DNA from: Bacillota bacterium
Lineage (GTDB): Bacteria; Sysuimicrobiota; Sysuimicrobiia; Sysuimicrobiales; Segetimicrobiaceae
Assembly (NCBI GenBank): GCA_021324975.1
Contig: JAJPIA010000069.1
Location: 5,020-69,019 of the forward strand
Direction of reading: 5' to 3'
Length of the DNA: 64,000 nucleotides
In this document: one piece after another, positions 1-64,000 of the stretch
Layout: each line of letters starts with the position of its first letter
Numbering within the stretch: the first letter of the stretch is position 1
Notes under the pieces: model-generated
The model's database searches: none
Seen by the model: the letters and a program-made list of their open reading frames with translations, nothing else
What the model was told of the DNA's origin: nothing
Translations under genes and position numbers: made by a program

Positions 1-245
1 TCGGTCGCGCTCGCATGCCTCCACCGGCTGCCGCGCTTGTCGCGTGGCAACGGCTAGGGCACAACCGTCCCCTCCTCCCCGCTCGACAACACGCGCCGCA
101 GCACATGCGATCGCGACAACGGCTCCACCGCCGATGGCAGAAGCCGACCAGGCGCGCACGCACCAGCCAGCGGCGCGCATCAACAATGTTCGGCACGGCG
201 CCCAGCGGACGCCGTGCAGCGTGTAGTCTGGGTCAACGGCCACTG

Positions 246-935
246 CTACATAAACTTGCTCGGGAACTGCTTCGCGATGGCACCGGCCAGCGCATCAGAA
301 ATCGCGTAGATGTTCTTGAGCATCGAGTCCCAGGTCTGCGCTTCCTGCCCGAGATTCCCAGCCGCCACCGCGTTGCACTCCGCAATATGCTCGGCCACGT
401 GCGCGCCCAGCAGGGACAGCACGGCCGTCTTCGGCAGATTTGGGTTGGCCGAACTCAGCAGGGTCGCAAGCTGCTCCCCGTTTTGCGTCATCTTTTTGGC
501 CGCCGCGCTCTTGGCGGCCTCATCACCCCGGATGTCGGCCAGGCAGTACTCCTGCACCGCGTTCACGTGATCGGTGAAGAGCCGGGCGAAGGCGGTGCCC
601 GCCGGCTGCCCGTAGAAGGATGCCACCGCCGCACCGAACGCGTTAGCGTTCTGAATGGCCATTCGGTAGGCAACTTGGGCTTCGTCGGGATTGCCGGCTT
701 TCGTGGCGATGACCATGGAGCGGACCCAAAACACATGGTCGACAAAGAGGTGCCGGAGCGTCATGTCAAGGTTATCAACCTTCCCTGGGTTCACCCCGGT
801 CTGCGCGTAGCTGGTGACCGGCGTAACGGGCCATGCGCACAGCGCCATCCCAATCAGCAGTGCCGAGACAACCCACACTCTTCGCATCATCAGCGCACCT
901 CCCGGAATCGTCACGGTGCAGGTTAGTATGTCCAT
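246..935 (-). CDS. Secreted hypothetical protein (N-terminal signal peptide MMRRVWVVSALLIGMALCAWPV; real start may be the internal MM at ~893)
   Basis: ORF with hydrophobic signal-like N-terminus followed by Ala/Gln-rich mature part; plus-strand ORF 15..926 is its Arg-rich antisense shadow. Confidence 0.5.
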   Translation of the reverse strand: MDILTCTVTIPGGALMMRRVWVVSALLIGMALCAWPVTPVTSYAQTGVNPGKVDNLDMTLRHLFVDHVFWVRSMVIATKAGNPDEAQVAYRMAIQNANAFGAAVASFYGQPAGTAFARLFTDHVNAVQEYCLADIRGDEAAKSAAAKKMTQNGEQLATLLSSANPNLPKTAVLSLLGAHVAEHIAECNAVAAGNLGQEAQTWDSMLKNIYAISDALAGAIAKQFPSKFM

Positions 936-1172
936 CTGCGCACGCCTGCCTGCGCTTCAACGGTGTTGACTGTACCATCTGCCATGACTTGGATCGTTGC
1001 GCTACCTCAACCATCGTCGCCCCCGGTCGTATGGGGGATGAGGGCCGCAGACCGCGCCCGGTCGGCAGGCGGCAATGCGCCAGCGCAACGACTCGCGGAT
1101 ACGGCACCCTCTTCACTAGAACGTGAGAGACGTCGGGGTGCGTCAATCGGGTGATTCAAAACTGGAACGATG

Positions 1173-1202
1173 CTGGAGGTGACAGTACTGGAGGTGACAG
1201 TA
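1173..1202 (+). repeat. Perfect tandem direct repeat 2 x 15 bp (ctggaggtgacagta) immediately upstream of ATG at 1206; each copy contains GGAGGTGA
   Basis: Read directly in sequence: 1173-1187 and 1188-1202 identical. Confidence 0.85.
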
Positions 1203-1205
1203 CGT

Positions 1206-1406
1206 ATGGCCCCCATCACGCGCGTGACCAGCGTCGCGGACGCGCTCGGGAGTTCCATGGTCGCGCGGAAGCTCTTCCTCGAACATGGCATCAACCCCGA
1301 GTGGTTCGGTGAAATGACGAAATTCAACACCTTAGGCGATGCGGAACGGTGGTGCGACGTGAAGGACATTGACCGCCTCATCGATGACCTCCGTGCATTG
1401 CCTTGA
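1206..1406 (+). CDS. Small hypothetical protein (66 aa)
   Basis: ATG at 1206 with GGAGGTG 8 nt upstream; in frame with longer ORF 1170..1406; stop 18 nt before next gene. Confidence 0.4.
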   Translation: MAPITRVTSVADALGSSMVARKLFLEHGINPEWFGEMTKFNTLGDAERWCDVKDIDRLIDDLRALP

Positions 1407-1422
1407 GAGAGGAGGAGAGAAT

Positions 1423-2244
1423 ATGAATGAACATGCGTTCGACTTCGTCCGCACCAATGACCGTGAACGCAAGCCGCGGTCGCGAGGAATCACCGAGATC
1501 CGCGGGCCGTACTATACGCCGATGGGCCGCCACTATCTCGATGATCTCCTCGAGACTATGGGCGATTACATCGACAGCCTAAAGTTTGCCGGAGGCTCGT
1601 TTGTGCTCATGCCCGACGCCGCTCTGCGCGGGGTGATCGAGTTGGCCCATCGTCATCACGTCCTCGTCTCCACCGGAGGGTTCATCGAGCGCATCCTCAG
1701 CCAGGGGCCGCAGGCGGTCGACCGATACGTGCGCACGTGCAGAGACCTCGGCTTCGATATCATCGAGATTTCGAGCGGATTCATCACGATCCCACCCGAT
1801 GACTGGCTGCGTCTCGTGCAGCAGGTGCAAGCTGCCGGCCTGAAGGCCAAACCCGAGATCGGCATCCAGTTTGGCGCTGGGGGTGCGAGCACAGTTGAGG
1901 CCCTTGAGGCGGAGGGCACGCGCGATGTGGGCTGGGCCGTTCACCAGGCCAAACGGTTTCTCGACGCTGGAGCCTATCTGATCATGGTCGAATCCGAAGG
2001 CATCACCGAGCAGGTCAAGGTGTGGCGCACCGACGCGGCGGCCCGCATCATCGAGGCGCTGGGGCTCGACAAGGTCATGTTCGAGGCGGCCGATCCCAGT
2101 GTGTTCGCCTGGTACGTGAAGAACTACGGGCCCGAGGTCAACTTGTTCGTGGACCACAGCCAAATCGTTCAGCTCGAGTGTCTCCGATCCGGACTGTGGG
2201 GAACGCAGGATCTTTGGGGCCGTGTTTTGACGTACAAAGGGTAG
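1423..2244 (+). CDS. (2R)-phospho-3-sulfolactate synthase (ComA) family protein
   Basis: ATG at 1423 preceded by GAGGAGGAG; ComA-like motifs (RSRGITEIRGPYYTPMG ... DYIDSLKFAGGSF), TIM-barrel-like length ~273 aa. Confidence 0.65.
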   Translation: MNEHAFDFVRTNDRERKPRSRGITEIRGPYYTPMGRHYLDDLLETMGDYIDSLKFAGGSFVLMPDAALRGVIELAHRHHVLVSTGGFIERILSQGPQAVDRYVRTCRDLGFDIIEISSGFITIPPDDWLRLVQQVQAAGLKAKPEIGIQFGAGGASTVEALEAEGTRDVGWAVHQAKRFLDAGAYLIMVESEGITEQVKVWRTDAAARIIEALGLDKVMFEAADPSVFAWYVKNYGPEVNLFVDHSQIVQLECLRSGLWGTQDLWGRVLTYKG

Positions 2245-2261
2245 AGCGCTGTCCAGCCCTA

Positions 2262-2606
2262 TTACGTCGCGATCTTGTCCTGCATCACGTCACTCGCTCG
2301 CACGAACGCCAGTGCGACCTCCCATCGCTGCGCGCACATCATCGCTTGGTGCACCAGTATTGGGCCACCAAGAGTCCGTCGCGGCGCGTCCTCCACTTCA
2401 AGGTGACGCCGGACGGCGGTGGTTAGCATATGCTTCGATTCCTGCGACAGCGCGTACCGGTGCTCACCGTCGCCGCCGACGCCCCGGCTGGCATCGTGGC
2501 GCAATCCATCCGCGACGGACTCGACGGCGATCTCCGCCGCTAGGATGGCGGGCAATTCGAGTCTACACCCGATGCCTCGGCAACGGGGAGGCTGATACCA
2601 TGCCAT
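2262..2606 (-). CDS. Hypothetical protein (weak call in a degenerate, lower-GC region)
   Basis: ORF only; no recognisable motif. Confidence 0.2.
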   Translation of the reverse strand: MAWYQPPRCRGIGCRLELPAILAAEIAVESVADGLRHDASRGVGGDGEHRYALSQESKHMLTTAVRRHLEVEDAPRRTLGGPILVHQAMMCAQRWEVALAFVRASDVMQDKIAT

Positions 2607-2995
2607 CTAGACGTATCGACCGGAGGTGCAAGATCGCTGAGTCGGGTGCGGAGAGCCGTCGTTCGCGGGAGATCCGGTCTTCAACGGCACGAACGTGAAG
2701 CTGGTCAAGGTAGTGGACCTGGCGATGGCGGACGGCACGCAGGTGCTGGGGTGCTTCTGACGGGAGCGGCCTGAGGCACGACACTGCCGAGAAGATCCTG
2801 CGAACGATCGACACGGATGCTCGGCGTAGCAAGCGGTAGGGGCACGTCTGCACCCCTTGGTGGCATGACGCCGCAGCGCGTGGTCGCGGGAACGCGACGG
2901 GTGTGCGTGGGCTTGCCACACATGCGCCGATGCATCCGGCATTCGAGTGGGAGGGCGGCCGGATCATTACGGGCCCGCGCTGCGTGCCGCGAAAT

Positions 2996-3031
2996 GTGAA
3001 ACCAGCGGGGCAAGCCCCCCGCCGGTTTCAC
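2996..3031. other. GC-rich imperfect inverted repeat / stem-loop (GTGAAACC-a-GCGGGG ... CCCCGC-c-GGTTTCAC)
   Basis: Seen in sequence; ~14 bp stem with one A-C mismatch; no T-tract on either strand. Confidence 0.4.
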
Positions 3032-3056
3032 TATGCCGCGCTCTGGGGTGCCGTGG

Positions 3057-3269
3057 TCAGGCCAGCTCGATGTCCTGCGCGTGCACCATCAGCCCCATGT
3101 GTTGATTCGCGCGGCCCGGGACGAGGACGACGACCGCCCCGTAACGCGAATCGAGCTGGTGCACTTGTACGGGTTCCGTCATGCCGGCGACCTTGACCTT
3201 GCTCCCGACACTGACGGCTCGTCCGTTGCGGTCCTTCACCTCTTGCGACACCGTGACCGGCACTGCCAT
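3057..3269 (-). CDS. Small hypothetical protein (~70 aa; beta-rich, possibly DUF1918-like)
   Basis: Internal Met of ORF 3057..3464; sequence MAVPVTVSQEVKDRNGRAVSVGSKVKVAG... Confidence 0.35.
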   Translation of the reverse strand: MAVPVTVSQEVKDRNGRAVSVGSKVKVAGMTEPVQVHQLDSRYGAVVVLVPGRANQHMGLMVHAQDIELA

Positions 3270-3300
3270 CGCTGCTCCCCCTTCTCCCGCCCTGGGCCTG

Positions 3301-3510
3301 TCAGCGTTCTTCCTCCTGTTCCCGATCGAGCTCCTCGATGCGCGCGCGCCACCGTTCGTCGAGAAGGCGCTCGGCACGCTCTCGCGTTTCCGCGGACACG
3401 ACCAGCCGTGCTTCCCCGCCGGGATCGTCGCAGCTGGCCGTCCAGCGGCCGGTGGCCGCGTCAAGCCGCACGTCCGCGCCTGTCATGGCCATCCGGCTCT
3501 CGTCGCGCAT
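3301..3510 (-). CDS. Small hypothetical protein (69 aa), co-oriented just upstream of 3057..3269
   Basis: ORF; charged C-terminus (ERLLDERWRARIEELDREQEEER). Confidence 0.3.
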   Translation of the reverse strand: MRDESRMAMTGADVRLDAATGRWTASCDDPGGEARLVVSAETRERAERLLDERWRARIEELDREQEEER

Positions 3511-3606
3511 CGTGAGCCTCCCGGGACCGGTGCGGGGATCTTTCCATGAGGGCCTGCGGTCAACCCTCCTCCCTGCGGTCGCTCGCCGGCGCTGCCGCTC
3601 CCGGAT

Positions 3607-4554
3607 CTACGGGCCGGCGTAGTTCGGGCTCTCGTCGTTCTTGAGCGCGTCCCAACACGTCCGGCAGAGCCATCCGATGTGATGACCGGCCGCGGCCTTG
3701 CCGGGTGTGCCGTCCGGCATCAGCCATGGCACCCGGCCGGTATAGACGGTGAGGACGAACAGCGGCCGTCCGGCTTCGAACACGATCCCGGCGTCGTTGA
3801 AGTTGCGGCTGGATGTGCCGGTCTTGTGCGCGACCGTGGTGCCGACGGGCAGCAGCAGCGGGAGCCGTTGCTGAAACTGCTGCCAGCTCAGGATGTCCAG
3901 CGCCAGCCGGCACAATGCCTGACTGCACCCCAGCCGCGCCGCGGCGGCGCCGTCGGCTGCGCCGAGCGCGATGCGCTCCAGCAGGGCGCCCACGTCGGAG
4001 GGCGTCGTCACGTTGACGCGGTCGAGATCCGGCTCGACCTCCTGCCGGGCGTCGGCCGCCGCATCGTACCGCGGAGGGACCGGCTGGCGGTGGGCCGTAC
4101 CGCGCATCCCCACGGACCGGCAAAGCTCGTTGACCGCGTCGAGCCCGACCAACTCGACGACGGCGCTCGTGCACGTATTGTCGCTGACGATGATCATCAT
4201 GACGAGCACGTCGCGGAGCGGCAGGGTGAAGCCGGGCAGGAAATAGCGAAAGCACCCGCTCGTGTTTGCCTGGTGTCTGGCCTCCAAGGTAACGGGCTGC
4301 TCGAGACACAGCCGCCCCGCGTGCACGGCCCGCAGCGCCGTCATGAGGATCGCAATCTTCCGCGTGCTCGCGGACGGGACCACGACATCGCCCGCCCGGT
4401 TCGCGCTCTCACCGCGGACGAGATCCTTGAGATACCAGCCCGTGTCGAACGGCTGTGCATCACACCGAGCGTTCAGCCGCGCCGCGAGCGCATCCAACAT
4501 CGGCGACACCACCGCGTCAAGGCCATGACGGCCTCGTGTGATCTCCTGTGACAT
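3607..4554 (-). CDS. Class A beta-lactamase-fold serine hydrolase, no signal peptide (predicted cytoplasmic)
   Basis: Motifs S-x-x-K (SASTRK), SDN (VSDNTCTS), KTG (HKTGTS); start ATG at 4552-4554 (residue 270 of ORF 3607..5361; upstream part is Arg-rich junk). Confidence 0.7.
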   Translation of the reverse strand: MSQEITRGRHGLDAVVSPMLDALAARLNARCDAQPFDTGWYLKDLVRGESANRAGDVVVPSASTRKIAILMTALRAVHAGRLCLEQPVTLEARHQANTSGCFRYFLPGFTLPLRDVLVMMIIVSDNTCTSAVVELVGLDAVNELCRSVGMRGTAHRQPVPPRYDAAADARQEVEPDLDRVNVTTPSDVGALLERIALGAADGAAAARLGCSQALCRLALDILSWQQFQQRLPLLLPVGTTVAHKTGTSSRNFNDAGIVFEAGRPLFVLTVYTGRVPWLMPDGTPGKAAAGHHIGWLCRTCWDALKNDESPNYAGP

Positions 4555-4716
4555 TACCGGCACGGCGCCGGGAGTCCTCCGCGGCGGCGGAAATCCAAAT
4601 TCTCGCCACGCGCAGCATCCGGCCGGTCGCGAGGCATCCCGTGACGGCGACAAGACAATCCCAAGACAAACCGGGGGCGAGGTCGCCGAACACCCTGAAA
4701 TGCCGGGCCTTGGGCA

Positions 4717-4792
4717 TGGGGTGGCCGACGGGACTTGAACCCGCAACCCCCAGAGCCACAGTCTGGTGCTCTGCCCTTGAGCTACGGCCACC
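4717..4792 (-). tRNA. tRNA-His (anticodon GTG) with encoded G-1 and encoded CCA
   Basis: Manual fold: G-1 + acceptor GTGGCCG/CGGCCAC, D-arm GCTC/GAGC, anticodon stem CCAGA/TCTGG with loop CTGTGGC, T-arm GCGGG-TTCAAGT-CCCGT, discriminator C, CCA. Confidence 0.9.
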
Positions 4793-4901
4793 GCGTGCAT
4801 AGAACACCTTACCGGAGAGGCACCGGGCGTGCAAGTGGACCCGCCGGCGTTCCGCCGAACCGCGGCGGCGTTGCGGGCCCGTGGGCGGCGGCAGGCAGCG
4901 G

Positions 4902-6110
4902 TTAGCCGAGCATGACCTGCTGAGGTCGGTCCGGCTCGCCCACGGTGTATTCGTGCGCGCCAACGAGCGGCGCGCCCTCGTCGAAGCGGCTCGCTCGGAA
5001 CGGGCGGAGGTCCACGAGCCGCGGCGCGCCGTCGACGATCCACTCGGCGACCGCGCACCCCACGGCCGGCGCGGTCTTGAAGGACGAGCCGTTGTCGCCC
5101 GTGCAGAACCACAGGCCGGCGAGGCTCGGATGACGGTCGATGACCGGCTTGCCGTCGTCCGTCAGCGTGATCGCGCCGGCCCAGCCGCCGCGCATCGGCG
5201 CGTGGGCCATGCCTGGGATCCGCCGCAGCATCCGCTCGCGGGCCCGCCACGCGTAGGCGCCGTCCACGCCCTCGCTCCACCCGTCCAGATCGTCGAGTTC
5301 CTGTCGCTGCGAGATACCGACCAGCGTCGAGGCGAAGTGCGGCCCTTCGGGGCGCAACCACATCTCATAGTGACTGTCGATGCATACGGGGTGCGGGGCG
5401 TCGACGGCGGGCGGGCGCCGGAAGACGGCGACCTGCGTGCGCATCGGGCGGAGCGCGGCCGGCACGCCGAGATCCCGCAGCATCGGCACCGTCCATGCGC
5501 CGCCGGCGAGCACGACGGCGCCGGCGGCGATCGGCCCGCCGCTCGTCTCCACGCCGTGGACGCGGCCGTGCGCCGCCCGCACGGCGCGCACGTCCGTCCC
5601 CAGCCGGATCTCCGCGCCTAAGTCCCGGGCCCGGCTGAGGAAGCCGTGGGTCGTCTCGACCGGGTCCGCAAACCCGGAGTCGGGCTCGTACGCCGCGGCC
5701 GCCACGTCGTCGACATTCCAGAACGGCACGATCCGGCGCAACTCGTCGGGCCCGACCAGGACCATATTGATGCCGATCCCGCGGAGCATGCCGACGTTCG
5801 CGCGGAGCTTCGCGTCATCCGCCGGCGCGACGAAGCGCACCATCCCCGCGGGCACGAATCCCGCGGAGCCCGCCCCTACCATGTCGCCCCAGTGCTGGAA
5901 GTACGGCAGGCTCGCAAATGCCAGGCGCGCCTCCGGCTCGTTCGTGTAGTGCATCCGGACGAGCGCGCCCGATTTGCCGGTCGCTCCGGCCGCCGGCCAG
6001 CGCCGCTCGCAGAGCACGACGCGCCCGGCATGCCGAGCCGCAAGATGCATCGCCACGCTCGCGCCGACGACACCGCCTCCAACCACCACGACATCCGCTG
6101 CCGGCTCCAT
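4902..6110 (-). CDS. FAD-dependent oxidoreductase (DAO family; glycine/D-amino-acid/sarcosine oxidase-like)
   Basis: N-terminal VVVVGGGVVGASVAMHLA dinucleotide fold; ATG at 6108-6110 with GGAGG 5 nt upstream. Confidence 0.75.
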   Translation of the reverse strand: MEPAADVVVVGGGVVGASVAMHLAARHAGRVVLCERRWPAAGATGKSGALVRMHYTNEPEARLAFASLPYFQHWGDMVGAGSAGFVPAGMVRFVAPADDAKLRANVGMLRGIGINMVLVGPDELRRIVPFWNVDDVAAAAYEPDSGFADPVETTHGFLSRARDLGAEIRLGTDVRAVRAAHGRVHGVETSGGPIAAGAVVLAGGAWTVPMLRDLGVPAALRPMRTQVAVFRRPPAVDAPHPVCIDSHYEMWLRPEGPHFASTLVGISQRQELDDLDGWSEGVDGAYAWRARERMLRRIPGMAHAPMRGGWAGAITLTDDGKPVIDRHPSLAGLWFCTGDNGSSFKTAPAVGCAVAEWIVDGAPRLVDLRPFRASRFDEGAPLVGAHEYTVGEPDRPQQVMLG

Positions 6111-6169
6111 ATCCGCCTCCCGTGAACCGCGTAGTGACAACGTCGAGGTCGTACCCTTCGGGCCGTCGC

Positions 6170-9094
6170 TCAGGATCGCCCGTCGAGCGCGGCCGCGAGC
6201 GCCTCGGCCGGATGCCACGCCCGGCGTCCCGTGCCGTGCGCGATCTGCTGGCGGCACGATGCGCCCGTCGCGACGATGATCGCGTTCTGCGGCGCTCCCC
6301 GGACGGCCTTGAAGAGCACGCGCTCGCCCATCGCGAGTGATACGTCGTAGTGCTCACGCTCGAACCCAAACGACCCGGCCATGCCGCAGCACCCCGAGTC
6401 GACCGGCTCGACGCGCCACCCCGGCACCGCGCCGAGCACGGCGAGCGACGGCCCCATGCCGACCATCGCCTTTTGGTGGCAGTGGCCGTGGACCACGATC
6501 CGGCGGTCCTCGCACGCGTACGGCAGCCGCGTGCCCGTGCCGTGAAGTTCGGCGAGAAACTCCTCGAACAAGTAGCTCCGTCCCGCGACGGCGGCCGACG
6601 CCGGGCCCGGCACCAGGTCCGGGTACTCGTCCTTGAGGGTCACCGCGCACGACGGCTCCAGCCCGACGATCGGGACTCCCTGCTCGGCGTACGGTCGGAG
6701 GCGCTCCACGTTCGTCTCGGCCAGCGCGCGCGCCTCGCGCAGCATGCCGTTGGAAATCATCGGCCGCCCGCAGCAGCGCGCGGGCGCGAGCTCGACGGCG
6801 CACCCCGCGGCTTCGAGCACGCGGACCGCGGCCCGGCCGATGGCGGGATAATAGTACTCGGTGAACGTGTCGACGAGCAGCGCCACGCGGGTCTTGGGAC
6901 CCGGCGGCGCCGACCGGCCCGCGATGCGTGCCGCCCCGTTCCCAGCACCGCGCCGGCGCCGCGCAAACCAGTGGGTGAAGCGCTCGCGTGCGAACGCCGG
7001 GAAGCGCCGCCGCGCGTCGATCCCGAACGCGCGGCCCAGGCTCCACCGCACCGGCGGCGCCTGGAGCAGCCAGTTGGACACGGGCGCGGTGGCGCAGCCG
7101 ATCGGACCGAGCGCGGCGATCGTGCCGAACAACCGCGCGCGCGGGGGCAGCCCGTGCTCGTCGTAGTAGCTCGCCAGCACCTCATGCTTCAGCTTGGCCA
7201 TGTCCACGTTGCTGGGGCACTCGGCTTTGCACGCCTTGCAGGCGATGCAGAGATCCATCACCTCGTACAGGTCGCGGCTACCGAGCGCGCCGGGCAACCG
7301 GCCGGCGATCGCCGCGCGGAGCGCGTTTGCCCGGCCGCGCGTGCTGTGCGCCTCGTCCAGCGTCACCATGTACGAGGGGCACATCGTCCCCCCACGCTGC
7401 TTCCGGCACGCACCGACGCCGCTGCACAGCTCCACGGCGTTGGCAAACCCGCCATCGCGGGCGAAGTCCTGGATGGTGACCGGTTCGGCGGCGCGATACG
7501 CGGGACCGTACCGGAGGGATTGCGTCATCGGCGGCGCGTCCACGATCTTCCCGGGGTTCATGAGGCCTTCGGGATCGAAGCTGGCTTTGACCTCGCGGAA
7601 CGCGTGATAGAGCATCGGCCCAAACATTTTCTCCAGAAACTCGCCGCGCGACAGGCCGTCCCCGTGCTCGCCGCTCAGGGCGCCGCCAAACTCCAGGACG
7701 AGGTCGCTGATCTCCTCGGCGATCGCGCGCATTTCCGCGACATCACGCGGCTGCTTGAGATCCAGGATGGGGCGCGTGTGCAGCAACCCGACGCTCGCAT
7801 GCCCGTAAAACGATGCCTCGGTCCCATGCCGGCGCACGATCTCACGGAACCGCCGCGTGTACTCGGCGATCCGCTCCGGCGGGACCGCGCTGTCCTCCAC
7901 AAACGCCACCGGCTTGCGCGCCGTCTTCATCCCGAGCAGCAGCCCCACGCCGGCCTCGCGCACCGCCCAGAGATTGGCCTGCGCCGCCGGATCGACGATC
8001 CGGCGCATCTCGCCGCGGAACCCGGCGCGGCGCATCCTCGCCTCGAGGGCATCCAGCCGCGGCACCAGCTCCGCGGGGCTGTCCCCCGCGTACTCGACGG
8101 CGAGGACGGCGCCCGGATCGCCGTCGACGAAGGTGAGCTTGTGCCGGTGTTCGCGCGCCTGGCGCGCCATGTCCAGGATGAACTTGTCCGTCAACTCGAC
8201 CGCGCTGGGCCCGGTCGCAAGGGCATCGGGTGTGTGTTCCAGCGCCGGCACGATGTCATCGAACTGGAAGACCGCGAGCACCGTGGCGGCGGGACGCCGC
8301 GCGAGGCGAATCGTCGCCTCCGTGACCACCGCCAGCGTGCCCTCGGATCCGACGATCAGCTTGGCGAGGTTCATCGGCCGTTCGGGTGGAAACTCGTCGA
8401 GATTGTAGCCGCCCACGCGCCGTTGCACCTTCGGGAAGCGCCGGGCCACCTCGTCGCGCGTCGCCGCGACGATACGGCCGATCTCACGGTAGATCCGGCC
8501 TTCGGGATCGTCCCCGCGCGCGCGGGCGGCCGCGTCCGCCGCGTCGACCGGCCCGAACGACACGGGCGTCCCGCCGGCCAGCGCCGCACGCACCGCGAGC
8601 ACCGTGTCGACCGTTTTGCCGTAGACGATGGAGCGGGACCCCGAGGAGTTGTTTCCGATCATCCCTCCGATCGTGGCTCGGTTGCTCGTGGACGTCTCGG
8701 GCCCGAAGATGTATCCCATGGGCGCCAGGGCGGCCAGCAACTCGCTCCGCACGATGCCCGGCTCGACCCTGGCCCAGCCGGCATCGGTGTTCACCTCGAG
8801 GACGCGGTTCATGTATTTCGAAAAATCGAGCACCACCGCACGGCCGACGGCCTGCCCGGCCAGGCTGGTCCCCCCGCCGCGCGGCAGGACGGGAACGCCG
8901 GCTGCGCGGGTGATCTCGAGCACCGCCTGGACATCGTCGGCGTCCCGGGGGAGCACCACCCCGAGCGGCACGATCTCGTAGATGCTGGCGTCCGTGCTGT
9001 AGAGCACGCGCGATGCCGCGTCGAACCGCACCTCGCCGCGCACGCGGCGGCCCAGGTCGTGCGCGAGGTCGCGCATGAACGTGCGGTCGGTCAT
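6170..9094 (-). CDS. FAD-linked oxidase (PCMH FAD-binding domain) fused to a 4Fe-4S/CCG cysteine-rich domain (GlcD-GlcF/D-lactate dehydrogenase-like fusion)
   Basis: FAD_binding_4-like N-terminus, two Cys clusters (CSGVGACRKQ...CP, CIACKACKAECP), C-terminal CCG-like repeats (CCGRP, CCGMAG); start ATG 9092-9094, 4-bp overlap with upstream gene. Confidence 0.8.
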   Translation of the reverse strand: MTDRTFMRDLAHDLGRRVRGEVRFDAASRVLYSTDASIYEIVPLGVVLPRDADDVQAVLEITRAAGVPVLPRGGGTSLAGQAVGRAVVLDFSKYMNRVLEVNTDAGWARVEPGIVRSELLAALAPMGYIFGPETSTSNRATIGGMIGNNSSGSRSIVYGKTVDTVLAVRAALAGGTPVSFGPVDAADAAARARGDDPEGRIYREIGRIVAATRDEVARRFPKVQRRVGGYNLDEFPPERPMNLAKLIVGSEGTLAVVTEATIRLARRPAATVLAVFQFDDIVPALEHTPDALATGPSAVELTDKFILDMARQAREHRHKLTFVDGDPGAVLAVEYAGDSPAELVPRLDALEARMRRAGFRGEMRRIVDPAAQANLWAVREAGVGLLLGMKTARKPVAFVEDSAVPPERIAEYTRRFREIVRRHGTEASFYGHASVGLLHTRPILDLKQPRDVAEMRAIAEEISDLVLEFGGALSGEHGDGLSRGEFLEKMFGPMLYHAFREVKASFDPEGLMNPGKIVDAPPMTQSLRYGPAYRAAEPVTIQDFARDGGFANAVELCSGVGACRKQRGGTMCPSYMVTLDEAHSTRGRANALRAAIAGRLPGALGSRDLYEVMDLCIACKACKAECPSNVDMAKLKHEVLASYYDEHGLPPRARLFGTIAALGPIGCATAPVSNWLLQAPPVRWSLGRAFGIDARRRFPAFARERFTHWFARRRRGAGNGAARIAGRSAPPGPKTRVALLVDTFTEYYYPAIGRAAVRVLEAAGCAVELAPARCCGRPMISNGMLREARALAETNVERLRPYAEQGVPIVGLEPSCAVTLKDEYPDLVPGPASAAVAGRSYLFEEFLAELHGTGTRLPYACEDRRIVVHGHCHQKAMVGMGPSLAVLGAVPGWRVEPVDSGCCGMAGSFGFEREHYDVSLAMGERVLFKAVRGAPQNAIIVATGASCRQQIAHGTGRRAWHPAEALAAALDGRS

Positions 9095-10020
9095 GAGCGG
9101 CGCGGGACGGGCCCCGCGGCAGGTTGATCCGCCTGGTCCGCCGGGGCGGCCTCCGCGACGATCTCGACGCCGATCCCATCCCAATCCCGGAGGAGCACCG
9201 CGTGGCCCCGTGCGGACTTGGCCTCGATCGCGAGTCCCGCCGCTTCGGCGCGCCGCACCACCTGGGCCGCCTCGCGGCCGTCCGGCAGCAGGATCGAGAA
9301 CGATCCCAACCCCGTCGCGGTACCGGGCGGGCGCGACCCGCCGGCACTGCCCCACACGTTCGCGCCGATATGATGGTGATAGCCGCCGGCGGAGAAGAAC
9401 AACGCGCCCGGGTAGGCCCGGAGCGTCACGTCGAAGCCCACGATGCGGTTGTAGAACGCTTCCGCCCGGTCGAGGGCGGCCACCCTGAGGTGGATGTGGC
9501 CGATCCGCGTGCCGGCCGGCGCGCCGTTCCAGCGGTCCTCACCGCCTGCCGCCGCCAGGGCGTCGAGATCCAAAGGCTCCGAGGTCATGACGATCGCATC
9601 GTCCCGCCGCGGCCAGGTCTCTCGCGGCCGGTCGGCGTACAGCTCGAGGCCGTTGCCTTCGGGGTCTCGCAGATACAACGCCTCGCTCACAAGGTGATCG
9701 GAGGCGCCGTCGAGGGCGACGCCGCATCGTGCGAGGTGCCGAAGCAGCCGGCCGAGCCGCGCCCGGCTCGGCAGCAGGATCGCGCTGTGGTAGAGGCCGG
9801 TTGATCCCTTGGGGGGGCGCGTTGCTCCCGCAACGACCTCCAGCTCGAACAGAAACGGCGGGCGCCCGTCCACGGAGAGCCGGGCGCTACGGCCGTCGTC
9901 ATCCGGTGCACGGCGGAGACCAAGCACGTCGCAATAAAATCGGGCCATCGACGTCAGATCAGCCACGTGAAGCCGGACGCGTCCGATCGATGCGGCGGCG
10001 TCGTTGGAGGTCTCGGTCAT
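9091..10020 (-). CDS. VOC (glyoxalase/bleomycin-resistance/extradiol dioxygenase) family protein, two tandem domains
   Basis: Two glyoxalase-like repeats (RLHVADL..., IGHIHLRVAAL...); start ATG 10018-10020. Confidence 0.7.
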   Translation of the reverse strand: MTETSNDAAASIGRVRLHVADLTSMARFYCDVLGLRRAPDDDGRSARLSVDGRPPFLFELEVVAGATRPPKGSTGLYHSAILLPSRARLGRLLRHLARCGVALDGASDHLVSEALYLRDPEGNGLELYADRPRETWPRRDDAIVMTSEPLDLDALAAAGGEDRWNGAPAGTRIGHIHLRVAALDRAEAFYNRIVGFDVTLRAYPGALFFSAGGYHHHIGANVWGSAGGSRPPGTATGLGSFSILLPDGREAAQVVRRAEAAGLAIEAKSARGHAVLLRDWDGIGVEIVAEAAPADQADQPAAGPVPRRS

Positions 10021-10212
10021 CACCGTCACCCCCTGGGTTGCGCTCCTCCTCATGCTACCAAACAGCGCGGGGCGCCACGATACGATCGGCGTCGAACTGG
10101 GCAAAATAGATGTTGACGATTTGCGGACGAACATTGTGCGGCAGTCGTTACCCCCGGGGGCATCGCTCGCGGGGGTTTTGCTTTGGTTGGGCGCGTCTGC
10201 TACGATCGCGGC

Positions 10213-10356
10213 ATGGTTCGGGTCGTGTGTCCGCACTGCGCCGCGCCGATCCTGCTGCTCGTTCCGGCGGACGACGAGGAGCGCGTCACCTGTCCGGCGT
10301 GCGCGCGCTCGTTCGTGCCGGAGGAGCAAGAGTGGGTCGATCCGGAGGACGAGTGA
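10213..10356 (+). CDS. Small zinc-ribbon protein (47 aa; CPHC ... CPAC)
   Basis: Not in ORF track (<60 aa); ATG at 10213, two CxxC pairs, acidic C-terminus; sits upstream of pterin dehydratase. Confidence 0.35.
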   Translation: MVRVVCPHCAAPILLLVPADDEERVTCPACARSFVPEEQEWVDPEDE

Positions 10357-10437
10357 GCGGGTCGCCCGCACGTCGCACCGTCGTATAATGGACTAGATAC
10401 GCCTGCGCCACACCCCGATCGCACGAAGGGAGCCGCT

Positions 10438-10785
10438 ATGAGCGCCAATCTCGCCGACCGCAAGTGTGTGCCATGCCGGGGAGGCACGCCGCCGCTCAGC
10501 CGGGACCAATTTGCGCCGCTGCTGGCGCAACTGAGCGGGTGGCAGGTCGAGGACGACAAAAAGATCGTGAAATCGTACCGGTTCCACAACTTCGTCGAGG
10601 CCGTCAACTTCGTGAACGCGCTCACGCCGGTCGCGGAGCGGGAAGGCCACCACCCGGACCTGTACGTCCGGTGGGGCGAGGTGCGCGTGGACCTCTGGAC
10701 GCACAAGATCGGCGGCCTTGCCGAGGCGGACTTCGTAATGGCCGCCAAGATCGATCGCGTCGCGGGCACCGTGGGCGCAAGCTAA
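10438..10785 (+). CDS. phhB: Pterin-4-alpha-carbinolamine dehydratase (4a-hydroxytetrahydrobiopterin dehydratase)
   Basis: PCD fold motifs incl. EREGHHPDL; SD GAAGGGAG upstream of ATG. Confidence 0.85.
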   Translation: MSANLADRKCVPCRGGTPPLSRDQFAPLLAQLSGWQVEDDKKIVKSYRFHNFVEAVNFVNALTPVAEREGHHPDLYVRWGEVRVDLWTHKIGGLAEADFVMAAKIDRVAGTVGAS

Positions 10786-11076
10786 AAATAGCTCCGATCC
10801 AAGGGTCCTTTGCCGGCAAGCCGCCGGCCGTGCCGTAGCACTGCGGGCACGGCGGCGTCCGCGCTTCCCGCCCCAGCGCCAAGGTGCTGCTTACGTGTAA
10901 ATCGACGCACAACAGACGCGCAACCGCAGCGCCAATGATTCGACGTCGGCGCGTTCGATCGCGCGATGCGTTCCGTCGAGATCACGCAATCATCCCGACG
11001 GACGGCTGATCGACCGGGGCAAACACGGCAGGCTAGAAGGGGGGCCAAACGGCGCATCGCGAGAGGACCGCATACT

Positions 11077-11409
11077 ATGACGTGCCCGGCCTGTGGGTCG
11101 ACCGCCAAGCCGATCATCACGGTGGCGATCGCGCGTTCGATGACGGCCAAGCCGCTGTGGTGCACGGCGTGCCACAACTACTTTGATTATTGCCGCTGGC
11201 TGGCCAAGGAGATCGGCCGCGGCACGACGCTTGCCATCGTCGTCGGCACCGAGGCAAGCAGCCGCGAGCCCCGGCGCGACGTCACCGTGACGATCGCGCT
11301 GACGCACCACGATCCCTACGGCCGTCGCGTCGATCTCGCCGTGACAAACGTCGATCTCATCGATGCCAGGCGCACGGGCCGGTGGGGACGCGATAAGCGA
11401 ACGGCCTGA
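11077..11409 (+). CDS. Hypothetical Cys-containing protein (CPACG ... CTACH; possible zinc finger)
   Basis: Internal ATG with GAGAGGA SD; purine-rich codon position 1 and high GC3; minus-strand ORF 10990..11448 taken as antisense. Confidence 0.35.
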   Translation: MTCPACGSTAKPIITVAIARSMTAKPLWCTACHNYFDYCRWLAKEIGRGTTLAIVVGTEASSREPRRDVTVTIALTHHDPYGRRVDLAVTNVDLIDARRTGRWGRDKRTA

Positions 11410-11498
11410 AATGCACGCGCCGCGATGTGCGCCCCGCGTCGGGCGCATCTCTAGGTCAGCCTAGCCCCAGCGGTCCGCGGAATCCGAGGCGGGCGGGG

Positions 11499-11927
11499 CT
11501 ATCGCCGGCGCTCGTACGGAACGATGTGCTCCCACTCGGACGCGTCGGATCTCGCCACCACCGCGACCACCGGTTCCGTCTCGCTGAGGTTGACCACCTC
11601 GTGCGGGACGCCCGGCTCGATGAAAATGAAGTCGCCCGCCTCGTTGTCGAGGCTGAACGCGCAGCCCGGACCGTACTCGTGCCGCACGCGGCCCTGTAGG
11701 ATGTACAGCATGACCTCGAAGCCGACGTGGACGTGCGCATGCGCGACGCCGCCGGGTGGAATCACGGCCACGTTCATCGACAACCGCTTCGCACCGACAT
11801 TGTTCGCGGAGAGCCCCGTCTTATACCGGATGTTGTTCCACGTGCGGTGCACGCCACTGCCCCGGATGGTGAGGATGCCGTTTCCGCCGTCGACGCCGCC
11901 GCTGAGATGGTCGTCCGCAGCCGGCAT
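11499..11927 (-). CDS. Cupin domain protein (RmlC-like cupin)
   Basis: Cupin motifs (G..HAHVHVGFEVMLYILQG ... GDFIFIEPGVPHEVVN). Confidence 0.7.
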   Translation of the reverse strand: MPAADDHLSGGVDGGNGILTIRGSGVHRTWNNIRYKTGLSANNVGAKRLSMNVAVIPPGGVAHAHVHVGFEVMLYILQGRVRHEYGPGCAFSLDNEAGDFIFIEPGVPHEVVNLSETEPVVAVVARSDASEWEHIVPYERRR

Positions 11928-11969
11928 GCTGTCCCCCTCCCCAGCCCCGCCTCCCCGGTCATGCGGGAG

Positions 11970-14204
11970 TCACGCGGGTAGATCCCTGGCCGAGACCACG
12001 GTGTTCTTCCCGGCCCGCTTGGCGTGCGTCCGGGCGGCCTCGGCGCGCAGCAGCAACTCGTCCGCCGTAGCGGCGTCGTCGGGGAAACCCGCGACACCCA
12101 CGGAAATCGTCGCGCGCCGATCGAGCTGGACGTCCCCCAGGGACGGCGTCCAATCCTCGACGGTCAGCCGCAGCCGCTCGGCGACGCCGGCCGCGACACC
12201 CGCGGGGATATGCGACAGGATGACGCCGAAGATATCGTGACCGAGGCGGCACACGAGATCGACTTCCCGTACCGCGGACACGAAGTGCCCGGCGAGGCTG
12301 CGCAGCACGTCATCCCTCTCCGCTGAACCCAGCCCCACAGTCACTCCGTCGAAGTCGTCCACGTCGATCACGAGCAGCGAAAGCGGGTACGCGTAGCGGT
12401 GTGCGAGCCGCGCTTCCCGGTCGAGTACGTCCAGACAATACGCGCGCGTGTACGCGTCGGTTGCCGCGTCGCGGACCTGCGTGCGCTCGAGGCGTAACGC
12501 CAGCTGCTCTTGCTCTTCCCGCTGGAGTGCGAGCCGGCTCGCCGTGGCCCGCTGGTATTCCGCCGCGACCGCGCGGATCGTGACGCCGAGGCCGGCGCTC
12601 AGCCGTCTGGCCGTCGCCATCGGCCCGCCCGTGCCGGCCGTCTCCCGCCCCAGTTCTTCCCACAACAGGTCTTCGAGCGTCGCATATGCGTGCACCGCAT
12701 CCGCGAGCGCCAACCCAGTTTGGATGCACGCCTGCGTCTGTGCAACGACGCCGCGCCGGAGCTCGTCGTCGTCGGCAGAGTGCAGCCAGCGGGCCAGCGC
12801 ATGGAGGTGCGCCGCGCATGCCGTCTGCAACGACGCGCCGTCGCGGGTCGCAAACGCGGGCACGGCCGCGAGGCGCGCCGCCCATGAGGTCGCAATCCTG
12901 CCGGCGGAGCTGCCGAGGGCGCGGGCGAACGCCTGAGGTTCCTCCACAGCCGTGGAGGTTCGCATCCCCCCTATACCGGCTCCTGCTTCACGCGGGATGC
13001 CGGGCGCAGTTCCGGCTATGCGCTCGGGGCCCGCGGCGCCCGGTGAGTGAGGCCCGCAGGAGTGCCCGGCGGCCACGCACCACTCGCGGTGCACGTCGCC
13101 GATGGCCTCGCACCCCGTCGCGGTCACCACGACCGTGTCCTCGAGCTTGATGTGGCCCGTGTCGGGATCGAGCACATCGGTCTCAACGGACACGACCATC
13201 CCGGGCTCCAGGATCCCGGTCGCTTCCTCGGTAATTTCCGGAGGCTCGTGGCTGACAAGACCCAAGCCGTGGGCTTGAAACTTTCCGAGGCGGCCCCAGG
13301 GACCGGCGCTCACCGCATCGGCGCCGATCCGCCACAGTTCCCCGCAGGGCAGGCCGGCCGAGATGCTCCGCCGGATCGTCGCCTGCGCCGCCACGCAGCC
13401 GTCGAACATCTCCCGCGCCCGAGCCGGGGCGGACCCGATAGAGCCCATGCGCGCGACGTCCGAACGATAGCCATCCAGCTCGGCGCCCGCGTCCACGTGC
13501 AACGGACGCCCCCGGCCCCATGGCTCGGACGTCGCCGCCCGCACCAATCCCGGGCCCACGTTCGTCAAGGCATACAGGTACGCGGCGTCGCGCGTCTCGA
13601 GCTGGTGCCGCACTGCCGCGGCGACGTCGCGCATCGAGAGGTCGGGACGGCCGTCGATGAGCACTGCCCGAATCGCCTCCGCGGTGATCCGGTGGACCGC
13701 TTCGAGCCGCTCGATCTCCGCCGGGCGCTTCACGGCCCGCAGTTCCGCCAAGACCGGACTCGCGTCCGCGAAGGTCGCGCCGGGGAGATCACGGCGCAGC
13801 ACCTCGAAGGCATCCGCGGGCAGAAACGGCAACTCAACGCCGACGGCCCCGTTGGCGTGACCGCGGCGGCGCAACGCGTCCGCGGCTGTGGCGGCCACCT
13901 CGACCGTCATGTTCGGCCGGCGCGGCGCCCAATAGATGTCACTGATCCAGAGCGGCCCGAACGCCTGCAGAAAGTCCAACTCGTTGTCCCGGCCGACGTA
14001 GAAGGCGGAATCCAGCCGGCCGGCCGGCACGGCCACCGCCGCAAGATACTGACCGCGCCCAAATTGCGACTCCCGGCCGAAGAATGGGTTGTAGTAGCCA
14101 CCCGTCAGGTACGACACGTTGTGCCGGCTCGTCGCCAGCACCACGTCCATGCCCCGCGCACGCATCGCGCGCTGCAGCCGTTCCCCGTCAAAGGGAACCA
14201 TCAC
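11970..14204 (-). CDS. Single 744-aa ORF: N-terminal M24 metallopeptidase (Xaa-Pro aminopeptidase/creatinase-like) joined by a G/P/A-rich linker to a sensor domain and a GGDEF domain with degenerate active site (GHDIF)
   Basis: M24 motifs DAGAELDGYRSDVARM and HGLGLVSHEPPEI; GGDEF-domain region RLGHDIFGVIL; no stop between; SD GGAGGCGGAGG before ATG at 14204; possible internal start at 12965. Confidence 0.6.
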   Translation of the reverse strand: MMVPFDGERLQRAMRARGMDVVLATSRHNVSYLTGGYYNPFFGRESQFGRGQYLAAVAVPAGRLDSAFYVGRDNELDFLQAFGPLWISDIYWAPRRPNMTVEVAATAADALRRRGHANGAVGVELPFLPADAFEVLRRDLPGATFADASPVLAELRAVKRPAEIERLEAVHRITAEAIRAVLIDGRPDLSMRDVAAAVRHQLETRDAAYLYALTNVGPGLVRAATSEPWGRGRPLHVDAGAELDGYRSDVARMGSIGSAPARAREMFDGCVAAQATIRRSISAGLPCGELWRIGADAVSAGPWGRLGKFQAHGLGLVSHEPPEITEEATGILEPGMVVSVETDVLDPDTGHIKLEDTVVVTATGCEAIGDVHREWCVAAGHSCGPHSPGAAGPERIAGTAPGIPREAGAGIGGMRTSTAVEEPQAFARALGSSAGRIATSWAARLAAVPAFATRDGASLQTACAAHLHALARWLHSADDDELRRGVVAQTQACIQTGLALADAVHAYATLEDLLWEELGRETAGTGGPMATARRLSAGLGVTIRAVAAEYQRATASRLALQREEQEQLALRLERTQVRDAATDAYTRAYCLDVLDREARLAHRYAYPLSLLVIDVDDFDGVTVGLGSAERDDVLRSLAGHFVSAVREVDLVCRLGHDIFGVILSHIPAGVAAGVAERLRLTVEDWTPSLGDVQLDRRATISVGVAGFPDDAATADELLLRAEAARTHAKRAGKNTVVSARDLPA

Positions 14205-14292
14205 CGGCCTCCGCCTCCGAAGCCTCCCGGCGCGAGCTACGTTGTGCCACGCGAGAGTTCAATGGGCCGGTTTCCGAATCCCCTCCGGAGGA

Positions 14293-15054
14293 TCACTGTT
14301 CAAACGTGACGACCGCGTAGCGCGTGAGGTCGTTCACCGTTTGCCCCGTAGAGAGGCGGGCCTGGTCCCAGCCATGCGCGCCGGTGCCCGGAGGCACGGT
14401 GATGATCCCGACCAGGTCGCCGTTTCGCGAGTCGACGACCGCCGACCCCGCAAGCCCCAGCCCTGCGACCTCGAGGCCGTAGTTTCCCTCCGCATCCGAG
14501 ACGAGGACGCCGCGGGGCGCGATCCGTTGGCCCGCGGCAGTTGCCGGCAGCGAGACGGGAATCGTCTGCGTCGCGCCAAAGTCCGCGTACATCGAGCACG
14601 ACCGGCACAACTTGTTGTACGAGGCAGGCCGGCTGCTGAACGACGCCACGAGCGATACGACATCGCCCATCCACGCGAGGTTGTCGACGGTTCCCGCCGT
14701 ACCGTCGGCGTAACGCACCGTGATGTCAACGCCGAGACGGTTGAACGGGACCCCGGTCGCAAGCGGCGTGGCCACGAACGGCGCCAGGCAGCGCTTCGCC
14801 GTCGCCACGTAGGCGCGCGGGTCCCGGACTGTCACGACGATCCCGAGACAGCGCGCGGGTGCTCCGCGGCCGTGGCTCCGCACGATAACCTGAGCTGTGA
14901 TCGCGCGAAGGAGGTACGTGTCGGAGACGCTCGGAAACGCCTGCCCCTCCTGGGTCGCCATCGCGCTCATCACGAGACCGAGGAGCACCGCGAGCGCCCG
15001 CCGCGTCGCACCCGCGAGGCTCGGCATCATTGGCGGGGTCGCCCTGGAGTTCAT
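14293..15054 (-). CDS. Secreted trypsin-like (S1/PF13365-like) peptidase-domain protein, possibly non-catalytic (K-R in place of catalytic His)
   Basis: Signal peptide; C-terminal GSAVVDSRNGDLVGII resembling G-x-S-G-G-P-L-V-N-x-x-G-E-V-I-G-I; ATAKRC where TAAHC is expected. Confidence 0.4.
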   Translation of the reverse strand: MNSRATPPMMPSLAGATRRALAVLLGLVMSAMATQEGQAFPSVSDTYLLRAITAQVIVRSHGRGAPARCLGIVVTVRDPRAYVATAKRCLAPFVATPLATGVPFNRLGVDITVRYADGTAGTVDNLAWMGDVVSLVASFSSRPASYNKLCRSCSMYADFGATQTIPVSLPATAAGQRIAPRGVLVSDAEGNYGLEVAGLGLAGSAVVDSRNGDLVGIITVPPGTGAHGWDQARLSTGQTVNDLTRYAVVTFEQ

Positions 15055-16079
15055 TTCTGGCCCCCGGGATCATGTCCGCCGGACCCGCCGGTGCCGCCCG
15101 GCGGCCCGTCGGCCGAGCCGCTGCCCGGGCCCGACGTGTCCTCGTTCGGCAACGAACTGCCGAGATTCGCGCCGCCCGGCGCGGGACCTTTCCCGGGCGC
15201 GCCGGTGGACGGGGAGCTCGAACCGCCGGATGCCTTCGAGCCCCCGGAGCGGCCCGCGGCCCCCGCGCCACCCGGCCGCCCCGATTCACTTGCCGTCGCC
15301 GGCGCCCAACCGCCGGAGCCAGCCCCCGCCGCCGAAGCCTGCGCGGAGGCGGAGACGCCGCCCATCCCGGTGCTTCCCGTCGCGCTCGTGTGTCCGGAGG
15401 CGTTGGCCGAGGTCTCGCCGGCGGGCGCAGCCGGTTGGGTTCCGCGGTTCGCGCCCGAGTTGGCGACCCCGGTCGGGCCCGCTGCTCCCGACGCGTTGAT
15501 GTTGCCCGGGCCCGCCCCGCTCTGCGACGGCGCCCCCGCGGTGACACCCGCCGCATCGCCGGCTCGGCCACTTCCCTCACCGGTAGAGCCGCTGCTCGAG
15601 GCGGACGCGGACGTCCGCGGCACCGTGTCGCCCACACCCGAGCCGACCGACGGGTCCCACGCAGGCACAGTCGCGAACCCCGCGGGCGGCGGTGTCACGA
15701 TGCCCGACGGCAACGTCGCGCTGGACCGCCTGGGCCCGGGCACGATGTCGAGCGGAACCGTTTGGGGCACCACCGCCGGCAACCGGTGCGCCGGCGCGGC
15801 GCCGCGGACACGGGTAGCTGTCGGAGCCGGCCGCGCCTCCGCGGTGACCGCGACCTGCCAAGACGGCAGAATGGAAAAAAACGGTGTGCCCGGCGCGACC
15901 GCGATGAGCGATGCCGCAACCAGGAACGCCGGCGGTGCCGCCGAGAGTCTCGCCACCGAGAGCCCCCCTCCAAGCCCAAGGTGATCGTGTCGCTGCCGGT
16001 AGCGCTCCACCGGTCCGGCGACCCGGCCTCGGGCTGGACCTAGAGGCCGGCGGGCCGGGCGCCGCGCACGGGCCTCCAC
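15051..16079 (-). CDS. Membrane-anchored low-complexity Gly/Ser/Ala-rich protein (start uncertain)
   Basis: N-terminal hydrophobic segment then G/S/A-rich tail; ATGA overlap with downstream peptidase-like gene; competing Pro-rich antisense ORF shares wobble positions. Confidence 0.35.
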   Translation of the reverse strand: MEARARRPARRPLGPARGRVAGPVERYRQRHDHLGLGGGLSVARLSAAPPAFLVAASLIAVAPGTPFFSILPSWQVAVTAEARPAPTATRVRGAAPAHRLPAVVPQTVPLDIVPGPRRSSATLPSGIVTPPPAGFATVPAWDPSVGSGVGDTVPRTSASASSSGSTGEGSGRAGDAAGVTAGAPSQSGAGPGNINASGAAGPTGVANSGANRGTQPAAPAGETSANASGHTSATGSTGMGGVSASAQASAAGAGSGGWAPATASESGRPGGAGAAGRSGGSKASGGSSSPSTGAPGKGPAPGGANLGSSLPNEDTSGPGSGSADGPPGGTGGSGGHDPGGQK

Positions 16080-16170
16080 TTACCCGTACCCGCGGCCGGT
16101 CGCAGTCAATCTCCTTCACATTGGCACACTTCGCCGCTCAACAGATCCAAGCGACGTGCCGCGGATGCCG

Positions 16171-17550
16171 CTACAGGCGATTCAGTCCGTTTAGAGCAGC
16201 GACCTTGTAGGCTTCGGCGAGCGTGGGATAGTTGAACACCGCGTCACGAAGATATTCGACCATGCCCTGCTGGTCGATCAGCGTCTGTCCGATATGCACC
16301 AGTTCGGTGGCGCTCTGCCCGAGGATATGGACGGCGAGCAGCTTCAGGGTGTGGCGATCAAAGAGCAGCTTCAGGATGCCGGACCGGCCGCCGCTGATCT
16401 GCACGCGCGACAACTCCCGAAACGGCGCCACGCCCACCTCGTACGGAACGGACCGTTCCGTGAGGTCCCGCTCGGTGGGACCGATCATGGCGATCTCGGG
16501 AAAGGTGTACATGCCGTACGGCAGATTCGGCGGCAGAGCCGGCGCGTCGACCCCAAACGCGTGCAGCGCCGCGAGCCGGCCCTGCTCCATGGATGTGGAC
16601 GCGAGGCTGGGGAAGCCGATGATGTCACCTGCCGCGTAGACTCCGGGGCAGGCGGTCTGAAAGTGTTCGTCCACCTTGATACGGCCGCGACGGTCGGTCT
16701 CCACGCCGATCGCGCCCAGGTTGAGCGTGGGCGAGGCGCCTTCCCGGCCCGCGGAAAACATCAACGACTCGGTCGTGAAGCTCTTGCCGCTCTCCAGCTC
16801 GACGAGGACACGCCCGTTTTCCGTCGTTCGCACCGCCGAGACGCGCTCACCGAAGCGCAGCGTGATCCCCTCGTCCCGCATGTGGTAGTACAAGGCGTCC
16901 TGAATCTCGTCATCGACAAAGTCGAGCGGGCGGCGGCGCGCGTCGACCAGGACCACCTGCACGCCCAGCACCTGGAAGATCGTCGCGTATTCCAGGCCGA
17001 CGACGCCGGCGCCGACGAACGTCATCGAACGCGGGATCTCCTGCAGGCGGAGCAGCCCGTCGCTGTCGATCACCCGCCGGTCGTCGAACTCGATGTCCGC
17101 GGGGCGGCCCGGGACCGTGCCGACGGCGATCACCGTCCGCTGCGTTCGCAGGCGCCGCTGGCCGTCGGCCGTCGTGACGAGGAGTTCGTGCGGCTCCACG
17201 AAGCTCGCCGTGCCCGCGATGATATCGACGCGATTGCGGATCAGTTGATCGCGGACGATGTGCGCCTCGTTTTCGATCACCCGCTGCGTTCGAAACGTCA
17301 GATCATCGATCGTAATCTGTTCCTTCACCCGGTGCGCCGCACCGTAGACGGAACGCTGCCGGATACCGGAGAGGTAGGCGACCGCTTCGCGCAACGTCTT
17401 GCTGGGAATGGTGCCTTGGTAGAGGCACCCGCCGCCGACGTCGGCGTTGCGCTCCACCACCGCGACACGCCGGCCCATCTTGGCGGCCGCGATCGCGGCT
17501 CGCTGCCCCGCGGGGCCGCTTCCCAATACCACCAGCTCGTACTCGTTCAT
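16171..17550 (-). CDS. sthA: Soluble pyridine nucleotide transhydrogenase (Si-specific NAD(P)+ transhydrogenase)
   Basis: Pyridine nucleotide-disulfide oxidoreductase fold with single-Cys motif GGGCLYQGTIPSK (no redox disulfide), ~459 aa, C-terminal dimerisation domain. Confidence 0.8.
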   Translation of the reverse strand: MNEYELVVLGSGPAGQRAAIAAAKMGRRVAVVERNADVGGGCLYQGTIPSKTLREAVAYLSGIRQRSVYGAAHRVKEQITIDDLTFRTQRVIENEAHIVRDQLIRNRVDIIAGTASFVEPHELLVTTADGQRRLRTQRTVIAVGTVPGRPADIEFDDRRVIDSDGLLRLQEIPRSMTFVGAGVVGLEYATIFQVLGVQVVLVDARRRPLDFVDDEIQDALYYHMRDEGITLRFGERVSAVRTTENGRVLVELESGKSFTTESLMFSAGREGASPTLNLGAIGVETDRRGRIKVDEHFQTACPGVYAAGDIIGFPSLASTSMEQGRLAALHAFGVDAPALPPNLPYGMYTFPEIAMIGPTERDLTERSVPYEVGVAPFRELSRVQISGGRSGILKLLFDRHTLKLLAVHILGQSATELVHIGQTLIDQQGMVEYLRDAVFNYPTLAEAYKVAALNGLNRL

Positions 17551-17757
17551 CGTCCGCGTGTGTCACGTCTTTCGGGCCTCAGCGACGGCGGTCCTCTCCC
17601 GAAGATATCTGGAGTTTCTCTACCCAATCGCACCCGCCGCTCGGCGGTGCAGCAGGACCCGGCGCCCGCACATCAAAATATCGCGGTCCCTACGTGGCCG
17701 GTCCGTGAAACGGCGGCCGGACGCGGCGGGGAACGCCAACGGAGGTGAGTCGTCGAC

Positions 17758-18741
17758 ATGAGCGCATCCTCTCGTGATCGCTATCGCCTGGCAGTCGTCC
17801 TCATCGTCGTCGTCTGCGCAATCGCGACGGCGGGATCTACCGGGGTGGGAGCCGCGACCCCGGCGGTCGTCACCCGAATCACCGCGGCAGAAACGGCGAC
17901 GAACGTGCAGCTCTCCGTCGTCGCCTCGGCGCCGGTCGCATACCAGTTCGTGAACGTGCAGCCCAACTGGATCGTGTTTCAGCTCTCGCCGGCGGAGCTG
18001 CAGGGGCGCGCCGGCACGCTGCCGTTCGCGGGCGGCGCCGTGACGAAGATCCGAGTCGGTCAGTTTCAGCCGCAGGTTGTGCGCATCGTCGTCGAGCTCA
18101 AGCGGCCCATGCCGTTCCGCGTCGTGCCCGCGCACGATGAGCTCGTCCTGCTCGTCGGCGCTCCAGGAGGCACGCCGTCCGCGTCCACGGTGGGGCGCAT
18201 GTTGCCGGATTCCGCGCCGGCGCACGGCGGGCGGGGTGTGGAGCTCCCGAATGCCGCGCCGGTCGCGCCGAGCCGGCCGCAACCGGCCGTGCACGCGCTG
18301 CACACGGTCTTACCCGGCCAGGCGGTTGGATCGGTCCGGCTCGGCATGCGGGTCCAGGATGCCGTCGCCGCGCTCGGGCCGGCCAAGACCACGCAGGCGC
18401 TGCCGGACGGAAATATGCTCTATGAGTGGTTTGGGCCGCCGTCCAACCGGGGCGTCGGCGCCCGCGTGTCACCCTCCGGCACAATCTTCCGCGCCTGGGT
18501 GCTGAACGACAACGCGTACGGGACGACGGAGGGGGTGCACGTCGGCAGCACGGAAGCCGACGTTCGCGCGGCGCTCGGCGCGCCGGCGCAAGAACTCGTG
18601 GACACGACGCGCGCGATCAAGACCATGACATATCCATCCCTTGGGCTGTGGGTATCGATCCAGATGGACCGGCGCTACTCATTCTATGATCAGGTGTTCG
18701 AAATCGGCGTGACCAAGCCCGGGCCCGGCGTGGGTCACTAG
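17758..18741 (+). CDS. Secreted AMIN-domain protein
   Basis: Signal/TM then AMIN-like beta-sandwich (VTRITAAETATNVQLSVVASAPV...VVRIVVELKRP); SD GGAGGTGAG upstream. Confidence 0.6.
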   Translation: MSASSRDRYRLAVVLIVVVCAIATAGSTGVGAATPAVVTRITAAETATNVQLSVVASAPVAYQFVNVQPNWIVFQLSPAELQGRAGTLPFAGGAVTKIRVGQFQPQVVRIVVELKRPMPFRVVPAHDELVLLVGAPGGTPSASTVGRMLPDSAPAHGGRGVELPNAAPVAPSRPQPAVHALHTVLPGQAVGSVRLGMRVQDAVAALGPAKTTQALPDGNMLYEWFGPPSNRGVGARVSPSGTIFRAWVLNDNAYGTTEGVHVGSTEADVRAALGAPAQELVDTTRAIKTMTYPSLGLWVSIQMDRRYSFYDQVFEIGVTKPGPGVGH

Positions 18742-18953
18742 TGCGATGCCCACGGATGCACCGCGGGCGTCGCACGCCCGCTTCCGGCAGGTCCGACAGG
18801 CCCACCGACTTCGTCGAACAGCGGGAGCGCGGCACGACCGCGCAGGTGGGAAAACTCCGGCCGAACGCAGAATAGCGGATCGTCGGCGTCCGTCCGGGAC
18901 ACGGCGAATCGACGGCGCGTGATATCGAATCCGAGCAACGCTGCGGTGACGGC

Positions 18954-19163
18954 ATGACAGGTCTCTGGTTGTGGTACGTGCTTGCGGGCGCGGCCGGCGC
19001 GTGGACCGGATGGCTCGCCTGGGTCCTGCTCGGGCTCGTGGTCCGGCCGTTCGCCCGCTACAGCTGGTTACTGCTGTTCGCCGCCGCGGGCGTCCTCGCT
19101 GGCCTCGGGGCGGCCGGACTCACCGCGGTCGCGGCCCACGTCTCGGGGCTGACGCCTTCGTGA
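18954..19163 (+). CDS. Small membrane protein (2 predicted TM helices, 69 aa)
   Basis: ORF; two hydrophobic/Trp-rich segments. Confidence 0.35.
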   Translation: MTGLWLWYVLAGAAGAWTGWLAWVLLGLVVRPFARYSWLLLFAAAGVLAGLGAAGLTAVAAHVSGLTPS

Positions 19164-19366
19164 TCGCGGCACCGACGCAGCCCCGCTTGATCTAGCTCAA
19201 GAGCGTCCCGATCGACACAGTGGGAGGCCGTCTCGTAGCCGTGGCGCTCGGGCGGCCCTCCTGCTTCGTGTGCGTGTCCGTCCGGAGGCCGTTCGACGCG
19301 GGCATGGTATGATGGGAATCCTGGGGCGCGGCCGCCGCCCGCCACCGGAGTGAGGAGGGACGTCTG

Positions 19367-22039
19367 TTGCCGGGTGCCAGCGACGCCGAACGGCGCAGGC
19401 TGACAGAGGCCCATCAGAAGGTCGCGCCGTGGTACCGCTGGGGCCCGTACTTGTCCGAGCGGCAGTGGGGCACGGTCCGTGAGGACTATTCGGCCGACGG
19501 CTCGGCCTGGGCGTACTTTCCCCACGATCACGCGCGATCGCGCGCGTATCGCTGGGGTGAGGACGGCCTGCTCGGCATCTGCGACGACCGCGGCCTCCTG
19601 TGCTTCGCGCTGGCGTTGTGGAACGGAGCCGATCCGATCCTCAAGGAGCGGCTGTTCGGGTTGAGCGAACCCGAGGGCAACCACGGCGAGGACGTCAAAG
19701 AGTACTACTTCTTCCTCGACAACACGCCCACGCACTCCTATATGCGGGCGCTGTACAAGTACCCGCAGCGAGCGTTCCCCTACAGCGATCTTGTAGCGGA
19801 GAACCGCCGGCGAAACCGTGAGGAGCCCGAGTACGAGCTTGTCGACACCGGGATCTTCGGTGAGAATCGATACTTCGACATCACCGTGGAATACGCCAAG
19901 GCGGCCCCCGACGACATCGTGATCCGCCTAGCCGCCACGAACCGCGGTCCCGAGGCCGCCCCGATCCATGTCCTCCCGACACTTTGGTTTCGCAACACAT
20001 GGTCGTGGGGCTGGGACGATCGGTGCCCCAGGCTCCGGGCGGTTCACGACGGCCCGCCGGCCGGCGCCGGCGGCGGGCCGCGCCTGGTCCAGGCCACGCA
20101 CCATGAGCTCGGAGAGTACTGGCTCGCGTGTGACGGGCAACCGACGCTGCTCTTCACCGACAACGAAACAAACTTCAGCCGGCTGTGGAACGTTCCCAAC
20201 CGGACTCCCTATGTAAAGGATGGCATCAACAACGCCGTCGTGTCCCGCCAGAGCGGCGCGGTCAATCCCGACGGCACCGGCACCAAGGCGGCCGCCCACT
20301 ACTCCTTCGTCGTGCCCCCCGCGGAGACACGTGCCGTGCTTCTTCGACTCTCGCGGCAGCTCCTGACGGCCCCGTTTGTCGACGCCACGGAGGTACTGGC
20401 CACGCGACAGGCCGAGGCCGACGCGTTCTATCGGGCCTGCGGCACGGAGACGATGCCCGACGATGCCAGGCTCGTCCGGCGCCAGGCGCTCGCCGGGTTG
20501 CTCTGGAGCAAGCAATTCTACTACTACGACATCCAGCACTGGCTCGCCGGCGATCCGGCGGGCCCCGTGCCGCCCGCATCACGGTTGACGGGGCGGAACT
20601 GCGGATGGCACCATCTGACGAACGCCGACGTGATCTCGATGCCGGACACATGGGAGTACCCGTGGTACGCGGCCTGGGATCTCGCGTTCCACTGCATCAC
20701 ACTCGCCACGGTCGATCCGGAGTTTGCGAAGCGCCAGCTCATCCTGCTCATGCGCGAGTGGTACATGCACCCGAACGGGCAGCTCCCCGCCTACGAGTGG
20801 GCCTTCGACGACGTCAATCCGCCGGTTCACGCCTGGGCGGCGTGGCGTGTTTACAAAATCGAGCGGCGGGTGACCGGCCGGGCCGATCGCACGTTTTTGG
20901 AGCGCGTGTTCCACAAGCTGCTGCTGAACTTCACGTGGTGGGTGAACCGCCAGGACGCCGAGGGTCGCAACGTTTTTCAAGGCGGTTTCCTGGGGCTCGA
21001 TAACATCGGCGTGTTCGACCGGAGCCGGCCGTTGCCGACCGGCGGGCACATCGACCAGGCCGACGGCACCGCGTGGATGGGCATGTTCAGCCTGACGATG
21101 CTGGCGATCGCCCTCGAGTTGGCCCGCGACGACCAAGCGTACGAGGACGTCGCCACCAAGTTCTTCGAGCACTTCATGTACATCGCGGGCGCGCTGAACG
21201 ACCTCGGCGGGCGGGGTATCCCGCTGTGGAACGACGAGGACGAGTTCTTCTACGATGTGTTGCGTCTCCCTAACAACACGGAGCAAACTCTTCGCGTCCG
21301 CTCCGTCGTCGGGCTCGTGCCCCTCTTCGCGGTCGAGACGATCGAGCCGGATCGTCTCGCCGCCCTGCCGTCCTTTCGCGCGCGGATGGAGTGGTTTCTG
21401 GCGCACCGGCCGGGCCTCGCCAGCCTCGTCTCCCGGTGGCAAGAGCCCGGCGTCGGCGAGCGGCGCCTCCTCGCCCTGGCGCGCGGCCACCGGATGAAGC
21501 GTGTGCTCAGCCGCATGCTGGACCCGGCGGAGTTCCTCAGCGACCACGGGGTTCGCGCCGTCAGCAAGTACCATGCCGAGCATCCGTTTGTCATCAACGT
21601 CAACGGGCAGGCATACGTGGTGGACTACGAGCCGGGTAATTCGCGCAGCAACCTGTTCGGCGGCAACTCCAACTGGCGCGGTCCGGTCTGGTTTCCCATC
21701 AACTTCCTGCTCATCGAGGCGTTGCAGAAGTTCCACCACTATTACGGCGACGACTTCCTCGTCGAGTGCCCCACCGGCTCCGGCACGCGCCGGACGCTCT
21801 GGGAGATCGCCGACGCTCTCTCACAGCGCCTCACCCGGATCTTCCTGCGCGATGCGTCCGGACGGCGGCCGGTTTTCGGCGACAACACGCTGTTCCAGAC
21901 AGATCCACACTGGCGTGACCTCGTCCCATTCTACGAGTACTTCCACGGCGACACCGGAGCCGGTCTAGGGGCGAGCCACCAGACGGGGTGGACGGCGGTC
22001 GTGGCCAAGCTGCTGGAGCAGATCCACACACAGCGCTAG
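19367..22039 (+). CDS. Glycoside hydrolase family 63 protein (mannosylglycerate/glucosylglycerate hydrolase-like; (alpha/alpha)6 barrel)
   Basis: 890 aa; conserved [21 protein letters not shown] region; TTG start with GAGGAGGG SD 7 nt upstream. Confidence 0.8.
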
Positions 22040-22241
22040 CCCCCCCGCAGGCTGCGACACCGCGTCTCCGGTCGTCCCCGGTGCAACGGAATGCGGCCTG
22101 CCTCCGCGCGTCTATGCCGGCGAGCCGGGGGGCAGATATGCAACGGAGTCACACGCGTCGACCCGGGCACGCGCCCGGCGGCACGCCCGGCGACCGCGGC
22201 GGTCCGGCTCGACGCGAACGCGTAGGACGCGGAGGCGTTGA

Positions 22242-23216
22242 ATGCGGTCTCGAGACGGGACCGACAAGGCACTGGAGTTTCTGGCGCGGCTCGCCCGGGA
22301 ATTTGTCGCGGTGCTGAGCGTGACACATCTCGTGGCGCGCGTCCTGGAGGGCCTGCGCGAGGCGGCCGGATTCGACTCGGCTGCCATCGCGCTCATCGAC
22401 GAGCGCAATCCCGACCGCCTCACGGTCGTCGGCGCCGCCGGGCTTTGCGCGCACCTGCGCGACACGACGATCCCCCGCGACGAGAGCATGTGGTGGGCCG
22501 CCGTCGACGCCGCGGCCCCGCTCCGCGCCATGGACATGCGGCAGGATCCGCGCGTGTGGAGCCGCCGCGACGACGTGGGCGCGGGCATCTACGCGCCGCT
22601 CCTTGCGCACGGGCGCGCCATCGGGGCGATGAGCGTCCAGCGCTCCGGAGAGCCCCCGTTCACCGGCGACGATCTCGATCTCCTGTCCCTGCTCGCGTCC
22701 TACCTCGGCGGTGTGTTCGAGGCTGCCCGAACGCACGAGCGCGTGGCCGAGCTCGCCTTTGCCGACCCGCTGACCGAACTGCCCAACCGCCGCGCCTTCC
22801 TGGATCGGGTGGGCGTGGAAGTGCTCCGCAGCGCGCGCACGGGCCAGCCATTCAGCATCGCGCTCGTGGATGTCGACCGGTTTAAACGCGTCAACGACCG
22901 GTACGGGCACACGACCGGCGACGCCGCCCTTCGCAGCGTCGGGCAAACGATGCGCCGGCAGACGCGCAGCTACGATCTCGTGGCCCGGTACGGGGGAGAC
23001 GAATTTGCACTGTTGTTCCCGAATACGCCGGGCAAGATCGCGCAGATGATCCCAACGCGGTTTTGGCAGATTCCGATTGCCGGTGGCGCGGCGCCCGCCG
23101 AGAGCTACGTCACCCTCTCCTGGGGAATTGCCGCCCACCCGGACGACGGCGATTCGGCCGATGGACTCCTCAACGCCGCCGACGGACGATTGTACGCGAT
23201 GAAGGGCACCCGCTAA
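22242..23216 (+). CDS. GAF-domain diguanylate cyclase (intact RYGGDEF)
   Basis: GAF-like N-half, GGDEF C-half with RYGGDEF; GGAGG SD upstream of ATG. Confidence 0.85.
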   Translation: MRSRDGTDKALEFLARLAREFVAVLSVTHLVARVLEGLREAAGFDSAAIALIDERNPDRLTVVGAAGLCAHLRDTTIPRDESMWWAAVDAAAPLRAMDMRQDPRVWSRRDDVGAGIYAPLLAHGRAIGAMSVQRSGEPPFTGDDLDLLSLLASYLGGVFEAARTHERVAELAFADPLTELPNRRAFLDRVGVEVLRSARTGQPFSIALVDVDRFKRVNDRYGHTTGDAALRSVGQTMRRQTRSYDLVARYGGDEFALLFPNTPGKIAQMIPTRFWQIPIAGGAAPAESYVTLSWGIAAHPDDGDSADGLLNAADGRLYAMKGTR

Positions 23217-23355
23217 AGGTACCCCCACCCCGCATGTGCTGACCGGCCGCCGCATCGCCTGCGCGGCGGGACGCCCGCAGCCTCCGTGCAGGGGCCGCGG
23301 TCGCGCGGCCGTGCCAGGACCCCCGTCGACCGAACCGAAGTGTTCGCTCGCGACG

Positions 23356-24627
23356 ATGGCGTCCACCGAATCTGCCACCCATCTGCAGGCGACCGCCCTG
23401 GACTCCGCACCGCGGGGCCGCTGGAGCGCCCTTGCGCTGATCGCCGCGGCCGAGATCGGTGCGATGAGCACGTGGTTCAGCGCGGCCGCGGTCGCGCCGG
23501 CCCTGGCGCGCGACTGGCACCTGGCCCCCGCGCATCTTGCGCTGCTCACGGTTGCCGTACAACTCGGGTTCGTGGCCGGCGCACTGGTCCTCGCGATCAG
23601 CGGCGTGGCCGATGTCCTGTCCACCCGCGGGGTCTTCATGACCGGCGCCGCGCTTGCGGCGGGTGCGAACGGCTTGCTCGCCGTGATCAGCGGAGACCTC
23701 CGCATCGCGGTGCCGCTGCGTTTCGTGCTCGGCTTCAGTCTTGCCGGCGTGTATCCGCCCGGGATGAAACTCGTGACCGGCTGGTTCCGCCGGGACCTCG
23801 GCATCGCCATCGGGACGCTCGTCGGGGCGCTCACGCTCGGCACGGCGTTTCCGCACCTGGTCGCCGGTCTCGGCGCCGTGGTGGCGTGGCGGACCGTGAT
23901 CCTCGCGACGACGGTCGGGGCATTGTGCTCCGCCGGCATCGTGGCCGTGTTTGTGCGCCCAGGTCCCTTCGAGGCGCCCGCCGCGCGCCTCGACCTGCGG
24001 TGGGCGTTGCGCGCGCTCCGCGATCCCGCGGTCCGCCTCGCCAACTTCGGCTACTTCGGGCACATGTGGGAACTCTACGCGATGTGGACGTGGTTGCCGG
24101 TGTTCCTCGGCGCCAGCTTCCGGGCAAGCGGCATGGACCCAAATGGCGGTGCCGACCGGCTGGCAAGCTTGGCCGCCGCCCTGGCGATCAGCACCGGGGC
24201 TCTCGGGTGCATCGCCGCGGGCATCACCGCGGATCGCATGGGACGCACCGCGACCACCGCCGTGGCGATGGCGCTCAGCGGGGCGAGCGCCATCACGTGC
24301 GGGCTCCTCTTCGGCCGCGCACCCGTGCTCGTGGCGCTCGTTGCGGTCGTCTGGGGCATCACCGTGATCGCGGACTCGGCGCAGTTTTCGGCAAGCATCA
24401 GCGAGCTGGCCGAGCGCAGCCGTGTCGGCAGCGCGCTTGCGCTGCAGACGGCGCTCGGATTTTTGCTCACGGCAGTCAGCATCCAGCTTCTGCCGACTCT
24501 CCAGCGCGATCTCACGTGGGCAGGCGCGCTGGCTACCCTCAGCCTGGGTCCCGCATTCGGCGCGGGAGCGATGCTGCGGCTGCGGCGCCGGCCGGAGGCG
24601 GTGCGTCTGGCCGCCGGCCGCCGCTAG
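23356..24627 (+). CDS. MFS transporter
   Basis: ~12 TM pattern, 423 aa from ATG at 23356. Confidence 0.75.
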   Translation: MASTESATHLQATALDSAPRGRWSALALIAAAEIGAMSTWFSAAAVAPALARDWHLAPAHLALLTVAVQLGFVAGALVLAISGVADVLSTRGVFMTGAALAAGANGLLAVISGDLRIAVPLRFVLGFSLAGVYPPGMKLVTGWFRRDLGIAIGTLVGALTLGTAFPHLVAGLGAVVAWRTVILATTVGALCSAGIVAVFVRPGPFEAPAARLDLRWALRALRDPAVRLANFGYFGHMWELYAMWTWLPVFLGASFRASGMDPNGGADRLASLAAALAISTGALGCIAAGITADRMGRTATTAVAMALSGASAITCGLLFGRAPVLVALVAVVWGITVIADSAQFSASISELAERSRVGSALALQTALGFLLTAVSIQLLPTLQRDLTWAGALATLSLGPAFGAGAMLRLRRRPEAVRLAAGRR

Positions 24628-24682
24628 GGCGGCCCTCATGATGTATGCAAGGGACCCGTCGGGGTCCTGAGCGTCGGGGGCG

Positions 24683-24982
24683 CTAGAGTGGTGCGGCTCC
24701 GCCGCGCCCCATCGAAGCGATGCGCTCCAGCCAGCGGGATCTGGCGCCGATGGCCGCCCGGATGCGGTGCGCGAGCTCCGCGCTTGGGCGGACGTGGCCG
24801 AGGATGATCTGGTTGAGGTGAGAGGCGCTGACACCGACGCGCATCGCCAGCGTCGATTGACTCACGTGCTGTTCGAGGCACCAGCGTCTCATCGACTCCG
24901 GCAGCCCTCGGAACAACCCGTCGTCCGCCGTGACGCCCACGGCGCGGAACGTGCGCTGCGGACCGCGAGCGGCCGCGTCCAT
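24683..24982 (-). CDS. XRE-family helix-turn-helix transcriptional regulator
   Basis: HTH motif QSTLAMRVGVSASHLNQIILG. Confidence 0.55.
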   Translation of the reverse strand: MDAAARGPQRTFRAVGVTADDGLFRGLPESMRRWCLEQHVSQSTLAMRVGVSASHLNQIILGHVRPSAELAHRIRAAIGARSRWLERIASMGRGGAAPL

Positions 24983-25280
24983 GGCGAATCACCTCCATGC
25001 CCGCTTCCGGGGCGTGGTCTTCCACGCCCGCAACCGCCCCGATGCCGGGACGCGATAATTTGACGTCCCGTTGCAGGGTCCTGCCGCAATCGACCGCGCG
25101 GGCACAACTGGGTAGGGAAATTGCCGATTGCTTTTGCGCCGCCGCCTGCGCGGCGCGCTTGTGACCGCGTGCGCTCTCGGATACCATCAGATCGAATGCC
25201 GAGACCTTCGCCGCGGAGCCCGCGCGTCGCGGGGCCGCCCGGGCGTGCGACGGGATCGGTGACTGGCAACGGGGGGGGAG

Positions 25281-26324
25281 ATGAAACGGCGCGTAGCACA
25301 GCATCGACTGTTCCGAAGCGGCCTGGCGTTCCTGGGTCTGGCGCTCGCCGCATGGCTCATGTCGTGGCACGCGGACGGTGGGCGCGTGGCGGAAGGGGCC
25401 GCGCCGGCCGGCACGATCACCCTGTACACGTCCGAATCCGAGGACGACGTCAACGCCATCGCCGGCGACTTCATGAAGCGCACGCCGGGGATCACCGTCA
25501 AGATCTTCCGCGCCGGCACGGGCCCGGTGGAGGCCAAACTTCAAGCCGAGGAGCAGGCTGGCGGTATCCAAGCCGACGTGCTATGGTTTGCCGACCCCGC
25601 GTTCTTGCACACCCTTGCCACCCAAGGGCATCTGGCGGCATATGCTCCCCCCGCCGCGCGCGGTGTGCCCCGCGAGTTCCACTATGACGGCAATCGATCC
25701 CACGAGGTCCGACTGATCTTCAATGTGCTCGGCTACAACACCCTGGCCGTCCACCTCAAGCCGGCGAGCTGGTGGGACATGGCGCTGCCGCGGTACCGAG
25801 GGCGCGGCGGCATGCCGAACCCGTTTGTCTCCGGCGCCGCATTCGCCAACGTCGGCACGTTCGCCAGCATGAAGGGATTTGGATGGGGCTACTACCGCTC
25901 CCTGAAGCAGAACAATATCCAGGTGATCCAGGCGAACGGGGACGTGCTGCAGAAGCTCGCGTCCGGCGAGATCGTGGTGGCGCAAATCGTAGACTTCTTC
26001 GTGCGCCATGCGAAGGCCCAGGGCTCGCCCGTGGATTACGTCGTGCCCACCGAAGGCGCGGTCATCATTCCCACGCCGGTGGCGATCGTGAAGACAACCG
26101 GGAACTTCGCGGCGGCGCAGGCCTTTGTCAATTACCTGTACACCCCCGATGCACAGCGCCTATTCGTCCAGCGGGCGTACATCCCAGTGCTCCCCGGGAT
26201 CCCGCTTCCCGCCGGCGTGCCGGCCCTCTCCTCGATCCGGATCATCCAACCAAACCTTGCCTATATCGCACAGCACCGTGAGGAGATCAGGCAGAACGTG
26301 ACCCAGATCTTCGGCATCCAGTAG
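25281..26324 (+). CDS. ABC transporter periplasmic substrate-binding protein, Fe(III)/thiamine-type (SBP family 1)
   Basis: Signal peptide plus FbpA/AfuA-like fold features; followed directly by the permease. Confidence 0.75.
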   Translation: MKRRVAQHRLFRSGLAFLGLALAAWLMSWHADGGRVAEGAAPAGTITLYTSESEDDVNAIAGDFMKRTPGITVKIFRAGTGPVEAKLQAEEQAGGIQADVLWFADPAFLHTLATQGHLAAYAPPAARGVPREFHYDGNRSHEVRLIFNVLGYNTLAVHLKPASWWDMALPRYRGRGGMPNPFVSGAAFANVGTFASMKGFGWGYYRSLKQNNIQVIQANGDVLQKLASGEIVVAQIVDFFVRHAKAQGSPVDYVVPTEGAVIIPTPVAIVKTTGNFAAAQAFVNYLYTPDAQRLFVQRAYIPVLPGIPLPAGVPALSSIRIIQPNLAYIAQHREEIRQNVTQIFGIQ

Positions 26325-26342
26325 AGGCAGGGCCGGGCGGCA

Positions 26343-28058
26343 TTGGTGCGAGCCGCCGGCGGTGGTTGCCGGGACGCGGGGCGCGCCGCGGCAGTAGCGG
26401 GGGCGGGCGTGGCGGCCACGGCGCTCGGGGTTGCCCTCGTCTCCCCTGCGCTCGTGTTGATCGCGCACTCGTTTCTCGCCGGTGGCCGGCTATCGCTCGC
26501 GCACTACGTGGCGGTCGCCACGGACCCCCAGGTATACGGGGCGCTCTGGCACAGCCTTGCCGTGTCGCTCGCCGCGACGGCGGGCGGGACGGTGCTCGGC
26601 GCCGGGCTGGCGTGGCTGGTCAGCCGGACCGACGTGCCGCTGCGCGAGTTCTGGCGCACGGCGCTGCTCCTGCCGTACATGATTCCGCCGTTTGTCGGCG
26701 CCATCGCGTGGGTGTACCTGCTGAGCCCGGTCGGCTACCTCAACCGGGTGTGGATGGCGCTCACGGGCGCCCCCGGACCTCTGATCGTCGTGTACGGAGC
26801 CGGGGGCATCATCGCGGTCATGATGCTGTACGGCTACCCGATCGTGTTTCTGACCACGCTCGGTGTGCTCGAGCGCATGAATCCGGCGCTGGAGGAAGCT
26901 GCGCGGACGGAGCGCGCAGGCCCGGGCGCCGTCTTCCGCGAGATTACGATCCCGCTCGTGTTCCCGGGGGTGCTCGCCGGTGCGCTGCTATTGTTGATGT
27001 CGTCGCTCGGAGACTTTGGCATTCCAGCTGTGATCGGATTCCCGGCACGGTACCTCGTGCTGACCACGGAGATCTATTCGATGATCCTCAACTTCGACCG
27101 GCCGGATAACCTCAACGTGGCCGCGGCGCTGTCGATGTGGCTCGCGCTCATCGCCGGCGGCCTGTTGGCGCTCCAGCGGCGGGTCCGGGATCGGGCGCGG
27201 TTCGCCGTGATCGGCGGGCCGTCGGGTGGGCGATCGCTCGTCGCGTTGGGCCGCTGGCGCTATCCGGTCGCGGGCGCGCTCGGCCTGCTCCTGGTAGCGG
27301 CCGTGGTGCTCCCCCTGGGAGCCATCCTGCTTACGTCGTTGGTTCGGGCGTACGGGTTGCCGCCCAGTCCTGGGAATCTCACGCTGGCGCACTACGCGGA
27401 GGCGCTGACGGGGGTGCCCAAGGTGCAGCGCGCGCTGCTGAACAGCTTGGGGCTCGCCGCGGGAGCCGCGACGCTCATCGTGGCGCTGTCGGTCGGGCTC
27501 GGCTATCTGCTGACGCGCACGCGGGTCCGCGCCGGCGCCGCCGTCGAACTACTCGTCACGATCCCCTACGCGCTTCCCGGCACGGTCGTCGCGCTCGGCA
27601 TGATCCTGACCTGGTTGCGGCCGGTGCCGGTGCTGGGGCTGCGGCTCTACGACACCGTCTGGATCCTCCTGCTCGCCTACGTCACCCGCTTCATGGCGAT
27701 GGGGCTGCGGACCGTCCTCGCGGGGCTGACCCAGGTGCACGGCACCCTCGAGGAAGCCGCACGCCTCGGCGGAGCCGGCCCCCTCCGGGCGTTTCTCGGC
27801 ATCGTGGTCCCCATCATTCGGCCCAGCCTGGCGGCCGGCTGGTTCCTGGTGTTCATCCCTGCCCTCGCAGAATTGACGCTCTCGATCCTGCTCTTCTCGG
27901 TGGGCCACGAGACGCTGGGCGTCGTGATCTTCGGGCTCAACGACGAGGGGAATGTGTCGCTCACGGCTGCCCTCGCGTTCGTCGTCACGATGGTGCTCCT
28001 TATTGTCAATCTGCTCTCGCGGGCAGTCTGGCGGGAGCCGGCGGGGGCCCGCGGCTGA
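26343..28058 (+). CDS. ABC transporter permease, fused double-domain (FbpB/AfuB-type)
   Basis: 571 aa with two permease repeats and EAA-like loops; TTG start call uncertain. Confidence 0.75.
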   Translation: MVRAAGGGCRDAGRAAAVAGAGVAATALGVALVSPALVLIAHSFLAGGRLSLAHYVAVATDPQVYGALWHSLAVSLAATAGGTVLGAGLAWLVSRTDVPLREFWRTALLLPYMIPPFVGAIAWVYLLSPVGYLNRVWMALTGAPGPLIVVYGAGGIIAVMMLYGYPIVFLTTLGVLERMNPALEEAARTERAGPGAVFREITIPLVFPGVLAGALLLLMSSLGDFGIPAVIGFPARYLVLTTEIYSMILNFDRPDNLNVAAALSMWLALIAGGLLALQRRVRDRARFAVIGGPSGGRSLVALGRWRYPVAGALGLLLVAAVVLPLGAILLTSLVRAYGLPPSPGNLTLAHYAEALTGVPKVQRALLNSLGLAAGAATLIVALSVGLGYLLTRTRVRAGAAVELLVTIPYALPGTVVALGMILTWLRPVPVLGLRLYDTVWILLLAYVTRFMAMGLRTVLAGLTQVHGTLEEAARLGGAGPLRAFLGIVVPIIRPSLAAGWFLVFIPALAELTLSILLFSVGHETLGVVIFGLNDEGNVSLTAALAFVVTMVLLIVNLLSRAVWREPAGARG

Positions 28059-28070
28059 GGAGCTCCGGAG

Positions 28071-29111
28071 TCAGCGGCCGGCCACGCGGGAGCCGCCGTG
28101 GGGCTCGCAGTCCGGAAGCCGACCGTGCTGCGCCTTCATGTGGTACAGACGGAAGTCCGCGGCCAGCAACAGCTGGTCCACGGTCGGGCCGTCGGCCGGC
28201 CACGTGGCGCTTCCCCACGAAACGTCCAGCCCGCCGTGTTGCGTGAGGGAGTCCGGGAGTGCGATGCCTGCGGCGACGTCGCGGTCAATGACCGTCCTCG
28301 CCCCGGCTTCATCCGTGTCCGGCAGCAACAGGGCGAACTCGTCGCCGCCGTAACGTGCCGCCAGATCGCTTCCCCGGCGGTCGGCGCTGAGCGCCCGTCC
28401 GACCGCCACGAGAACCTCGTCGCCGACGCCGTGGCCGCACGTATCGTTGATCCGCTTGAACCCGTCGAGGTCGAGGAGCACGACGGTGACCGGGCGCAGC
28501 GTGCGCTCCGACCGGGCGATCTCTTGCTGAAACCGCTCCATAAAGGTGCGGCGGTTGGCGATGCCCGTCAGGCTATCCGTCGCGGCCGCGTTCTTCAGGG
28601 CGTCGTGCAGCTGGCTCACCTCGACGGCGCTGGCGATGTATCGGGCCACCACGGTCAGCAAGTGAAGGTCCGGCTCGCGAAAGGCGTCAACCTCGGGGTG
28701 GTACGCGCTCAACACCCCGATCGACCGGCTCCGGCAGACGAGCGGCGCGTAGATGCCCGCGCGGACGCCGGGGTCCGTGTGCACCACGCGGGGGTCCGCG
28801 TGGAGGTCCGGCACGATCAGCGCGGCTTGGCGCTCCATGACTTCCCAGATCAAGCCATGCCCGCGGGCGAACCGCAACCCCGTCGCACCCGCCCGCAGGC
28901 CCGATCCCGCCTTGACGACCAGGACGTCCTCGCCCCTGTTGGTCTCCAGGAGCGATACGGCGCACGACTCGAAGCCGATGGCATCGTCCACGGCGCGGAT
29001 AATGTGCTGTAAGAGCACGGGAGCGTCGAGCACGGCGGACATTTCCGTCGCCAGGCCCGCCAGAAACGCGAGCAATCGATCCGACTCGGCGCCCTGCGGT
29101 TGAGCCGTCAT
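28071..29111 (-). CDS. GAF-domain diguanylate cyclase (intact RYGGDEF), paralog of 22242..23216
   Basis: ATG at 29109-29111 (residue 22 of ORF 28071..29174); GAF + GGDEF with RYGGDEF. Confidence 0.8.
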   Translation of the reverse strand: MTAQPQGAESDRLLAFLAGLATEMSAVLDAPVLLQHIIRAVDDAIGFESCAVSLLETNRGEDVLVVKAGSGLRAGATGLRFARGHGLIWEVMERQAALIVPDLHADPRVVHTDPGVRAGIYAPLVCRSRSIGVLSAYHPEVDAFREPDLHLLTVVARYIASAVEVSQLHDALKNAAATDSLTGIANRRTFMERFQQEIARSERTLRPVTVVLLDLDGFKRINDTCGHGVGDEVLVAVGRALSADRRGSDLAARYGGDEFALLLPDTDEAGARTVIDRDVAAGIALPDSLTQHGGLDVSWGSATWPADGPTVDQLLLAADFRLYHMKAQHGRLPDCEPHGGSRVAGR

Positions 29112-29139
29112 CCGGTGTGACCGGCCGCTCACGTCCCCT

Positions 29140-29691
29140 TCACAACACTCGAAACGTGCTGAGGATCTGCACAATCAACGGCATGTCGCGGCGAACGGAA
29201 TCCGGGTCGTTCGTCGTGGATCCCGTGAGCACGAACCCCAACTGGGCAGACGTGAAGTACACCTGCAGCTGATACAGCGGCGGCAGGTTGTTCGGTTCCC
29301 ACGTAAAGTACCGGTAGTAGGCCGGACGGCCCGCAATCGTGGCGTCGCCCTGCTGGATCACCGTGTACCCGCGAAACGCAACCGCGACCAACTGCTCCGC
29401 GTGCGCGGCGTACGTGGCGGGCGCCATTGGCCCGGGGAGTGGTTCGACGACGACGTTGACCCGCGGACCGTGACCGCCCTCGGCGGGACCGGCCGCCAGC
29501 AGCGCGACCATGCCTTCGGGTTTCGTGGCGATCTGCCATGAAGAGGGAAATGCCATGGCAAACCGCCCGTGCGGGTCCGTCACGATCTGCGCCATCGCCG
29601 ACTGGGCCCACCCGATTCCGGTGCCGGTGCCGGCGGTTACGAGGCAAGCGACGACCACAAGCACCCATCGCACTCGCATGAACGGTTGCAT
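29140..29691 (-). CDS. Secreted protein, PsbP/DUF1795-like fold
   Basis: Internal start MQPFMRVRWVLVVVACLVTAG (signal peptide) within ORF 29140..29994. Confidence 0.45.
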   Translation of the reverse strand: MQPFMRVRWVLVVVACLVTAGTGTGIGWAQSAMAQIVTDPHGRFAMAFPSSWQIATKPEGMVALLAAGPAEGGHGPRVNVVVEPLPGPMAPATYAAHAEQLVAVAFRGYTVIQQGDATIAGRPAYYRYFTWEPNNLPPLYQLQVYFTSAQLGFVLTGSTTNDPDSVRRDMPLIVQILSTFRVL

Positions 29692-29970
29692 GCGTCCTCC
29701 CCCCGCCCCTCGATCGAGGGACCATCGACCCACGCCGGCCGCGGCCAAAAAGTCCGGGGCCGGCACCAACAAGCATGCCCAAATTCGGCGGTTCCGTGAC
29801 ACGCGCTCGGACGCGATTCGCCCTGTGACCCGTCCGTACGGGCCCGTCGTGACGAACGCATGGTCTCGGCGCAGAGCGAGATGTAGCGGATACGCCGCTC
29901 GGCGGCGGAGCAGGCGCGTCGCGGCAGGGCGTGGAATAGCATGCGCCAATCGAGGCCGGGGGGACGAGCG

Positions 29971-30393
29971 ATGGGCGAGCGAGCGCCGGTCCACGGTGAG
30001 CTGAGCATCAAGACACGGCGGCTCCAGACCGTGACCCTCATTGCCGTACAGGGAGAAGTCGATCTTGCGAATTTCCAGACCCTAGGGAGCGTCCTTGGCG
30101 CCGCGGTCGGCGGGGACTCTCCGGTACTTCTTGATCTGACGAAAGTCCGCTATATCGACAGCACCGGGTTGGGTTTGCTGCTGCGAATGCACGAAGACTG
30201 TCACGCCAAGCGCATTCCGTTCGTCGTAGCTGCTAACCCGTTGGTCCGCCGCATCTGCAATGTGCTGTCGCTTCAGACCGTGGTTCCGATCTTCGACCAT
30301 GTCCGCTCCGCCCGGGCGCATCTCGAGGCGGTGCAGGCGCGGCACGGCCAGGACTGGGCGGACGTGGACGCGTCATTGACCACCGAGGAGTAG
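29971..30393 (+). CDS. STAS-domain protein (anti-sigma-factor antagonist, SpoIIAA-like)
   Basis: STAS features (DLTKVRYIDSTGLGLLL), ~140 aa. Confidence 0.7.
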   Translation: MGERAPVHGELSIKTRRLQTVTLIAVQGEVDLANFQTLGSVLGAAVGGDSPVLLDLTKVRYIDSTGLGLLLRMHEDCHAKRIPFVVAANPLVRRICNVLSLQTVVPIFDHVRSARAHLEAVQARHGQDWADVDASLTTEE

Positions 30394-30744
30394 ACAGCCG
30401 CACGACGGCCAATCGTCCGGATCGCCGTTGTCGCCGATCCTTCCGGCCATGTACATGGGAAACTTCAGCGTCTGACGGCCGTCTTTGAGATACGTGGCCC
30501 AATCCTCCCTCAGCAGATGTGCGCGAATCCCGACCCGCGCCAGATCGTTGGCGATGGCGGTGCCGATGTCTTTGCCGTTCGGAAAGTACGGGCGGCTCAC
30601 CGGGATGTACCAGAAGTCGGTGGAGAAACCGTTGGGGTATCCGGCTTCGGCCAGGAGCTTCTTCGCGCCGGCCGGGTCGTACGGGTACGCCCGCACGGTA
30701 GGTGAGCGGCCCCACATCACGCGGACGGTGGCGGAGTCCTCCAT
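30373..30744 (-). pseudogene. Remnant of an ABC substrate-binding protein family 5 (DppA/OppA-like) gene, C-terminal region only
   Basis: 123-aa ORF matching the conserved C-terminal region of SBP_bac_5 (YDPAGAKKLLAEAGYPNGF ... MYMAGRIGDNGDPDDW) without the ~350-aa N-terminal portion. Confidence 0.5.
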
Positions 30745-30882
30745 TCCTCTTCAGTCGCGCTGACAGGACGAAGGGATTGCATTTGGTTCAGAGGAATAGC
30801 CCATCTTGCTTCGGGGTTTCTCCACTGTTTGATTTGCGTAGCAAGGTAATGGCTTCTCAGTCGCCGTCAAGGAGGGAGCAGC

Positions 30883-31146
30883 ATGAGTCTTCTCGCTTGG
30901 CTCGTCGTCGGGATCATAGCAGGATGGCTCGCGAGAATGGTCGTGCCGGGTGAAGGTCCCGGGGGTATCATTGGCGACTTGATTATCGGCATCGTTGGCG
31001 CGTTCATCGGCGGATTTATCTTTAGAACCTTTGGGCACACCGGTGTTACCGGTCTCAACATCGGCTCCATCATTGTTGCTTTCATTGGGGGCGTGATTCT
31101 GCTGTTGATTGTCCGCGCTGTGACGGGGAAACGAGCCAGGGCCTAA
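30883..31146 (+). CDS. GlsB/YeaQ/YmgE-family stress membrane protein (transglycosylase-associated protein)
   Basis: 87 aa, Gly-zipper TM pattern (MSLLAWLVVGIIAGWLARMVV...); AAGGAGGGAG SD; gene and flanks are lower GC than the surroundings. Confidence 0.85.
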   Translation: MSLLAWLVVGIIAGWLARMVVPGEGPGGIIGDLIIGIVGAFIGGFIFRTFGHTGVTGLNIGSIIVAFIGGVILLLIVRAVTGKRARA

Positions 31147-31528
31147 GCCTCGACGCTTCGCGCCTCATCAGAGGGTCCGCGCACCCGGCTCCTCTGCATT
31201 TACATTTGCGTTGGAACTAGTACACGGTTGCGGTATTTCGGCAAGGGTTGGAGCCGGACGGGCGTCGAACGCCCGCTGCGGCCAGGACCGCTCGGCCCCC
31301 CTCTACCTTCGTCGCACAGTAGCGACGAAACACTAGCGTACCCCGCGGGTGGCCCCCAAGTGTCGCCGCCCGTGCTGGGCTCGACCCGCTTATCGCCAAG
31401 CGTCGGTTCCGTGACGGCTATTGTGCTCCCGTCTTACACGAATAGCGCGTCAAGTCTCTAGCCCTCCACCTACGACTATCGGCGCGTTGTCACCCAAGAT
31501 GACGTCAATTGCGGCGTGCAACTCGTCG

Positions 31529-31557
31529 TTGACACGCGGGGCCGGCGTGCACATAAT
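31529..31557 (+). promoter_or_regulatory. Sigma70-like promoter: -35 TTGACA (31529-31534), 17-bp spacer, -10 CATAAT (31552-31557)
   Basis: Read in sequence; ~30 bp upstream of the giant-gene start (GTG 31587; SD GGGAGG 31572-31577). Confidence 0.5.
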
Positions 31558-31565
31558 GTGTGCAC
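31547..31565. promoter_or_regulatory. Perfect palindrome GTGCACA-taatg-TGTGCAC overlapping the -10 element (putative operator)
   Basis: Seen in sequence; 7-bp arms, 5-bp spacer, centred on the -10/TSS. Confidence 0.45.
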
Positions 31566-31586
31566 CGCGCAGGGAGGTTGAGACCA

Positions 31587-34500
31587 GTGGACGCAGCGGC
31601 GATCGCGGAGGCGCTCGACCAACTCACCGGATCGTGGGCGCCGGAGGGCGCGGCGACGGCAACGGACCTTGCTGAAGCGCGCCAGTACCTTGCGCGGGCG
31701 CTCGCAAGCGGCGTCGCCGCCGGCGCGCTGCACGCGGTTCCCGATCTTCGCACTCCGCCGCCGTCCGGGGCGCGCCCGCTCATCGACGCGATCGCGCAGC
31801 GCGTGCAACCCGAGCCCGCGCCGATGGTCGTGCCGTACCTTCGCCGCGCCACCGACATCGATCCCAGGATCGGGGCCGGCGCGGCGGGGATGGCGGTGTC
31901 GAAAACCCTGGGTCCGTTCGTCGACGGTTTCGGCGTCCCGCACTGGATCGATCTCATCCCGCTGCCCAGGAAGATCCCGATCTCGAGCGCGACACGCGGG
32001 ATCCTCGGCTACCTGATCACGACGGCCCAAACCGCGACCACGCTCGGGGCGGGGAGCGTGTGGGTGAGCGTGGGTGCGCTCAACGTTCCGGCGGCTCCCT
32101 CCGGAGCCGTCGGCGTGTCATTCTCCGGAGGCACCGTCAAGAAGACCGGCGCGGTCACCGCGTCCCCGAACGGCATCACCATCGCGGCCGGCGGCGCGCT
32201 GTCGCTCACGTTGACGCTCGCGCCGCCCGTGCCGCAGCCGGGCAATCCCGCTGTCGGCCGGGACGCGCGCCAGATGACGCTTGCGCTCCCGGCGCAGGTG
32301 GTCGTAGAGTTCACCGCGGCCGGCGCCGCGTTCGTGACGATCGCGCCGTCGTCTGCGACCGTCTACGGCGCCACGGTCGAGTTGAAGCGCAACGCGCTCA
32401 AGCCGCGTCTCGTCACTATCGGCCTGGACTGGGTGCTCTTCCCCTGCGACGTGTCGGCCGCCCAGTTTGCGTTCGCGTCCGTCCTCTCAACCGACGTCGT
32501 CCCGTCGGGCGCTGCTCCGATCAACGCGGGGGGATGGGCGCTCGCGATCACCACGGCGCAGGCCTCCCAACTCGGAAATGCATCGAGCGCGGGCAGCCTC
32601 GTCCTTGAGCTCGGCGGCGGGGTCACCCTGCAGTTCGGGGACCTCGCGTCGCCGCTTGGGCTGGCCCGCGCGACGCTCGGCCTGGCGCCGGGCGTTATCA
32701 CAATCGCCGCGACCACCGGTGGACGCGACGTCGTCGATCCGCTGGTGCTGTGGGACCCCGCCCCGACGCCGCCGTCGGTGCTGCCCGCCCCGGCGAGGCA
32801 CCCCTCGCAGATCGACTTCCGAATCCCGCGCGGCGGAGCGGTGTTTGCGGTCGAGACGACGACCCAAGAAGTCGCCGCGGCGTTCGGCAGCGCGCGCGTG
32901 AGCGTCGACCGCCCGCTTGGCGCCGACGGAAGTCGCCTCGGGATCGCGTTCGGCTCGGCGGCGCTCGCGTTTATCCGCACCGCGGCAGCAAGGCGCGCCT
33001 ACGCGGTGATGTCGCAGGCCACGGCCGGCGGGCGCGTCGCGATCGCGCTGGAGAACGGCTTAGTGCAGGCGAGCCCTCCGCAGGCGGGTGTCATGAGCGC
33101 GACGTACTCGGGCACGCGGCTCGCGGGCACGCTGGCCCTGACGTTTACTGATCCGCAGCTGCTTCCGACCCTGCCCGACCCGTACGCGGCCGCGAACGCG
33201 GCGCCGGTGCCTCTTCCCGCAAGTCTCTTTTCCGTGGCCTCATGGACGCTCACGCCGGGCGCGGCGCTGCGCTTCTTGATCGGCTCGGCGTCACAGGCCC
33301 AAGTGACGGCGGCAACCGGCGTGGCACCCGTCCCCGCGGACGCAGCAAGGCGGGCGGGCGGGCTCGCGTCGGGCACCACGCTTCTCGATCTCTCGAGCAA
33401 CGCCGATCAGTTCGGCCTGAGCCTCGGCCCCGCCAGAGAGGCGGCGAGCGTGGCCGCGATCGACAAGATGGCGGTGACGATGCCGCTGGGCCAGCTCACT
33501 GTCTACGCGCTCCCCGGGATCTCGTGGGAGCCCGTGGTGGACCAGACCACGAACGACTGGCTGGACGCGCCGTCGTCCAACGACGGCCCCCCGGTCGGGC
33601 TGCGCGCGTTTCCGACGAGCGTCACCCTGGTGCGCACCGAGCCCGCGGCGCTCCTGCCGGCGTTTGCGCAGGCGAACGGAGCCTACACATTCGGGCAGTT
33701 CACGCTCCCGTTCGGCCTCATCGCGTCCCTCTACACAAACCCGAACACGCCGCAGGCGAAGCGTCCCTCCTACGCGCTCATCAAGGCGAGCTACCCGAGC
33801 GGCCTCGACGCCTCGCGCCAGCTCTCGATCCGTGCGACCGGGACGATCGCAGTGGGCGATCCGGCGCTGCCCGGGAGCACCACGACCGGCTCGCCGCTCC
33901 CGGTGCCGCTCACCAGCACGGTGTACGGCGTGCTGACGCTCGGAAACGATCCGCTGGGCGCCGCGCAGTTCTTCGATCAGCAGTTCTCCGCGTCCGGCGT
34001 GTACCCGCAGATCCCGGTCACGCGCATCGACATCTCGGGCTACGGCACGAGCATGTTCTCCGACTGGAAGAACGACGACTTCGGCACGAGCGACCCCGTC
34101 CACGGGATCGTCGGGGTCGTGCGGGCGCGGTTCGACGTGCTCGTGGGGCGCACGTCGTACGAGCTCGTGCAGATCGCCACGGTCATCGCGCCGTGGTGCA
34201 TCCGGATCACGCGCACCATCATCTTCGATCGGTACGACAGCGGGCTCGTGGTCCGGCACGACACGGGCTGGAAGGCGGTCGGGAACGGCGAGTTCGCCCT
34301 GCTCGGGGTGGATCAGCGCCTCCTCGGGGCCATCGTCCGCCTGGAGAACATCCACAACATCGCGGTGGGCACGGGCCCGGCGATCTCGTTCACCTCGCCG
34401 GACGTGCACGAGCCCGTCCCTCCGTCCGAGACGCCTCCGTCGCAACCCACGCCGCTCAGGCAGATCGAGTTCGTCCCCGTCACATTCGACGCGGACGTCG

Positions 34501-36224
34501 TGATGAGCCCGGCAGTCACGGCCTCGACGAACGGCAGCGTCGCGCCCGCGGTCGCCGCGACGCAGATCACCGGCTACGCGCAACGGACCGTCGGCCAGGT
34601 CGCAAGCGCCCTCGAGATTCTCGGGTTGATGCAACGCCTCCCGGACGGCGTGGCGGGCTCGCTCGGCTGCATCGTCAACGTCGGACCGGCGCCGTCTGCG
34701 GGGACGCCCAGATTCACGCTGAACGTCTCGGCCCTCTCGGTCAAGGTCACGAGCGCCAACGTGGCCGGCCAGGGGTATCCGGCGCTCGCCGTCGCGCTGC
34801 ACGGGGCGCCGCGCCTGCCGCGCGACGGCGCCTGGAGCATCACGCGCCGGGGCAAGACCGATGTGGCGCCCACTGCCGTCGACCCGACGTTTCCGCTGCC
34901 GCTCATCCTCGGCACGAACAACGACAACAACCCGCAGTGGCGGCTCCTCGACCCGAGCGACGCGCTCTCCGTGCGCGGCCCTGCCACCGTCTTCGGATTG
35001 ATCCAGGGTACCGGCACTTCGAAGAGCCTGTTCGAGAACCCGGTCGTGACCACGGCCGGCCAGGCGCTGTCGCTCGACCCCGCGGACGGCGTGCCGGCCC
35101 CGAATCTCGCCGACATCGGCGCCCTGCTCGGCGCGGTCGATATCTTCCCGAACCTGGGGAACGTCCTCCGGATCCCGACCGGCGCCGGAGACGTGCTGAC
35201 GCTGGCGCAGGACGGCTTCGCGAGGACGTTCGCGTGGCGGATCGAGCAGTCCCCGAACACGCCGATCGCCGATCAGCAACTGCTCGACCTCGGCGTCGTG
35301 AGCCTCGTCCTCCAGTATCACGGTCCGGACCCGGCCGGACACGACGCCGTCACGCAGGCGACCTTGACCATCGACGCCACGGCCGCGCCCGGGTCGCCCC
35401 GGTGGGCAGTCCAGCTGCAGTACCTGAGCTTTGCGGTGCTCGTCGCGGGGTTCGGTCCGGACCCGCTGCTCACGATCCACGGCGACTTCTCCGCGAGCGA
35501 GACGAAGAAGGCCGGATTCGACAACATCGCGGTCGCGTACGGCAGCGCGCTGTCGCCCGTCACGAACATCATCAGCGGACTGACCACCCTGGTCGAGGCC
35601 TTCGGGGGCGCCGTCGATCTCGACGTGGGCTTTTCCGACAACAAGCTCACGGTCCACGACGGGTTTGCGCTGCCCACGCTGCCGCTCGGGCTTGGCCAGG
35701 TCGAGGACATCGCCATCGACCTCGGGGTGTCCATCACCATCCCGACGGACGCGAGCTTCAGCGTCGGGCTCGGGAGTCAGGACAAGCCGTTCACGTGGAT
35801 CGTGGACCCGCTCGCCGGGACCGGCGCGATCGTGCTCGGGACGACCGGCGGAAATCTGGGCGTCTACATCGAGGCGGGAATCGGCGCGGCGCTGGCGATC
35901 GACCTCGCGGTCGCATCGGGCAGCGCGTCGATCGTGCTCGAGCTGAGCATCTCGACCAACGTCAGCCCGCTCGCGCTGACGGCGGCGCTGGTCGGTAACG
36001 CGAGCGTCGACGTGCTCGACGGGCTGGCGAGCGCGTCGCTGACGCTCGCGGCGGCGATCACGATCGTGCCGCTCGGGATCGCGCCGGATCACCCGCTTCC
36101 GAACGCGGTCGAGTTCACGGGCGCGGCCGCGGTGGGCATCCACATCAGCATCGCCTGGGTCGTCAGCGTGGACTTCGACGGCTCGTGGGCGCTCACCGAG
36201 ACGTTTCCGCTGCATCTGCCATGA
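31587..36224 (+). CDS. Giant hypothetical protein (~1545 aa), Ala/Gly/Val/Leu/Thr/Pro-rich, no recognisable motif, no signal peptide
   Basis: GTG start 9 nt after GGGAGG; continuous ORF; codon pattern typical of the host (G-rich position 1, GC3 high); first of a two-gene operon. Confidence 0.7.
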   Translation: MDAAAIAEALDQLTGSWAPEGAATATDLAEARQYLARALASGVAAGALHAVPDLRTPPPSGARPLIDAIAQRVQPEPAPMVVPYLRRATDIDPRIGAGAAGMAVSKTLGPFVDGFGVPHWIDLIPLPRKIPISSATRGILGYLITTAQTATTLGAGSVWVSVGALNVPAAPSGAVGVSFSGGTVKKTGAVTASPNGITIAAGGALSLTLTLAPPVPQPGNPAVGRDARQMTLALPAQVVVEFTAAGAAFVTIAPSSATVYGATVELKRNALKPRLVTIGLDWVLFPCDVSAAQFAFASVLSTDVVPSGAAPINAGGWALAITTAQASQLGNASSAGSLVLELGGGVTLQFGDLASPLGLARATLGLAPGVITIAATTGGRDVVDPLVLWDPAPTPPSVLPAPARHPSQIDFRIPRGGAVFAVETTTQEVAAAFGSARVSVDRPLGADGSRLGIAFGSAALAFIRTAAARRAYAVMSQATAGGRVAIALENGLVQASPPQAGVMSATYSGTRLAGTLALTFTDPQLLPTLPDPYAAANAAPVPLPASLFSVASWTLTPGAALRFLIGSASQAQVTAATGVAPVPADAARRAGGLASGTTLLDLSSNADQFGLSLGPAREAASVAAIDKMAVTMPLGQLTVYALPGISWEPVVDQTTNDWLDAPSSNDGPPVGLRAFPTSVTLVRTEPAALLPAFAQANGAYTFGQFTLPFGLIASLYTNPNTPQAKRPSYALIKASYPSGLDASRQLSIRATGTIAVGDPALPGSTTTGSPLPVPLTSTVYGVLTLGNDPLGAAQFFDQQFSASGVYPQIPVTRIDISGYGTSMFSDWKNDDFGTSDPVHGIVGVVRARFDVLVGRTSYELVQIATVIAPWCIRITRTIIFDRYDSGLVVRHDTGWKAVGNGEFALLGVDQRLLGAIVRLENIHNIAVGTGPAISFTSPDVHEPVPPSETPPSQPTPLRQIEFVPVTFDADVVMSPAVTASTNGSVAPAVAATQITGYAQRTVGQVASALEILGLMQRLPDGVAGSLGCIVNVGPAPSAGTPRFTLNVSALSVKVTSANVAGQGYPALAVALHGAPRLPRDGAWSITRRGKTDVAPTAVDPTFPLPLILGTNNDNNPQWRLLDPSDALSVRGPATVFGLIQGTGTSKSLFENPVVTTAGQALSLDPADGVPAPNLADIGALLGAVDIFPNLGNVLRIPTGAGDVLTLAQDGFARTFAWRIEQSPNTPIADQQLLDLGVVSLVLQYHGPDPAGHDAVTQATLTIDATAAPGSPRWAVQLQYLSFAVLVAGFGPDPLLTIHGDFSASETKKAGFDNIAVAYGSALSPVTNIISGLTTLVEAFGGAVDLDVGFSDNKLTVHDGFALPTLPLGLGQVEDIAIDLGVSITIPTDASFSVGLGSQDKPFTWIVDPLAGTGAIVLGTTGGNLGVYIEAGIGAALAIDLAVASGSASIVLELSISTNVSPLALTAALVGNASVDVLDGLASASLTLAAAITIVPLGIAPDHPLPNAVEFTGAAAVGIHISIAWVVSVDFDGSWALTETFPLHLP

Positions 36225-36290
36225 GAGCGCAACACATACTGGTCCACACCGTAGGCCGCGAATTCCTGGGGTGGCGTGGGAGGGAGCACG

Positions 36291-39200
36291 GTGGCCGATA
36301 ACCTGCGTCTCGTGGTCATGACGTTCCCGCAGCGCTGGGATCCGTCCGCCGCCACGCTCAGCGTCAACGCGCTCCTGGTACCCGCCGTCAGTCCGATCGA
36401 CGACCCGCTCGTCGGCAGCGCCCTCAAGTTCGCCGATCACGTCCCCGACCTGCGCGCGGTCGTGATCGGCAGCCTCGACGTCACGCCGAAGAGCACCGAT
36501 CCGACCGCCGCGCGCATCGTGCCGGTGATCGTCAACCCGCAGCCCGCGGCGGCGCCGCGTCCCGGCTACAACAAACTCATCGCCCAGGCGCAGGCCGGCG
36601 CGGTCACGATCTCGGGCAGCGGCGCCCTCGCCGGGCCGGCGTCCTCGACGATCCGAAAGGCGCTGCCGCAGTCGTACCTCGATGCCGCCGGCGCCGCGCC
36701 GGGCGGCGCCACGGCGACAACCGACGAGTTCGGCTGCGCGATCCGCGGACAGACCGGCTATACGGCCCAGCCGCCGGCGCGGACGACCGGGTGGGGACCG
36801 ATCCTCTCGTACGCGCTCAGGCAGCCCGTCCTTGCCACCGCCCTCGGCCTCCGCTACGAGCTGCAGGTCAAGCTCGCGGACCCGGCCGTGTTCGCGGGCG
36901 GCGGGTGGCTGTTCATCGAGATCGCCGCGGGCGACCCCTGGGCCCAGGCGGCGACCCCCGGGCAGATCCGCCTTTACGCCGGACGGCTGCCGGCACTGGG
37001 CGCGGCCGCACGGCAGTTGTTCGCCGCGGTGCTCTTCCCGGTCGACGCCGTCGGCGCGATCGACGACGCGGCGTTCGGCGTGGCGGAAACCTACGACGAC
37101 GGCTTCGCCAAGATCGTCCACCTGTACCAGCCGCAGGCCAACGACGCCGTGATTGGTGACAACGCCGGCATCCCGGCCGCGACCGACGCGGGGGTGCAGA
37201 TCGGCTGGGACGACGAGCAGGTCGTCGCCTGGCAGAACGGCCAGATCCAGATCATGAACGACCGGTTCGCCGGCAAGCTCGACGCGCAGACGCCGCTCGG
37301 GGTGCTCGGATACCGGGTCGATGTCGCCGACGTCACGGCGAACCCGTCGACGCCGGCGTGGCACTCGCTCGTCCCCGCGGATGTCGAGCTGCCGCAGGGC
37401 TTCGGGCACTTCACCGGCGAGCTCGCGATCGAGCCGACCGCGCTGAGACCCCAGGACCCGTCCAACCCGTCGGCCGTGAGCGGGGACGCGTGGCTCCCCC
37501 GCTACTTCGCCAACTGGCGGGGGGGCTCGCTCGTCGTGGCCGATCCGGTGCCAAAGGCGATGCTCGACGCCGCGCCGATCACCGCCACCCCGGATCCGGT
37601 CGGCGTGTTGCTCGCCTACGGACGCAGCTACGCGTTCCGCGTGCGTCTGGCCGACCTGACGAACGGGGGTCCCGCCGCCGACGACCACGCGATCAACGCC
37701 GGGCAGGCCGGCGTGGCGAGCCTCGATTTTCTTCGCTGGGTGCCGCCGAAGAAGCCGGGGATCCGGCGCGACATCCCGAGCGGGGCGACGATCCCCGAGG
37801 CATTGACGTTCATGCGGCCGCTCATCGGGTATCCAGAGGCGCTCTACACCGCGCTCGGCGACACGGACACGCATCGCGGCCAGATCGTCGAGTACTTCAC
37901 CAAGAACGCGCACCCGGGAAGCGGCGTCGTGGTGGGCCTGCCGGATCCGGACGTGGACACGCTCGAGATCACGATTGAGGTGCGGACGCCGCTGCACGAC
38001 GTGGCGGGAGACGGCGTGCTCGACACGCCGTTCCGCGAGCTGTATCGCGCGACGCGTCCGTTTCCGGCGCTGCCGTCCGGTCCGCTCCCGGCGGATCCCG
38101 GCCTTCGCGTCGACCTGGCGTATGTCGACGCGGCGTCGATCGTCGACTGGGCGCCGTCACAGCCGGCGACCGGGCCGCTCGTCCTGCCGCGGGCGCGGGA
38201 CGTGCGCATCACCGCGCGCGCGATCGGGCGAAACGATCCAAGCTACTTCGCTCCGCAGGCCGCGACCGGGCTGCCGGCGTCGCTCATCCTGCGCGCCGAG
38301 GCCCGGCAGGAACCTTCGCTCCTCGTGAGTCCGGTCGACGGCAGTTCACCCCTGCGCGGGATCCTGTTCAAGCGGCCGCCGGGCGTCGACGCGCCGCCCG
38401 TCGCGGCCCAGCTGGCGGAGGAGCTCGGCCTCATCGCCGACGGCCTCACGCTGGCCGCGCCTCCGGGACGCCGCGTCGTGTTCGGCGCCTCCAAGGCGCT
38501 GCGCCACGCGTTGCCCGGCGACAACTCGACGATCACGTTTGCCGCGGAGAGCGAGCTGCTGCGGTATTGGGTCGCCGTGCTCGTCGTCGATCTCGAGCGC
38601 GACTGGACGTGGGACGGTCTCGCGAACAACAGCACCGTCACCGTGGAACGCGACGGGACCACGGTCGGCAGCCTGCGCGTCGCGCGCACGCTCGGAGCCG
38701 CCGCGGTCGCCGATCCCGCGAACTGGGACCGGCGGCGGACGCGGCTCGTGTTCTTCGACGCGGTGGACCCGCACGAGCAGACGTCGAGCGGGTTTCCCGA
38801 GGCGCTCACGCACACGTGGACGCTCTCGGCCGCCATCGTGACGGAGACCGGGCCGCAGGTCGGCGTCTCCGGATCCCCCGCGCTGAAGCCGGGGGCCGTT
38901 CCCGAGCCCGCGGCGGCCGACCTGAACAACGCCGGCCAGACCGTGACGCTCCCGATCGCGGTCCCACCGGCGCAGATCCCCTCGATCGCCTCGGTCGGGC
39001 TGGCGCTCTCGCCGTTCGAGGCCGGCCCGGGATACGCGACCACGGCGCCGCGAGCCCGCGCGCTCTGGGTGGAGCTCGCGGCGCCGGTGGCGAACGCCGC
39101 GGGAGACGCCCTGTTCGCGCGAGTGCTCGGGCACGGCGCCGATCCCCTCCTGTACGACGCGCAGCCGAGGACCGAAGAGAGCGCGGAGCCGCCGCTCACC

Positions 39201-40205
39201 CTCGATCCCGAGCTGATGCGCGTCATCACCCCCGGGGAGAGCGACGACCGCGCCGGGCTCTCCGCGATGACGCAGCTCGAACGCGCCAGCGACTCCAACG
39301 TACACTTCCTGCTGCCCCTTCCGCCGGGACTGGACCCGGGCGATCCCGAGCTCTTCGGCTTCTACACGTACGAGCTGCGCATCGGCCATGCCGGGGATGC
39401 TCACGATCACCGCTGGTGGTCCACCGCGCAGGGACGGTTCGGCCGACCCATCCGGGTCAACGGCGTCCAGCATCCCGCGCCGCCGCTGCCGTGCCGCGCC
39501 GGACGCCTTCGCCTCGTGCTTCCGGTCAAAGGCGGGGCTGCCGCCTCGCCTGTCACGCCGTTCCGCATCCCCGCGCAGTTCCTCGATTCGGCGGCGGCGG
39601 CGGTCCGCGCTGCGACGGCAGGTGCCACGCTCACCGCCCACGCGGCATTGCGCCTCGCGTCGCTCGTCGTCGCCACCGCGACGTACGCAACCCCGGTCCT
39701 CGATGGCCGGCCGCTCGTCGGCCCCAATGAGGCGCCGAGGACGACGCTGTACTTCTTCCTGTACGCGCAGGTCGTCCAGGCCGACGGGGCGTCCAACCGC
39801 AACGTCCTGCTGTTCCAGCGCGAGGGCACGTTCTTCGGTCCCGCGCTCGGGGCCGCCGGACGAGCGAGATTCTCCGCGAGCCCGCCGTCGCAGCGCGACC
39901 GCGTCGGCGGCACCGTCTTCACCGAGGTGGAGATCGAAGCCCGGCTGCAGCAACTGGGTCTTCCGGTCGATCTCCCGCTCAGCGTGCTCGCGGTCGAGCT
40001 TCTGCCGGGAGGCGTCGGCAGCGACCTCCCCGCGCCGCGCACGTTCGCGGCACGGCCCGCGGGCGCAGCCACACCTGCCGCGGAGGGGACCACGGCGTCG
40101 GCGGCCGCCGCAAGAGAGCAGAACCCCGACCCGCTCGGCCTCAACAACACGCCACGCCGGATTCTGCGCGCCTCAACGCTGGTCCAGGTCGCCGCGATTT
40201 GCTAG
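36291..40205 (+). CDS. Giant hypothetical protein (~1304 aa), partner of 31587..36224, no recognisable motif, no signal peptide
   Basis: GTG start after GGGAGGGAG SD; 66-bp gap from upstream giant gene; ends ...RILRASTLVQVAAIC. Confidence 0.7.
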   Translation: MADNLRLVVMTFPQRWDPSAATLSVNALLVPAVSPIDDPLVGSALKFADHVPDLRAVVIGSLDVTPKSTDPTAARIVPVIVNPQPAAAPRPGYNKLIAQAQAGAVTISGSGALAGPASSTIRKALPQSYLDAAGAAPGGATATTDEFGCAIRGQTGYTAQPPARTTGWGPILSYALRQPVLATALGLRYELQVKLADPAVFAGGGWLFIEIAAGDPWAQAATPGQIRLYAGRLPALGAAARQLFAAVLFPVDAVGAIDDAAFGVAETYDDGFAKIVHLYQPQANDAVIGDNAGIPAATDAGVQIGWDDEQVVAWQNGQIQIMNDRFAGKLDAQTPLGVLGYRVDVADVTANPSTPAWHSLVPADVELPQGFGHFTGELAIEPTALRPQDPSNPSAVSGDAWLPRYFANWRGGSLVVADPVPKAMLDAAPITATPDPVGVLLAYGRSYAFRVRLADLTNGGPAADDHAINAGQAGVASLDFLRWVPPKKPGIRRDIPSGATIPEALTFMRPLIGYPEALYTALGDTDTHRGQIVEYFTKNAHPGSGVVVGLPDPDVDTLEITIEVRTPLHDVAGDGVLDTPFRELYRATRPFPALPSGPLPADPGLRVDLAYVDAASIVDWAPSQPATGPLVLPRARDVRITARAIGRNDPSYFAPQAATGLPASLILRAEARQEPSLLVSPVDGSSPLRGILFKRPPGVDAPPVAAQLAEELGLIADGLTLAAPPGRRVVFGASKALRHALPGDNSTITFAAESELLRYWVAVLVVDLERDWTWDGLANNSTVTVERDGTTVGSLRVARTLGAAAVADPANWDRRRTRLVFFDAVDPHEQTSSGFPEALTHTWTLSAAIVTETGPQVGVSGSPALKPGAVPEPAAADLNNAGQTVTLPIAVPPAQIPSIASVGLALSPFEAGPGYATTAPRARALWVELAAPVANAAGDALFARVLGHGADPLLYDAQPRTEESAEPPLTLDPELMRVITPGESDDRAGLSAMTQLERASDSNVHFLLPLPPGLDPGDPELFGFYTYELRIGHAGDAHDHRWWSTAQGRFGRPIRVNGVQHPAPPLPCRAGRLRLVLPVKGGAAASPVTPFRIPAQFLDSAAAAVRAATAGATLTAHAALRLASLVVATATYATPVLDGRPLVGPNEAPRTTLYFFLYAQVVQADGASNRNVLLFQREGTFFGPALGAAGRARFSASPPSQRDRVGGTVFTEVEIEARLQQLGLPVDLPLSVLAVELLPGGVGSDLPAPRTFAARPAGAATPAAEGTTASAAAAREQNPDPLGLNNTPRRILRASTLVQVAAIC

Positions 40206-40237
40206 CCCCTGGTCCAGTGTTCGCCGACGATGCTCCG

Positions 40238-42547
40238 CTACCACACGATCGTCACCGAGGCCGGAACCCGCGGTACGCGCAGGAACACAAAATGCCCGCC
40301 GTCGTGCCACCATCCGTCCGGCGCGCCGGGCGCCCGCCGCGTCGCCTCACCCCCGGCGTCGAACCGGATGGAGCGCGGGGACCCCGGTGCGCGCACCTGC
40401 AGCGTGTACGCACGACCGGCGGGAAGCTGCGCCGCATCGCCCCTGGGCGCCGCGATGCGCAGGACGACACTCTCGGCATTGGAGACGCACTCGACATCGG
40501 TGAGCGCGAATCGGCCGCGTTCGTACGCGCGCGTTGCGCCGTCGTCCTCGTACAGGCTGAACGACGACCGCGGCCCAGGATAGACGAGCAAGGTCACATC
40601 CTCGAGCGGCCGTTCGTCATGATACTGCACGGCTGGCCCCATGGGGATGATCGCGCCTTCGCGCACGAACAGCGGCATCCGGCCGAGCGGCGCCGCGACG
40701 GTGACCCCGCGCGGGCCGTCGAAGCGCTCGTGGGTCCAGAAGTCGTACCAGGCGCCGACGGGAAGGTAGACCGGCCAGTGCGTCGCCCCTTCCCGTGTGA
40801 CCGGGGCCACGAGCAGGTCGTCGCCCCACAGGTACTGGCTGGCCAGGTCCAACACGCAGGGGTCGTCCGGGTAGTTCAGCACCAGCGGGCGCATGAGAGG
40901 CAGGCCGAGGCTATGTGCCTGCCAGGCTAGTGTGTACGTGTACGGCATGAGGCGGTAGCGGAGGTCGAGAAAGCGCCGGCAGATCTCCTCGACCTCGGAG
41001 CCGTGCGCCCACGGCACGTGCTCGCGCCAGACGTGGCCGTGCGCGCGGAACACCGGGCAAAACGCCCCGAACTGAAACCACCGAGCGAAGAGCTCGGCGC
41101 TCTCCCGCGGAACGGCGTGGTGGAAGCCGCCGATGTCGGTGCCCCAGTACGGAACGCCGGACATCGCCATGCTGAGCCCGGCGGGCAGCTGCGCCTCCAG
41201 GGTGCCGAAGGTGTTGTTGATATCACCGGACCAGCAGGCGCCGCCGTGGCGCTGCATGCCCGGCCCGCCGGAGCGGCACAGAAGATAGACGCGCCCGTCC
41301 GGGCGATCGGCCGCTTCGCCTTCCGCGAATGCCTCCTGGCGCATCACGTCGTAGCGGTTGTGCACGGTCGTTCCCGGTCCACCGCGCAGCCGCGCCGACG
41401 ACGGCGGTCCCTCGCCGCCGTCGAGCCACCAGCCGTCGACACCGGAGTCCAGGAGCGGGCGGTGGTGCCGCCACCACCACGCCCCCACCTCACGCTGCGA
41501 GAAGTCGAGGTAGCGCTGACCCTCCTGATAGGAGGCCGGCGGTCGCGACTCGCGCCGCGGCGGGGACGCGTATCCGGCGTCGAGCAGGTACTCACGCCGC
41601 TCCGCCTCCGCATAGAGCGGCGAGTCGGGGTGCAGCACGGGATACTCATGCGTCAGGACGTGGAAGTGACGCCGACGGAGCCCGGCAAAGAACGCTTCCG
41701 CCTCCGGCAGGAGCGTGGGCTCGCACTCCAGATGGCCGACGCCGCGATTCCACCCCAGTGCCTCCCCGTACGTCGACAGAAAAATGAGCGCGTCGCACGG
41801 CAGCCGCTTTTCCCGGATGGTGTCCGGTAGCCGCCGAAGCTCGTCCCGGTCACGGAAATGGCGCGAGGATTGCATGTAGCCCAGCGCCCAGCGGGGCGGC
41901 ATCGGCGCGCGGCCGAGGAGGGCGGCGACCTCCGCGCACACGCCCCGGAGATCCGCGCCGCCGAGATAGTAGAGGACGAGCGGGCCGCTCTCGCACTGGT
42001 ACTCGATCCAAAATCGGCCGTCGGATCGGCCGACGTCCAGCGAGCCCGCGGACGCATTGTCGAAGAACAACGCGTACCCGCGCTGCGACACGAGCAGCGG
42101 GATCGAGATATCCGATCCGCAGCCGTGGGCGACGTGTTTGGTCCAGAGACGGCGGGACACACCCAGGCGGTCGAATGGCGGGCCGTTTTCGCCGAGGCCA
42201 TAGAAGTGCTGCTCGCCCACGATCTCGAGGCGCAGGCGAGCATCCGGCGAAAGGCGCACTTCGGTCAGAGGAAGGCGAAGCCGGGGACGTCCGGAGCGAT
42301 CCGCAAATTCGACGCCCCGCGCCTCGGCCGATATGCCGAGCACCAGGGCGCCGGTGTCGAGGACGTCGGGAGACGCGGCCCGGCGAGGCGGCTGCGCGGG
42401 GGCCTGCGGTCGCTCCGGCAGGAACGACGTACCGGCACCCGGCTCGGGCGGCCCGATCTCCACGCGCACCGCGGAGGGACGGACGACCGTGATCGCGAGC
42501 GGCACAGGTCCCACATACGCGATCGCGGCGCCGCGCTCTAGTTCCAT
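40238..42547 (-). CDS. Glycoside hydrolase family 31 alpha-glucosidase
   Basis: GH31 signatures (GVDGWWLDGGE; WSGDINNTFGTLEAQLPAGLSMAMSGVPYWGTDIGGF); ATG at 42545-42547 (residue 278 of long ORF). Confidence 0.85.
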   Translation of the reverse strand: MELERGAAIAYVGPVPLAITVVRPSAVRVEIGPPEPGAGTSFLPERPQAPAQPPRRAASPDVLDTGALVLGISAEARGVEFADRSGRPRLRLPLTEVRLSPDARLRLEIVGEQHFYGLGENGPPFDRLGVSRRLWTKHVAHGCGSDISIPLLVSQRGYALFFDNASAGSLDVGRSDGRFWIEYQCESGPLVLYYLGGADLRGVCAEVAALLGRAPMPPRWALGYMQSSRHFRDRDELRRLPDTIREKRLPCDALIFLSTYGEALGWNRGVGHLECEPTLLPEAEAFFAGLRRRHFHVLTHEYPVLHPDSPLYAEAERREYLLDAGYASPPRRESRPPASYQEGQRYLDFSQREVGAWWWRHHRPLLDSGVDGWWLDGGEGPPSSARLRGGPGTTVHNRYDVMRQEAFAEGEAADRPDGRVYLLCRSGGPGMQRHGGACWSGDINNTFGTLEAQLPAGLSMAMSGVPYWGTDIGGFHHAVPRESAELFARWFQFGAFCPVFRAHGHVWREHVPWAHGSEVEEICRRFLDLRYRLMPYTYTLAWQAHSLGLPLMRPLVLNYPDDPCVLDLASQYLWGDDLLVAPVTREGATHWPVYLPVGAWYDFWTHERFDGPRGVTVAAPLGRMPLFVREGAIIPMGPAVQYHDERPLEDVTLLVYPGPRSSFSLYEDDGATRAYERGRFALTDVECVSNAESVVLRIAAPRGDAAQLPAGRAYTLQVRAPGSPRSIRFDAGGEATRRAPGAPDGWWHDGGHFVFLRVPRVPASVTIVW

Positions 42548-43917
42548 CGACCCTGCATCAGCGGTTTGGCGTCCGCGGCGGCCTGGTCCATTGCCTGCCG
42601 GGCCGACGCCTTGCCGGTCCAGACGCGATCGAACGCCGGGTTGACCGCCTTCGCGTAGATTTGGTTGAGGTTCCGCAGCCAGTATTCCGGCGCCGGGTGC
42701 GGGATGTAGTGCTTGACGTAGGACACGAGTAGCTGCTTGGCGCCGGGCGGATAGACGCCGGGCTTGCCGTTGATCCACGTGTCGGTGGTCGCCGGATCGT
42801 CGTAGTACACACGCTGCGGCGGCATCCACAGGCCGTCCTTGAACAGGTCCACGGCCTTCGGATCGATGTGGTAGCGGTAGAACTGATAGGCCTCGTCCGG
42901 ATGCTTGGTCGAGGCAAAGATCACCCGTGCCGAGGCCACGAGGAGCGACGCCGGGCGCTTGAGGCGCGGGAGCGCGCCCATGTCCCAGCGGAGGCCGTTC
43001 ACGTGGCTGTAGTCCAGCACCTTCCAGTGGCCGTTGAGATCCATGGCCACGCGGCGCGACTGCATCAGGATCTCGGTGGCCGGCATCTGCTGCATCGCCG
43101 CCGGCGTCGGTGCCACGTGATACTTGTGGATCAGGTCCTGGACCCGCTGGACCGCTTCCACCGCCTGAGGCTCGGCAAGCGTGAGCCGGGTGCCGAAGTC
43201 GTTCGCGAAGTTCCCGTAGTTGCTCCACACGAGCGGCAGCCAGCTCGTGGGCGCCGTGTTGATCGCAATCCCGTACGTGGCGATGTTGTTGGGATCGAAC
43301 CGGCTGCTCGTGGCGTCGTTGCCGTTGCGGTCGCGGGTGAGCTTTCGCGCGATCTCGACGAACTGGTCCCACTCCCACGCGTCCTTCGCATCCGAGGGCG
43401 GCGGCGGAACCTTGGCCGCCTCAAAGAGGTCTTTGCTGTAATAGAGCACCGAGATCTCGCCGATCGACGAGCCGACGATCTGGTTGCCGAACCGGTAGAA
43501 CGCGTTGGGCAGCAACTGGGAGGGGTCGGCCTTGATATACTTCGACAGGTCCATAAGCCGGCCGGCCTGCGCGTAGGCGAACGCGACGGCCCCGGTGACG
43601 TATGCCGCGTCGGGAGGATCGCCGGACGCCAGCATCGCCGTCAACTTCTCGGTGTAGGTGTCCCCGGTCGTCGGGATGTACTGCGGCGTGACGTGGATGT
43701 TGGGATGCGACGCGTTGAACGAGGCGATCATGCGTTCCACCCCGTTCCGCTCGTTGATCGACCCCCAGAACACGAAGCGGAGTTCTGCCCGCTCCTCGGC
43801 CCGGGCGCTCCACTCCGCCCGCCGCCCGCCCGCCGCAGCCAGCAACGCACCCGCCGTCGAGGCCCCGGCCGCCTTGAGGAACCTTCTCCTGGTCATCTCT
43901 CGCCGCATGCGTGGCAT
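42538..43917 (-). CDS. Sugar ABC transporter substrate-binding protein with Tat signal (RRRFLK)
   Basis: Tat motif, SBP family 1 features; AGGAGGGG SD 5 nt before ATG at 43917. Confidence 0.85.
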   Translation of the reverse strand: MPRMRREMTRRRFLKAAGASTAGALLAAAGGRRAEWSARAEERAELRFVFWGSINERNGVERMIASFNASHPNIHVTPQYIPTTGDTYTEKLTAMLASGDPPDAAYVTGAVAFAYAQAGRLMDLSKYIKADPSQLLPNAFYRFGNQIVGSSIGEISVLYYSKDLFEAAKVPPPPSDAKDAWEWDQFVEIARKLTRDRNGNDATSSRFDPNNIATYGIAINTAPTSWLPLVWSNYGNFANDFGTRLTLAEPQAVEAVQRVQDLIHKYHVAPTPAAMQQMPATEILMQSRRVAMDLNGHWKVLDYSHVNGLRWDMGALPRLKRPASLLVASARVIFASTKHPDEAYQFYRYHIDPKAVDLFKDGLWMPPQRVYYDDPATTDTWINGKPGVYPPGAKQLLVSYVKHYIPHPAPEYWLRNLNQIYAKAVNPAFDRVWTGKASARQAMDQAAADAKPLMQGRWN

Positions 43918-44198
43918 CGCATCCCCTCCTCGTCAACGCCGCGGTTGTCCGAAATACCGAACGCCGTACGGTATTGGGGCGAGCAACTCTTGGCCGCTCG
44001 CCGGGAGACTTCCTGCCTGGAGAGGGCCGCCCTCACGGATCGTCGAACCGGGTGCGTAGTCGTCGCCATCTTGGAAGCCGTTCGCCGTGCCGGGACACCT
44101 GCGCATCCCTGTCCCGGGCGACGCGCCCCCGCCGAGCGCGGCCGCGATCCCCCGGCGGTGAGGGCGTGACTCGGGCGGCGCGGCGGGTGGAGGTCCCG

Positions 44199-45077
44199 GT
44201 GCGCAGGTACGAAGCGGCGTGGGCGTGGTTCTTTGCGGCACCGGCCGTGCTTGGCTTCGTGCTGTTTGCGATCGGCCCGATCGCGGCGAGCCTGGTCCTG
44301 TCGTTCACCGACTGGCCGATCATCAGCGCGCCGTCTTGGGTGGGCGCAGGGAACTACATCCGGCTCTTCACGCGCGACCCGCTGTTCTGGCAGTCCCTCA
44401 AGGTCACGGCGATCTACGCCGCCACGAGCGTTCCGCTCGGCCTGGCCGTGGCGTTCGGGTTCGCGGTGCTCCTGAACCAGCATCTTCGAGGCCTCGGCGT
44501 GTTTCGCACCGCGTTCTACCTGCCGTCGATCTTTCCGGTGGTCGCGAGCAGCGTGGTCTTTCTGTGGTTTTTCAACCCGGAATTCGGCCTGCTCAACGCC
44601 GGGCTGCGGGCCGCGCACCTTCCGCCCTCGCAGTGGGTCTACAGCTCCGCGACCGCGCTCCCCTCGCTGATCCTGATGAGCCTGTGGAGCATCGGGGGCA
44701 CGATGGTGATCTTTCTCGCGGGACTCCAGGACGTGCCGCCGCATCTGTACGAGGCGGTCGACATCGACGGCGGAGCGACGCGGCACAAGGCGCTCCACGT
44801 GACCATTCCGATGGTCACCCCGATCATCCTGTTCAACCTCGTGCTGAGCCTCATCCACGCGCTGCAGGCCTTCACGCAGGCATATGTCATGACGCAGGGC
44901 GGCCCCAACAACGCCACGCTCTTCTACGTGTTCTATCTGTACCGGACCGCGTTCGCCGATGGCCAGATGGGGTACGCCGCGGCGATGGCGTGGATCCTGT
45001 TCGTCCTGATCGTGGCGCTGACCGCGCTCATCTTCCGCTCCTCGCGCCGTTGGGTCTACTACGAGGGCGAGCGATGA
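44199..45077 (+). CDS. Sugar ABC transporter permease (MalF/UgpA-type)
   Basis: 6-TM permease with EAA-like loop; start chosen at GTG 44199 (GGTGGAGG SD); alternative GTGs at 44166/44187. Confidence 0.7.
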   Translation: MRRYEAAWAWFFAAPAVLGFVLFAIGPIAASLVLSFTDWPIISAPSWVGAGNYIRLFTRDPLFWQSLKVTAIYAATSVPLGLAVAFGFAVLLNQHLRGLGVFRTAFYLPSIFPVVASSVVFLWFFNPEFGLLNAGLRAAHLPPSQWVYSSATALPSLILMSLWSIGGTMVIFLAGLQDVPPHLYEAVDIDGGATRHKALHVTIPMVTPIILFNLVLSLIHALQAFTQAYVMTQGGPNNATLFYVFYLYRTAFADGQMGYAAAMAWILFVLIVALTALIFRSSRRWVYYEGER

Positions 45078-45961
45078 CGGTGGCCATGGCCGCGCGGCGC
45101 ACGACGGGCCGAACGGCCCGGCTCAGCCGGCGTGCCCGCGCGTCCGCCCTGCGGGGCACGGCCTACCTCGCGTGCGTGGCGGGCGGCGCCGTCATGCTGC
45201 TGCCCTTTCTGTGGATGCTTCGCAGTTCGGTCATGGACCCGGCGCAGATCTTCGCGTATCCACCGCCATGGATCCCCCACCCGCTGCGCCTGCGCAACTA
45301 TGGGGACGCGTTCTCCGCCGTCCCGTCGCTCCGCTATCTCCTCAATACCCTCACCATCCTGGTCCCGGTGGTCGCCGGCACGGTGGTCACCTCGGCCTGC
45401 GCCGCGTTCGCGTTCGCCCGCCTGCGCTGGCCGGGACGCGATTGGATCTTCGCCCTCCTCATGACGACGCTCATCCTGCCGTCGGTGGTGATCCTGATTC
45501 CCACATACCTGTTCTGGGCCCGCGCGCATCTCGTGAATACGTTCGTGCCGCTGATTCTCCCGGCGTGGTTCGGAGGCGGCATCTTCAACATTTTCCTGCT
45601 GCGCCAGTTCTTCCGGACGATCCCGCGGGAATTGGACGAGGCGGCGTACATCGACGGCGCGAGCCCGCTCGACGTGTTCTGGTTCGTCGTCGTGCCGGTG
45701 AGCCGGCCGGCGCTGATCACGGTGGCGATCTTCTCCGCGCTCGCGGTATGGAACGATTTCCTCGGGCCGCTGATCTACCTGAACGATCCGAACAAATTTA
45801 CCCTGGCCCTGGGGCTCACGTTCTTCACCGGCGAGTACACGTCGCAGTGGCAGCTCTTGATGGCGGCGGCCATGATGGTCATCGCTCCCGCGGCCGTGTT
45901 CTTCTTCGCCGCGCAGCGGTACTTCGTCCAGGGCATTACGCTGAGCGGCATCAAAGGGTAG
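45074..45961 (+). CDS. Sugar ABC transporter permease (MalG/UgpE-type)
   Basis: ATGA overlap with upstream permease; EAAYIDGAS loop motif. Confidence 0.8.
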   Translation: MTVAMAARRTTGRTARLSRRARASALRGTAYLACVAGGAVMLLPFLWMLRSSVMDPAQIFAYPPPWIPHPLRLRNYGDAFSAVPSLRYLLNTLTILVPVVAGTVVTSACAAFAFARLRWPGRDWIFALLMTTLILPSVVILIPTYLFWARAHLVNTFVPLILPAWFGGGIFNIFLLRQFFRTIPRELDEAAYIDGASPLDVFWFVVVPVSRPALITVAIFSALAVWNDFLGPLIYLNDPNKFTLALGLTFFTGEYTSQWQLLMAAAMMVIAPAAVFFFAAQRYFVQGITLSGIKG

Positions 45962-46157
45962 CGGCCACCCCACCACCCATCACCTACGCTCCGACTTCGA
46001 CTTCTCCCGGCCCGCACGCCCGCCGGTCATCCTATCGGCGCACCCGACGCCGGGTCCGGCTTCAATCCCGTGACCGGCCCCAGCCCCAGCGTGAGCCGAC
46101 GAGATGACGCCGTCCCGCTGCCGCGGTACCCCCCCGACATCGGCATCACGGCGCTGT

Positions 46158-46565
46158 TCAGTTCGTCCCGTCCCTGTCGTCCAGGAGGCGCCGGACCTGT
46201 GCAACGATCACATCCCGGGCCGCCGGGAATCCGTCACTGACGGCTGGCACCTCATCCCAGCGCTCGACGGTAACACCGGGGGGAGCGACCCAGCTGAGGT
46301 TGCAGCCGAACGACACGATGCGCCAAGCCGCCGCCAGCTCCTCAGGAGTCACCTGTCGAGGCCGGTCTCTCATCACATCAAGGCCTTCTTGTAGCAGACC
46401 CTCCCGAACGGGGGCCGGTATCTCCGGTTCCGGATCGACTCCTGCAGCGGTCGCACAGATATTGAGCCCGCGCTCCGCGGCGAGCTGATTTAGGTAGCTG
46501 CTGGCGATCACACTCTTCGCTGCACCGTGGAGACAAACGAACACGACCCTACGAAGCGACGGCAT
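46158..46565 (-). CDS. Low-molecular-weight phosphotyrosine phosphatase/ArsC-like protein with non-canonical P-loop (C-LHGAA-K instead of C-X5-R)
   Basis: VVFVCLHGAAKSVIASSYL at N-terminus, ~135 aa; internal ATG at 46565. Confidence 0.5.
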   Translation of the reverse strand: MPSLRRVVFVCLHGAAKSVIASSYLNQLAAERGLNICATAAGVDPEPEIPAPVREGLLQEGLDVMRDRPRQVTPEELAAAWRIVSFGCNLSWVAPPGVTVERWDEVPAVSDGFPAARDVIVAQVRRLLDDRDGTN

Positions 46566-46632
46566 TGGCACCACCCTCTGTTGAGTAGGCACGCCTGAGC
46601 TCGACGTGTGCACGACCTCAATCTGACGATTG

Positions 46633-47826
46633 TCATTTCACGAACACCCACGTGGGCTTCAGTAGTTCGAAACCAACAAGCCCGATGACCGCCGTGACAG
46701 CCACGAGGAGCGGGTTGCTCACCCTCCACCGGGCCAACGCGACGAGACTGACGAGGCCAATAGCGGCCGTAAACCAGTCCCCGATCGCGACTTTCCCGAG
46801 CAGCACGCCTGCGCCCATGATCGTCCCAATCGCCGCCGCGTAGGCGCCTTTCACAAAGCCTTGGACGTTGGGGTTGTTCCGGTGGCGAATCAGAATCGGT
46901 GCGACGATGAGGATCAGCAGAAACGACGGAAGGAAAATCCCGACCGTCGCGACGATGGACCCCCATAGACCCGCCACCAGGTAGCCGACGAACGTCGCCG
47001 TGATGACAACGGGCCCCGGGCTCAGCATGCCCATCGCGACGGCCACAAGAAACTGCTGACCGTTCAGCCAGCCTGTTTGCTGGACGAGTCCTTTCTCCAG
47101 AAAGGGCACGATCACGAGTCCGCTCCCGAACGTGAGGCTGCCGGCCTTGAGAAAGAAGACGAGCAGCTGCCCGAGGAGCGATCCGGTCGGCGCCGCCGCC
47201 GTCCCGGCTTGTGCGGGCAAAGTAGCCAGAAGGGGAACCGTCGGTGCCGCTGATCGTCTGCGCAAGACCGTCCCGTAACTAAGAATGCCGATGGTGCCTG
47301 AGACGATGAACAATAGTGCAACCTCGGCCCGGACGGCGACGGTCACGATGAAGCAGGCCACGGCGATGGCCCACTGCAGGCGATCCTCCATGCCGAGTTT
47401 GGCCAATCGATAGCATGAGTAGAAGATCAATGCGATCACGGCCGGGCTGACGCCGTAGAAGATGCCTCTGATCGGCGGAAGATCGCCGAAGTGCATGTAC
47501 AAAGCGGCGAGTGCCGCAACGAAGAGAAAGTTTGGAAGAATAAACGCCCAGCCGCCGGCCCACGCTCCCCAGAACCCACCGCGGATGTACGAGATGAAGA
47601 TGCCGACCTGGATGGCGAGCGGCCCCGGCAGGGACTGGCACACGGCGACGCCCTCCCGAAATTCTCCCTTCGTGAGCCACTGCCGCTCCCCGACGAGCTC
47701 CTTTTCCATCTGTCCAACGAGCGCCACAGGGCCGCCGAAGCCAATGGCGCCAAGCCGCAGATAGTACCGGACCAGGTCCCCGATTGCGACCCGGCGTGGG
47801 ATGTCCGCGTGTTCCGCCATCCTCAT
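46633..47826 (-). CDS. chrA: Chromate transporter ChrA (two CHR domains)
   Basis: ~398 aa from ATG 47826; duplicated CHR-domain TM pattern (GAIGFGGPVALVGQM ... GSLTFGSGLVIVPFL). Confidence 0.8.
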   Translation of the reverse strand: MRMAEHADIPRRVAIGDLVRYYLRLGAIGFGGPVALVGQMEKELVGERQWLTKGEFREGVAVCQSLPGPLAIQVGIFISYIRGGFWGAWAGGWAFILPNFLFVAALAALYMHFGDLPPIRGIFYGVSPAVIALIFYSCYRLAKLGMEDRLQWAIAVACFIVTVAVRAEVALLFIVSGTIGILSYGTVLRRRSAAPTVPLLATLPAQAGTAAAPTGSLLGQLLVFFLKAGSLTFGSGLVIVPFLEKGLVQQTGWLNGQQFLVAVAMGMLSPGPVVITATFVGYLVAGLWGSIVATVGIFLPSFLLILIVAPILIRHRNNPNVQGFVKGAYAAAIGTIMGAGVLLGKVAIGDWFTAAIGLVSLVALARWRVSNPLLVAVTAVIGLVGFELLKPTWVFVK

Positions 47827-47914
47827 CTTTCCGGACCCACGGTGCGGGGCCCGCGCTTCTCGGCATCGCGTGGCCGTCGACATTCTCGAGTGGGGAAAAA
47901 CACGCGATGGGCGC

Positions 47915-48355
47915 CTACCGCTTGGCTGTAATCTGCTGCTGGCACCATGCGTACAACGCCTCGTATAGCGGGGTCTCCAGGCGAATTTTTTCGTGATCGT
48001 TGTCGCCGTGCACCAGCGCAAAGCCATGTGCGATCGCTTTGAGGCCGGCTGCTTCAGGGACGATATTGATATCAGCCGCCACGTCCGCGCCGTGAACGAT
48101 CTTCGCCAACTTCTGCAGGGCAGGGTCGGCCAGATTGTACTTGACCATAATTGACTCGAAGCTGCAGCGGCCGTCGATGTGACCCAGCTCCACATCTTTG
48201 ACATCGTAGGGGACCGCCTTCTCCCGGTCGGCCACCACCATGACCTCTTCCGTAGGGACATAAATGAACACCGCATCTTTGTCCACAAACTTTCGGATTA
48301 GCCATGGACACGCAATCCGGTCGACGTTCGCGTTCTTACGCGTAACCCATTTCAT
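47915..48355 (-). CDS. Stand-alone ChrB C-terminal-domain paralog (WVTRxNxxVDRxxCxWLIRxF motif)
   Basis: MKWVTRKNANVDRIACPWLIRKF parallels WVTRPNPHVDRLSCAWLIRRF in the adjacent full-length ChrB; GGAGG SD 7 nt upstream. Confidence 0.6.
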   Translation of the reverse strand: MKWVTRKNANVDRIACPWLIRKFVDKDAVFIYVPTEEVMVVADREKAVPYDVKDVELGHIDGRCSFESIMVKYNLADPALQKLAKIVHGADVAADINIVPEAAGLKAIAHGFALVHGDNDHEKIRLETPLYEALYAWCQQQITAKR

Positions 48356-48462
48356 GAACCCGCCTCCAACACGTCCAATACGTCGTCCTGTGGTCGGGCG
48401 ATCGGAATGAAATATCTATTGCAAATACTACGCAACATATGCTACGCTTGTCAACGTCGAAC

Positions 48463-49479
48463 ATGCCGTGGATAGTCTTCTCCTACTCGCTGCCGTCCGC
48501 GGGGCGGTCCAGTCCGCGGGTTGCGGTATGGCGCCGCCTGCGTGCGCTGGGGGCGGTGTCTCCCAAAGGAGGCGTCCACGTCTTGCCCGCGCGCGACGAG
48601 TGCCTGGAGGCCTTCCAGTGGCTCGCTCAGGAAGTCGAGCAAGCCAAGGGAGAGGCGCTCCTGATGCGCGTCGAGCGGTTCGAAGGATTGAGCGACGCTC
48701 AACTGATCGCGCTATTCCAGGAGGCGCGGAAGGCCGACTACGCGACGCTGGATGAGCGCGCGGCGGACCTTGAGAAGACGCTTGTCGGTTCGCGCAAACG
48801 GTCGCCCGGAGATGATGCGCAGGCGCGGGATCTCGTGGCCCGACTCAGGCGGGAGCATGCTGAGATCGCTCGCATCGACTTCTTTAACGGGCCCACAGGG
48901 GCGCAGGTCGCCTCGCGGCTCGCCAGGATAGAGGAAGCGCTCGCCCCCGCTCGGCCCGAGACAGCGTTGCCGGCACATGCGACGCCGTCAGCTTACCGGA
49001 ACAAGCATTGGGTGACCCGGCCCAACCCCCACGTCGATAGGCTGTCATGCGCCTGGCTCATTCGGCGCTTCATCAACCCTCGTGCCGTGATTCGCTATTC
49101 AACCACCCCGCGATCGGACGAAGTTGCGTTCGACATGAGCCACGGCCCCTTCAGCCACCACGGCAACCTGTGCACCTTTGAGGTCATGCTCGAAACGTTC
49201 GGGCTGCACGATCCGGCTCTTGCGGTGATGGCTGAGATCGTCCACGAGATCGATCTGCACGATGGCCGGTACGCCCGTCCTGAGGTGTCCGGGATCGAGG
49301 CGGTGCTGCGCGGGTGGATGTCGCGAGCCGATGCCGACCGCGAAGTCCACGGCATCGCCCTCTTCGACGGCCTTCATGCGGCGCTCTCGCCCACACCTTC
49401 TCCGGCGCGCGGCAAAAGACGCCAGACCCAGAATAGAGCACGGGAAGACCGGGCAGGTGTCAGCGTCGATCGGGGCTGA
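48463..49479 (+). CDS. chrB: Chromate resistance regulator ChrB (N- and C-terminal ChrB domains)
   Basis: ChrB_N-like start MPWIVFSYSLP...RVAVWRRLRALGA; C-domain motif; 3' end may be shorter than the ORF. Confidence 0.7.
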   Translation: MPWIVFSYSLPSAGRSSPRVAVWRRLRALGAVSPKGGVHVLPARDECLEAFQWLAQEVEQAKGEALLMRVERFEGLSDAQLIALFQEARKADYATLDERAADLEKTLVGSRKRSPGDDAQARDLVARLRREHAEIARIDFFNGPTGAQVASRLARIEEALAPARPETALPAHATPSAYRNKHWVTRPNPHVDRLSCAWLIRRFINPRAVIRYSTTPRSDEVAFDMSHGPFSHHGNLCTFEVMLETFGLHDPALAVMAEIVHEIDLHDGRYARPEVSGIEAVLRGWMSRADADREVHGIALFDGLHAALSPTPSPARGKRRQTQNRAREDRAGVSVDRG

Positions 49480-50710
49480 TTGGTGGCGGCCCCTACCCCG
49501 AGGGTTTTCGGCCGATGCTCTGCGCGTACTCGCCGGCCGGAGCGTGCGGGCATTTGCCGATGGCTTCGTCTCTCTGCTCCTGCCTGTCTACCTGCTCCGG
49601 CTAGGCAACGGCCCGTTCGCCATCGGGTCGATCGTCACCGGCACCTTGGTGGGGTCCGCGCTACTCACCATGGCGTTGGGAATGGTGGCGCACCGGTACT
49701 CGCGTCGGTGGATGCTGCGCGCCGCCTGCCTGCTGATGGTGGCGACCGGGGCCGGGTTCGCGCTTATCCACAACTACTGGCCGATGCTCATCATCGCGTT
49801 CGTCGGAACCCTGAACCCGTCGAGCGGTGATGTGAGCGTGTTCCTCCCGCTCGAGCATACCGTGCTGGCCGAGGCGGTAGACCCGACGCGGCGGACGGCG
49901 CTGTTTGCCCGGTACAGCCTGTTCGGCACGCTCATGGGCGCACTCGGTACGCTGGCCGCCGCGATGCCCGACCTCGCGGCGTCGCGACTCGGCCTCGATC
50001 GACTCGCTACCCTGCAAGGCATGTTCTGGCTTTACGGAGCGCTCGGCGCAGTCGCGCTCGCGCTCTACCGCCCCCTCTCCCGCGCGGTTGAAGGGCGCAC
50101 CGCGACGGAGGTCCCACGCAGCGCACTGAGAGAATCGAAGGGCATCGTGTACAGTCTCGCGGCGTTGTTCAGCCTCGATTCGTTCGGAGGAGGATTCTTT
50201 GTCCAGTCACTGCTCGCACTGTGGCTTTTTCAGGCATTCCATTTGTCGGTGCCGGCGGCTTCGGCGATCCTGTTCTGGAGCAGTATCTGCGCGGCGGTGT
50301 CATTTCTCGTGGCCGTGCCGCTCTCCGAGCGCATCGGCCTCATCAATACGATGGTCTTTACGCACCTGCCGTCCAACATTTTCTTGATCCTCGTCCCCTT
50401 TGCGCCGAACCTTCCAACGGCTATCGGCCTGCTGCTGGCCCGCAACGCGCTGTCCCAGATGGACGTGCCGACCCGGACGTCGTACGTAATGGCGGTCGTG
50501 ACGCCGGCGGAGCGGCCGGCGGCGGCAAGCGTCACGGCCGTCCCGCGGAGTCTGGCTGCTTCCGTCAGCCCGATCCTGGGAGGTTATCTGCTCAGCCTGT
50601 CGGCGTTCGGCTGGCCGTTAATTATCGGCGGCGCACTAAAAGCCGCGTACGATATCTTGCTGCTGGTCAAGTTCCGCAAAGTTCGCCCCGCGGAAGAGCG
50701 CGCGCGATAG
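49457..50710 (+). CDS. MFS transporter
   Basis: ~12 TM; GTG start at 49457 inferred (no in-frame ATG before first TM); overlaps the chrB ORF end. Confidence 0.6.
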   Translation: MSASIGADWWRPLPRGFSADALRVLAGRSVRAFADGFVSLLLPVYLLRLGNGPFAIGSIVTGTLVGSALLTMALGMVAHRYSRRWMLRAACLLMVATGAGFALIHNYWPMLIIAFVGTLNPSSGDVSVFLPLEHTVLAEAVDPTRRTALFARYSLFGTLMGALGTLAAAMPDLAASRLGLDRLATLQGMFWLYGALGAVALALYRPLSRAVEGRTATEVPRSALRESKGIVYSLAALFSLDSFGGGFFVQSLLALWLFQAFHLSVPAASAILFWSSICAAVSFLVAVPLSERIGLINTMVFTHLPSNIFLILVPFAPNLPTAIGLLLARNALSQMDVPTRTSYVMAVVTPAERPAAASVTAVPRSLAASVSPILGGYLLSLSAFGWPLIIGGALKAAYDILLLVKFRKVRPAEERAR

Positions 50711-50906
50711 GCTCGGCCCGACTGCGTCGCCGCCTGCGTTCACGCGGGCGAACTCCCGCACATGGCGGAAGACGTGACTGCGCTCGTCGTCCGCGCGTGA
50801 CCATAACGCGCGGCCTGATCCGCCACCGCCTGCTGGCGCGGGGGACGGCTTCGACGATTTAGCCCATCCCGAGCGCGGTGATCGCCGTCACGCTGGACTC
50901 ACCGCG

Positions 50907-51326
50907 TCAGAATCCGAAGGTACGCACCCAGGCGGGGTTCACCCGGAACAGCGCGCGGTTCGCGGGCATCACCTCGCCGCCCCATCTCTGCGCCAGGTCG
51001 GGACGGTACTTGTCGAGCAGCGCACGGACGAGCGCACGCCGCGCCGGCGTGTCCTCATCGAGATACTCGACGCGGCCGCCGACGATGACCGCGCGGGCGT
51101 CCGCGCGCGAGCCCGACTCGGCGACGACGCAGACGCGGGGGTCGCGCCGGACGTTGCGGATCTTCTGCGTCGCGGCGACGCTGACCATGGTCAGCGCCTC
51201 GGCATCATGCCAAAACCACATCGGCATCGAGAGCGGCGAGCCGTCCGCCTGAAGCGTGGACAGCACGACGACTTCCTTCGTGCCGAGAAACTGCTGGATC
51301 GTGTCATCGCTGAAACGATGGCTCAC
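50907..51326 (-). CDS. PPOX-class (pyridoxamine 5'-phosphate oxidase-like) F420/FMN split-barrel protein
   Basis: Split-barrel fold features, 139 aa. Confidence 0.7.
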   Translation of the reverse strand: MSHRFSDDTIQQFLGTKEVVVLSTLQADGSPLSMPMWFWHDAEALTMVSVAATQKIRNVRRDPRVCVVAESGSRADARAVIVGGRVEYLDEDTPARRALVRALLDKYRPDLAQRWGGEVMPANRALFRVNPAWVRTFGF

Positions 51327-51453
51327 GGGTCGCCCCTCCTCGGGTTCCGGCTACAGACGGCGGAGCACGAGAAATCCGTGAATGAGCGTTGCCACCAGGG
51401 CCCCGAGCACGACACCCAGGTCGTCTTCGCCATCAGTCTTCGGTCACCCGAAA

Positions 51454-51882
51454 CTACCAGCGAGTCACCCCGGCCGGGAATTGTTCCTCTGGCATGGCGA
51501 ACACGACCAGCGGGCGCACCTCGAACACGGTCCCCTGAAGTTCCCAGCGGTATTTCGTCCGGTATTCCGCGGCTACCTGACCCGGGATCTCCGAGTCCGC
51601 AAGTTGGCGAGCCACACCTTCCAGGATCACGGCCTCCGCCGCGTTATCGTTGCACACCACACAGGACGGGTTCTTCGCGAGGTTGCGCGCCTTGCGGCTT
51701 TTGTCGCCTGCACTGCAGTACCACGCGCCGTCCAGCCACACGCCCCATACCGGCATGATGTGAGGAGCGCCGCCGGGCCGCGTGGTCGTCAACCAATAAT
51801 TGTGGGACCGAGCGAGGCGTTCGCGCGCCCATTCCCATGACAGCATGCCCTCCGACGACTTCGGGACGCCATACCCTTCCAT
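51454..51882 (-). CDS. Pyridoxamine 5'-phosphate oxidase family (FMN-binding split barrel) protein
   Basis: HIMPVWGVWLDGAWYCS motif; internal ATG at 51882. Confidence 0.65.
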   Translation of the reverse strand: MEGYGVPKSSEGMLSWEWARERLARSHNYWLTTTRPGGAPHIMPVWGVWLDGAWYCSAGDKSRKARNLAKNPSCVVCNDNAAEAVILEGVARQLADSEIPGQVAAEYRTKYRWELQGTVFEVRPLVVFAMPEEQFPAGVTRW

Positions 51883-52072
51883 GCGCGGCCGTGAAGCCGC
51901 CGGTTCCCGTCCCCCAGTCTTTCCGTCATCCGCCATCGCCAACCTCCCCTACCTGGACAGCCGTGTAGTGATTATTTCCGGCGCCCGCCGCGCCGCATCT
52001 GAATCCGCCCTGCTGACTCAGTAGCGGCCGCAACGCGCGCAAGCTAGGGCGCTCGCCGTGTAACATAGGGCT

Positions 52073-52318
52073 TTAACCGAGGGTGCGCTTCATCTCCTCA
52101 AATTGTTCCTTGGTGATCTCGCCGCTCGCGTAGCGGCGCCTGAGCACTTCCAGCGCAGTGTCCTGCTGGGGCGGGGCTAACACGTTGCGACCAGCAAATG
52201 CCCGGATCACGATAACAATGGCGGCAATGACGAGCCCCCAGAATACGAGCATCATGATCCACCCTCCGATCATCCATCCCCAGTTCCACGGTCCAGGGCC
52301 ATATGGGCCGTACGGCAT
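52073..52318 (-). CDS. SHOCT-domain membrane protein
   Basis: One TM then C-terminal SHOCT-like LEVLRRRYASGEITKEQFEEMKRTL; GGAGGTG SD upstream of ATG 52318. Confidence 0.65.
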   Translation of the reverse strand: MPYGPYGPGPWNWGWMIGGWIMMLVFWGLVIAAIVIVIRAFAGRNVLAPPQQDTALEVLRRRYASGEITKEQFEEMKRTLG

Positions 52319-52536
52319 CCTCGATCCCACCTCCGACACGATCTGAGCATCAGTTTGCCGGGCACTCGGAAACGCTTCCAAACAGCGTCGTCAATGAGTC
52401 CTCGTCAGGACGTGCTTACCCGGTCCCTCCGCGCGCGCGTCCAGGCTGACCAGTCCGTCGCCGAAGTGGGCGATCAACAAGCAGGCGCCGATCCGCGACA
52501 GGTCCGCGAGGAGGAACCCCTCCTGCATCTGCGCTA

Positions 52537-53061
52537 TCATTTGGATAACAACACCTTACGGTGTTTGAAGCGCGGAGGCCAGCCATGCCTCGAACGTGTG
52601 GCATGCGGACCCGGCAACAGGATGCCCGTCTCATAGAGTGCATGGTCTGGGTCGGCGGGATCGGTCACGCCCTCGATCCGAAGCGAGCCGCCGCGCGCGA
52701 CCACGAGCAGCCTCGCCATGTCGACGAGGCTTTCTTCACGCGGACCGGCGATCTCCGGGATGGGCCCCTTAGAGCCCGATGCGGGCGCTGGTCCGGTTGC
52801 CAGATCCACCAGCGCCTCGGCGACGGTCCTCGCCGCGACCAACTGGGTGCGCATTTTCGGCACATAGCTCACCTCGCCCCGCCGGCCCCACTCTACGAGC
52901 TGCGAAACGAACTCATGAAACTGCGCCGCGCGCAGGATCTGCGCCGGGATCGGGCCCGACAACATGGCCCGCTCGTGGGCGGCCTTTGCCGCCCCGTAAC
53001 CCCCGGTGAAGCGGTCGCACCCGATAATGGAGTGAATATCAAAAAGCGCCGCGATGCGCAC
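52537..53061 (-). pseudogene. N-terminally truncated atypical-SDR/NmrA (YbjT-like) NAD(P)-binding protein; C-terminal half only, with an acquired GTG start and AAGGAGA SD
   Basis: Matches only the C-terminal half of NmrA/YbjT-like proteins (YGAAKAAHE...); no Rossmann GxxGxxG region; AT-rich junction at 53062-53100 immediately upstream. Confidence 0.45.
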
Positions 53062-53158
53062 CAGAAGTTCTCCTTAGTATTAGTATAAGTACGGTGGGCG
53101 AGGTCGGACGGGCCGGCGCCACGGGGCTATTGATAAGGTCGTCAAGGCGGCGAAGCCT

Positions 53159-53986
53159 ATGACCACGGCATCTCTCAATCTCGTCCTGGTGTTGCTGGGG
53201 CGCAATTTCTCACGGTCGTCCGACGCTTCAGCTCGCAGCACCGACGTGCGCGGAACGCGCCACGCCGCGGCAATCACGGCCATCGCAGCGTTCTTGGCCT
53301 TGCCGGGCACCTGGGATACACAAGCGGCGCTCCCCGGCTCCGCACGGGCGTCCAACGTGCAAGCCCAGGGAAACCAGCCATCGTTGGTTGGTCGCGCTTC
53401 AATGATCTGCGGCGCCGGTGCGCCGCCCGTTCGCCCGGGTGTGGGCATCGGGCCAATCCAGCTCGGCATGTCGCCCGCGGCCGGGGCACAACTCCTCAAG
53501 GCCACGGTAGTCGATACGTTGTCATACTTCAGAGACGCCACGCGTGTATTCACGTTCACGTACGTTGTGCCTGCACCCACGGCTCCCCCGGAACCGAACC
53601 TGCTTATACTGTCGCAAGACGATCGCATTGTAGCCATCAAGCTGGCCTGGGATCGCGCGTTCACCGAGCGGTGCGTTACCGCCTCCGGGATCCACCTCGG
53701 CAGCCCGCAGCAGACCGTTCGTGCCGTGTACGGGCGTCCCCAAAGCACGCTCGCCGCCGGGCTCCCCATGAACACGGGCATCTACCGCATCGAGGATTAC
53801 GTCTACAATGCCGACGGCATAGCCTTCAGCTTCGAGCCCGCGGCGGCTATACGGTCTCGCTGGACGCCGCCCGCGGTTACGAGCCTCACGGTCTTTCCAC
53901 CGGGCCGGTTTTGCGACGTGCTCAATGCCTACCCGCTGCTGTTGCACGATGCGCTGTCCTGCGCGATGTTCGAGCCCCGGCCCTAG
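53159..53986 (+). CDS. Hypothetical secreted protein in a lower-GC segment
   Basis: ORF with hydrophobic N-terminus; GC3 noticeably lower than neighbouring genes; minus ORF 53080..53781 taken as antisense. Confidence 0.4.
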   Translation: MTTASLNLVLVLLGRNFSRSSDASARSTDVRGTRHAAAITAIAAFLALPGTWDTQAALPGSARASNVQAQGNQPSLVGRASMICGAGAPPVRPGVGIGPIQLGMSPAAGAQLLKATVVDTLSYFRDATRVFTFTYVVPAPTAPPEPNLLILSQDDRIVAIKLAWDRAFTERCVTASGIHLGSPQQTVRAVYGRPQSTLAAGLPMNTGIYRIEDYVYNADGIAFSFEPAAAIRSRWTPPAVTSLTVFPPGRFCDVLNAYPLLLHDALSCAMFEPRP

Positions 53987-54034
53987 CTCAAACTCGCCGA
54001 CCGATGTCGGCCGCGGGACGGTGCCTCCGCGAGC

Positions 54035-54793
54035 TTACCTGGCGAGAATGGCGTCCACGAACGCCTTGGAACGCGCACTCTGAGGGTGATCGAAGAACTG
54101 CCCGGGAACAGCCTCCTCCACGATGGCGCCCTGGTCCATGAACACGATCCGATCGCTGATTTCCCGCGCAAACCCCATCTCGTGCGTCGCGATGAGCATG
54201 GTGACGCCGGTGTGGGCCAGCTGCCGGATGACGTCCAGCACCTCCTTGATCGTTTCCGGATCGAGCGCCGACGTCGGCTCGTCGAACAGCATCACTTTGG
54301 GATTCATCGCAAGCGCCCGGGCGATGGCCACGCGCTGCTGCTGCCCGCCGGACAGCTCCGAGGGATAGGCCTGCATCTTATCCTCAAGACCGACGCGTTC
54401 GAGGAGCTCTGCCGCGGTCCGCCGCGCCGCCGCCCGCGGAGCGCGGCGGACATGCACCGGTCCGGACATGACGTTTTCCGCCGCGGTCATGTGCGGGAAC
54501 AGATTGAAGCTCTGGAAGACCATTCCAATCTCGGTCCGCTGCCCCGCGACGATGCGGTCCGGCAGGTTCACGAGCCGTCCTCTTTCCTCGCGGTGGCCGA
54601 TAAGGTGCCCGTCCACCAGGATCCGCCCGCGGTCGACACGCTCCAGGTGGTTGATGCATCGAAGCAGCGTGCTCTTACCGGAGCCGCTCGCGCCGACAAG
54701 CACGATGACTTCTCCGGGCGCGACGCGCACCGTGATCCCGCGAAGGGCGTGAAGCGACCCGTAGAACTTGTGGACATCAAGGACCTCGACCAT
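54035..54793 (-). CDS. Polar amino-acid ABC transporter ATP-binding protein
   Basis: Walker [10 protein letters not shown], signature [15 protein letters not shown], Walker [12 protein letters not shown]. Confidence 0.85.
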
Positions 54794-54804
54794 GAGCGCG
54801 GCGT

Positions 54805-55536
54805 TCACGTCGGCGTCACCGATTCGATGGCGGGCGGCATGGTCCGATAATCCCCGGGGCCGCCGCGGCGGCGCGTGACGGACCTCGCCAGCCGGCGCTC
54901 GATGGCGCGCTGGATCAGCGTCCACGCCCCGGTCAGCGCAAGATAGTAGATCGACGCGACGGCAAACAACTCGAGGACCCGAAAGCTGCTTTGGATCGCC
55001 TCTTCCGTCGCGCGGAATAACTCTTCCATCGAGATGACGGACACGAGGGACGTGCTCTTCAGCATGCTGTTGACTTGGTTCCCTATCGGCGGCACGGCGG
55101 TCCGGGCCGCTTGCGGCAGGAGCACGACCCGCATCGCCTTCCAGTAGGTCATGCCGAGCGCCTGGGCGGCCTCCATTTGCCCGCGGTGCACGGCCTCGAT
55201 GGCCGCGCGGATGATCTCCGCGACGTACGCGCCTTCGTTGACGCTAAGCGCCAGCAGCGCCGACTCGGCGACGCCCAACCGGATGCCAAACGCCGGGAGA
55301 CCGCTGTAGACGAAGACCAGTTGAACGAGGAGCGGCGTGCCCCGGATCAAGGTCGTGTACCCGGCGTAGCAGGCCCGCGCGACCGGATGGCCCCAAACGT
55401 AGAGGATCGCCGCGATGAGCCCGATCGTGATCCCGCACGCCATCGAGACGGCCGTAAGCCACACTGTGGTCCAGACACCATGAAGGATGAACCCGGCGGG
55501 AAGGTACCTCAGGAATGCCGACCAGCTCCACGACAT
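54805..55536 (-). CDS. Polar amino-acid ABC transporter permease (HisM/GlnP-type)
   Basis: 5-TM permease with EAA-like loop ([22 protein letters not shown]). Confidence 0.85.
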
Positions 55537-55584
55537 GGCGGCGCGCGTGACTCCCCGGCGCGATCGGCGTCGGGCGTCGGACGG

Positions 55585-56418
55585 CTAGAAGAACTCGATC
55601 ATGCCTGACCCGAGATGCCACTCGCCCATGAGCCTGGCGTACGTCCCATCGGCCTTGAGCGTGTAGAGCGCGGCCGTCAGCGGGCCGGTGAGCGCGGCGT
55701 TCCTCGGCGACACGGCCAGGCCGTTAAACGTCGGGTTCTTTCCGCCAAAAGCCAGCTCGATGCGGCCGCCGCCTTTTTGGCTCACGTAGTAGGTAACGAT
55801 CGGCTCGTCGCCCATCACGACGTCGGCGCGGCCGTCGATGAGCTGCGTGAACGCGTCGGCAACCGTGGAGAACGTCTTGAGATCGATCGGCGGCTTGCCG
55901 TGCGCGACGCAGTCCTGACTCTGTGCGCGGATGACCCGCTCGTACACGGACCCGAGCAGCTCGGCCGCGTGCAGCCCGCACGTGTCGGGAAGATCATGGA
56001 CGCCGCGGGGGTTGCCCTTGGCGACGGCGGCACCCTGCGCGGTCCGCCGATACGGCACGAAGTCCACCGCCTCCGCGCGCTGCGGCGTGATCAGCATGGA
56101 GCTGCACACCACGTCGAACCGGCCCGCATTGAGCGCGGGGATCAAGCCCGAGAACTGTAGGTTGGTCCACTCGACTCGAAGGCCCAGCCGCCGGCCGATC
56201 TCGTTGCACAGGGCAAAATCGACGCCCGCCATGTTGTGACTGGCGTCGAGAAACGTGCCCGGCGGTTGCGTGAAGTCAGCGCCAAATCGGATGACGCCCG
56301 CCTTTCGTACCGCGTCCGGCACCGGGATGGCGTTTGGCGGCGCCTGGGCGCCGGCGCCGGTTGCAAACGCGAGCCATCCGATGAGCACAGCGGCACAGAC
56401 CGCATGTGGGTTGCGCAT
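55585..56418 (-). CDS. Polar amino-acid ABC transporter substrate-binding protein
   Basis: Signal peptide, SBP_bac_3-like; strong SD GAGAGGAGAGAG before ATG 56418. Confidence 0.8.
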   Translation of the reverse strand: MRNPHAVCAAVLIGWLAFATGAGAQAPPNAIPVPDAVRKAGVIRFGADFTQPPGTFLDASHNMAGVDFALCNEIGRRLGLRVEWTNLQFSGLIPALNAGRFDVVCSSMLITPQRAEAVDFVPYRRTAQGAAVAKGNPRGVHDLPDTCGLHAAELLGSVYERVIRAQSQDCVAHGKPPIDLKTFSTVADAFTQLIDGRADVVMGDEPIVTYYVSQKGGGRIELAFGGKNPTFNGLAVSPRNAALTGPLTAALYTLKADGTYARLMGEWHLGSGMIEFF

Positions 56419-56453
56419 CGCTCTCTCCTCTCTGTTTGCGGTCACCTCTCGGC

Positions 56454-57350
56454 TCATGCGCGCGTTGCGTGCATGCTCCCGCGCTCGGACCGGACGAGCC
56501 GGCGATAGGCCGCGAGCAGGTCGGCGGTCACGGGTCCCGGCGTTCCCGCCCCGATTACCCGGCCGTCGATTTCGACGACCGCCACCAACTCCTGCACCGT
56601 CCCGGTCGTGAAGACCTCGTCCGCGGAGTACACGTCGAACAGCGACACCTGGCGCTCCCATACTTCACGGCCGCCCGCCCGGGCCAGTTCGATCGTCGCG
56701 CGTCGAGTAATACCGTGCAGGCACGCCGTCGACCATGGCGTTGCGAGTACGCCGTCGCGGACGATGAAGACATTGGAGGAGTCCGTCTCGGCGACGAAGC
56801 CTGCGCGGTCCAGCATGAGCGCGCCGTCTACCCCGGCGCGGTTGGCTTCCAGCTTCGCCAGGATGCTGTTGAGCTGATTTGCGCTGTGAATCCCGGGGTC
56901 CAAGACGTCGGGCTCGGGCCGCCGGATCCCCACGGTGCGCAGGCGGATGCCGGGCGGACTCTGTGGCACCGGCTTGAGTTCCGGGATCATCACGATCGTG
57001 GCTCGGCCGGTGACGTTCCGGGGATTCATCCCGGAGGTGAGCCGCTCCCCGCGGGTCACCATCAGGCGGATGTGCACACCGTCCCGAAATCCGTTCGCGT
57101 CAAGTGTGGCATACACGACATCCGAGAGAGCCGCCCGGGTCAGGGGGATCGTGATCTCGACGGCTTTCGCGGATCGCCAGAGGCGATCGAGATGCTCGTC
57201 GAGCCTAAAGACGACGCCGTCGTAGACCCGCAGTCCTTCCCACACCGCATCGCCTGATTGGAACGACGCGTCAAAAACAGAGACGCGGGCATCCGATCGG
57301 GGAACGATCCTTCCATCCACGTAGATGTGGAGTTCTCGCGTTGACCCCAC
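56454..57350 (-). CDS. Class IV aminotransferase (branched-chain amino acid / D-amino acid aminotransferase family)
   Basis: Fold-type IV features; GTG start with AGAGGAG SD. Confidence 0.8.
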   Translation of the reverse strand: MGSTRELHIYVDGRIVPRSDARVSVFDASFQSGDAVWEGLRVYDGVVFRLDEHLDRLWRSAKAVEITIPLTRAALSDVVYATLDANGFRDGVHIRLMVTRGERLTSGMNPRNVTGRATIVMIPELKPVPQSPPGIRLRTVGIRRPEPDVLDPGIHSANQLNSILAKLEANRAGVDGALMLDRAGFVAETDSSNVFIVRDGVLATPWSTACLHGITRRATIELARAGGREVWERQVSLFDVYSADEVFTTGTVQELVAVVEIDGRVIGAGTPGPVTADLLAAYRRLVRSERGSMHATRA

Positions 57351-57452
57351 GCAGCGCTCCTCTTTTGAAATCGTATACCGTATACGATATTATATGAAAT
57401 AATATCGGGGCGCCCGACGCCGCGTCAAGCGCGCGGCCCGCGCGCAACATCT

Positions 57453-58208
57453 ATGGGCAAATCAGCAGAGACCGGAGTGAACAGGCCACGGGCAGCGCTT
57501 GCCGGCTACCGGACCAAGACGCAGCTGGTCTACGAAGGATTGCGCGAGGCGATTCGCGCCGGCCATTATCCGCCGGGCAGCCGTCTCGTGGCCGACCAGA
57601 TCGCCAGCACCCACGGCACGAGCAAGGTCCCGGTGCGCGAGGCGATCGTGCGACTTGCGGGAGAGGGGTGGCTCGAGATCCAGCCGCACGTGGGGGCGGT
57701 TGTGGCCAGGCTGTCCCCGGAAGAGGTACTGGAGACCGCCATCGTGCGGGCGGCCCTCGAGTCGAGAGCGGTCAGGCTTGCTACCGAGCGGTTGACAGCG
57801 CGTGACTTGTCACGGTTACGGGCGCTGCTGGTTCGCATGGACGCGGCCGCCACCCGGGCGTCCGGTCGCTATCCGGACCTCAACTTCCAATTCCACTCGG
57901 CGATCTTTTTGCGCTGCCCGTATCCGTTGCTCCGACAGCTCACCGCGTCCATGGCAGAGCGAAGTCTCAAGCTGCGGACCGTGCGCTTCCTGCCCGCATA
58001 CCTGCCGGAAACGCAGCGGGAACACTGGGCGCTATTTCGGGCGCTCGAGCGGCGCGATGCCGACGCCGCGGAACGTATCACCCGAGACCATATCGAGCAC
58101 GCGGGGCGGCTGCTATGGCAGTTCGCGGTCGCGCAGGCGAAACATGTTCCACCCGCCCGGGGACAGCGCCCGCGACCACTCAAGCACGCGGCGGCTGATG
58201 AAGGTTGA
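57453..58208 (+). CDS. GntR-family transcriptional regulator (FadR/FCD subfamily)
   Basis: N-terminal wHTH (QIASTHGTSKVPVREAIVRLAGEGWL) and FCD C-domain. Confidence 0.85.
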   Translation: MGKSAETGVNRPRAALAGYRTKTQLVYEGLREAIRAGHYPPGSRLVADQIASTHGTSKVPVREAIVRLAGEGWLEIQPHVGAVVARLSPEEVLETAIVRAALESRAVRLATERLTARDLSRLRALLVRMDAAATRASGRYPDLNFQFHSAIFLRCPYPLLRQLTASMAERSLKLRTVRFLPAYLPETQREHWALFRALERRDADAAERITRDHIEHAGRLLWQFAVAQAKHVPPARGQRPRPLKHAAADEG

Positions 58209-59097
58209 GCGGCTCGGCGCGGGCCCCATCATCACTCCGCAGACGGACGCGAGCATCGGCCCTAACATCAACGGGCCGTCTCTGATCCGCGTACCGGCTT
58301 GGGTTCACGGCCCGCTTGGCCGATATTACTTGTACTTCGCGGCGCATCGCGGCATGTTCATCCGGCTGGCGTACAGCGACGCGATTGCAGGCCCTTGGAG
58401 GGTCTACAGCCCGGGCACCCTCCGCTTGCCGGAGTCGATGTTTGTGGATCACATCGCCTCCCCGGACGTTCACGTCGATCAAGATGCCCAAGAGATCCTG
58501 ATGTACTACCACGGTCAGTGTGAAGACGGAACACAGGCCACGCGCCTGGCGGTGTCCAGGGATGGCCTCCACTTCCGCCCGATGCCGGAGAGGCTGGGAC
58601 CGTGGTACTTTCGGGTGTTCGGCTGGAACGGATTGCGGTATGCGTTGACGATGCCCGGCACGCTGTACTGGTCGCGTACAGGACGCGCACCCTTCGAACG
58701 AGGGCCGTCGATTCTCCCCCCGGACACAAGACACACAGCCGTTTGGCTCGACGGCGTCGTGCTTTACATCGTGTTCTCGCGCGTAGGCGACTGCCCGGAG
58801 CGGTTGCTCCTCAGTGCCGTTCGCTTGGAACCGGACTGGCGCAGATGGCGGGCGTCCTCGCCTCCCCAGATTCTGCTGGAACCCGATACCGCCGCCGAGG
58901 GCCGAGACTTGCTCCTCCGCCCTTCGGAACGCGGAGAAGCCGTAGAACGACTTCGGGAATTGCGTGATCCCGCCGTTTTTGAGGATGATGGCGGCCGCTA
59001 TCTCCTGTACAGCGTGGCCGGGGAATCCGGCATCGCTATCGCGCGGCTCGCCCCGGACGATCCTCTCATGCCGGCGTCACCGGGCGGAGTCGCCTGA
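58198..59097 (+). CDS. Hypothetical beta-propeller protein, possibly glycoside hydrolase-like (GH43/GH130/DUF377-like)
   Basis: ATG 58198 overlapping the GntR stop; no catalytic motif verified. Confidence 0.4.
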   Translation: MKVERLGAGPIITPQTDASIGPNINGPSLIRVPAWVHGPLGRYYLYFAAHRGMFIRLAYSDAIAGPWRVYSPGTLRLPESMFVDHIASPDVHVDQDAQEILMYYHGQCEDGTQATRLAVSRDGLHFRPMPERLGPWYFRVFGWNGLRYALTMPGTLYWSRTGRAPFERGPSILPPDTRHTAVWLDGVVLYIVFSRVGDCPERLLLSAVRLEPDWRRWRASSPPQILLEPDTAAEGRDLLLRPSERGEAVERLRELRDPAVFEDDGGRYLLYSVAGESGIAIARLAPDDPLMPASPGGVA

Positions 59098-59182
59098 TTC
59101 GCTGGGCTGCCTTTGCAGCCCGCGCTGGGCTCTCCGGCAATCAGTTGTGGCCGAGGATCGGGCGCGGCCGGGCCACCTCCAA

Positions 59183-59758
59183 TCAGGGCGCGCCCCGCAT
59201 GTGGTAATCGAGCAGCGATGCGGCAGCTTCGTAGCGCCAGATCGGTATCTCCCGTCGCTCCCAGGGGGAGCCAACGATCCGTTCAAGCGATGTGCCGCTG
59301 CACCAGTACTCAAGGCCGTATCGTGTCGCGCGGTGTCCGATGATCACGAGCGTCTTCCCGCCCCAACTCCGCAGGGCGTCGCGCAGAACGTCACCCACGC
59401 GCTCAACGGCGGCGGTCAGGCTTTCACCGCCTGGAAATGGCTCGGCGAGATGACCGAGCAGCCGGGCATGCACCTCAGCGCTAGGATACTGCGCCAGGAT
59501 GCCATAATCACACTCGCGCAGTCGAGCATCCCGGATTATCGGCACGTCGCGACTAGAGAAAGCGAGTTCAGCGGTTCTGGATGCGCGCTGAAGGTCCGAG
59601 CAGAAGACGGCATCGATCGCGCAATGTGCATAATGCCGTGCCAATTCGCCGGCTTCGAGCAGACCACGTTCCGACAGTGGAACGTCGGCGTGCCCGGATG
59701 CCCGCCCCAATTCGTTGTCAAGGCTAGTCATATGTGGCGAGTAGTAAACGGTCGTCAC
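59183..59758 (-). CDS. Histidine phosphatase (phosphoglycerate mutase-like) family protein
   Basis: Histidine-phosphatase fold; no secretion signal. Confidence 0.7.
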   Translation of the reverse strand: MTTVYYSPHMTSLDNELGRASGHADVPLSERGLLEAGELARHYAHCAIDAVFCSDLQRASRTAELAFSSRDVPIIRDARLRECDYGILAQYPSAEVHARLLGHLAEPFPGGESLTAAVERVGDVLRDALRSWGGKTLVIIGHRATRYGLEYWCSGTSLERIVGSPWERREIPIWRYEAAASLLDYHMRGAP

Positions 59759-60006
59759 GCGTTACTCCCGATGGGGCGCGTGACGTGTGGAGAGACCCTG
59801 AACCCAGTGGACAGGGCGCCACGCGAGGTACCCGGCGTTGTACACGATGAGCGCTGCTAACCCGAGCAGCAACGATGATGGTCAGGTGCCGCACATCCCT
59901 CGATCTTTCAACATCTTCCAGGTGAGTGGTTGTTTGAACATGGCATCTCCTCCGGTCGCGAATATTGCTACCTTTTGCTCCGGCCACCGCCGCTCGCTCC
60001 TGCCCG

Positions 60007-60702
60007 TTACTTGACCGAGATCGTTGCCCCCGTCGGGGGCTGAACCGTCGCGCTCTGTGCCGTCGGCGAGATGATCAAGTAGTCCCACATGCCGGCCTGC
60101 GCGTGCCCCAGGGCGCCGCACAGAAATTCGTACTTGCCGGCCGTCGCGGCCACAAACGACACGGTTTCTTCCTGCCCAGGTCCGATGCCATCGACGGCAT
60201 CCTTCGTTGATGCCCCGGGAAAGGCCGGATCCGGAGCCTTGTCGGGTTGCGTGCCCGCGAACGGCGCCACATCGAGACTGTGCCGTAGATTCCCGTCGTT
60301 GCGGTAGTGGATCAGCAATTTCCATCCTACCGGCACGGTGATCGTCAGCGCGCCCTTCCCGTAGCCGTTGAAGTTGAATCCACCGTTTGCTTCGGTCTTG
60401 CTCGCTACCAGCGTCAACTCCGCGGTCTTTTGAACCGCCGGCCGGCCATGTGTCGGACCGGCCACGATCGCCAAGGCAACCAGCAGCCCACCGATCGCTG
60501 TGCGTCGGGACCGCCAGGCGAACCGTCCGGGCCGGACCGCGCTCCTCCGCACCGCGTCCGAAGATCGTGCCGGCGTGTGCGTGCGCCGACCCGTTTCCCC
60601 GGAACCCCCGCCGCCATCGGCCGCCCCGGGGTGGTGAAGGGGGACGTTGCCAGTCCCGAGGCGGCCGTTGCTCGGCGGCTCGACCACTAGCCAACGGTCC
60701 AT
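60007..60702 (-). CDS. Type-1 (blue) copper cupredoxin-domain protein, secreted/membrane-anchored
   Basis: C-terminal ligand set FLCGALGHAQAGMW (Cys-x3-His-x4-Met) with upstream His; N-terminal hydrophobic anchor; start uncertain. Confidence 0.6.
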   Translation of the reverse strand: MDRWLVVEPPSNGRLGTGNVPLHHPGAADGGGGSGETGRRTHTPARSSDAVRRSAVRPGRFAWRSRRTAIGGLLVALAIVAGPTHGRPAVQKTAELTLVASKTEANGGFNFNGYGKGALTITVPVGWKLLIHYRNDGNLRHSLDVAPFAGTQPDKAPDPAFPGASTKDAVDGIGPGQEETVSFVAATAGKYEFLCGALGHAQAGMWDYLIISPTAQSATVQPPTGATISVK

Positions 60703-60711
60703 GCGGACGTG

Positions 60712-61539
60712 TTACCGCACATTCACCGTGACCTGGTCGGCCACTTCCGGCATCAACGGCTCATGGAGCGTATCGACCAGGAACGCGTAGAATGTATGCT
60801 TGCCCTTGCTCATGCCTTCCGTCGAGACGTTCACGTAATTCGTGCAGCTCATGTTCAGCATCGTCGCCATGCCCATCATCGGACCTTTCATCGTGTCGAC
60901 GTTCACGTGCCAGTGCCCGGCGTTCGCCACCTTCGGCTTGCCGTAGAGGTCACATGACAGGAGGAAGTTGTTCGCCGTAATTACGAGCGGGAACCCGCCG
61001 TGGACCGTGGCGCCGCTCTTCGGGTAGATGATATGAATGCTGGGCTTGCCCGGCGGCCCCGACTGGATCCACGGCATCGCCGCAACCGGTTCATAGTCGA
61101 TCTTGACGGATGTTTTCGCCTTCTCGACTTCGGCGTGGTCATTCTCCGCCGGCACCACCGCAATCGTGTGGGTCCCGGGCTTCACGTTCTGCATGCTGAC
61201 TTCGGCCGGACCGCAGAACATGTTGACCAGGGCGCCGTCGATATAGACGTGGTAATGACCGGTCCCGGGCGTCACAGCCGTGCCGGCGAGATTGCAATTG
61301 AGTTTCCAATTGGTGAATTCCGGCACGACATCCACAACGGGCTGGTTGACGAGTTGCCCGTCGGTCGGCAGCAGGATCTTCGTCGTAACACTCTCCTGCG
61401 GCATCTGCATCTGCGCGGATACGCCGCTTTCGCCCAGGAGTGCCAACCCTAGCACCAGGACCGTCGCGGAAGCCGCCCACAACCCGCGGCCCATGCGACG
61501 GGACACCCTGAATCCATGCCTTGGAGGATCCTGGTCCAT
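60712..61539 (-). CDS. Secreted protein with two tandem domains each carrying a G-H-x-H-V-x-[IV]-D motif (possible metal-binding; DUF4399-like, uncertain)
   Basis: Signal peptide; internal duplication (GHYHVYIDG / GHWHVNVD). Confidence 0.5.
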   Translation of the reverse strand: MDQDPPRHGFRVSRRMGRGLWAASATVLVLGLALLGESGVSAQMQMPQESVTTKILLPTDGQLVNQPVVDVVPEFTNWKLNCNLAGTAVTPGTGHYHVYIDGALVNMFCGPAEVSMQNVKPGTHTIAVVPAENDHAEVEKAKTSVKIDYEPVAAMPWIQSGPPGKPSIHIIYPKSGATVHGGFPLVITANNFLLSCDLYGKPKVANAGHWHVNVDTMKGPMMGMATMLNMSCTNYVNVSTEGMSKGKHTFYAFLVDTLHEPLMPEVADQVTVNVR

Positions 61540-61599
61540 GCGCCACCCCCTTTGTCATACTCCAACCGCACCATACCAGGAGATTGATGCGTTCGTTCG

Positions 61600-62109
61600 C
61601 TACTCACGGCTGAGCGCAACGGACCGCCGTGGGCGGCGATTGCGATCGCGGCCTGCCAAGTCGACCCTATCCGAGACCACCGCGCACGGCATCGCAATGG
61701 CGCGGAGGGCCTGCCACGTCCCCGCGGTAAGCCCCAGCCCGGCGCCGATCACGGGGATCCAGAACCAGCGGTGAATCGCGGCATTGACACCGAGCAACGT
61801 GACCCCGGAGACGCCGAGCAGCGATAGCGCGGCAGGCCAGAGCAGCGGTGTGCAGCACGAAGCCCCGAGGAACGCAAACACGACCCCGGTCGCGGTTATA
61901 CCTGCTCCCGATCGCCCAAGCCGCAGTCGGAGCGCACTGGTATGCACGACCCCGGCGACCCCGGCCAGGAGCGCCGTGCCGGCGAAAATCGCGACCTTGG
62001 CCGGCGTCGCCAGCAGCACGACTCCGCCGCCCTGGCCGGTCGCCAGCATCTGGCCGCTCATGGCAAACAACCATCCGGCGATGAGCGCGACCGCGGCGCC
62101 CGAAATCAT
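61600..62109 (-). CDS. MerT-like membrane protein with vicinal Cys pair (LGASCCTPLL)
   Basis: Several TM helices; CC motif in a TM segment as in MerT; start set at internal Met to avoid overlap. Confidence 0.4.
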   Translation of the reverse strand: MISGAAVALIAGWLFAMSGQMLATGQGGGVVLLATPAKVAIFAGTALLAGVAGVVHTSALRLRLGRSGAGITATGVVFAFLGASCCTPLLWPAALSLLGVSGVTLLGVNAAIHRWFWIPVIGAGLGLTAGTWQALRAIAMPCAVVSDRVDLAGRDRNRRPRRSVALSRE

Positions 62110-62147
62110 GGCCCATCGATCGCTAAACGCAAGCGCGAGCGCGGCTT

Positions 62148-62864
62148 TCAATGGAATTGGGCCTCCATGGTCCGCACGGCTGGCGTCCCGCATGCCGTCG
62201 CCGGCGTGTCCTTATCGGCAAAACAGATGAGCGCCGTCACGATGTCCGCCTCGTGCCGGATCGCCGCCCCGTCGGGCGCGCCTGCCGCGAGGTCGCTCCG
62301 CACCTGGTCGAAACTCTTGTGTACCAGGAGGCCGGGTGAATATCCGGAACCGTGTTCCGCGAATGCTCCGGCAATCAACAGGAACGGTATCCCCCCGTCG
62401 GGATCGAAACGGTTGACGAGCGCCGCCTCGTTTGGCGCCAAGGGTTGCAGCGGACGACCCTGCGCGTCCTGAACATCGCGTGCCGTGAACGCCACCCACC
62501 GGCTCGTGTAGCGGGCGTGGACGAAATTATAGGTGGGGATCGCGGAAAAGCCCTCAACCCCGCTCGTGCTCTCAGCCGGCGCGAGGCTGGACCAAGTCCC
62601 AAAGCGACCGAGCGCATCGACCAGAGCCCAACGCTCCGCCGCGCAGAACGGGCAATACAGGGCGCTGAGAAGAAACACGGTCACGGGCCGGCCGGGTGTC
62701 ACGCTTGGCTGGGCCACGCGCGTGAAATTGCCGATCGCCCCTGCGGCCTCTCCCGGGACGAGCGGCACACCCGGTCCCGCGAGCAGACAGATGCCGAGGG
62801 CGAATCCTGCCATCGCCGCGATCCACCTCGGCACGGCGAAGCTTCTGCGTTCGCTCGTCATCAT
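62148..62864 (-). CDS. Thioredoxin-like protein with CPFC motif (DUF929-like, uncertain), membrane-anchored/secreted
   Basis: N-terminal hydrophobic segment; SALYCPFCAAERW. Confidence 0.5.
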   Translation of the reverse strand: MMTSERRSFAVPRWIAAMAGFALGICLLAGPGVPLVPGEAAGAIGNFTRVAQPSVTPGRPVTVFLLSALYCPFCAAERWALVDALGRFGTWSSLAPAESTSGVEGFSAIPTYNFVHARYTSRWVAFTARDVQDAQGRPLQPLAPNEAALVNRFDPDGGIPFLLIAGAFAEHGSGYSPGLLVHKSFDQVRSDLAAGAPDGAAIRHEADIVTALICFADKDTPATACGTPAVRTMEAQFH

Positions 62865-62904
62865 TACCTCCTAAGAACCAAGAGAGGAACAACACCCACG
62901 GCAC

Positions 62905-63726
62905 TCACGGGCGCCCGGCGATACCGTGGCGGTAAACAGAGACACCAGGGACACCACCTCCCCGCTCGGCACCGTCATTCTCAGGCACGGGCACGCGCGT
63001 ATCGCTCCGCGCGTCCTGGACGCCGGGCTGCCCGGCGGGCATTTTGTACCCCACCCCTCGTACGGTCTGAATATATTGCGGATGGACCGGGTCGTCGGCG
63101 AGCTTCTCGCGGAGTTTGCCGATGTGTGCATCAATTGTCCGTTCCTCAACCTCGGCTTCTGTGAACGGGTGCACGTGCGCGAGGAGTTGTTCGCGCGTGA
63201 AGACCTGTCCCGGGGACTCCAGGAACGCCTGCAGGAGCTTGAACTCCATGGCCGTGAGAGGTAGCGGCCGTCCGTCGATCGAGACCTCATGACGATCAAC
63301 TCGCATAAGGAGAGTACCGTGCTCGAGCACTGGGCCGTCGCGTTGCGGCGTCGTTCGGCGCAGGATCGCCCGCATGCGTGCAATGAGTTCCCGCGGGCTA
63401 AACGGCTTCGTGAGGTAGCCGTCGGCACCCGCTGACAACCCCCGCAGCCGGTCTTCTTCCTCAACCTTGGCGGAGAGCATCAAGATCGGGACGCGGGAGC
63501 GCTCGCGTAGGATGCGGCACACCGTCAGACCATCCATGCGCGGCAGCATGACATCGAGAATGATGAATCCAGGATGGTACTGCGCCACCAGGTCGAGCGC
63601 GTGCACCCCGTCGTCGGCGGTCACGACGCGGAACCCGTCCCGTACCAAGTAGATCCGGAGTAGCGCGGTGAGCTTCCGGTCGTCGTCGACGACGAGAACC
63701 ACGATCGGGTCTGAGGTTAGACTCAT
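62905..63726 (-). CDS. OmpR-family response regulator (REC + winged-helix) with ~45-aa C-terminal extension
   Basis: REC motifs (VVDDD, ILDVMLPRMDG, LSAK) and trans_reg_C (TVRGVGYK); ATG 63726. Confidence 0.8.
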   Translation of the reverse strand: MSLTSDPIVVLVVDDDRKLTALLRIYLVRDGFRVVTADDGVHALDLVAQYHPGFIILDVMLPRMDGLTVCRILRERSRVPILMLSAKVEEEDRLRGLSAGADGYLTKPFSPRELIARMRAILRRTTPQRDGPVLEHGTLLMRVDRHEVSIDGRPLPLTAMEFKLLQAFLESPGQVFTREQLLAHVHPFTEAEVEERTIDAHIGKLREKLADDPVHPQYIQTVRGVGYKMPAGQPGVQDARSDTRVPVPENDGAERGGGVPGVSVYRHGIAGRP

Positions 63727-64000
63727 CGATGAGAGGCCGGGGGTGGTGAGCCGCTCTGAAGGGCGCTGAGCGACGCCAAGGTGGAATTGAAGAGCGCGAA
63801 CAACCATCCCAAAATCACGATCAGCCCGCCCACGGCGAACGTCCCCGGGGGCATCACGATCCCGTAGGCGCCGTCGACCGAGATCGCCCCGGGGCCACCG
63901 GCGACGGCCACCGACGCAGCGACAGCCAGGTTGATCATGGGGAGTTCGAATCCGCCGGTGGCCGTCCACACCTTCGGCCAGTGGACCTTCGCGATCGCTG
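63723..64000 (-). CDS. DoxX-family membrane protein, partial (N-terminus beyond window end)
   Basis: C-terminal TM-rich fragment; stop overlaps response-regulator start. Confidence 0.45.
   Translation of the reverse strand, partial: AIAKVHWPKVWTATGGFELPMINLAVAASVAVAGGPGAISVDGAYGIVMPPGTFAVGGLIVILGWLFALFNSTLASLSALQSGSPPPASHR

Follow-up and report, generated by a model that had tools for sequence, protein, structure and literature searches.

In the 64,000-nucleotide stretch of DNA analysed here (the window), the genes of an M24-type peptidase and of a GGDEF protein are joined in one reading frame, very probably because the first of two adjacent, co-oriented genes recently lost its stop codon in this one lineage and is now read through into the second. 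As close relatives keep two genes, we regard the fusion as young and accidental and not as a conserved peptidase-signalling protein. The open reading frame (ORF) lies uninterrupted on the minus strand at positions 11970-14204, as a first-pass annotation of this DNA had described, with the strand absent. It comprises 744 codons from a GTG at 14204 and ends with TGA at 11972-11970; the ATG at 14201, the start chosen by gene callers, yields a product of 743 aa. The encoded domains are, in this order, Creatinase_N, Peptidase_M24, a linker of 31 residues, an all-helical domain and GGDEF.

The exact 743-aa product was found on four contigs, and the protein is listed under JGI/IMG, NCBI and GEM sources. 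Base for base, the ORF of the window recurs in two further assemblies, ENA ERZ27279679 (made with MEGAHIT) and SRR5579871 (Logan), and its DNA is likewise identical across the loci L004, L005 and L006, with one assembly returned under two locus ids. ERZ27279679 and SRR5579871 are the two nameable assemblies with the fused form. Since one sequence on four contigs was found and these two assemblies possibly represent the same sample, the fused form may not be fixed in the population.

The M24 Half Retains All Metal Ligands

By its Pfam domains and five ligands, the N-terminal half is a member of peptidase family M24B. The Creatinase_N domain (aa 8-158; 13731-14183, minus strand; PF01321, E 4e-13) scored 50.4 bits against a gathering cut-off of 22. 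The pita-bread Peptidase_M24 domain (aa 166-362; 13119-13709, minus strand; PF00557, E 7e-28), which was also aligned to the prolidases 3q6d, 1wy2 and 1pv9, reached 98.2 bits against a cut-off of 23. All five M24 metal ligands are in place (D238, D249, H312, E341 and E355). D238, D249, E341 and E355 align with D209, D220, E313 and E327 of the Pyrococcus furiosus prolidase 1pv9, these four positions being counted along the chain, and H312 aligns with the histidine in GHGVGL, assigned as H284; we take D209, D220, H284, E313 and E327 to be the correct ligand numbering of 1pv9. A complete M24 peptidase with intact metal ligands, as claimed before, is thus confirmed. With all metal ligands kept, this half is probably an active hydrolase. 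For specific equivalogs of the Xaa-Pro dipeptidase PepQ or aminopeptidase P type, the scores were far below every NCBIfam cut-off, with 73 bits versus 630 for NF040821 (PepQ) and 41 versus 465 for NF008131.

The window M24 shares with the M24B metallopeptidases 1pv9 and 3q6d (Bacillus anthracis) the combination of Creatinase_N and pita-bread Peptidase_M24, the HEPP histidine motif and the five ligands. Numerous proteins of about 380 aa, annotated as Xaa-Pro peptidase, form the family to which it belongs. Unlike the solved prolidases, to which it aligns weakly (E about 1e-20), it bears a C-terminal extension of 360 aa in its own lineage.

Close Relatives Carry Two Separate Genes

Clustering at 90% identity groups the 743-aa protein with three M24-only members of 382 aa, found on at least 31 contigs. 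These relatives surfaced by cluster look-up; in the search with the full-length protein, matches to GGDEF words crowded out most M24 relatives and the close cluster. In the sister lineage, represented by contigs from many samples (SRR5579883-85 among them) that are syntenic with the window, the M24 protein is 92% identical to that of the window, and the gene order is M24 (382 aa), a spacer of 80 nt, GGDEF (333 aa) and a cupin gene. In the third lineage, L028, the last ~95 bp of M24 are left, ending with TGA, and the GGDEF gene is kept; here the spacer includes an in-frame TAA. An alignment of the junctions placed a TGC in the window where both the sister and L028 have TGA.

The first-pass annotation had offered two readings, a genuine peptidase-signalling fusion or a lost M24 stop codon with the GGDEF protein also made from an internal start, and had proposed to compare orthologs, since uniformly separate genes would speak against the fusion. 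The sister lineage carries two separate genes. The TGA of the sister versus the TGC of the window, together with a surviving AGGAG and start codon, supports the second reading. The first gained no support: no fused homologue of either M24 or the GGDEF half was found, and L028 has lost most of M24.

Among the 120 best M24 homologues listed (92% to ~45% identity; 333-490 aa), none contained a GGDEF domain. The more distant M24 homologues examined all end within a few residues of the sister stop. Downstream of the M24 genes of relatives at 72%, 65% and 54% identity lie unrelated genes, or the contig carries none there. The GTDB species-representative genomes yielded fragments of M24 and GGDEF proteins, all unrelated, and no close relative. 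The idea that a conserved M24-GGDEF operon links the two functions was rejected, as relatives of either gene outside the clade do not have the other as neighbour.

L007 and L028 agree to about 94%, either of them with the window to about 84-87%. Because these two are closer to each other than to the window, the direction of change was judged from distant outgroups without the gene pair and not from a syntenic outgroup.

The Junction Resembles a Translated Intergenic Spacer

Codon 383 of the fused frame, TGC (Cys; 13056-13058, minus strand), stands at the position of the M24 stop TGA in both related lineages. It opens the linker CGPHSPGAAGPERIAGTAPGIPREAGAGIGG (aa 383-413; 12966-13058, minus strand), which is the translated former intergenic spacer. 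A G/P/A-rich linker behind M24 had already been noted, and its 31 residues were delimited here; because of this composition the linker is probably flexible. After the former stop, the spacer measures 84 nt in the window versus 80 nt in the sister and 81 nt in L028, and 87 nt separate the ancestral M24 stop from the position of the sister GTG start. Insertions of +1 and +2 are found in the window only, and its spacer is 4 bases longer than that of the sister. Third-position GC is ~0.65 in the linker versus 0.83-1.0 in the flanks, so that a coding-type bias is lacking. At the base composition of the window, a 30-codon spacer is stop-free with a probability of about 0.53, and read-through would therefore be easy once the stop was lost.

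The spacer still holds the signals for translation of the second gene. A Shine-Dalgarno motif AGGAG (12980-12984, minus strand) lies inside AGCAGGAGCCGG; the three lineages share this stretch unchanged, while the remaining spacer diverged. AGGAG and a GGGGGG precede the ATG of Met414 (12963-12965, minus strand), as described in the first-pass annotation. The GGDEF protein probably has its own start at this ATG, and the N-termini of homologues from the GGDEF family align at Met414. The spacing from AGGAG to ATG is long (14 nt). The sister has CTG in place of this ATG and starts from a GTG two codons upstream, which is GGG in the window. That the window has a new ATG two codons further on instead of this GTG may reflect chance rather than selection for independent initiation.

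A perfect 7-bp hairpin, CCTCCAC-GGCT-GTGGAGG (12941-12958, minus strand), follows 5 nt after the ATG; it is invariant in all three lineages, with a local fold z-score of only -1.5. A scan of the junction detected no promoter-like site; two terminator-like sites were returned, a number close to that in shuffled sequence. Selenocysteine and cysteine at equivalent positions typically show up as a TGA/TGC pair. Selenocysteine recoding of the TGA was dismissed, as a ribosome passing the sister TGA would enter the GGDEF gene there in the wrong frame, and the TAA of the L028 spacer is a second in-frame stop.

From these comparisons, the following course of events is proposed. The ancestral locus would have consisted of a gene for an M24B-type metallohydrolase of ~382 aa, about 80 nt of spacer and a gene for a globin-like plus degenerate GGDEF protein of ~333 aa, with the ribosome-binding site of the second gene in the spacer. 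In the window lineage, the M24 stop TGA would have changed to TGC, and small indels, with no other in-frame stop, would have joined the spacer without interruption to the frame of the GGDEF gene. Ribosomes coming from the M24 start should now yield the 743-aa polypeptide of M24, linker, globin-like domain and GGDEF. A free GGDEF protein of 331 aa is probably still made from the internal start, because AGGAG and an ATG were retained. As in other read-through fusions of adjacent bacterial genes, co-oriented neighbours appear joined by a point mutation of the stop codon, with the spacer as linker. Unlike in those, close relatives provide the split and partly deleted states of the locus beside the fused one, and the fused gene still has the internal ribosome-binding site and a start codon.

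The GGDEF Protein Is a Candidate c-di-GMP Receptor With a Predicted Globin-Like Domain

At its N-terminus, the GGDEF protein has an all-helical domain (aa 414-576; 12477-12965, minus strand), which is predicted to adopt a globin fold followed by a long connecting helix. A Pfam search with this middle segment of the window protein, as suggested by the first-pass annotation, gave no match even at an E-value of 10. An AF2 model of the domain reached a pLDDT of 88.5 and a pTM of 0.81. Nearly all of its top 50 Foldseek matches, the best included, are globin-fold structures, with best TM-scores of 0.63-0.73 at an E-value of only ~1e-2. Among eight family members, Pfam RsbRD_N matched weakly in two (best E 3.5e-5; not in the window protein) and Protoglobin weakly in two. 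No invariant His was found in the N-domain alignments of the family, and since no histidine is conserved there, haem binding by this domain is unlikely.

The predicted order of globin fold, long helix and GGDEF is that of the globin-coupled sensor diguanylate cyclases DosC (Escherichia coli) and BpeGReg (Bordetella), whose globins gave TM-scores of 0.70-0.73 to the model of the window domain. In contrast to both, the window family has no conserved His, and its cyclase site is degenerate. The N-domain of RsbR (2bnl; TM 0.71/0.79) is likewise similar and non-haem, as the window domain appears to be.

For the GGDEF domain itself (aa 578-734; 12003-12473, minus strand), a Pfam match (PF00990, E 1e-23, 84 bits) and an alignment to PleD were obtained, and its model superposes on GGDEF structures with an rmsd of 1.5-2 A. 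The A-site reads GHDIF (aa 655-659; 12228-12242, minus strand) where PleD has GGEEF and is degenerate. The I-site is intact: REVD (aa 646-649; 12258-12269, minus strand), an RxxD that aligns with RAID of PleD, precedes the signature by five residues. At the position of the guanine-binding Asn the window has Thr, while the Asp is kept; in PleD these are presumably N335 and D344. Because of GHDIF and the replacement of this Asn by Thr, the GGDEF half cannot plausibly make c-di-GMP. As it keeps the RxxD inhibitory site, its most likely role is that of a receptor binding c-di-GMP, with output through the helical sensor domain.

An exhaustive HMMER search with the middle domain returned only six 50%-identity cluster representatives besides the clade of the window; a word-indexed protein search with the same domain gave no match, and a metagenome scan with the GGDEF half found the sister lineage and unrelated GGDEF proteins, nothing else. 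The six representatives measure 244-329 aa, and the match begins at the N-terminus, so that all of them are standalone; the nearest one has no M24 neighbour. None of the eight family members has an intact GG(D/E)EF signature (GHDIF, GHDTF, GSDVF, GADVF, DVDEF, GIDEF, DDGVF and GEVEC). The family alignment shows no variation at R, E and D of the I-site, at the second I-site Arg or at the Arg that precedes the signature. As the active site is degenerate and the I-site invariant, the whole small family probably binds c-di-GMP without synthesising it. The earlier suggestion of a probably inactive c-di-GMP receptor, made from GHDIF, is thereby strengthened.

PelD and PopA are other receptors of the I-site type. 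The window protein resembles these and Listeria PssE in its degenerate signature and intact RxxD, and the second I-site arginine is kept here. It differs from all three in its globin-like N-terminal domain, in being a candidate receptor from sequence and in a gene neighbourhood without associated polysaccharide or cell-cycle machinery. PssE has been described as a degenerate-GGDEF receptor, and GGDEF domains that are degenerate and have RxxD five residues before the signature are treated as c-di-GMP receptors (PMC4125290).

Selection and Alternative Explanations

Both halves are under purifying selection. Between window and sister a dS of 0.35 was obtained, with an omega of 0.12 for M24 and of 0.28 for the GGDEF protein, each averaged over both lineages. 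Relative-rate counts (8 versus 9 and 10 versus 4 for M24; 10 versus 18 and 12 versus 13 for GGDEF) revealed no acceleration in the fused lineage for either half.

These values bear on the strongest competing explanation, an adaptive fusion in which the peptidase came under c-di-GMP or sensor control, or tethers the receptor, as a new c-di-GMP effector enzyme. The constraint on both halves without acceleration, the adjacent and co-oriented genes in two lineages and the G/P/A-rich, probably flexible linker are all compatible with a working two-domain protein. However, purifying selection on each half is expected either way, and adjacency is limited to a small clade, one member of which deleted M24 and kept the GGDEF gene. 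No other M24-GGDEF fusion occurs among the 120 best M24 matches listed or the six GGDEF-family representatives, and the linker is without codon adaptation and still contains the ribosome-binding site. Nothing indicates that peptidase and GGDEF protein work together. We consider an adaptive fusion improbable, and slightly less probable still that the fusion was kept as useful with c-di-GMP or the signal of the globin-like domain controlling or localising the M24 hydrolase. If true, the latter would be a c-di-GMP-regulated peptidase, an effector type so far undescribed, caught at its origin with the unfused ancestor extant in the sister lineage.

Alternatively, the fused gene could be ancestral and have been split in the common ancestor of L007 and L028 by a new stop and start codon. 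As these two are closest relatives, one event on either branch explains the distribution equally. Nevertheless, this is very unlikely: distant M24 homologues end near the sister stop and all those listed are of standalone length, all distant homologues from the GGDEF family begin where the sister gene begins, and the window spacer is without coding-type GC3 bias. Moreover, a fission needs stop, ribosome-binding site and start together, while AGGAG is already present in the window.

Least probable is that an error of sequencing or assembly created the junction, a sequencing error there having been named in the first-pass annotation: the fused form is one sequence, possibly of one sample, and the related long contig L001 has frameshift errors in its M24 gene, but three different assemblies and the listings of three sources agree, and the junction differs from that of the sister by the stop-codon substitution, three separate indels and many substitutions, a pattern of diverged non-coding DNA (flanking dS 0.35) and not of a single read error.

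Implications

The read-through fusion of two neighbouring genes would show in a clean natural case how gene fusion begins. It calls for caution in annotation and in 'Rosetta stone' inference, as a single point mutation may be all that separates a two-function architecture from two ordinary genes, in particular in a genome of 70% GC, because spacers there are often stop-free by chance (about 0.5 for 30 codons). Apart from the fusion, the GGDEF half points to a small uncharacterised family which combines a globin-like, His-less sensor domain with an always degenerate GGDEF domain and its I-site, and which is a candidate family of c-di-GMP receptors.

Fused reading frame and domain composition

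The minus strand carries one uninterrupted reading frame that runs from GTG 14204 (744 codons) or ATG 14201 (743 codons) to the stop codon at 11972-11970. The first-pass annotation had described 744 codons, an M24 peptidase with its metal ligands and a GGDEF region with the signature GHDIF; all these features were found, and the strand was added. Pfam assigned residues 8-158 to Creatinase_N (E 4e-13), 166-362 to Peptidase_M24 (E 7e-28) and 578-734 to GGDEF (E 1e-23), while the proposed domain search of the middle segment (residues 371-575) gave no match even at E 10. In alignments with solved prolidases, D238, D249, E341 and E355 correspond to D209, D220, E313 and E327 of 1pv9, and H312 aligns with the histidine of the 1pv9 GHGVGL motif. 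In the PleD alignment REVD (646-649) corresponds to the RAID inhibitory site and GHDIF (655-659) to GGEEF; the position of the guanine-binding Asn is occupied by Thr.

The exact 743-aa product is present on four contigs. An assembly error is unlikely, as the DNA of the reading frame is base-for-base the same in the window, in the MEGAHIT assembly ENA ERZ27279679 (133 kb contig) and in the Logan assembly of SRR5579871, which possibly share a sample.

Two separate genes in the sister lineage

Decisive for the comparison with relatives was the 90% identity cluster of the fused protein, which combines the 743-aa sequence with three 382-aa sequences of M24 alone. At least 31 contigs, drawn from many samples and two MAGs (GCA_021324255.1, GCA_037024435.1), carry the latter. 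The sister contigs are colinear with the window (~85% DNA identity) from M24 to the cupin, pterin-4a dehydratase, glyoxalase and FAD-oxidase genes. The suggested comparison of fused versus separate orthologs revealed two genes: M24 (382 aa) ends with TGA and is followed by an 80-nt spacer and a separate 333-aa GGDEF gene, whose GTG start lies 8 nt downstream of AGGAG.

At the junction the TGA of the sister lineage is TGC in the window (13058-13056), and the window spacer exceeds the sister's by 4 nt, so that the downstream GGDEF gene comes into frame. AGCAGGAGCCGG is unchanged, although nowhere in the region is divergence greater than in the remaining spacer. The GTG start of the sister lineage is GGG in the window, and the CTG two codons further is ATG (12965), located 14 nt after AGGAG versus 8 nt for the sister GTG. 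This internal ATG is followed after 5 nt by a perfect hairpin, CCTCCAC-GGCT-GTGGAGG (12941-12958, minus strand). The three lineages differ in where the GGDEF gene starts (window 12963-12990, minus strand; sister lineage L007 ~7215-7235; L028, a third related lineage from JGI 3300054680, ~7880-7935). L028 lacks both starts; it has CTG at that position, and the gene is called from a GTG further downstream, inside the hairpin arm.

Direction of change

Because L007 and L028 lie nearer to each other than either does to the window, these two alone leave the ancestral state undecided. The best 120 M24 homologues listed (92% to ~45% identity, 333-490 aa) contain the two M24 domains only, apart from two with an additional N-terminal ThiS/MoaD domain, and none of the 120 has a GGDEF domain. 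In the homologues whose whole sequence was read, the C-terminus falls only a few residues from the sister's stop. When the middle domain was searched exhaustively with HMMER against 1.8 billion representatives, just six proteins of 244-329 aa were recovered, all matching from their N-termini, which align with Met414 of the window protein. No GGDEF-family gene neighbours the M24 relatives at 72%, 65% and 54% identity, nor does M24 neighbour the nearest GGDEF-family relative (57%). Third-position GC is ~0.65 in the linker versus 0.83-1.0 in the flanking coding sequence. These outgroup homologues and the linker without coding-like GC bias indicate that the genes were ancestrally separate and became fused in the window's lineage. 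A 30-codon spacer of this base composition was computed to be stop-free about half the time; stop loss and frame match are enough to yield the fusion.

The first-pass annotation had offered two explanations. A genuine peptidase-signalling fusion is unsupported, since relatives carry separate genes and homologues lack the fusion. The alternative, loss of the M24 stop codon with an internal start kept, is supported by TGA versus TGC and by the retained Shine-Dalgarno motif and ATG.

The same M24 family contains a distinct fusion: the relatives P0002 and P0134 (46-49% identity) combine an N-terminal ThiS/MoaD domain (PF02597) with the M24 domains. One such cluster has 34 member sequences, and this fusion may be more established than the GGDEF one. 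On contig L001 (ERZ25039587:contig_131253, 5887-7030) an M24 gene of 48-61% identity is broken by frameshift, with no GGDEF gene downstream; with its many short gene calls this looks like an error-prone assembly.

Local gene order

L028 has the order AMIN, DoxX, SthA, a ~95-bp 3' remnant of M24 that ends with TGA, an 81-nt spacer holding an additional in-frame TAA, GGDEF gene and cupin. As only this remnant is kept, M24 can be lost while the GGDEF-cupin pair persists. The cupin gene (142 aa, 11499-11927, minus strand, 42 nt past the fused frame) comes after the GGDEF gene in all three lineages and is therefore a steadier partner of that gene than M24.

The segment upstream of M24 (window 14320-17597; L007 5254-5887; L028 5737-7710) differs in each lineage: sthA (16171-17550) plus two unknown reading frames in the window, DoxX only in the sister, DoxX and sthA with most of M24 deleted in L028. 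It appears to be a hotspot where genes are locally rearranged or deleted. At ~15000-15750 the GC content reaches 0.77-0.78, with long overlapping reading frames on both strands that are not in the sister lineage; their putative products (342 aa at 15051-16079, minus strand, and on the opposite strand) are P/G/A/S-rich, of low complexity and without Pfam match. A separate GAF plus GGDEF gene (324 aa, ~22242-23216, plus strand, converted from 4335-5309 of contig L004) lies ~8 kb away and is conserved in all three lineages. One tRNA gene (4720-4791, minus strand) was the sole Rfam match above gathering score in the 64-kb window.

Selection on the two halves

The comparison of window and sister gave a dS of ~0.35 and omega values of 0.12 (M24) and 0.28 (GGDEF protein; helical domain 0.34, GGDEF domain 0.23). 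Outgroup-assigned changes in the fused versus split lineage numbered 8 versus 9 and 10 versus 4 for M24, and 10 versus 18 and 12 versus 13 for the GGDEF protein, none of them significant; by these counts neither half changed faster in the fused lineage. Both halves look functional.

The C-terminal protein

The AlphaFold2 model of the C-terminal protein, based on a seven-sequence family alignment, is confident (pLDDT 87.8) and shows five helices, the last being a 47-residue connector, and then a GGDEF domain of canonical fold, which matches solved structures of that domain with an rmsd of 1.5-2 A. When the N-domain was modelled by itself (pLDDT 88.5, pTM 0.81), its top 50 structure matches were almost exclusively globin-fold proteins, with E-values of only ~1e-2. 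Its predicted globin fold resembles those of the DosC globin (4zvb, TM-score 0.70), the BpeGReg globin (0.72-0.73) and the RsbR N-domain (2bnl, 0.71/0.79). Weak Pfam matches were to RsbRD_N in two family members and to Protoglobin in two. Since the N-domain alignments of the family have no conserved histidine, the domain is best read as a non-haem globin sensor resembling RsbR.

All eight family sequences have a degenerate GG(D/E)EF signature, and all of them keep the I-site RExD, the Arg preceding the signature and the second I-site Arg. By the criterion of degenerate signature plus intact I-site used for PssE and similar proteins (PMC4125290), the protein is predicted to be a c-di-GMP receptor rather than a cyclase, in line with the earlier suggestion of an inactive receptor.

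Proposed mechanism and meaning

The stop-codon substitution, the window-specific indels, the retained Shine-Dalgarno motif and ATG, the intact M24 ligands, the degenerate A-site beside an intact I-site and purifying selection on both halves were all observed. In the proposed mechanism, translation from 14201 would give a ~79 kDa fusion protein with a flexible linker, and initiation at 12965 would still give the free 331-aa protein, with uncertain efficiency given the long 14-nt gap between AGGAG and the ATG and the 7-bp hairpin beyond it. The hairpin DNA is invariant across the three lineages versus a dS of 0.35 elsewhere; folding of the 91 nt around it gives a z-score of only -1.5. With its anti-SD-like CCUCC and SD-like GGAGG, the hairpin could tune translation initiation at the GGDEF gene. 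The GGDEF half would bind c-di-GMP; no sign of cooperation between peptidase and receptor was found in this analysis.

The fused frame is a further example of the well-known fusion of adjacent genes by stop-codon loss, and its partners are an M24B family member and a member of a small uncharacterised globin-like/degenerate-GGDEF family. Its value lies in a clean three-state comparison of one locus and in the warning against inferring function from single-lineage fusions in high-GC genomes.

Follow-up and report, generated by a model that had tools for sequence, protein, structure and literature searches.

A horizontally exchanged pair of giant beta-rich bacterial proteins that resembles no characterised family, possibly the core of a machine acting on the cell envelope

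Two adjacent giant genes, A and B, lie in the 64,000-nucleotide stretch of bacterial DNA analysed here (the window), and neither product has a counterpart among characterised families, whether judged by sequence or by overall fold. The two proteins co-evolve and move between phyla as a unit. Together they amount to ~290 kDa of strongly constrained protein that is exchanged among more than 10 phyla and that none of the domain, defence, phage and structure libraries tried recognises. Our preferred, though tentative, reading is that the pair may form the stripped-down centre of a two-protein machine, autonomous and horizontally mobile, that acts on the cell envelope or a membrane, either by perforating it or by delivering proteins. 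The genes and their signals are arranged as follows.

31529..31557, + strand: sigma-70-like promoter candidate TTGACA-17-CATAAT, 11 of 12 consensus matches, 30 nt upstream of the A start; a consensus match only
31571..31577, + strand: Shine-Dalgarno AGGGAGG of gene A, read from the sequence, ending 9 nt before GTG 31587
31587..36224, + strand: gene A, GTG start, 1545 aa, 157 kDa, pI 4.8, predicted almost all beta-sheet, no signal peptide seen
36225..36290, + strand: A-B spacer of 66 nt, containing the Shine-Dalgarno GGGAGGGAG (36278-36286)
36291..40205, + strand: gene B, GTG start, 1304 aa, 136 kDa, pI 5.3, no signal peptide seen

On the plus strand the two ORFs in their longest form are 31560..36224 and 36276..40205. 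Translation from GTG 31587 and GTG 36291, the starts proposed in the earlier note, gives products of 1545 and 1304 aa that are identical to the database gene calls P0001 and P0033, and each gene indeed lies behind its own Shine-Dalgarno. Because the promoter candidate ends 3 nt before the upstream GTG 31560, GTG 31587 is favoured as the start of A; one such promoter site was found against 0.5 expected in shuffles. No Rfam element was found upstream of A, and no terminator-like site in the spacer. The lower-GC patch described upstream of the pair (61% GC at 30000-31500) and the convergent GH31 gene and sugar ABC genes described downstream are both present.

The GC content by codon position is 0.68/0.55/0.90 in A and 0.74/0.55/0.90 in B and is uniform over the full length of each gene. 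Very long chance ORFs do arise at 70% GC, such as the 1568-aa antisense ORF 33291..37997 with its shadow pattern of 0.92/0.52/0.68, and on that ground A and B might be taken for high-GC artefacts or decaying pseudogenes. That reading is refuted, and keeps practically no probability, by a GC3 of 0.90 throughout both genes, full-length homologues in many phyla at 25-69% identity, the conserved A-B order and the Shine-Dalgarno sites. The genes are thus genuine, as first judged from codon statistics, and they are intact in relatives. A and B share one reading frame in the window, whereas the frames are unequal in relatives and the gap there is typically ~10-20 nt; they are therefore two genes, and a single gene split by a stop codon is ruled out. 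Comparison of A with B by hhalign found them unrelated, so they are not paralogues.

Relatives of B were found in 166 of 185,579 species genomes from more than 10 phyla, monoderm as well as diderm. The A-then-B order across phyla supports the operon proposed by the earlier note: all ~80 loci with enough upstream DNA, among them those on plasmids of Bacillus toyonensis and Tistrella, have an A homologue directly before B on the same strand, so that the two are a syntenic pair wherever this could be checked. Over 1953 locus pairs, the pairwise identities of A track those of B (r = 0.95). Near-identical pairs turn up in different phyla: Udaeobacter and Solibacteraceae copies are 80% (A) and 82% (B) identical, and a Planctomycetota MAG and Mycobacterium share 77% identity in B. 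Carriers include Bacillus toyonensis, Streptomyces, Nonomuraea and Mycobacterium. The cultured ones (Bradyrhizobium, Acidisoma cellulosilyticum, Roseateles saccharophilus DSM 654, Mycobacterium sp. OTB74, Bacillus toyonensis DC11, Tistrella mobilis, Paludibaculum fermentans, Nonomuraea and Streptomyces) make the pair directly testable. A tblastn search of 50,697 phage genomes with B and a profile scan of 2.9 million viral contigs both came back empty, and the pair is accordingly not phage-borne.

The claim that neither protein has recognisable domains was borne out, with 0 matches at E<=1 for A and B in Pfam, NCBIfam, PADLOC (PADLOC-DB v2) and PHROGs. A weak-match Pfam scan (E<=0.1) of 31 A members gave nothing recurrent; one member had a marginal match to the spike beta-helix trimerisation domain (E = 0.063). 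Profile searches of PDB sequences with full B, the A alignment and the alpha/beta module of B returned noise only, and no characterised adhesin, phage tail or toxin scaffold was found to match either protein over its full length; such a match is what the earlier note had named as counting against its proposal. Literature searches by theme and by accession yielded nothing relevant to the pair. Walker A, HEXXH and CxxC motifs are absent from A and B, and no meaningful tandem repeats were found, the single DNA repeat being insignificant. The composition had also been read correctly (A+G+V+L+T+P+S make up 68% of A, K 1.2% and C 0.2%), and the beta-rich structure deduced from it agrees with the AlphaFold models of A (residues 346-1545, pLDDT 77, pTM 0.63) and B, which consist almost entirely of beta structure.

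The C-terminus of A is private to the family and carries its signature element.

35544..36221, + strand: C-terminal signature element of A, residues ~1320-1545, modelled as a hydrophobic helix (1320-1338) followed by ~12 long antiparallel strands

In the AlphaFold model the helix spans 975-993 and the strands 997-1198 (model numbering), at low confidence (pLDDT 45-60). Hydrophobic and small-polar residues alternate strictly along the strands in an alignment of 63 sequences, and the hydrophobicity period of residues 1345-1545 peaks at 2.0-2.1 only, a pattern that a soluble sheet with one packed face would show as well. A gp5-type beta-helix is ruled out by the missing 8-residue period. In the low-GC Bacillus copy, the polar face of the strands is rich in K and E, which would suit the lumen of a putative barrel and a surface exposed to solvent equally well. 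When 1.84 billion representatives were searched exhaustively, the element stood at the extreme C-terminus of every full-length protein (~1350-1700 aa) among the top 150 matches; the many shorter matches are probably fragments. Furthermore, this C-terminus is among the most conserved regions of A rather than variable, which rules out a polymorphic toxin.

At the other end, the N-termini of window A (MDAAAIAEALDQL...) and Bacillus A (MKIENIARKLAEL...) have no hydrophobic leader, and no signal peptide is apparent by eye in the N-termini of the window pair or the Bacillus toyonensis pair. An FHA domain, the sole Pfam find among the unusually long A and B homologues, is fused in-frame at the N-terminus of one A homologue, and this fusion is of cytoplasmic type. 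At the level of sequence, the signal-peptide-less copies and the FHA fusion support synthesis in the cytoplasm.

The AlphaFold model of B is a compact stack of ~6-7 Ig/FN3-like beta-sandwiches with one alpha/beta module, and two of its regions carry conserved motifs.

36603..37325, + strand: alpha/beta module of B, residues ~105-345, with motifs FGCA.RG, DDGFAK.VH and GIQIGWDDEQV
40155..40202, + strand: C-terminal tail motif of B, RILR(A/T)S.L..V....C, the last residue of window B being the invariant Cys; C1196 invariant

Across 91 sequences from many phyla, K123, C149, H277 and D308 of the module are invariant and D307 is near-invariant (at least 90%). The Cys falls within a helix and the His within a strand of the AlphaFold model; this placement, together with the invariance, makes a Cys-His-Asp centre possible, and the module may by inference be catalytic. 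For comparison, papain/transglutaminase-like cysteine hydrolases bring together in space a Cys on a helix and a His and an Asp on the strands after it. No sequence relative of the module was found in the PDB. Window B has only three cysteines (149, 1068 and 1304), in FGCAIRG, LPCRAGR and the C-terminus, all of them family-conserved; the tail Cys is not always terminal, having 1-12 further residues behind it in some copies from actinomycetes and Bacillus.

The dominance of Ig/FN3-like domains in B, the beta-rich and acidic character of both proteins, and the UniRef naming of some B homologues merely as fibronectin type-III domain proteins would suit a passive role, structural or at the surface, without any activity of a machine-like kind, for example as an adhesin, an S-layer-like coat or a storage assembly. 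We consider this very unlikely. Signal peptide, anchor, sorting motif and tandem repeats are all missing, and the models (pTM 0.63-0.65 for A and B) indicate a predicted architecture that is compact and multi-domain rather than fibrous. B is 35-45% identical across phyla, from Bacillus to Acidobacteria, with ~85 invariant positions including all its cysteines, which is unusually constrained for an adhesin, and the cytoplasmic-type FHA fusion also speaks against a surface protein.

No conserved third gene and no small upstream or downstream ORF accompanies the pair, and among the two nearest downstream ORFs of ~70 loci no family is common to more than two loci. In most loci, the window included, no accessory gene follows B. 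Where one does, it can encode a hydrolase or carry TIG or peptidoglycan-binding domains: B is followed by Nal1-like, TIG, PG_binding_1 and PLD domains in L006, by PG_binding_1 and PLD in L026, by PG_binding_1 in L091, and by a pro-kumamolisin/S8-S53 peptidase with TIG domains in L092, the closest relative of the window. The TIG domains of L092 are 39-44% identical to that of L006, and no signal peptide was seen in the two N-termini read from the TIG-tagged S53 protease and phospholipase D neighbours.

In other lineages the added genes are of phage-tail type. Sheath, tube or Hcp genes directly follow B in L020, L024 and L025, and a sheath fragment lies near L046. Of ~75 distinct loci, 4 from unrelated lineages have sheath and/or tube genes adjoining the pair, and in three of the four they are on the same strand and start at the end of B or within ~50 nt of it, the start in L024 being approximate. 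These neighbours, the marginal trimerisation match in one A member and the FHA fusion (FHA proteins regulate T6SS assembly) would fit A and B as extremely divergent baseplate and spike equivalents of a reduced contractile sheath-tube injection system for which sheath and tube would as a rule be encoded at some other genomic site. We regard that as improbable. Sheath, tube and Hcp are missing from most loci and, by tblastn, from the 64-kb window, and no other contractile-system parts were found with PHROGs and Pfam among the unknown genes around the sheath- or tube-bearing loci. Neither A nor B matches gp25/TssE, gp6/TssF, gp7/TssG or gp27-gp5/VgrG, although these folds are in the PDB, and the A C-terminus does not have the periodicity of a spike beta-helix. 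In L025 the sheath carries a fused tube domain, an arrangement not easily squared with a contractile tail that works, and the absence of the pair from the phage genomes and viral contigs counts against this reading as well.

The main rival is an anti-phage pore-forming system acting by abortive infection, in which B would be a large Ig-rich sensor or activating protease and A a latent pore-former that would perforate the cell's own cytoplasmic membrane from inside. The patchy distribution over phyla with clear horizontal transfer would suit it, as would the amphipathic hairpins of A and the invariant Cys, His and Asp of B; the absence of signal peptides and the presence in monoderms and diderms would suit action inside the cell. 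Some loci border integrases or a resolvase, toxin-antitoxin genes, an ABC-three-component gene and IS elements, and ~8 of 140 nearest downstream ORFs match defence models (DpdF, PsyrT, AbiEii, a type I MTase, ThsB-TIR, Cas3-like, IetA and mad3). However, PADLOC has no match to A or B, most neighbourhoods, including that of the window, hold ordinary metabolic genes, the accessories (peptidoglycan-binding PLD, S53 protease, sheath/tube) appear to act outwards rather than in defence, and the combined size is unusual for such systems. A defence role is accordingly possible but unlikely; if it were true, the pair would represent a new effector architecture.

In the envelope-acting machine that we prefer, A and B would form a stoichiometric complex whose working end would be the A C-terminus with its hydrophobic helix and ~12 amphipathic strands, which may either oligomerise or enter a membrane as a beta-barrel-like element. 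B, as a compact sandwich stack around its alpha/beta module, may scaffold, gate or process A. The same-strand genes after B in some lineages (TIG-tagged S53 protease and phospholipase D proteins, peptidoglycan-binding proteins, and orphan tail sheath/tube genes) would be cargo or accessories, carried or passed across the envelope by the core, and the window copy would be a minimal version without one. The label 'structural/effector-like or cell-envelope-associated' from the earlier note is compatible with these findings. Several observations weigh against the machine: neither protein was found to be homologous to a known secretion, injection, toxin or pore-forming system, most loci have no accessory gene, release or lysis genes are not conserved, the A C-terminus is modelled at low confidence, its period-2 pattern would also suit a soluble sheet, and the K/E-rich face of the Bacillus copy would also suit exposure to solvent. 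A membrane-perforating or protein-delivering device would be a new kind of machine among bacterial secretion, injection and pore systems, whatever the envelope type. The bolder proposal, decidedly unlikely in our estimate, is that A-B forms the core of a previously undescribed protein-translocating or envelope-perforating class that would be Sec-independent, serve monoderms and diderms, use TIG domains to bring in hydrolase cargo that has no signal peptide, and in some lineages have taken over orphan sheath/tube proteins of phage type; if true, two beta-proteins of roughly 150 kDa each would make up a new secretion or injection system.

Among known systems, fibrillar adhesins and S-layer proteins differ from the pair by their secretion signals, cell-wall or membrane anchors and tandem domain arrays. 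In contrast to alpha-2-macroglobulin and complement C3-like multi-MG-domain proteins, B has no thioester motif (CxEQ), signal peptide or lipobox, and its model lacks the helical thioester domain (toroid). Type V secretion (autotransporters and two-partner secretion), characterised in part by a C-terminal helix with a 12-strand transmembrane beta-barrel, differs in several respects: the pair has no Sec signal peptide and no Pfam autotransporter or ShlB/POTRA match, the helix of A is hydrophobic rather than hydrophilic, and carriers of the pair include Bacillus, Mycobacterium and Streptomyces, none of which has a Bam-type outer membrane. Contractile injection systems (phage tails, eCIS and T6SS) share sheath, gp19-type tube and Hcp genes after B in the same operon in a few lineages, neighbours of PLD and peptidoglycan-binding type that resemble typical effectors, and the FHA fusion on one A homologue, whereas the pair has no baseplate, spike, tape-measure or ATPase homologues. 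The gasdermin fold was not found in A or B; bacterial gasdermin and protease operons share with the pair proteins that lack signal peptides and whose amphipathic beta-hairpins might open a pore from within the cytoplasm, a partner gene with a possible Cys-His-Asp centre, and a patchy, mobile distribution. Finally, the Tc (ABC) toxin complexes combine a TcA translocator with a TcB-TcC cocoon, and neither the Rhs/YD-repeat cocoon nor the TcA-type shell with its helical channel was found in the pair. They do share with it operons of very large signal-peptide-less proteins, horizontal mobility, hosts among soil and insect-associated bacteria including B. cereus-group plasmids, and enzyme cargo encoded beside a large delivery scaffold.

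The pair of genes A and B is a real, intact, co-evolving and horizontally mobile two-gene core without a characterised relative. The two consecutive plus-strand ORFs read in the earlier note, with starts at GTG 31587 (A, 1545 residues, to 36224) and GTG 36291 (B, 1304 residues, to 40205), are identical to the public gene calls P0001 and P0033. The sequence AGGGAGG lies 9 nt upstream of GTG 31587, and GGGAGGGAG precedes GTG 36291. The longest ORF forms span 31560..36224 and 36276..40205 on the plus strand, and a sigma-70-like site (TTGACA-17-CATAAT, 31529-31557, 11 of 12 consensus matches) ends 3 nt upstream of the upstream GTG. Long chance ORFs arise in the window because its DNA is ~70% GC, and they can be told apart from real genes since their codon-position GC differs. 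The values for A and B (GC3 0.90 and GC2 0.55) are uniform over both lengths, and the mirror pattern is found in one ORF across the A/B junction:

33291..37997, minus strand: antisense ORF of 1568 aa, codon-position GC 0.92/0.52/0.68

This ORF was ruled out as a gene, its codon-position GC being the shadow of the real genes. A and B are read in one frame in the window. Relatives have them in different frames, typically with only ~10-20 nt in between, which makes them two genes.

More than 870 cluster-level relatives of B were identified, and 166 of 185,579 species-representative genomes carry the gene. Among the carriers are Acidobacteriota, Actinomycetota, Alpha-, Beta-, Gamma- and Deltaproteobacteria, Planctomycetota and Eremiobacterota, together with Dormibacterota, Verrucomicrobiota, Chloroflexota, Bacteroidota and Myxococcota. 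Several of them are cultured, which opens A-B to experiment. When HMMs of both families were run on 87 fetched loci, an A homologue immediately preceded B in the same orientation wherever the locus held enough upstream DNA. B is megaplasmid-borne in Bacillus toyonensis, Tistrella, Microvirga and Chlorohelix, and the plasmid copies checked keep the A-then-B order. Full-length homology to A at 33-36% identity was found by BLASTP in Bradyrhizobium and Mycobacterium. A and B co-vary in pairwise identity over 63 loci (r = 0.95), with mean identities of 31% for A and 42% for B. Pairs ~80% identical are shared across phyla, as between Udaeobacter and Solibacteraceae and between a Planctomycetota MAG and Mycobacterium, and the module therefore moves horizontally. 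Loci L054 and L055 (Verrucomicrobiota and Acidobacteriota) and L026 and L006 (Planctomycetota and Actinomycetota) are 77-82% identical, which indicates recent transfer between phyla. Mycobacterium sp. OTB74 carries two divergent copies in one genome (L008 and L034, with B ~39% identical), one of them flanked by an integrase and a resolvase. The pair on Tistrella mobilis pTM1 (L089, 7276-15648) has RelE/RelB and HipA toxin-antitoxin genes on its flanks; its A may be frameshifted, since the annotated protein is only 1230 aa long and B is preceded by ~1 kb of DNA without annotation. Neither phage genomes nor viral contigs contain A-B.

The earlier note had seen no recognisable domains, no catalytic motif and no obvious tandem repeats in either protein, and a composition rich in Ala, Gly, Val, Leu, Thr, Pro and Ser and poor in Lys, Glu and Cys; all of this holds. 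Pfam, NCBIfam, PADLOC and PHROGs gave no match to A or B at E<=1, neither protein contains Walker A, HEXXH or CxxC motifs or a meaningful repeat, and the composition is as described. Neither family is represented in these four collections, not even as a DUF in Pfam. A low-stringency scan of 31 A members gave no recurrent match, profiles of both families matched no PDB sequence, Foldseek against viral models returned TM-scores of 0.1 or less, and A and B are unrelated to each other. Literature queries by theme and accession found nothing on A-B within an incomplete coverage, and with this coverage we place the pair, whose function is putative, outside all known kinds of system.

Protein A is almost wholly beta in the AlphaFold2 prediction, and the model of residues 346-1545 is usable (pLDDT 77, pTM 0.63). 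Its conservation peaks at residues 800-925, with the motifs RIDLSGYG.S.FS.W, FDV.VGRT and R.DSGW, and in the last 200 residues. In the model, the C-terminus consists of a hydrophobic helix (1320-1338) followed by ~12 long antiparallel strands, in which large hydrophobic residues alternate with G/S/A/T/D/N/Q among 63 sequences; the dominant period is 2.0-2.1, and no 8-residue period was found. When this 247-residue element was searched exhaustively by HMM against 1.84 billion representatives, 1092 proteins matched at E<=0.001. In the best 150 of the 1092, the full-length proteins (about 1350-1700 aa) have the element at the extreme C-terminus, many shorter matches are most likely fragments, and the element so far appears private to the A family. 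AlphaFold confidence is low here (45-60) despite the high conservation, as might be expected for an oligomeric or membrane-embedded segment. No signal peptide was found in A or B, in either the window or the Bacillus copies. One actinobacterial A (L070, 4542-9980) carries an in-frame phosphothreonine-binding FHA domain at residues 32-95, with A homology from residue 181 onward, and this fusion argues for a cytoplasmic N-terminus.

In the AlphaFold2 prediction, protein B stacks about 6-7 beta-sandwiches compactly, and its residues about 105-345 form an alpha/beta module, for which the PDB sequence-profile search found no relative; the model of a full-length homologue of 1196 aa is usable (pLDDT 82, pTM 0.65). 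About 85 positions are invariant among 91 sequences. The only three cysteines of the window protein (149, 1068 and 1304) are exactly the conserved ones of the family, two of them invariant and C1068 at least 90% conserved, and the tail motif RILR.S.L..V....C forms the protein end in most members. C149 lies in a predicted helix, H277 in a strand, and D307/D308 where the next conserved strand ends, an order reminiscent of Cys-His-Asp hydrolases that makes these residues a candidate centre. A passive structural role, which the Ig content would fit, is at odds with the compact fold, the invariant cysteines and the absence of export signals, and we hold it to be improbable.

In a minority of loci, putative accessory genes accompany the pair. 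Three loci (L020, L024 and L025) have tail sheath and/or gp19-type tube genes downstream of B in the same orientation, and a sheath fragment is found near L046; by a rough reckoning, four such neighbours in about 75 loci are far above chance. In L025, a single 763-aa ORF (13892-16183) directly after B fuses three tail-sheath domains to a T4 gp19 tube domain; an Hcp gene (16264-16758) comes next, and there are no baseplate or spike genes nearby. These operons make it tempting to see in A-B a divergent baseplate or spike of a reduced contractile system. No other parts of a contractile system are detectable around the four loci, and the role, which fails every fold and periodicity test run, has in our view little chance of being correct. 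The window pair is most closely related to that of L092 (63% identity in A, 69% in B), where a pro-kumamolisin/S8-S53 peptidase with TIG domains (13843-16148) starts 15 nt after B. The next gene after B in Mycobacterium L006 (13646-17287) encodes Nal1-like, TIG, PG_binding_1 and phospholipase D (PLD) domains, and PG_binding_1 with PLD is found in Planctomycetota L026. The TIG domains of L092 and L006, from two distant lineages, are 39-44% identical and may serve as an adaptor to the core; no signal peptide was seen at either N-terminus. PG_binding_1 proteins also adjoin the pair in L091 and L011, other same-strand followers include a tectonin/beta-propeller protein and Ig-rich proteins, and one locus has a giant RTX protein on the same strand ~1.2 kb downstream. 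The window has none of these accessory genes.

Taken with its optional neighbours, A-B can tentatively be read as an envelope-directed device, which we hold to be the likeliest of the readings although at less than even odds. A and B would form a complex, the private amphipathic C-terminus of A would insert into a membrane or oligomerise, and B would scaffold, gate or process this element. The TIG- or peptidoglycan-binding-domain hydrolases and the sheath/tube proteins would be its cargo or accessories.

The wider neighbourhood is variable. Even the closest relatives of the window have other genes around the pair, and neither a conserved third gene nor a conserved small ORF on either side was found. 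All-against-all clustering of neighbours reached a maximum of 7 loci, for a generic dehydrogenase, and the 140 nearest downstream ORFs, about 8 of which match defence models, share no Pfam family in more than two cases. Some loci adjoin integrases, a resolvase, toxin-antitoxin genes, an ABC-three-component gene or IS elements; others, the window included, have plain metabolic neighbours. These defence genes would be better explained by the main rival reading, an abortive-infection system whose A protein would perforate the membrane of its own cell, and this rival would account for the missing signal peptides and patchy distribution as well as an envelope-directed device does. It explains the outward-looking accessory genes worse, and we regard it as rather unlikely. 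The remaining probability falls to something other than these four readings.

In the window, the convergent GH31 gene directly after B, the sugar ABC genes downstream and the lower-GC patch upstream are all present as the earlier note had described them, the patch having 61% GC:

30000..31500: lower-GC patch, GC 0.61 against about 0.70
about 29971-30393: STAS gene, inside the patch
about 30373-30744, minus strand: SBP_bac_5 solute-binding protein fragment of 123 aa, inside the patch

The fragment is probably a gene remnant, 440 nt of non-coding DNA within the patch precede A, and the patch may be a junction from a past rearrangement or insertion. Between the STAS gene and A, an ORF at 30883..31146 (plus strand) encodes an 87-aa glycine-zipper membrane protein that, judged by eye, looks like the GlsB/YeaQ/YmgE stress-protein family. 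Further upstream, GAF-GGDEF diguanylate-cyclase-type genes at 22242..23216 (plus strand) and 28071..29075 (minus strand) flank MFS and ABC transporters.

The defining features that we tested of Tc toxins, contractile injection systems, autotransporters and gasdermin operons are absent from A-B, and the pair resembles each of these systems in individual features of design.

Follow-up and report, generated by a model that had tools for sequence, protein, structure and literature searches.

Six genes, all on the minus strand, occupy positions 60007-64000 of the window, which is the whole 64-kb stretch of DNA analysed here, and the gaps between neighbours range from -4 to 105 nt. The sequence-only reading had placed them correctly, and its family guesses agree with the profiles: the cupredoxin is a SoxE protein, the HxH protein belongs to DUF4399 and the CPFC protein to DUF929, and the last two genes encode an OmpR-type regulator and a DoxX protein. 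The remaining gene encodes a four-helix membrane protein with a Cys-Cys pair, here called CCmem. Contig L010 is 100% identical to the window across 11,853 nt and covers 8.8 kb upstream, beyond base 64000.

The cupredoxin (60007-60702, 231 aa) passes the Pfam SoxE cut-off (PF06525, 7e-18). It is a membrane-anchored, sulfocyanin-type protein with the ligand set His...Cys-x4-His-x4-Met (FLCGALGHAQAGMW), which corrects the Cys-x3-His-x4-Met spacing proposed earlier, and its type-1 copper loop aligns with the cupredoxin domains of nitrite reductases. Next to it is encoded a secreted tandem DUF4399 protein (60712-61494, 260 aa; the longest open reading frame reaches 61539). The Pfam match (2.9e-11) falls on its C-terminal half, and the two halves form an internal repeat (BLASTP 1e-6) with GHYHV aligned to GHWHV, as expected from the duplicated GH[YW]HV motif noticed before. 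Each half contains a Cys pair, a G-H-x-H motif, an Asp, and two more His residues, and the Met-rich MMGMATML of the second half is invariant among the 23 homologues compared for invariant columns. A tandem DUF4399 gene followed by a SoxE cupredoxin gene is also found in three other lineages (L096/L097, L098, and L104); the L096 cupredoxin is 64% identical to that of the window. The invariant His, Met, and Cys residues of these two proteins (pair B) suggest copper binding, in which the tandem DUF4399 protein would hold the metal and the cupredoxin would act as a blue copper electron carrier.

The other pair (pair A) consists of the DUF929 protein (62148-62861, 237 aa; Pfam PF06053, 3.6e-16) and CCmem (61600-62151, 183 aa, TTG start; longest open reading frame to 62193). 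The DUF929 protein is exported and membrane-anchored, with a CPFC active site, a cis-Pro loop, and a C-terminal Cys213/Cys224 pair. The top PDB matches of its AF2 model (pLDDT 87.5, pTM 0.80) are weak and nearly all thioredoxin-fold proteins. The DUF929 stop overlaps the CCmem start by TTGA. In all 16 distinct CCmem loci, DUF929 is encoded immediately upstream of CCmem on the same strand, even in L014, whose CCmem is just 26% identical; the start/stop overlap is usual, and all other neighbours vary. Elsewhere DUF929 has other partners. The 80 metagenome loci compared contain 85 DUF929 genes, of which 35 lie next to VKOR or DsbB or no more than 1.8 kb from it; in 28 of these it is directly downstream. 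Eight of the 85 are partnered by CCmem. When seven proteins encoded downstream of DUF929 were profiled, six matched Pfam VKOR (1e-20 to 1e-29) and one DsbB (8e-15). The type of partner tracks the DUF929 tree, and the CPFC site, an Arg-Trp motif, the cis-Pro, and the C-terminal Cys pair are invariant in both branches (32 homologues). CCmem occupies the gene slot which VKOR or DsbB holds in the other DUF929 branch.

CCmem has no family match in Pfam or NCBIfam and no fold match among PDB structures, and it is rare, with 49 matches (representatives) when 1.84 billion proteins were searched exhaustively. An invariant S-C-C-x-P lies within a broken third helix, accompanied by a G-x-S-G motif, and the AF2 model (pLDDT 79.6) breaks this helix at C-C-T-P. 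Exactly three Cys are conserved. The third is found at the cytoplasmic end of TM4, exactly 56 residues after the Cys-Cys pair, a spacing kept in 26 of 28 members and shortened to +55 in P0142 and P0150. P0155 and P0177 have other offsets, P0171 is one alignment column off, and P0137 lacks this residue. The mean number of Lys and Arg is 3.4 in the TM2-TM3 loop and 2.1 in the C-terminal tail, against 0.25 and 0.9 in the two outer loops, and this positive-inside count places both termini of the four-helix protein inside. A conserved H-R-W-F aromatic patch is located at the outer face. Profile comparisons found no similarity to DsbB, VKOR, or CcdA/DsbD, and CCmem contains no second Cys pair and no recognisable quinone site.

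The earlier comparison of this protein to MerT stands as a remote resemblance and not as membership, as CCmem is not recognised by the MerT models of Pfam or NCBIfam. In hhalign, its C-terminal half matches a profile of four true MerT sequences with a probability of 61% (E 8e-5), which rises to 90% (E 1.4e-6) once the profile also includes a MerT-like protein encoded next to DUF929. The alignment takes in the Cys-Cys helix, the one after it, and the Cys on the cytoplasmic side, so that all three conserved Cys are matched. The controls gave 1% for the reversed profile, 1.8% for VKOR, 0.4% for DsbB and DsbD_2, and at most 0.6% for 30 column shuffles, a specificity which points to CCmem being distantly related to MerT in this half. 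A mer-like module for mercury uptake and detoxification, at which the earlier reading had hinted, could be imagined from this likeness and from a periplasmic CxxC partner that would correspond to MerP. It is nevertheless very improbable: no MerA, MerP, MerR, or MerB is encoded within about 10 kb on either side of the locus, none of the nine long contexts of pair A contains a mer operon, and the two FAD disulfide reductases found near pair A score below the MerA cut-off and lack its C-terminal Cys-Cys.

Upstream of pair A, the OmpR/PhoB-family response regulator (62905-63726, 273 aa) exceeds the cut-offs of both Response_reg (4.5e-30) and Trans_reg_C (7.8e-26). Its start is overlapped through ATGA by the stop of doxX, which bears out the translational coupling noticed before. 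The window holds only the last 91 codons of DoxX (63723-64000), which give no Pfam match; the full gene on L010 (8609-9139, 176 aa) matches PF07681 at 1.6e-17, and its start corresponds to position 64253, which lies outside the window. No histidine kinase is encoded in the 64-kb window, as already remarked, nor in the 8.8 kb beyond base 64000, where it had been proposed to look for one. Two-component control is unproven at this locus, but a 60%-identical regulator in L096 is followed by a HAMP-HisKA kinase and also adjoins a DUF4399-cupredoxin pair. No conserved upstream motif was found when a shared one was sought. Expression here is probably governed by the OmpR-type regulator together with a Crp/Fnr regulator encoded upstream; the regulators differ among loci (OmpR-type, Crp, ArsR, and TetR).

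The wider neighbourhoods sustain both a thiol-redox and a copper theme. Just beyond the window are encoded a SelL-like protein, with TGA replacing the first cysteine of its CxxC, a DUF3179 protein with CPLC, and DoxX. Thiol-redox genes surround pair A in six of nine long contigs. They encode a SelL-like protein with an in-frame TGA at the first Cys, DUF3179 proteins with CPLC or TGA-PLC (one fused to a TlpA-like domain), a Redoxin and DsbD_2 pair (in L015), Thioredoxin_3, DsbD_N, and FAD disulfide reductases. Copper genes occur around pair A in just three of the nine, and three (L007, L013, and L028) show neither kind; no copper ATPase, CopZ, or CsoR/CueR is found near pair A. A cupredoxin-DUF929 fusion exists, followed by a CCmem member and with SCO1-like and HMA genes nearby, and tandem DUF4399 adjoins pair A in two lineages. 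DUF929 has an ArsR/SmtB metalloregulator directly upstream in L021 and a second MerT-like gene in the same position in L004. CopD adjoins the orthologous regulator and DUF4399-SoxE cluster of L096, and DoxX or DoxD-like membrane proteins adjoin pair A in the lineage of the window and in L004/L011.

The single dedicated module suggested earlier gives way to a composite: two independently conserved gene pairs, each found without the other, and accessory genes which shuffle between genomes. The accessory set (Crp, DUF3179, SelL-like protein, tandem DUF4399, and regulator orthologue) turns up beside either pair, in varying order and orientation, in at least four lineages. Since both pairs reappear as such on unrelated contigs, the arrangement goes beyond chance. 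Some of the shared neighbourhood may still be inherited synteny, because the related loci are probably drawn for the most part from related lineages, those named being Chloroflexota and Eremiobacterota MAGs. We read the locus as a mosaic envelope island for copper chemistry and thiol (and selenol) redox chemistry outside the cell, so that the metal/redox interpretation holds in part, without mercury. The core of the island is pair A, in which the exported DUF929 protein has as its obligate partner CCmem, a rare membrane protein without annotation and with a remote likeness to MerT.

As to what pair A does, the reading we tentatively prefer, at a probability of about 0.4, is a dedicated transmembrane thiol relay, with redox equivalents favoured over Cu(I) as cargo. 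The CPFC site of DUF929 would work outside the cell. CCmem, with Cys-Cys-x-Pro at mid-membrane in the broken helix and one further Cys where the last helix meets the cytoplasm, would reset the redox state of DUF929, because VKOR or DsbB hold exactly this slot in other DUF929 operons. Given that the third Cys faces the cytoplasm, electrons would most likely pass from the cytoplasm through Cys156 and Cys99/100 of CCmem to the CPFC site. The pair would then supply reducing power, in the manner of CcdA/DsbD or ScsB/ScsC, rather than act as a quinone-linked oxidase. We lean towards its acting on neighbouring copper and Cys proteins, among which the DUF4399 Cys pairs and the Cys ligand of the cupredoxin would be plausible clients.

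Against such a relay, the sole homology signal of CCmem points at a metal transporter, and the protein is dissimilar to DsbB, VKOR, and CcdA/DsbD, with one Cys pair and no recognisable quinone site. A vicinal Cys-Cys followed by Pro in a helix classically marks thiophilic-metal sites (MerT, MerF, and MerC; cf. the CPC motif in P1B ATPases) and, to our knowledge, does not mark disulfide relays; vicinal disulfides are strained. In L015 a second reductant route would be redundant, since the Redoxin and DsbD_2 pair is already encoded there, and three long contexts are devoid of redox and copper genes. The Cys-Cys-x-Pro site in its broken helix would suit a MerP/MerT-style relay of a thiophilic metal, most plausibly Cu(I), in which the ion is exchanged between the DUF929 CPFC site, the Cys-Cys pair, and the cytoplasmic Cys of CCmem in order to load the adjoining cupredoxin and DUF4399 proteins or to strip copper from them. 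MerT is the only detectable relative of CCmem, with all three functional Cys aligned, and pair B, sulfocyanin-type and His/Met-rich, lies directly downstream of pair A here. The fusion with its SCO1-like and HMA neighbours, the metalloregulator in L021, the second MerT-like gene in L004, CopD in L096, and a rarity befitting an accessory stress function also agree with it. We consider it somewhat less probable than the thiol relay, as the same DUF929 active-site invariants occur in the branch coupled to VKOR/DsbB, enzymes restricted to thiol-disulfide chemistry. Moreover, copper genes are infrequent around pair A, with no copper ATPase, CopZ, or CsoR/CueR; inward transport of Cu(I) has no obvious purpose, and we know of no precedent for outward transport by a MerT-like protein.

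The VKOR/DsbB slot could also be taken to mean that CCmem is a non-homologous analogue of these oxidases, reoxidising DUF929 for disulfide formation in exported proteins, for example the four-Cys DUF4399 protein, whose conserved pairs would need oxidation. The electrons would be taken up by quinone, perhaps through DoxX, or by the blue copper protein; the adjoining DoxX/DoxD-like quinone-associated proteins, the fused cupredoxin as a potential acceptor, and the outer aromatic patch are in keeping with this. It appears quite improbable, however, for an oxidase has no need of a strictly conserved third Cys facing the reducing cytoplasm, the single outward-accessible Cys pair is vicinal, CCmem is unlike DsbB or VKOR in sequence, and 49 representatives are far fewer than a general oxidase should have. 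It is unlikely, though somewhat less so, that the six genes have no common function and are held together by lineage-specific synteny, only the two pairs being functional units. Each pair does occur alone, the type of regulator changes by locus, and the comparison loci are probably mostly of related soil lineages. Conversely, the rearranged accessory set recurs around either pair, the cupredoxin-DUF929 fusion physically links the copper and redox themes, and the genes are closely packed throughout.

Compared with known systems, the thiol relay which we prefer resembles DsbA with DsbB/VKOR in that the gene of an exported thioredoxin-fold CxxC protein directly precedes that of its membrane partner, and DUF929 itself pairs with VKOR or DsbB in the other branch. 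CCmem is nevertheless unrelated to DsbB/VKOR (hhalign at most 1.8%), has three Cys, one of them cytoplasmic, instead of two extracytoplasmic pairs, and shows no evident quinone site. With CcdA/DsbD-ResA/TlpA and ScsB/ScsC it would share a cytoplasm-accessible intramembrane Cys feeding an exported thioredoxin-fold protein, as well as links with copper proteins and copper stress. The Scs system guards the cell against copper, scs is controlled by the OmpR-family regulator CpxR, and TlpA reduces Sco and the CuA cupredoxin domain prior to metallation. However, CCmem has no sequence or fold similarity to CcdA/DsbD (no Pfam match; hhalign 0.4% to a DsbD_2 protein), and its four helices with a vicinal pair contrast with a six-helix architecture in which each of two repeats contributes one Cys. 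In MerT, as in CCmem, a transmembrane helix bears a vicinal Cys-Cys, a further Cys lies on the cytoplasmic side (that of CCmem aligns to MerT Cys76), and the membrane protein is paired with an exported CxxC protein. Unlike MerT, CCmem has two extra N-terminal helices, lacks the third MerT helix, carries one cytoplasmic Cys instead of two, and remains below the MerT family models; its exported partner has the thioredoxin fold and not the HMA fold of MerP, and MerA and MerR are absent. In pair B, the tandem DUF4399 protein recalls CopC/PcoC in its His clusters and Met-rich loops, as in periplasmic Cu(II)/Cu(I) binders, although no solved structure or tested function was found for DUF4399. The cupredoxin recalls the sulfocyanin (SoxE) of Sulfolobales by its score over the Pfam threshold and its full type-1 copper ligand set, and it differs in scoring 70 bits against the 168-bit NCBIfam equivalog cut-off and in having no adjacent terminal oxidase genes.

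The minus strand of window positions 60007-64000 carries six co-oriented ORFs separated by gaps of −4 to about 105 nt. In order of coordinates, they encode a cupredoxin with the Pfam SoxE (sulfocyanin) domain PF06525 (60007-60702; 7e-18), a tandem HxH protein with DUF4399 (PF14347; 60712-61494; 2.9e-11), a Cys-Cys membrane protein without a Pfam or NCBIfam match (61600-62151), referred to as CCmem, a CPFC protein of the DUF929 family (PF06053; 62148-62861; 3.6e-16), an OmpR/PhoB-type response regulator with both Pfam domains above cut-off (62905-63726), and the 3′ end of a DoxX gene (91 codons, up to the window edge at 64000). The DoxX fragment by itself has no Pfam match. The full gene is found on L010, a public contig that matches the window with 100% identity across 11,853 nt and adds 8.8 kb of further sequence; there it encodes 176 aa matching PF07681 (1.6e-17; 64.3 bits versus a cut-off of 23.6), and its stop overlaps the regulator start (ATGA). 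Searching metagenome contigs for an exact copy of the window's last 50 nt gave 0 matches. Profile searches confirm five of the six family assignments made by the sequence-only reading (SoxE, DUF4399, DUF929, OmpR/PhoB, and DoxX on the full L010 gene). Its view of the cluster as a copper or thiol-redox module is broadly right, but the locus is a mosaic, and the mercury handling that it also proposed finds no support, MerA, MerP, and MerR being absent. Consensus scans returned 0 promoters and terminators at chance level, and an Rfam search of window 56000-64000 gave no match. A His_Phos_1 histidine phosphatase (59183-59758, minus strand; 6.7e-29) follows the cupredoxin on its own strand at a distance of about 250 nt; it is not seen adjoining the DUF929-CCmem or DUF4399-cupredoxin genes in other loci.

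The DUF929 protein of the window scores 59.9 bits versus a cut-off of 24.6. Its C70, C73, R77, W78, and P159 are invariant among 32 sequences, and no branch of the family departs from the CPFC motif, the Arg-Trp after it, the cis-Pro, or the C-terminal pair of Cys. The AF2 model (pLDDT 87.5, pTM 0.80) has a thioredoxin-like core, and nearly every protein that Foldseek matches to it has a thioredoxin fold (GST-omega, thioredoxin, DsbA), at weak E values of 0.014 or worse. DUF929 has been placed in the thioredoxin-like clan by remote homology (PMC3091736), and two members are contained in the Picrophilus secretome (PMC8345856). The literature naming DUF929 reports no function for it.

At every CCmem locus (16 distinct sequences), a DUF929 gene lies immediately upstream of CCmem on the same strand, usually with overlapping start and stop, whereas all other neighbours vary among loci. 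In the DUF929 homologue P0059, a plastocyanin-like cupredoxin is fused to the N terminus, and a CCmem member follows 2 nt downstream; Redoxin + DsbD_2, SCO1-like, and HMA genes occur nearby. A census of DUF929 neighbours in 80 metagenome loci (L053-L095) covers 85 DUF929 genes. VKOR or, less often, DsbB is adjacent or within 1.8 kb in 35 of these (about 40%), 28 of them having it directly downstream; CCmem is directly downstream in 8, no partner was found in another 35, and for 7 genes the contig ends too soon. When seven of the proteins downstream of DUF929 were tested with Pfam, six proved to be VKOR (1e-20 to 1e-29) and one DsbB (8e-15). In a neighbour-joining tree of the DUF929 domain, a VKOR/DsbB-coupled branch stands against a CCmem-coupled grade, which includes the window sequence and within which a solitary DUF929 clade is nested. 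Given these neighbours and its thioredoxin-like features, the genomic behaviour of DUF929 is that of a DsbA-type partner to VKOR/DsbB, and in the branch to which the window protein belongs, the membrane slot of VKOR/DsbB is filled by CCmem. No mention of a DUF929-VKOR/DsbB link was found in the literature naming the family, and a study of Streptomyces VKOR assumed another DsbA partner (PMC10433416). Upstream of some genes of the solitary clade lies a membrane protein of about 150 aa that is rich in Cys (SPCD, GSCEPGxxC, and GWC motifs; no Pfam match), as at L035 2685-3131, L037 4481-4942, and L041 7323-7769; it may represent a further type of membrane partner of DUF929.

CCmem is a rare protein. 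A word-index search recovered only 15 relatives, all unnamed, an HMM search run exhaustively over 1.84 billion representative proteins gave 49 matches, and scanning 185,579 species genomes with a pattern from a narrow alignment gave 3 (Chloroflexota, an unclassified bacterium, and Candidatus Tumulicola). Members are 158-218 aa long, with four helices and a single conserved Cys on the cytoplasmic side. Across members down to about 20% identity, the Cys-Cys pair of the third helix and Pro106, six residues after it, are invariant; Pro102, two residues after the pair, is nearly so, and a G-x-S-G motif follows the Cys-Cys/Pro site. The third Cys lies 56 residues past the pair in 24 of 28 members and 55 in two more; it is absent in the homologue P0137 and one alignment column off in P0171. 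The TM2-TM3 loop averages 3.4 Lys and Arg residues and the C-terminal tail 2.1, versus 0.25 and 0.9 in the other two loops, and the protein is therefore assigned an N-in, C-in topology; by the topology count, the Cys-Cys pair is placed midway through the membrane and the third Cys on its cytoplasmic side. The AF2 model (pLDDT 79.6, pTM 0.64) has the third helix broken exactly at C-C-T-P. Foldseek found no solved structure alike in the PDB (best E 0.85), and PDB sequence and profile searches with CCmem, DUF929, and DUF4399 returned noise only. An apparent paralogue bearing CxxC, of 148 aa and four helices, is encoded at L015 6474-6920 (minus strand) and also at L016 302-1537; the L015 protein has G-C-P-I-C...L-G-V-S-G in the third helix and a C-terminal CKKC, and hhalign relates it to CCmem at 21% over the full length.

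The sole homology signal of CCmem is with MerT. As a member of the MerT family itself (PF02411/NF010314) it was rejected, since none of 15 members matches Pfam MerT at E up to 10 and there is no NCBIfam match. In profile-profile comparison, hhalign of CCmem with four true MerT (Tn501-type, Salmonella, Priestia, and Agrobacterium; the frameshifted merT of Bosea, L103, was left out) gives a probability of 61% (E 8e-5), which becomes 90% (E 1.4e-6) for five sequences when the MerT-like gene upstream of DUF929 in L004 is added. The controls stay at about 1% for reversed MerT, 0.6% or less for 30 column-shuffled MerT alignments, 1.8% for VKOR, 0.4% for DsbB and DsbD_2, and 0% for DoxX; Pfam matches to DsbB/VKOR (PF02600, PF07884) or CcdA/DsbD (PF02683, PF13386) are likewise absent. 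The aligned block of about 70 columns comprises the Cys-Cys helix, the next helix, and the third Cys, so that Cys99/100 and Cys156 of CCmem align with Cys24/25 and Cys76 of MerT. The similarity is remote but specific at the profile level, and CCmem looks like a MerT-type hairpin with a single cytoplasmic Cys preceded by two additional N-terminal helices.

The tandem DUF4399 and cupredoxin genes form a second conserved pair. The cupredoxin reaches 64.9 bits versus a cut-off of 21 for SoxE and has the type-1 copper ligand set His, Cys, His, and Met. Its copper loop had been read as Cys-x3-His; the actual loop is C-x4-H-x4-M (FLCGALGHAQAGMW), which aligns with the type-1 loops of nitrite reductases. 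Because it attains 70 bits versus the 168 of the NCBIfam sulfocyanin equivalog, it is not classed as orthologous to Sulfolobus SoxE. In the DUF4399 protein, the C-terminal half is recognised by Pfam (44 bits versus a cut-off of 28) and the N-terminal half is known only as an internal repeat (BLASTP 1e-6), in which GHYHV aligns with GHWHV; the duplicated GH[YW]HV motifs first noticed by eye are hence a true repeat. At least 160 homologues share this tandem architecture, nearly all of them unnamed or "hypothetical" and two mislabelled L24E by JGI. A SoxE-domain cupredoxin directly follows the tandem DUF4399 gene in L096/L097 (68% and 64% identity), L098, and L104, and does not in L099. A Cys pair, G-H-x-H, an Asp, and two further His are invariant in each half; the second half also has an invariant MMGMATML, enlarged to long Met-rich loops in several homologues. 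Periplasmic copper binders typically show a pattern of this kind. DUF4399 matches no solved structure, and no common DNA motif was seen upstream of the DUF4399 genes in four loci.

The response regulator contains receiver and winged-helix Pfam domains, and inspection by eye locates the phospho-acceptor Asp (ILDVMLP) and the conserved Lys (LTKPF). The histidine kinase sought just beyond 64000 does not occur in the 8.8 kb of L010 past that point, and phmmer with a kinase taken from a related locus detects none anywhere in the 64 kb of the window. Two-component control, as first proposed, is unproven, no kinase adjoining the window's regulator. In L096, which also holds a Crp orthologue (1.7e-83), DUF3179, and CopD, a regulator 60% identical to that of the window is followed by a HAMP-HisKA kinase. 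Since this regulator and kinase occur there together with the DUF4399-cupredoxin pair, it is plausible that regulators of this type are linked to control of the pair. Past its winged helix, the window regulator continues for about 40 residues in an unusual C-terminal tail (62905-63030, minus strand), and is 273 aa long versus 248 aa in the L096 orthologue.

Upstream on L010, the same strand continues with a Crp/Fnr regulator, a SelL-related AhpC/TSA_2 redox protein, and a secreted DUF3179 protein (CPLC) before DoxX. On the strand opposite to Crp (L010 323-4767) are an ArsP_1 permease split into two gene calls, an EgtB-like gene (DinB_2 + FGE-sulfatase), a glycosyltransferase, and an EgtD-like histidine methyltransferase; the island thus has a group of low-molecular-weight thiol genes of ergothioneine type beside it. 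Around either pair, one set of accessory genes recurs in varying order. In L021, one strand carries ArsR, DUF929, CCmem, and DUF3179, and the other a TlpA-like-DUF3179 fusion, a tandem DUF4399 (5e-71 to that of the window), and Crp; L004 has a SelL-like gene, Thioredoxin_3, Crp, the MerT-like gene, DUF929, CCmem, and a weak DoxD-like gene. Of nine long contexts of the DUF929-CCmem pair, six include thiol or selenol redox genes and three include copper genes.

Several of these island genes have an in-frame TGA at the first Cys of a CxxC. The SelL-like gene reads G-TGA-LPC (FG-TGA-LPCR) in L010 6300-6920, about 2-2.6 kb beyond window base 64000, and in L004 at about 760-1313; in both genomes the TGA interrupts the AhpC/TSA_2 gene, and gene callers divide in two what is probably a single selenoprotein gene. 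DUF3179, with CPLC in the window lineage, reads TGA-PLC twice in L021 (W*PLC and F*PLC; 2402-3472, plus strand, and 3469-4851, minus strand), one copy being fused to an N-terminal TlpA/Redoxin-like WCAAC domain. A GRDB-like gene of L104 (1747-2703; A-TGA-PVC) has homologues at L017 3446-4426 and is thus a further UxxC candidate found repeatedly in the vicinity of such islands. DUF3179 has been listed as a UxxC selenoprotein family (PMC9312934), and the TGA-bearing SelL-like, DUF3179, and GRDB-like genes probably encode selenoproteins. Downstream of the SelL-like TGA, a SECIS fold does not rise above shuffles (z +1.4); a short AGUU-loop hairpin about 20 nt downstream is common to two genomes, with one compensatory pair.

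The gene pairings, the slot shared with VKOR/DsbB, the topology and MerT-like anatomy of CCmem, the fused cupredoxin, and the conserved motifs are computed features, and from them we infer that DUF929 and CCmem may constitute a transmembrane thiol relay. It would run from Cys156 at the cytoplasmic face, by way of the Cys-Cys within the membrane, to the CPFC of exported DUF929. The preferred cargo, put tentatively at somewhat under even odds, is redox, with reducing power supplied outward in the manner of CcdA/TlpA or ScsB/ScsC; plausible clients would be the DUF4399 protein with its Cys pairs and the Cys ligand of the cupredoxin. A redox cargo is favoured because the DUF929 active site is unchanged relative to the VKOR/DsbB-coupled branch and because the redox context is pervasive. 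The outward direction is preferred because the third Cys of CCmem faces the cytoplasm, and a quinone- or cupredoxin-linked oxidase is regarded as quite improbable.

The isolated MerT signal and the vicinal Cys-Cys-x-Pro site argue for a Cu(I) relay of MerP/MerT style, which is a serious competitor and still doubtful as an account of the pair. An actual mer system is very improbable: merP, merA, and merR are missing within about 10 kb either side in L010 and in eight other long contexts, and the FAD disulfide reductases near the pair in L010 and L017, considered as MerA, lack its C-terminal Cys-Cys. It is also unlikely, if less so than the oxidase, that the six genes are a mere chance neighbourhood. 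The most far-reaching reading, to which a probability of roughly 0.35 is given, is that CCmem would represent an unrecognised class of transmembrane thiol relay with a MerT-like helical hairpin, a third beside DsbB/VKOR and DsbD/CcdA, which would control the redox state of DUF929 or its Cu(I) load, and that DUF929 would be a widespread, overlooked DsbA-type partner of VKOR/DsbB in Actinobacteria and relatives.

The new elements are the association of DUF929 with VKOR/DsbB, the unannotated MerT-like family that replaces them, and the conserved DUF4399-cupredoxin pair. DUF929 and DUF4399 are large families without an assigned function, and CCmem is absent from family libraries. The VKOR/DsbB adjacency provides DUF929 with a concrete role to test, that of a DsbA-type oxidoreductase. 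If VKOR/DsbB are indeed replaced by a MerT-like Cys-Cys protein, this would be a new membrane part of envelope thiol redox or a new copper hand-off to blue copper proteins, and the mechanisms of metal transporters and disulfide relays, usually treated apart, would be joined.

Among the known systems, CcdA/DsbD proteins have a six-helix core of two inverted repeats with one Cys in each, an arrangement from which CCmem departs. DsbB and VKOR possess two extracytoplasmic Cys pairs, whereas CCmem has one vicinal pair and a cytoplasmic Cys. MerT resembles it in having a vicinal Cys pair in a transmembrane helix, then a helix and a cytoplasmic Cys, but is a three-helix protein of about 116 aa with a second cytoplasmic Cys (Cys82), as compared to the four helices and greater length of CCmem, which has no such second residue. 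Like DsbB/VKOR, CCmem is encoded beside an exported thioredoxin-fold CxxC protein (16/16 loci), and the two are presumably coupled in function.
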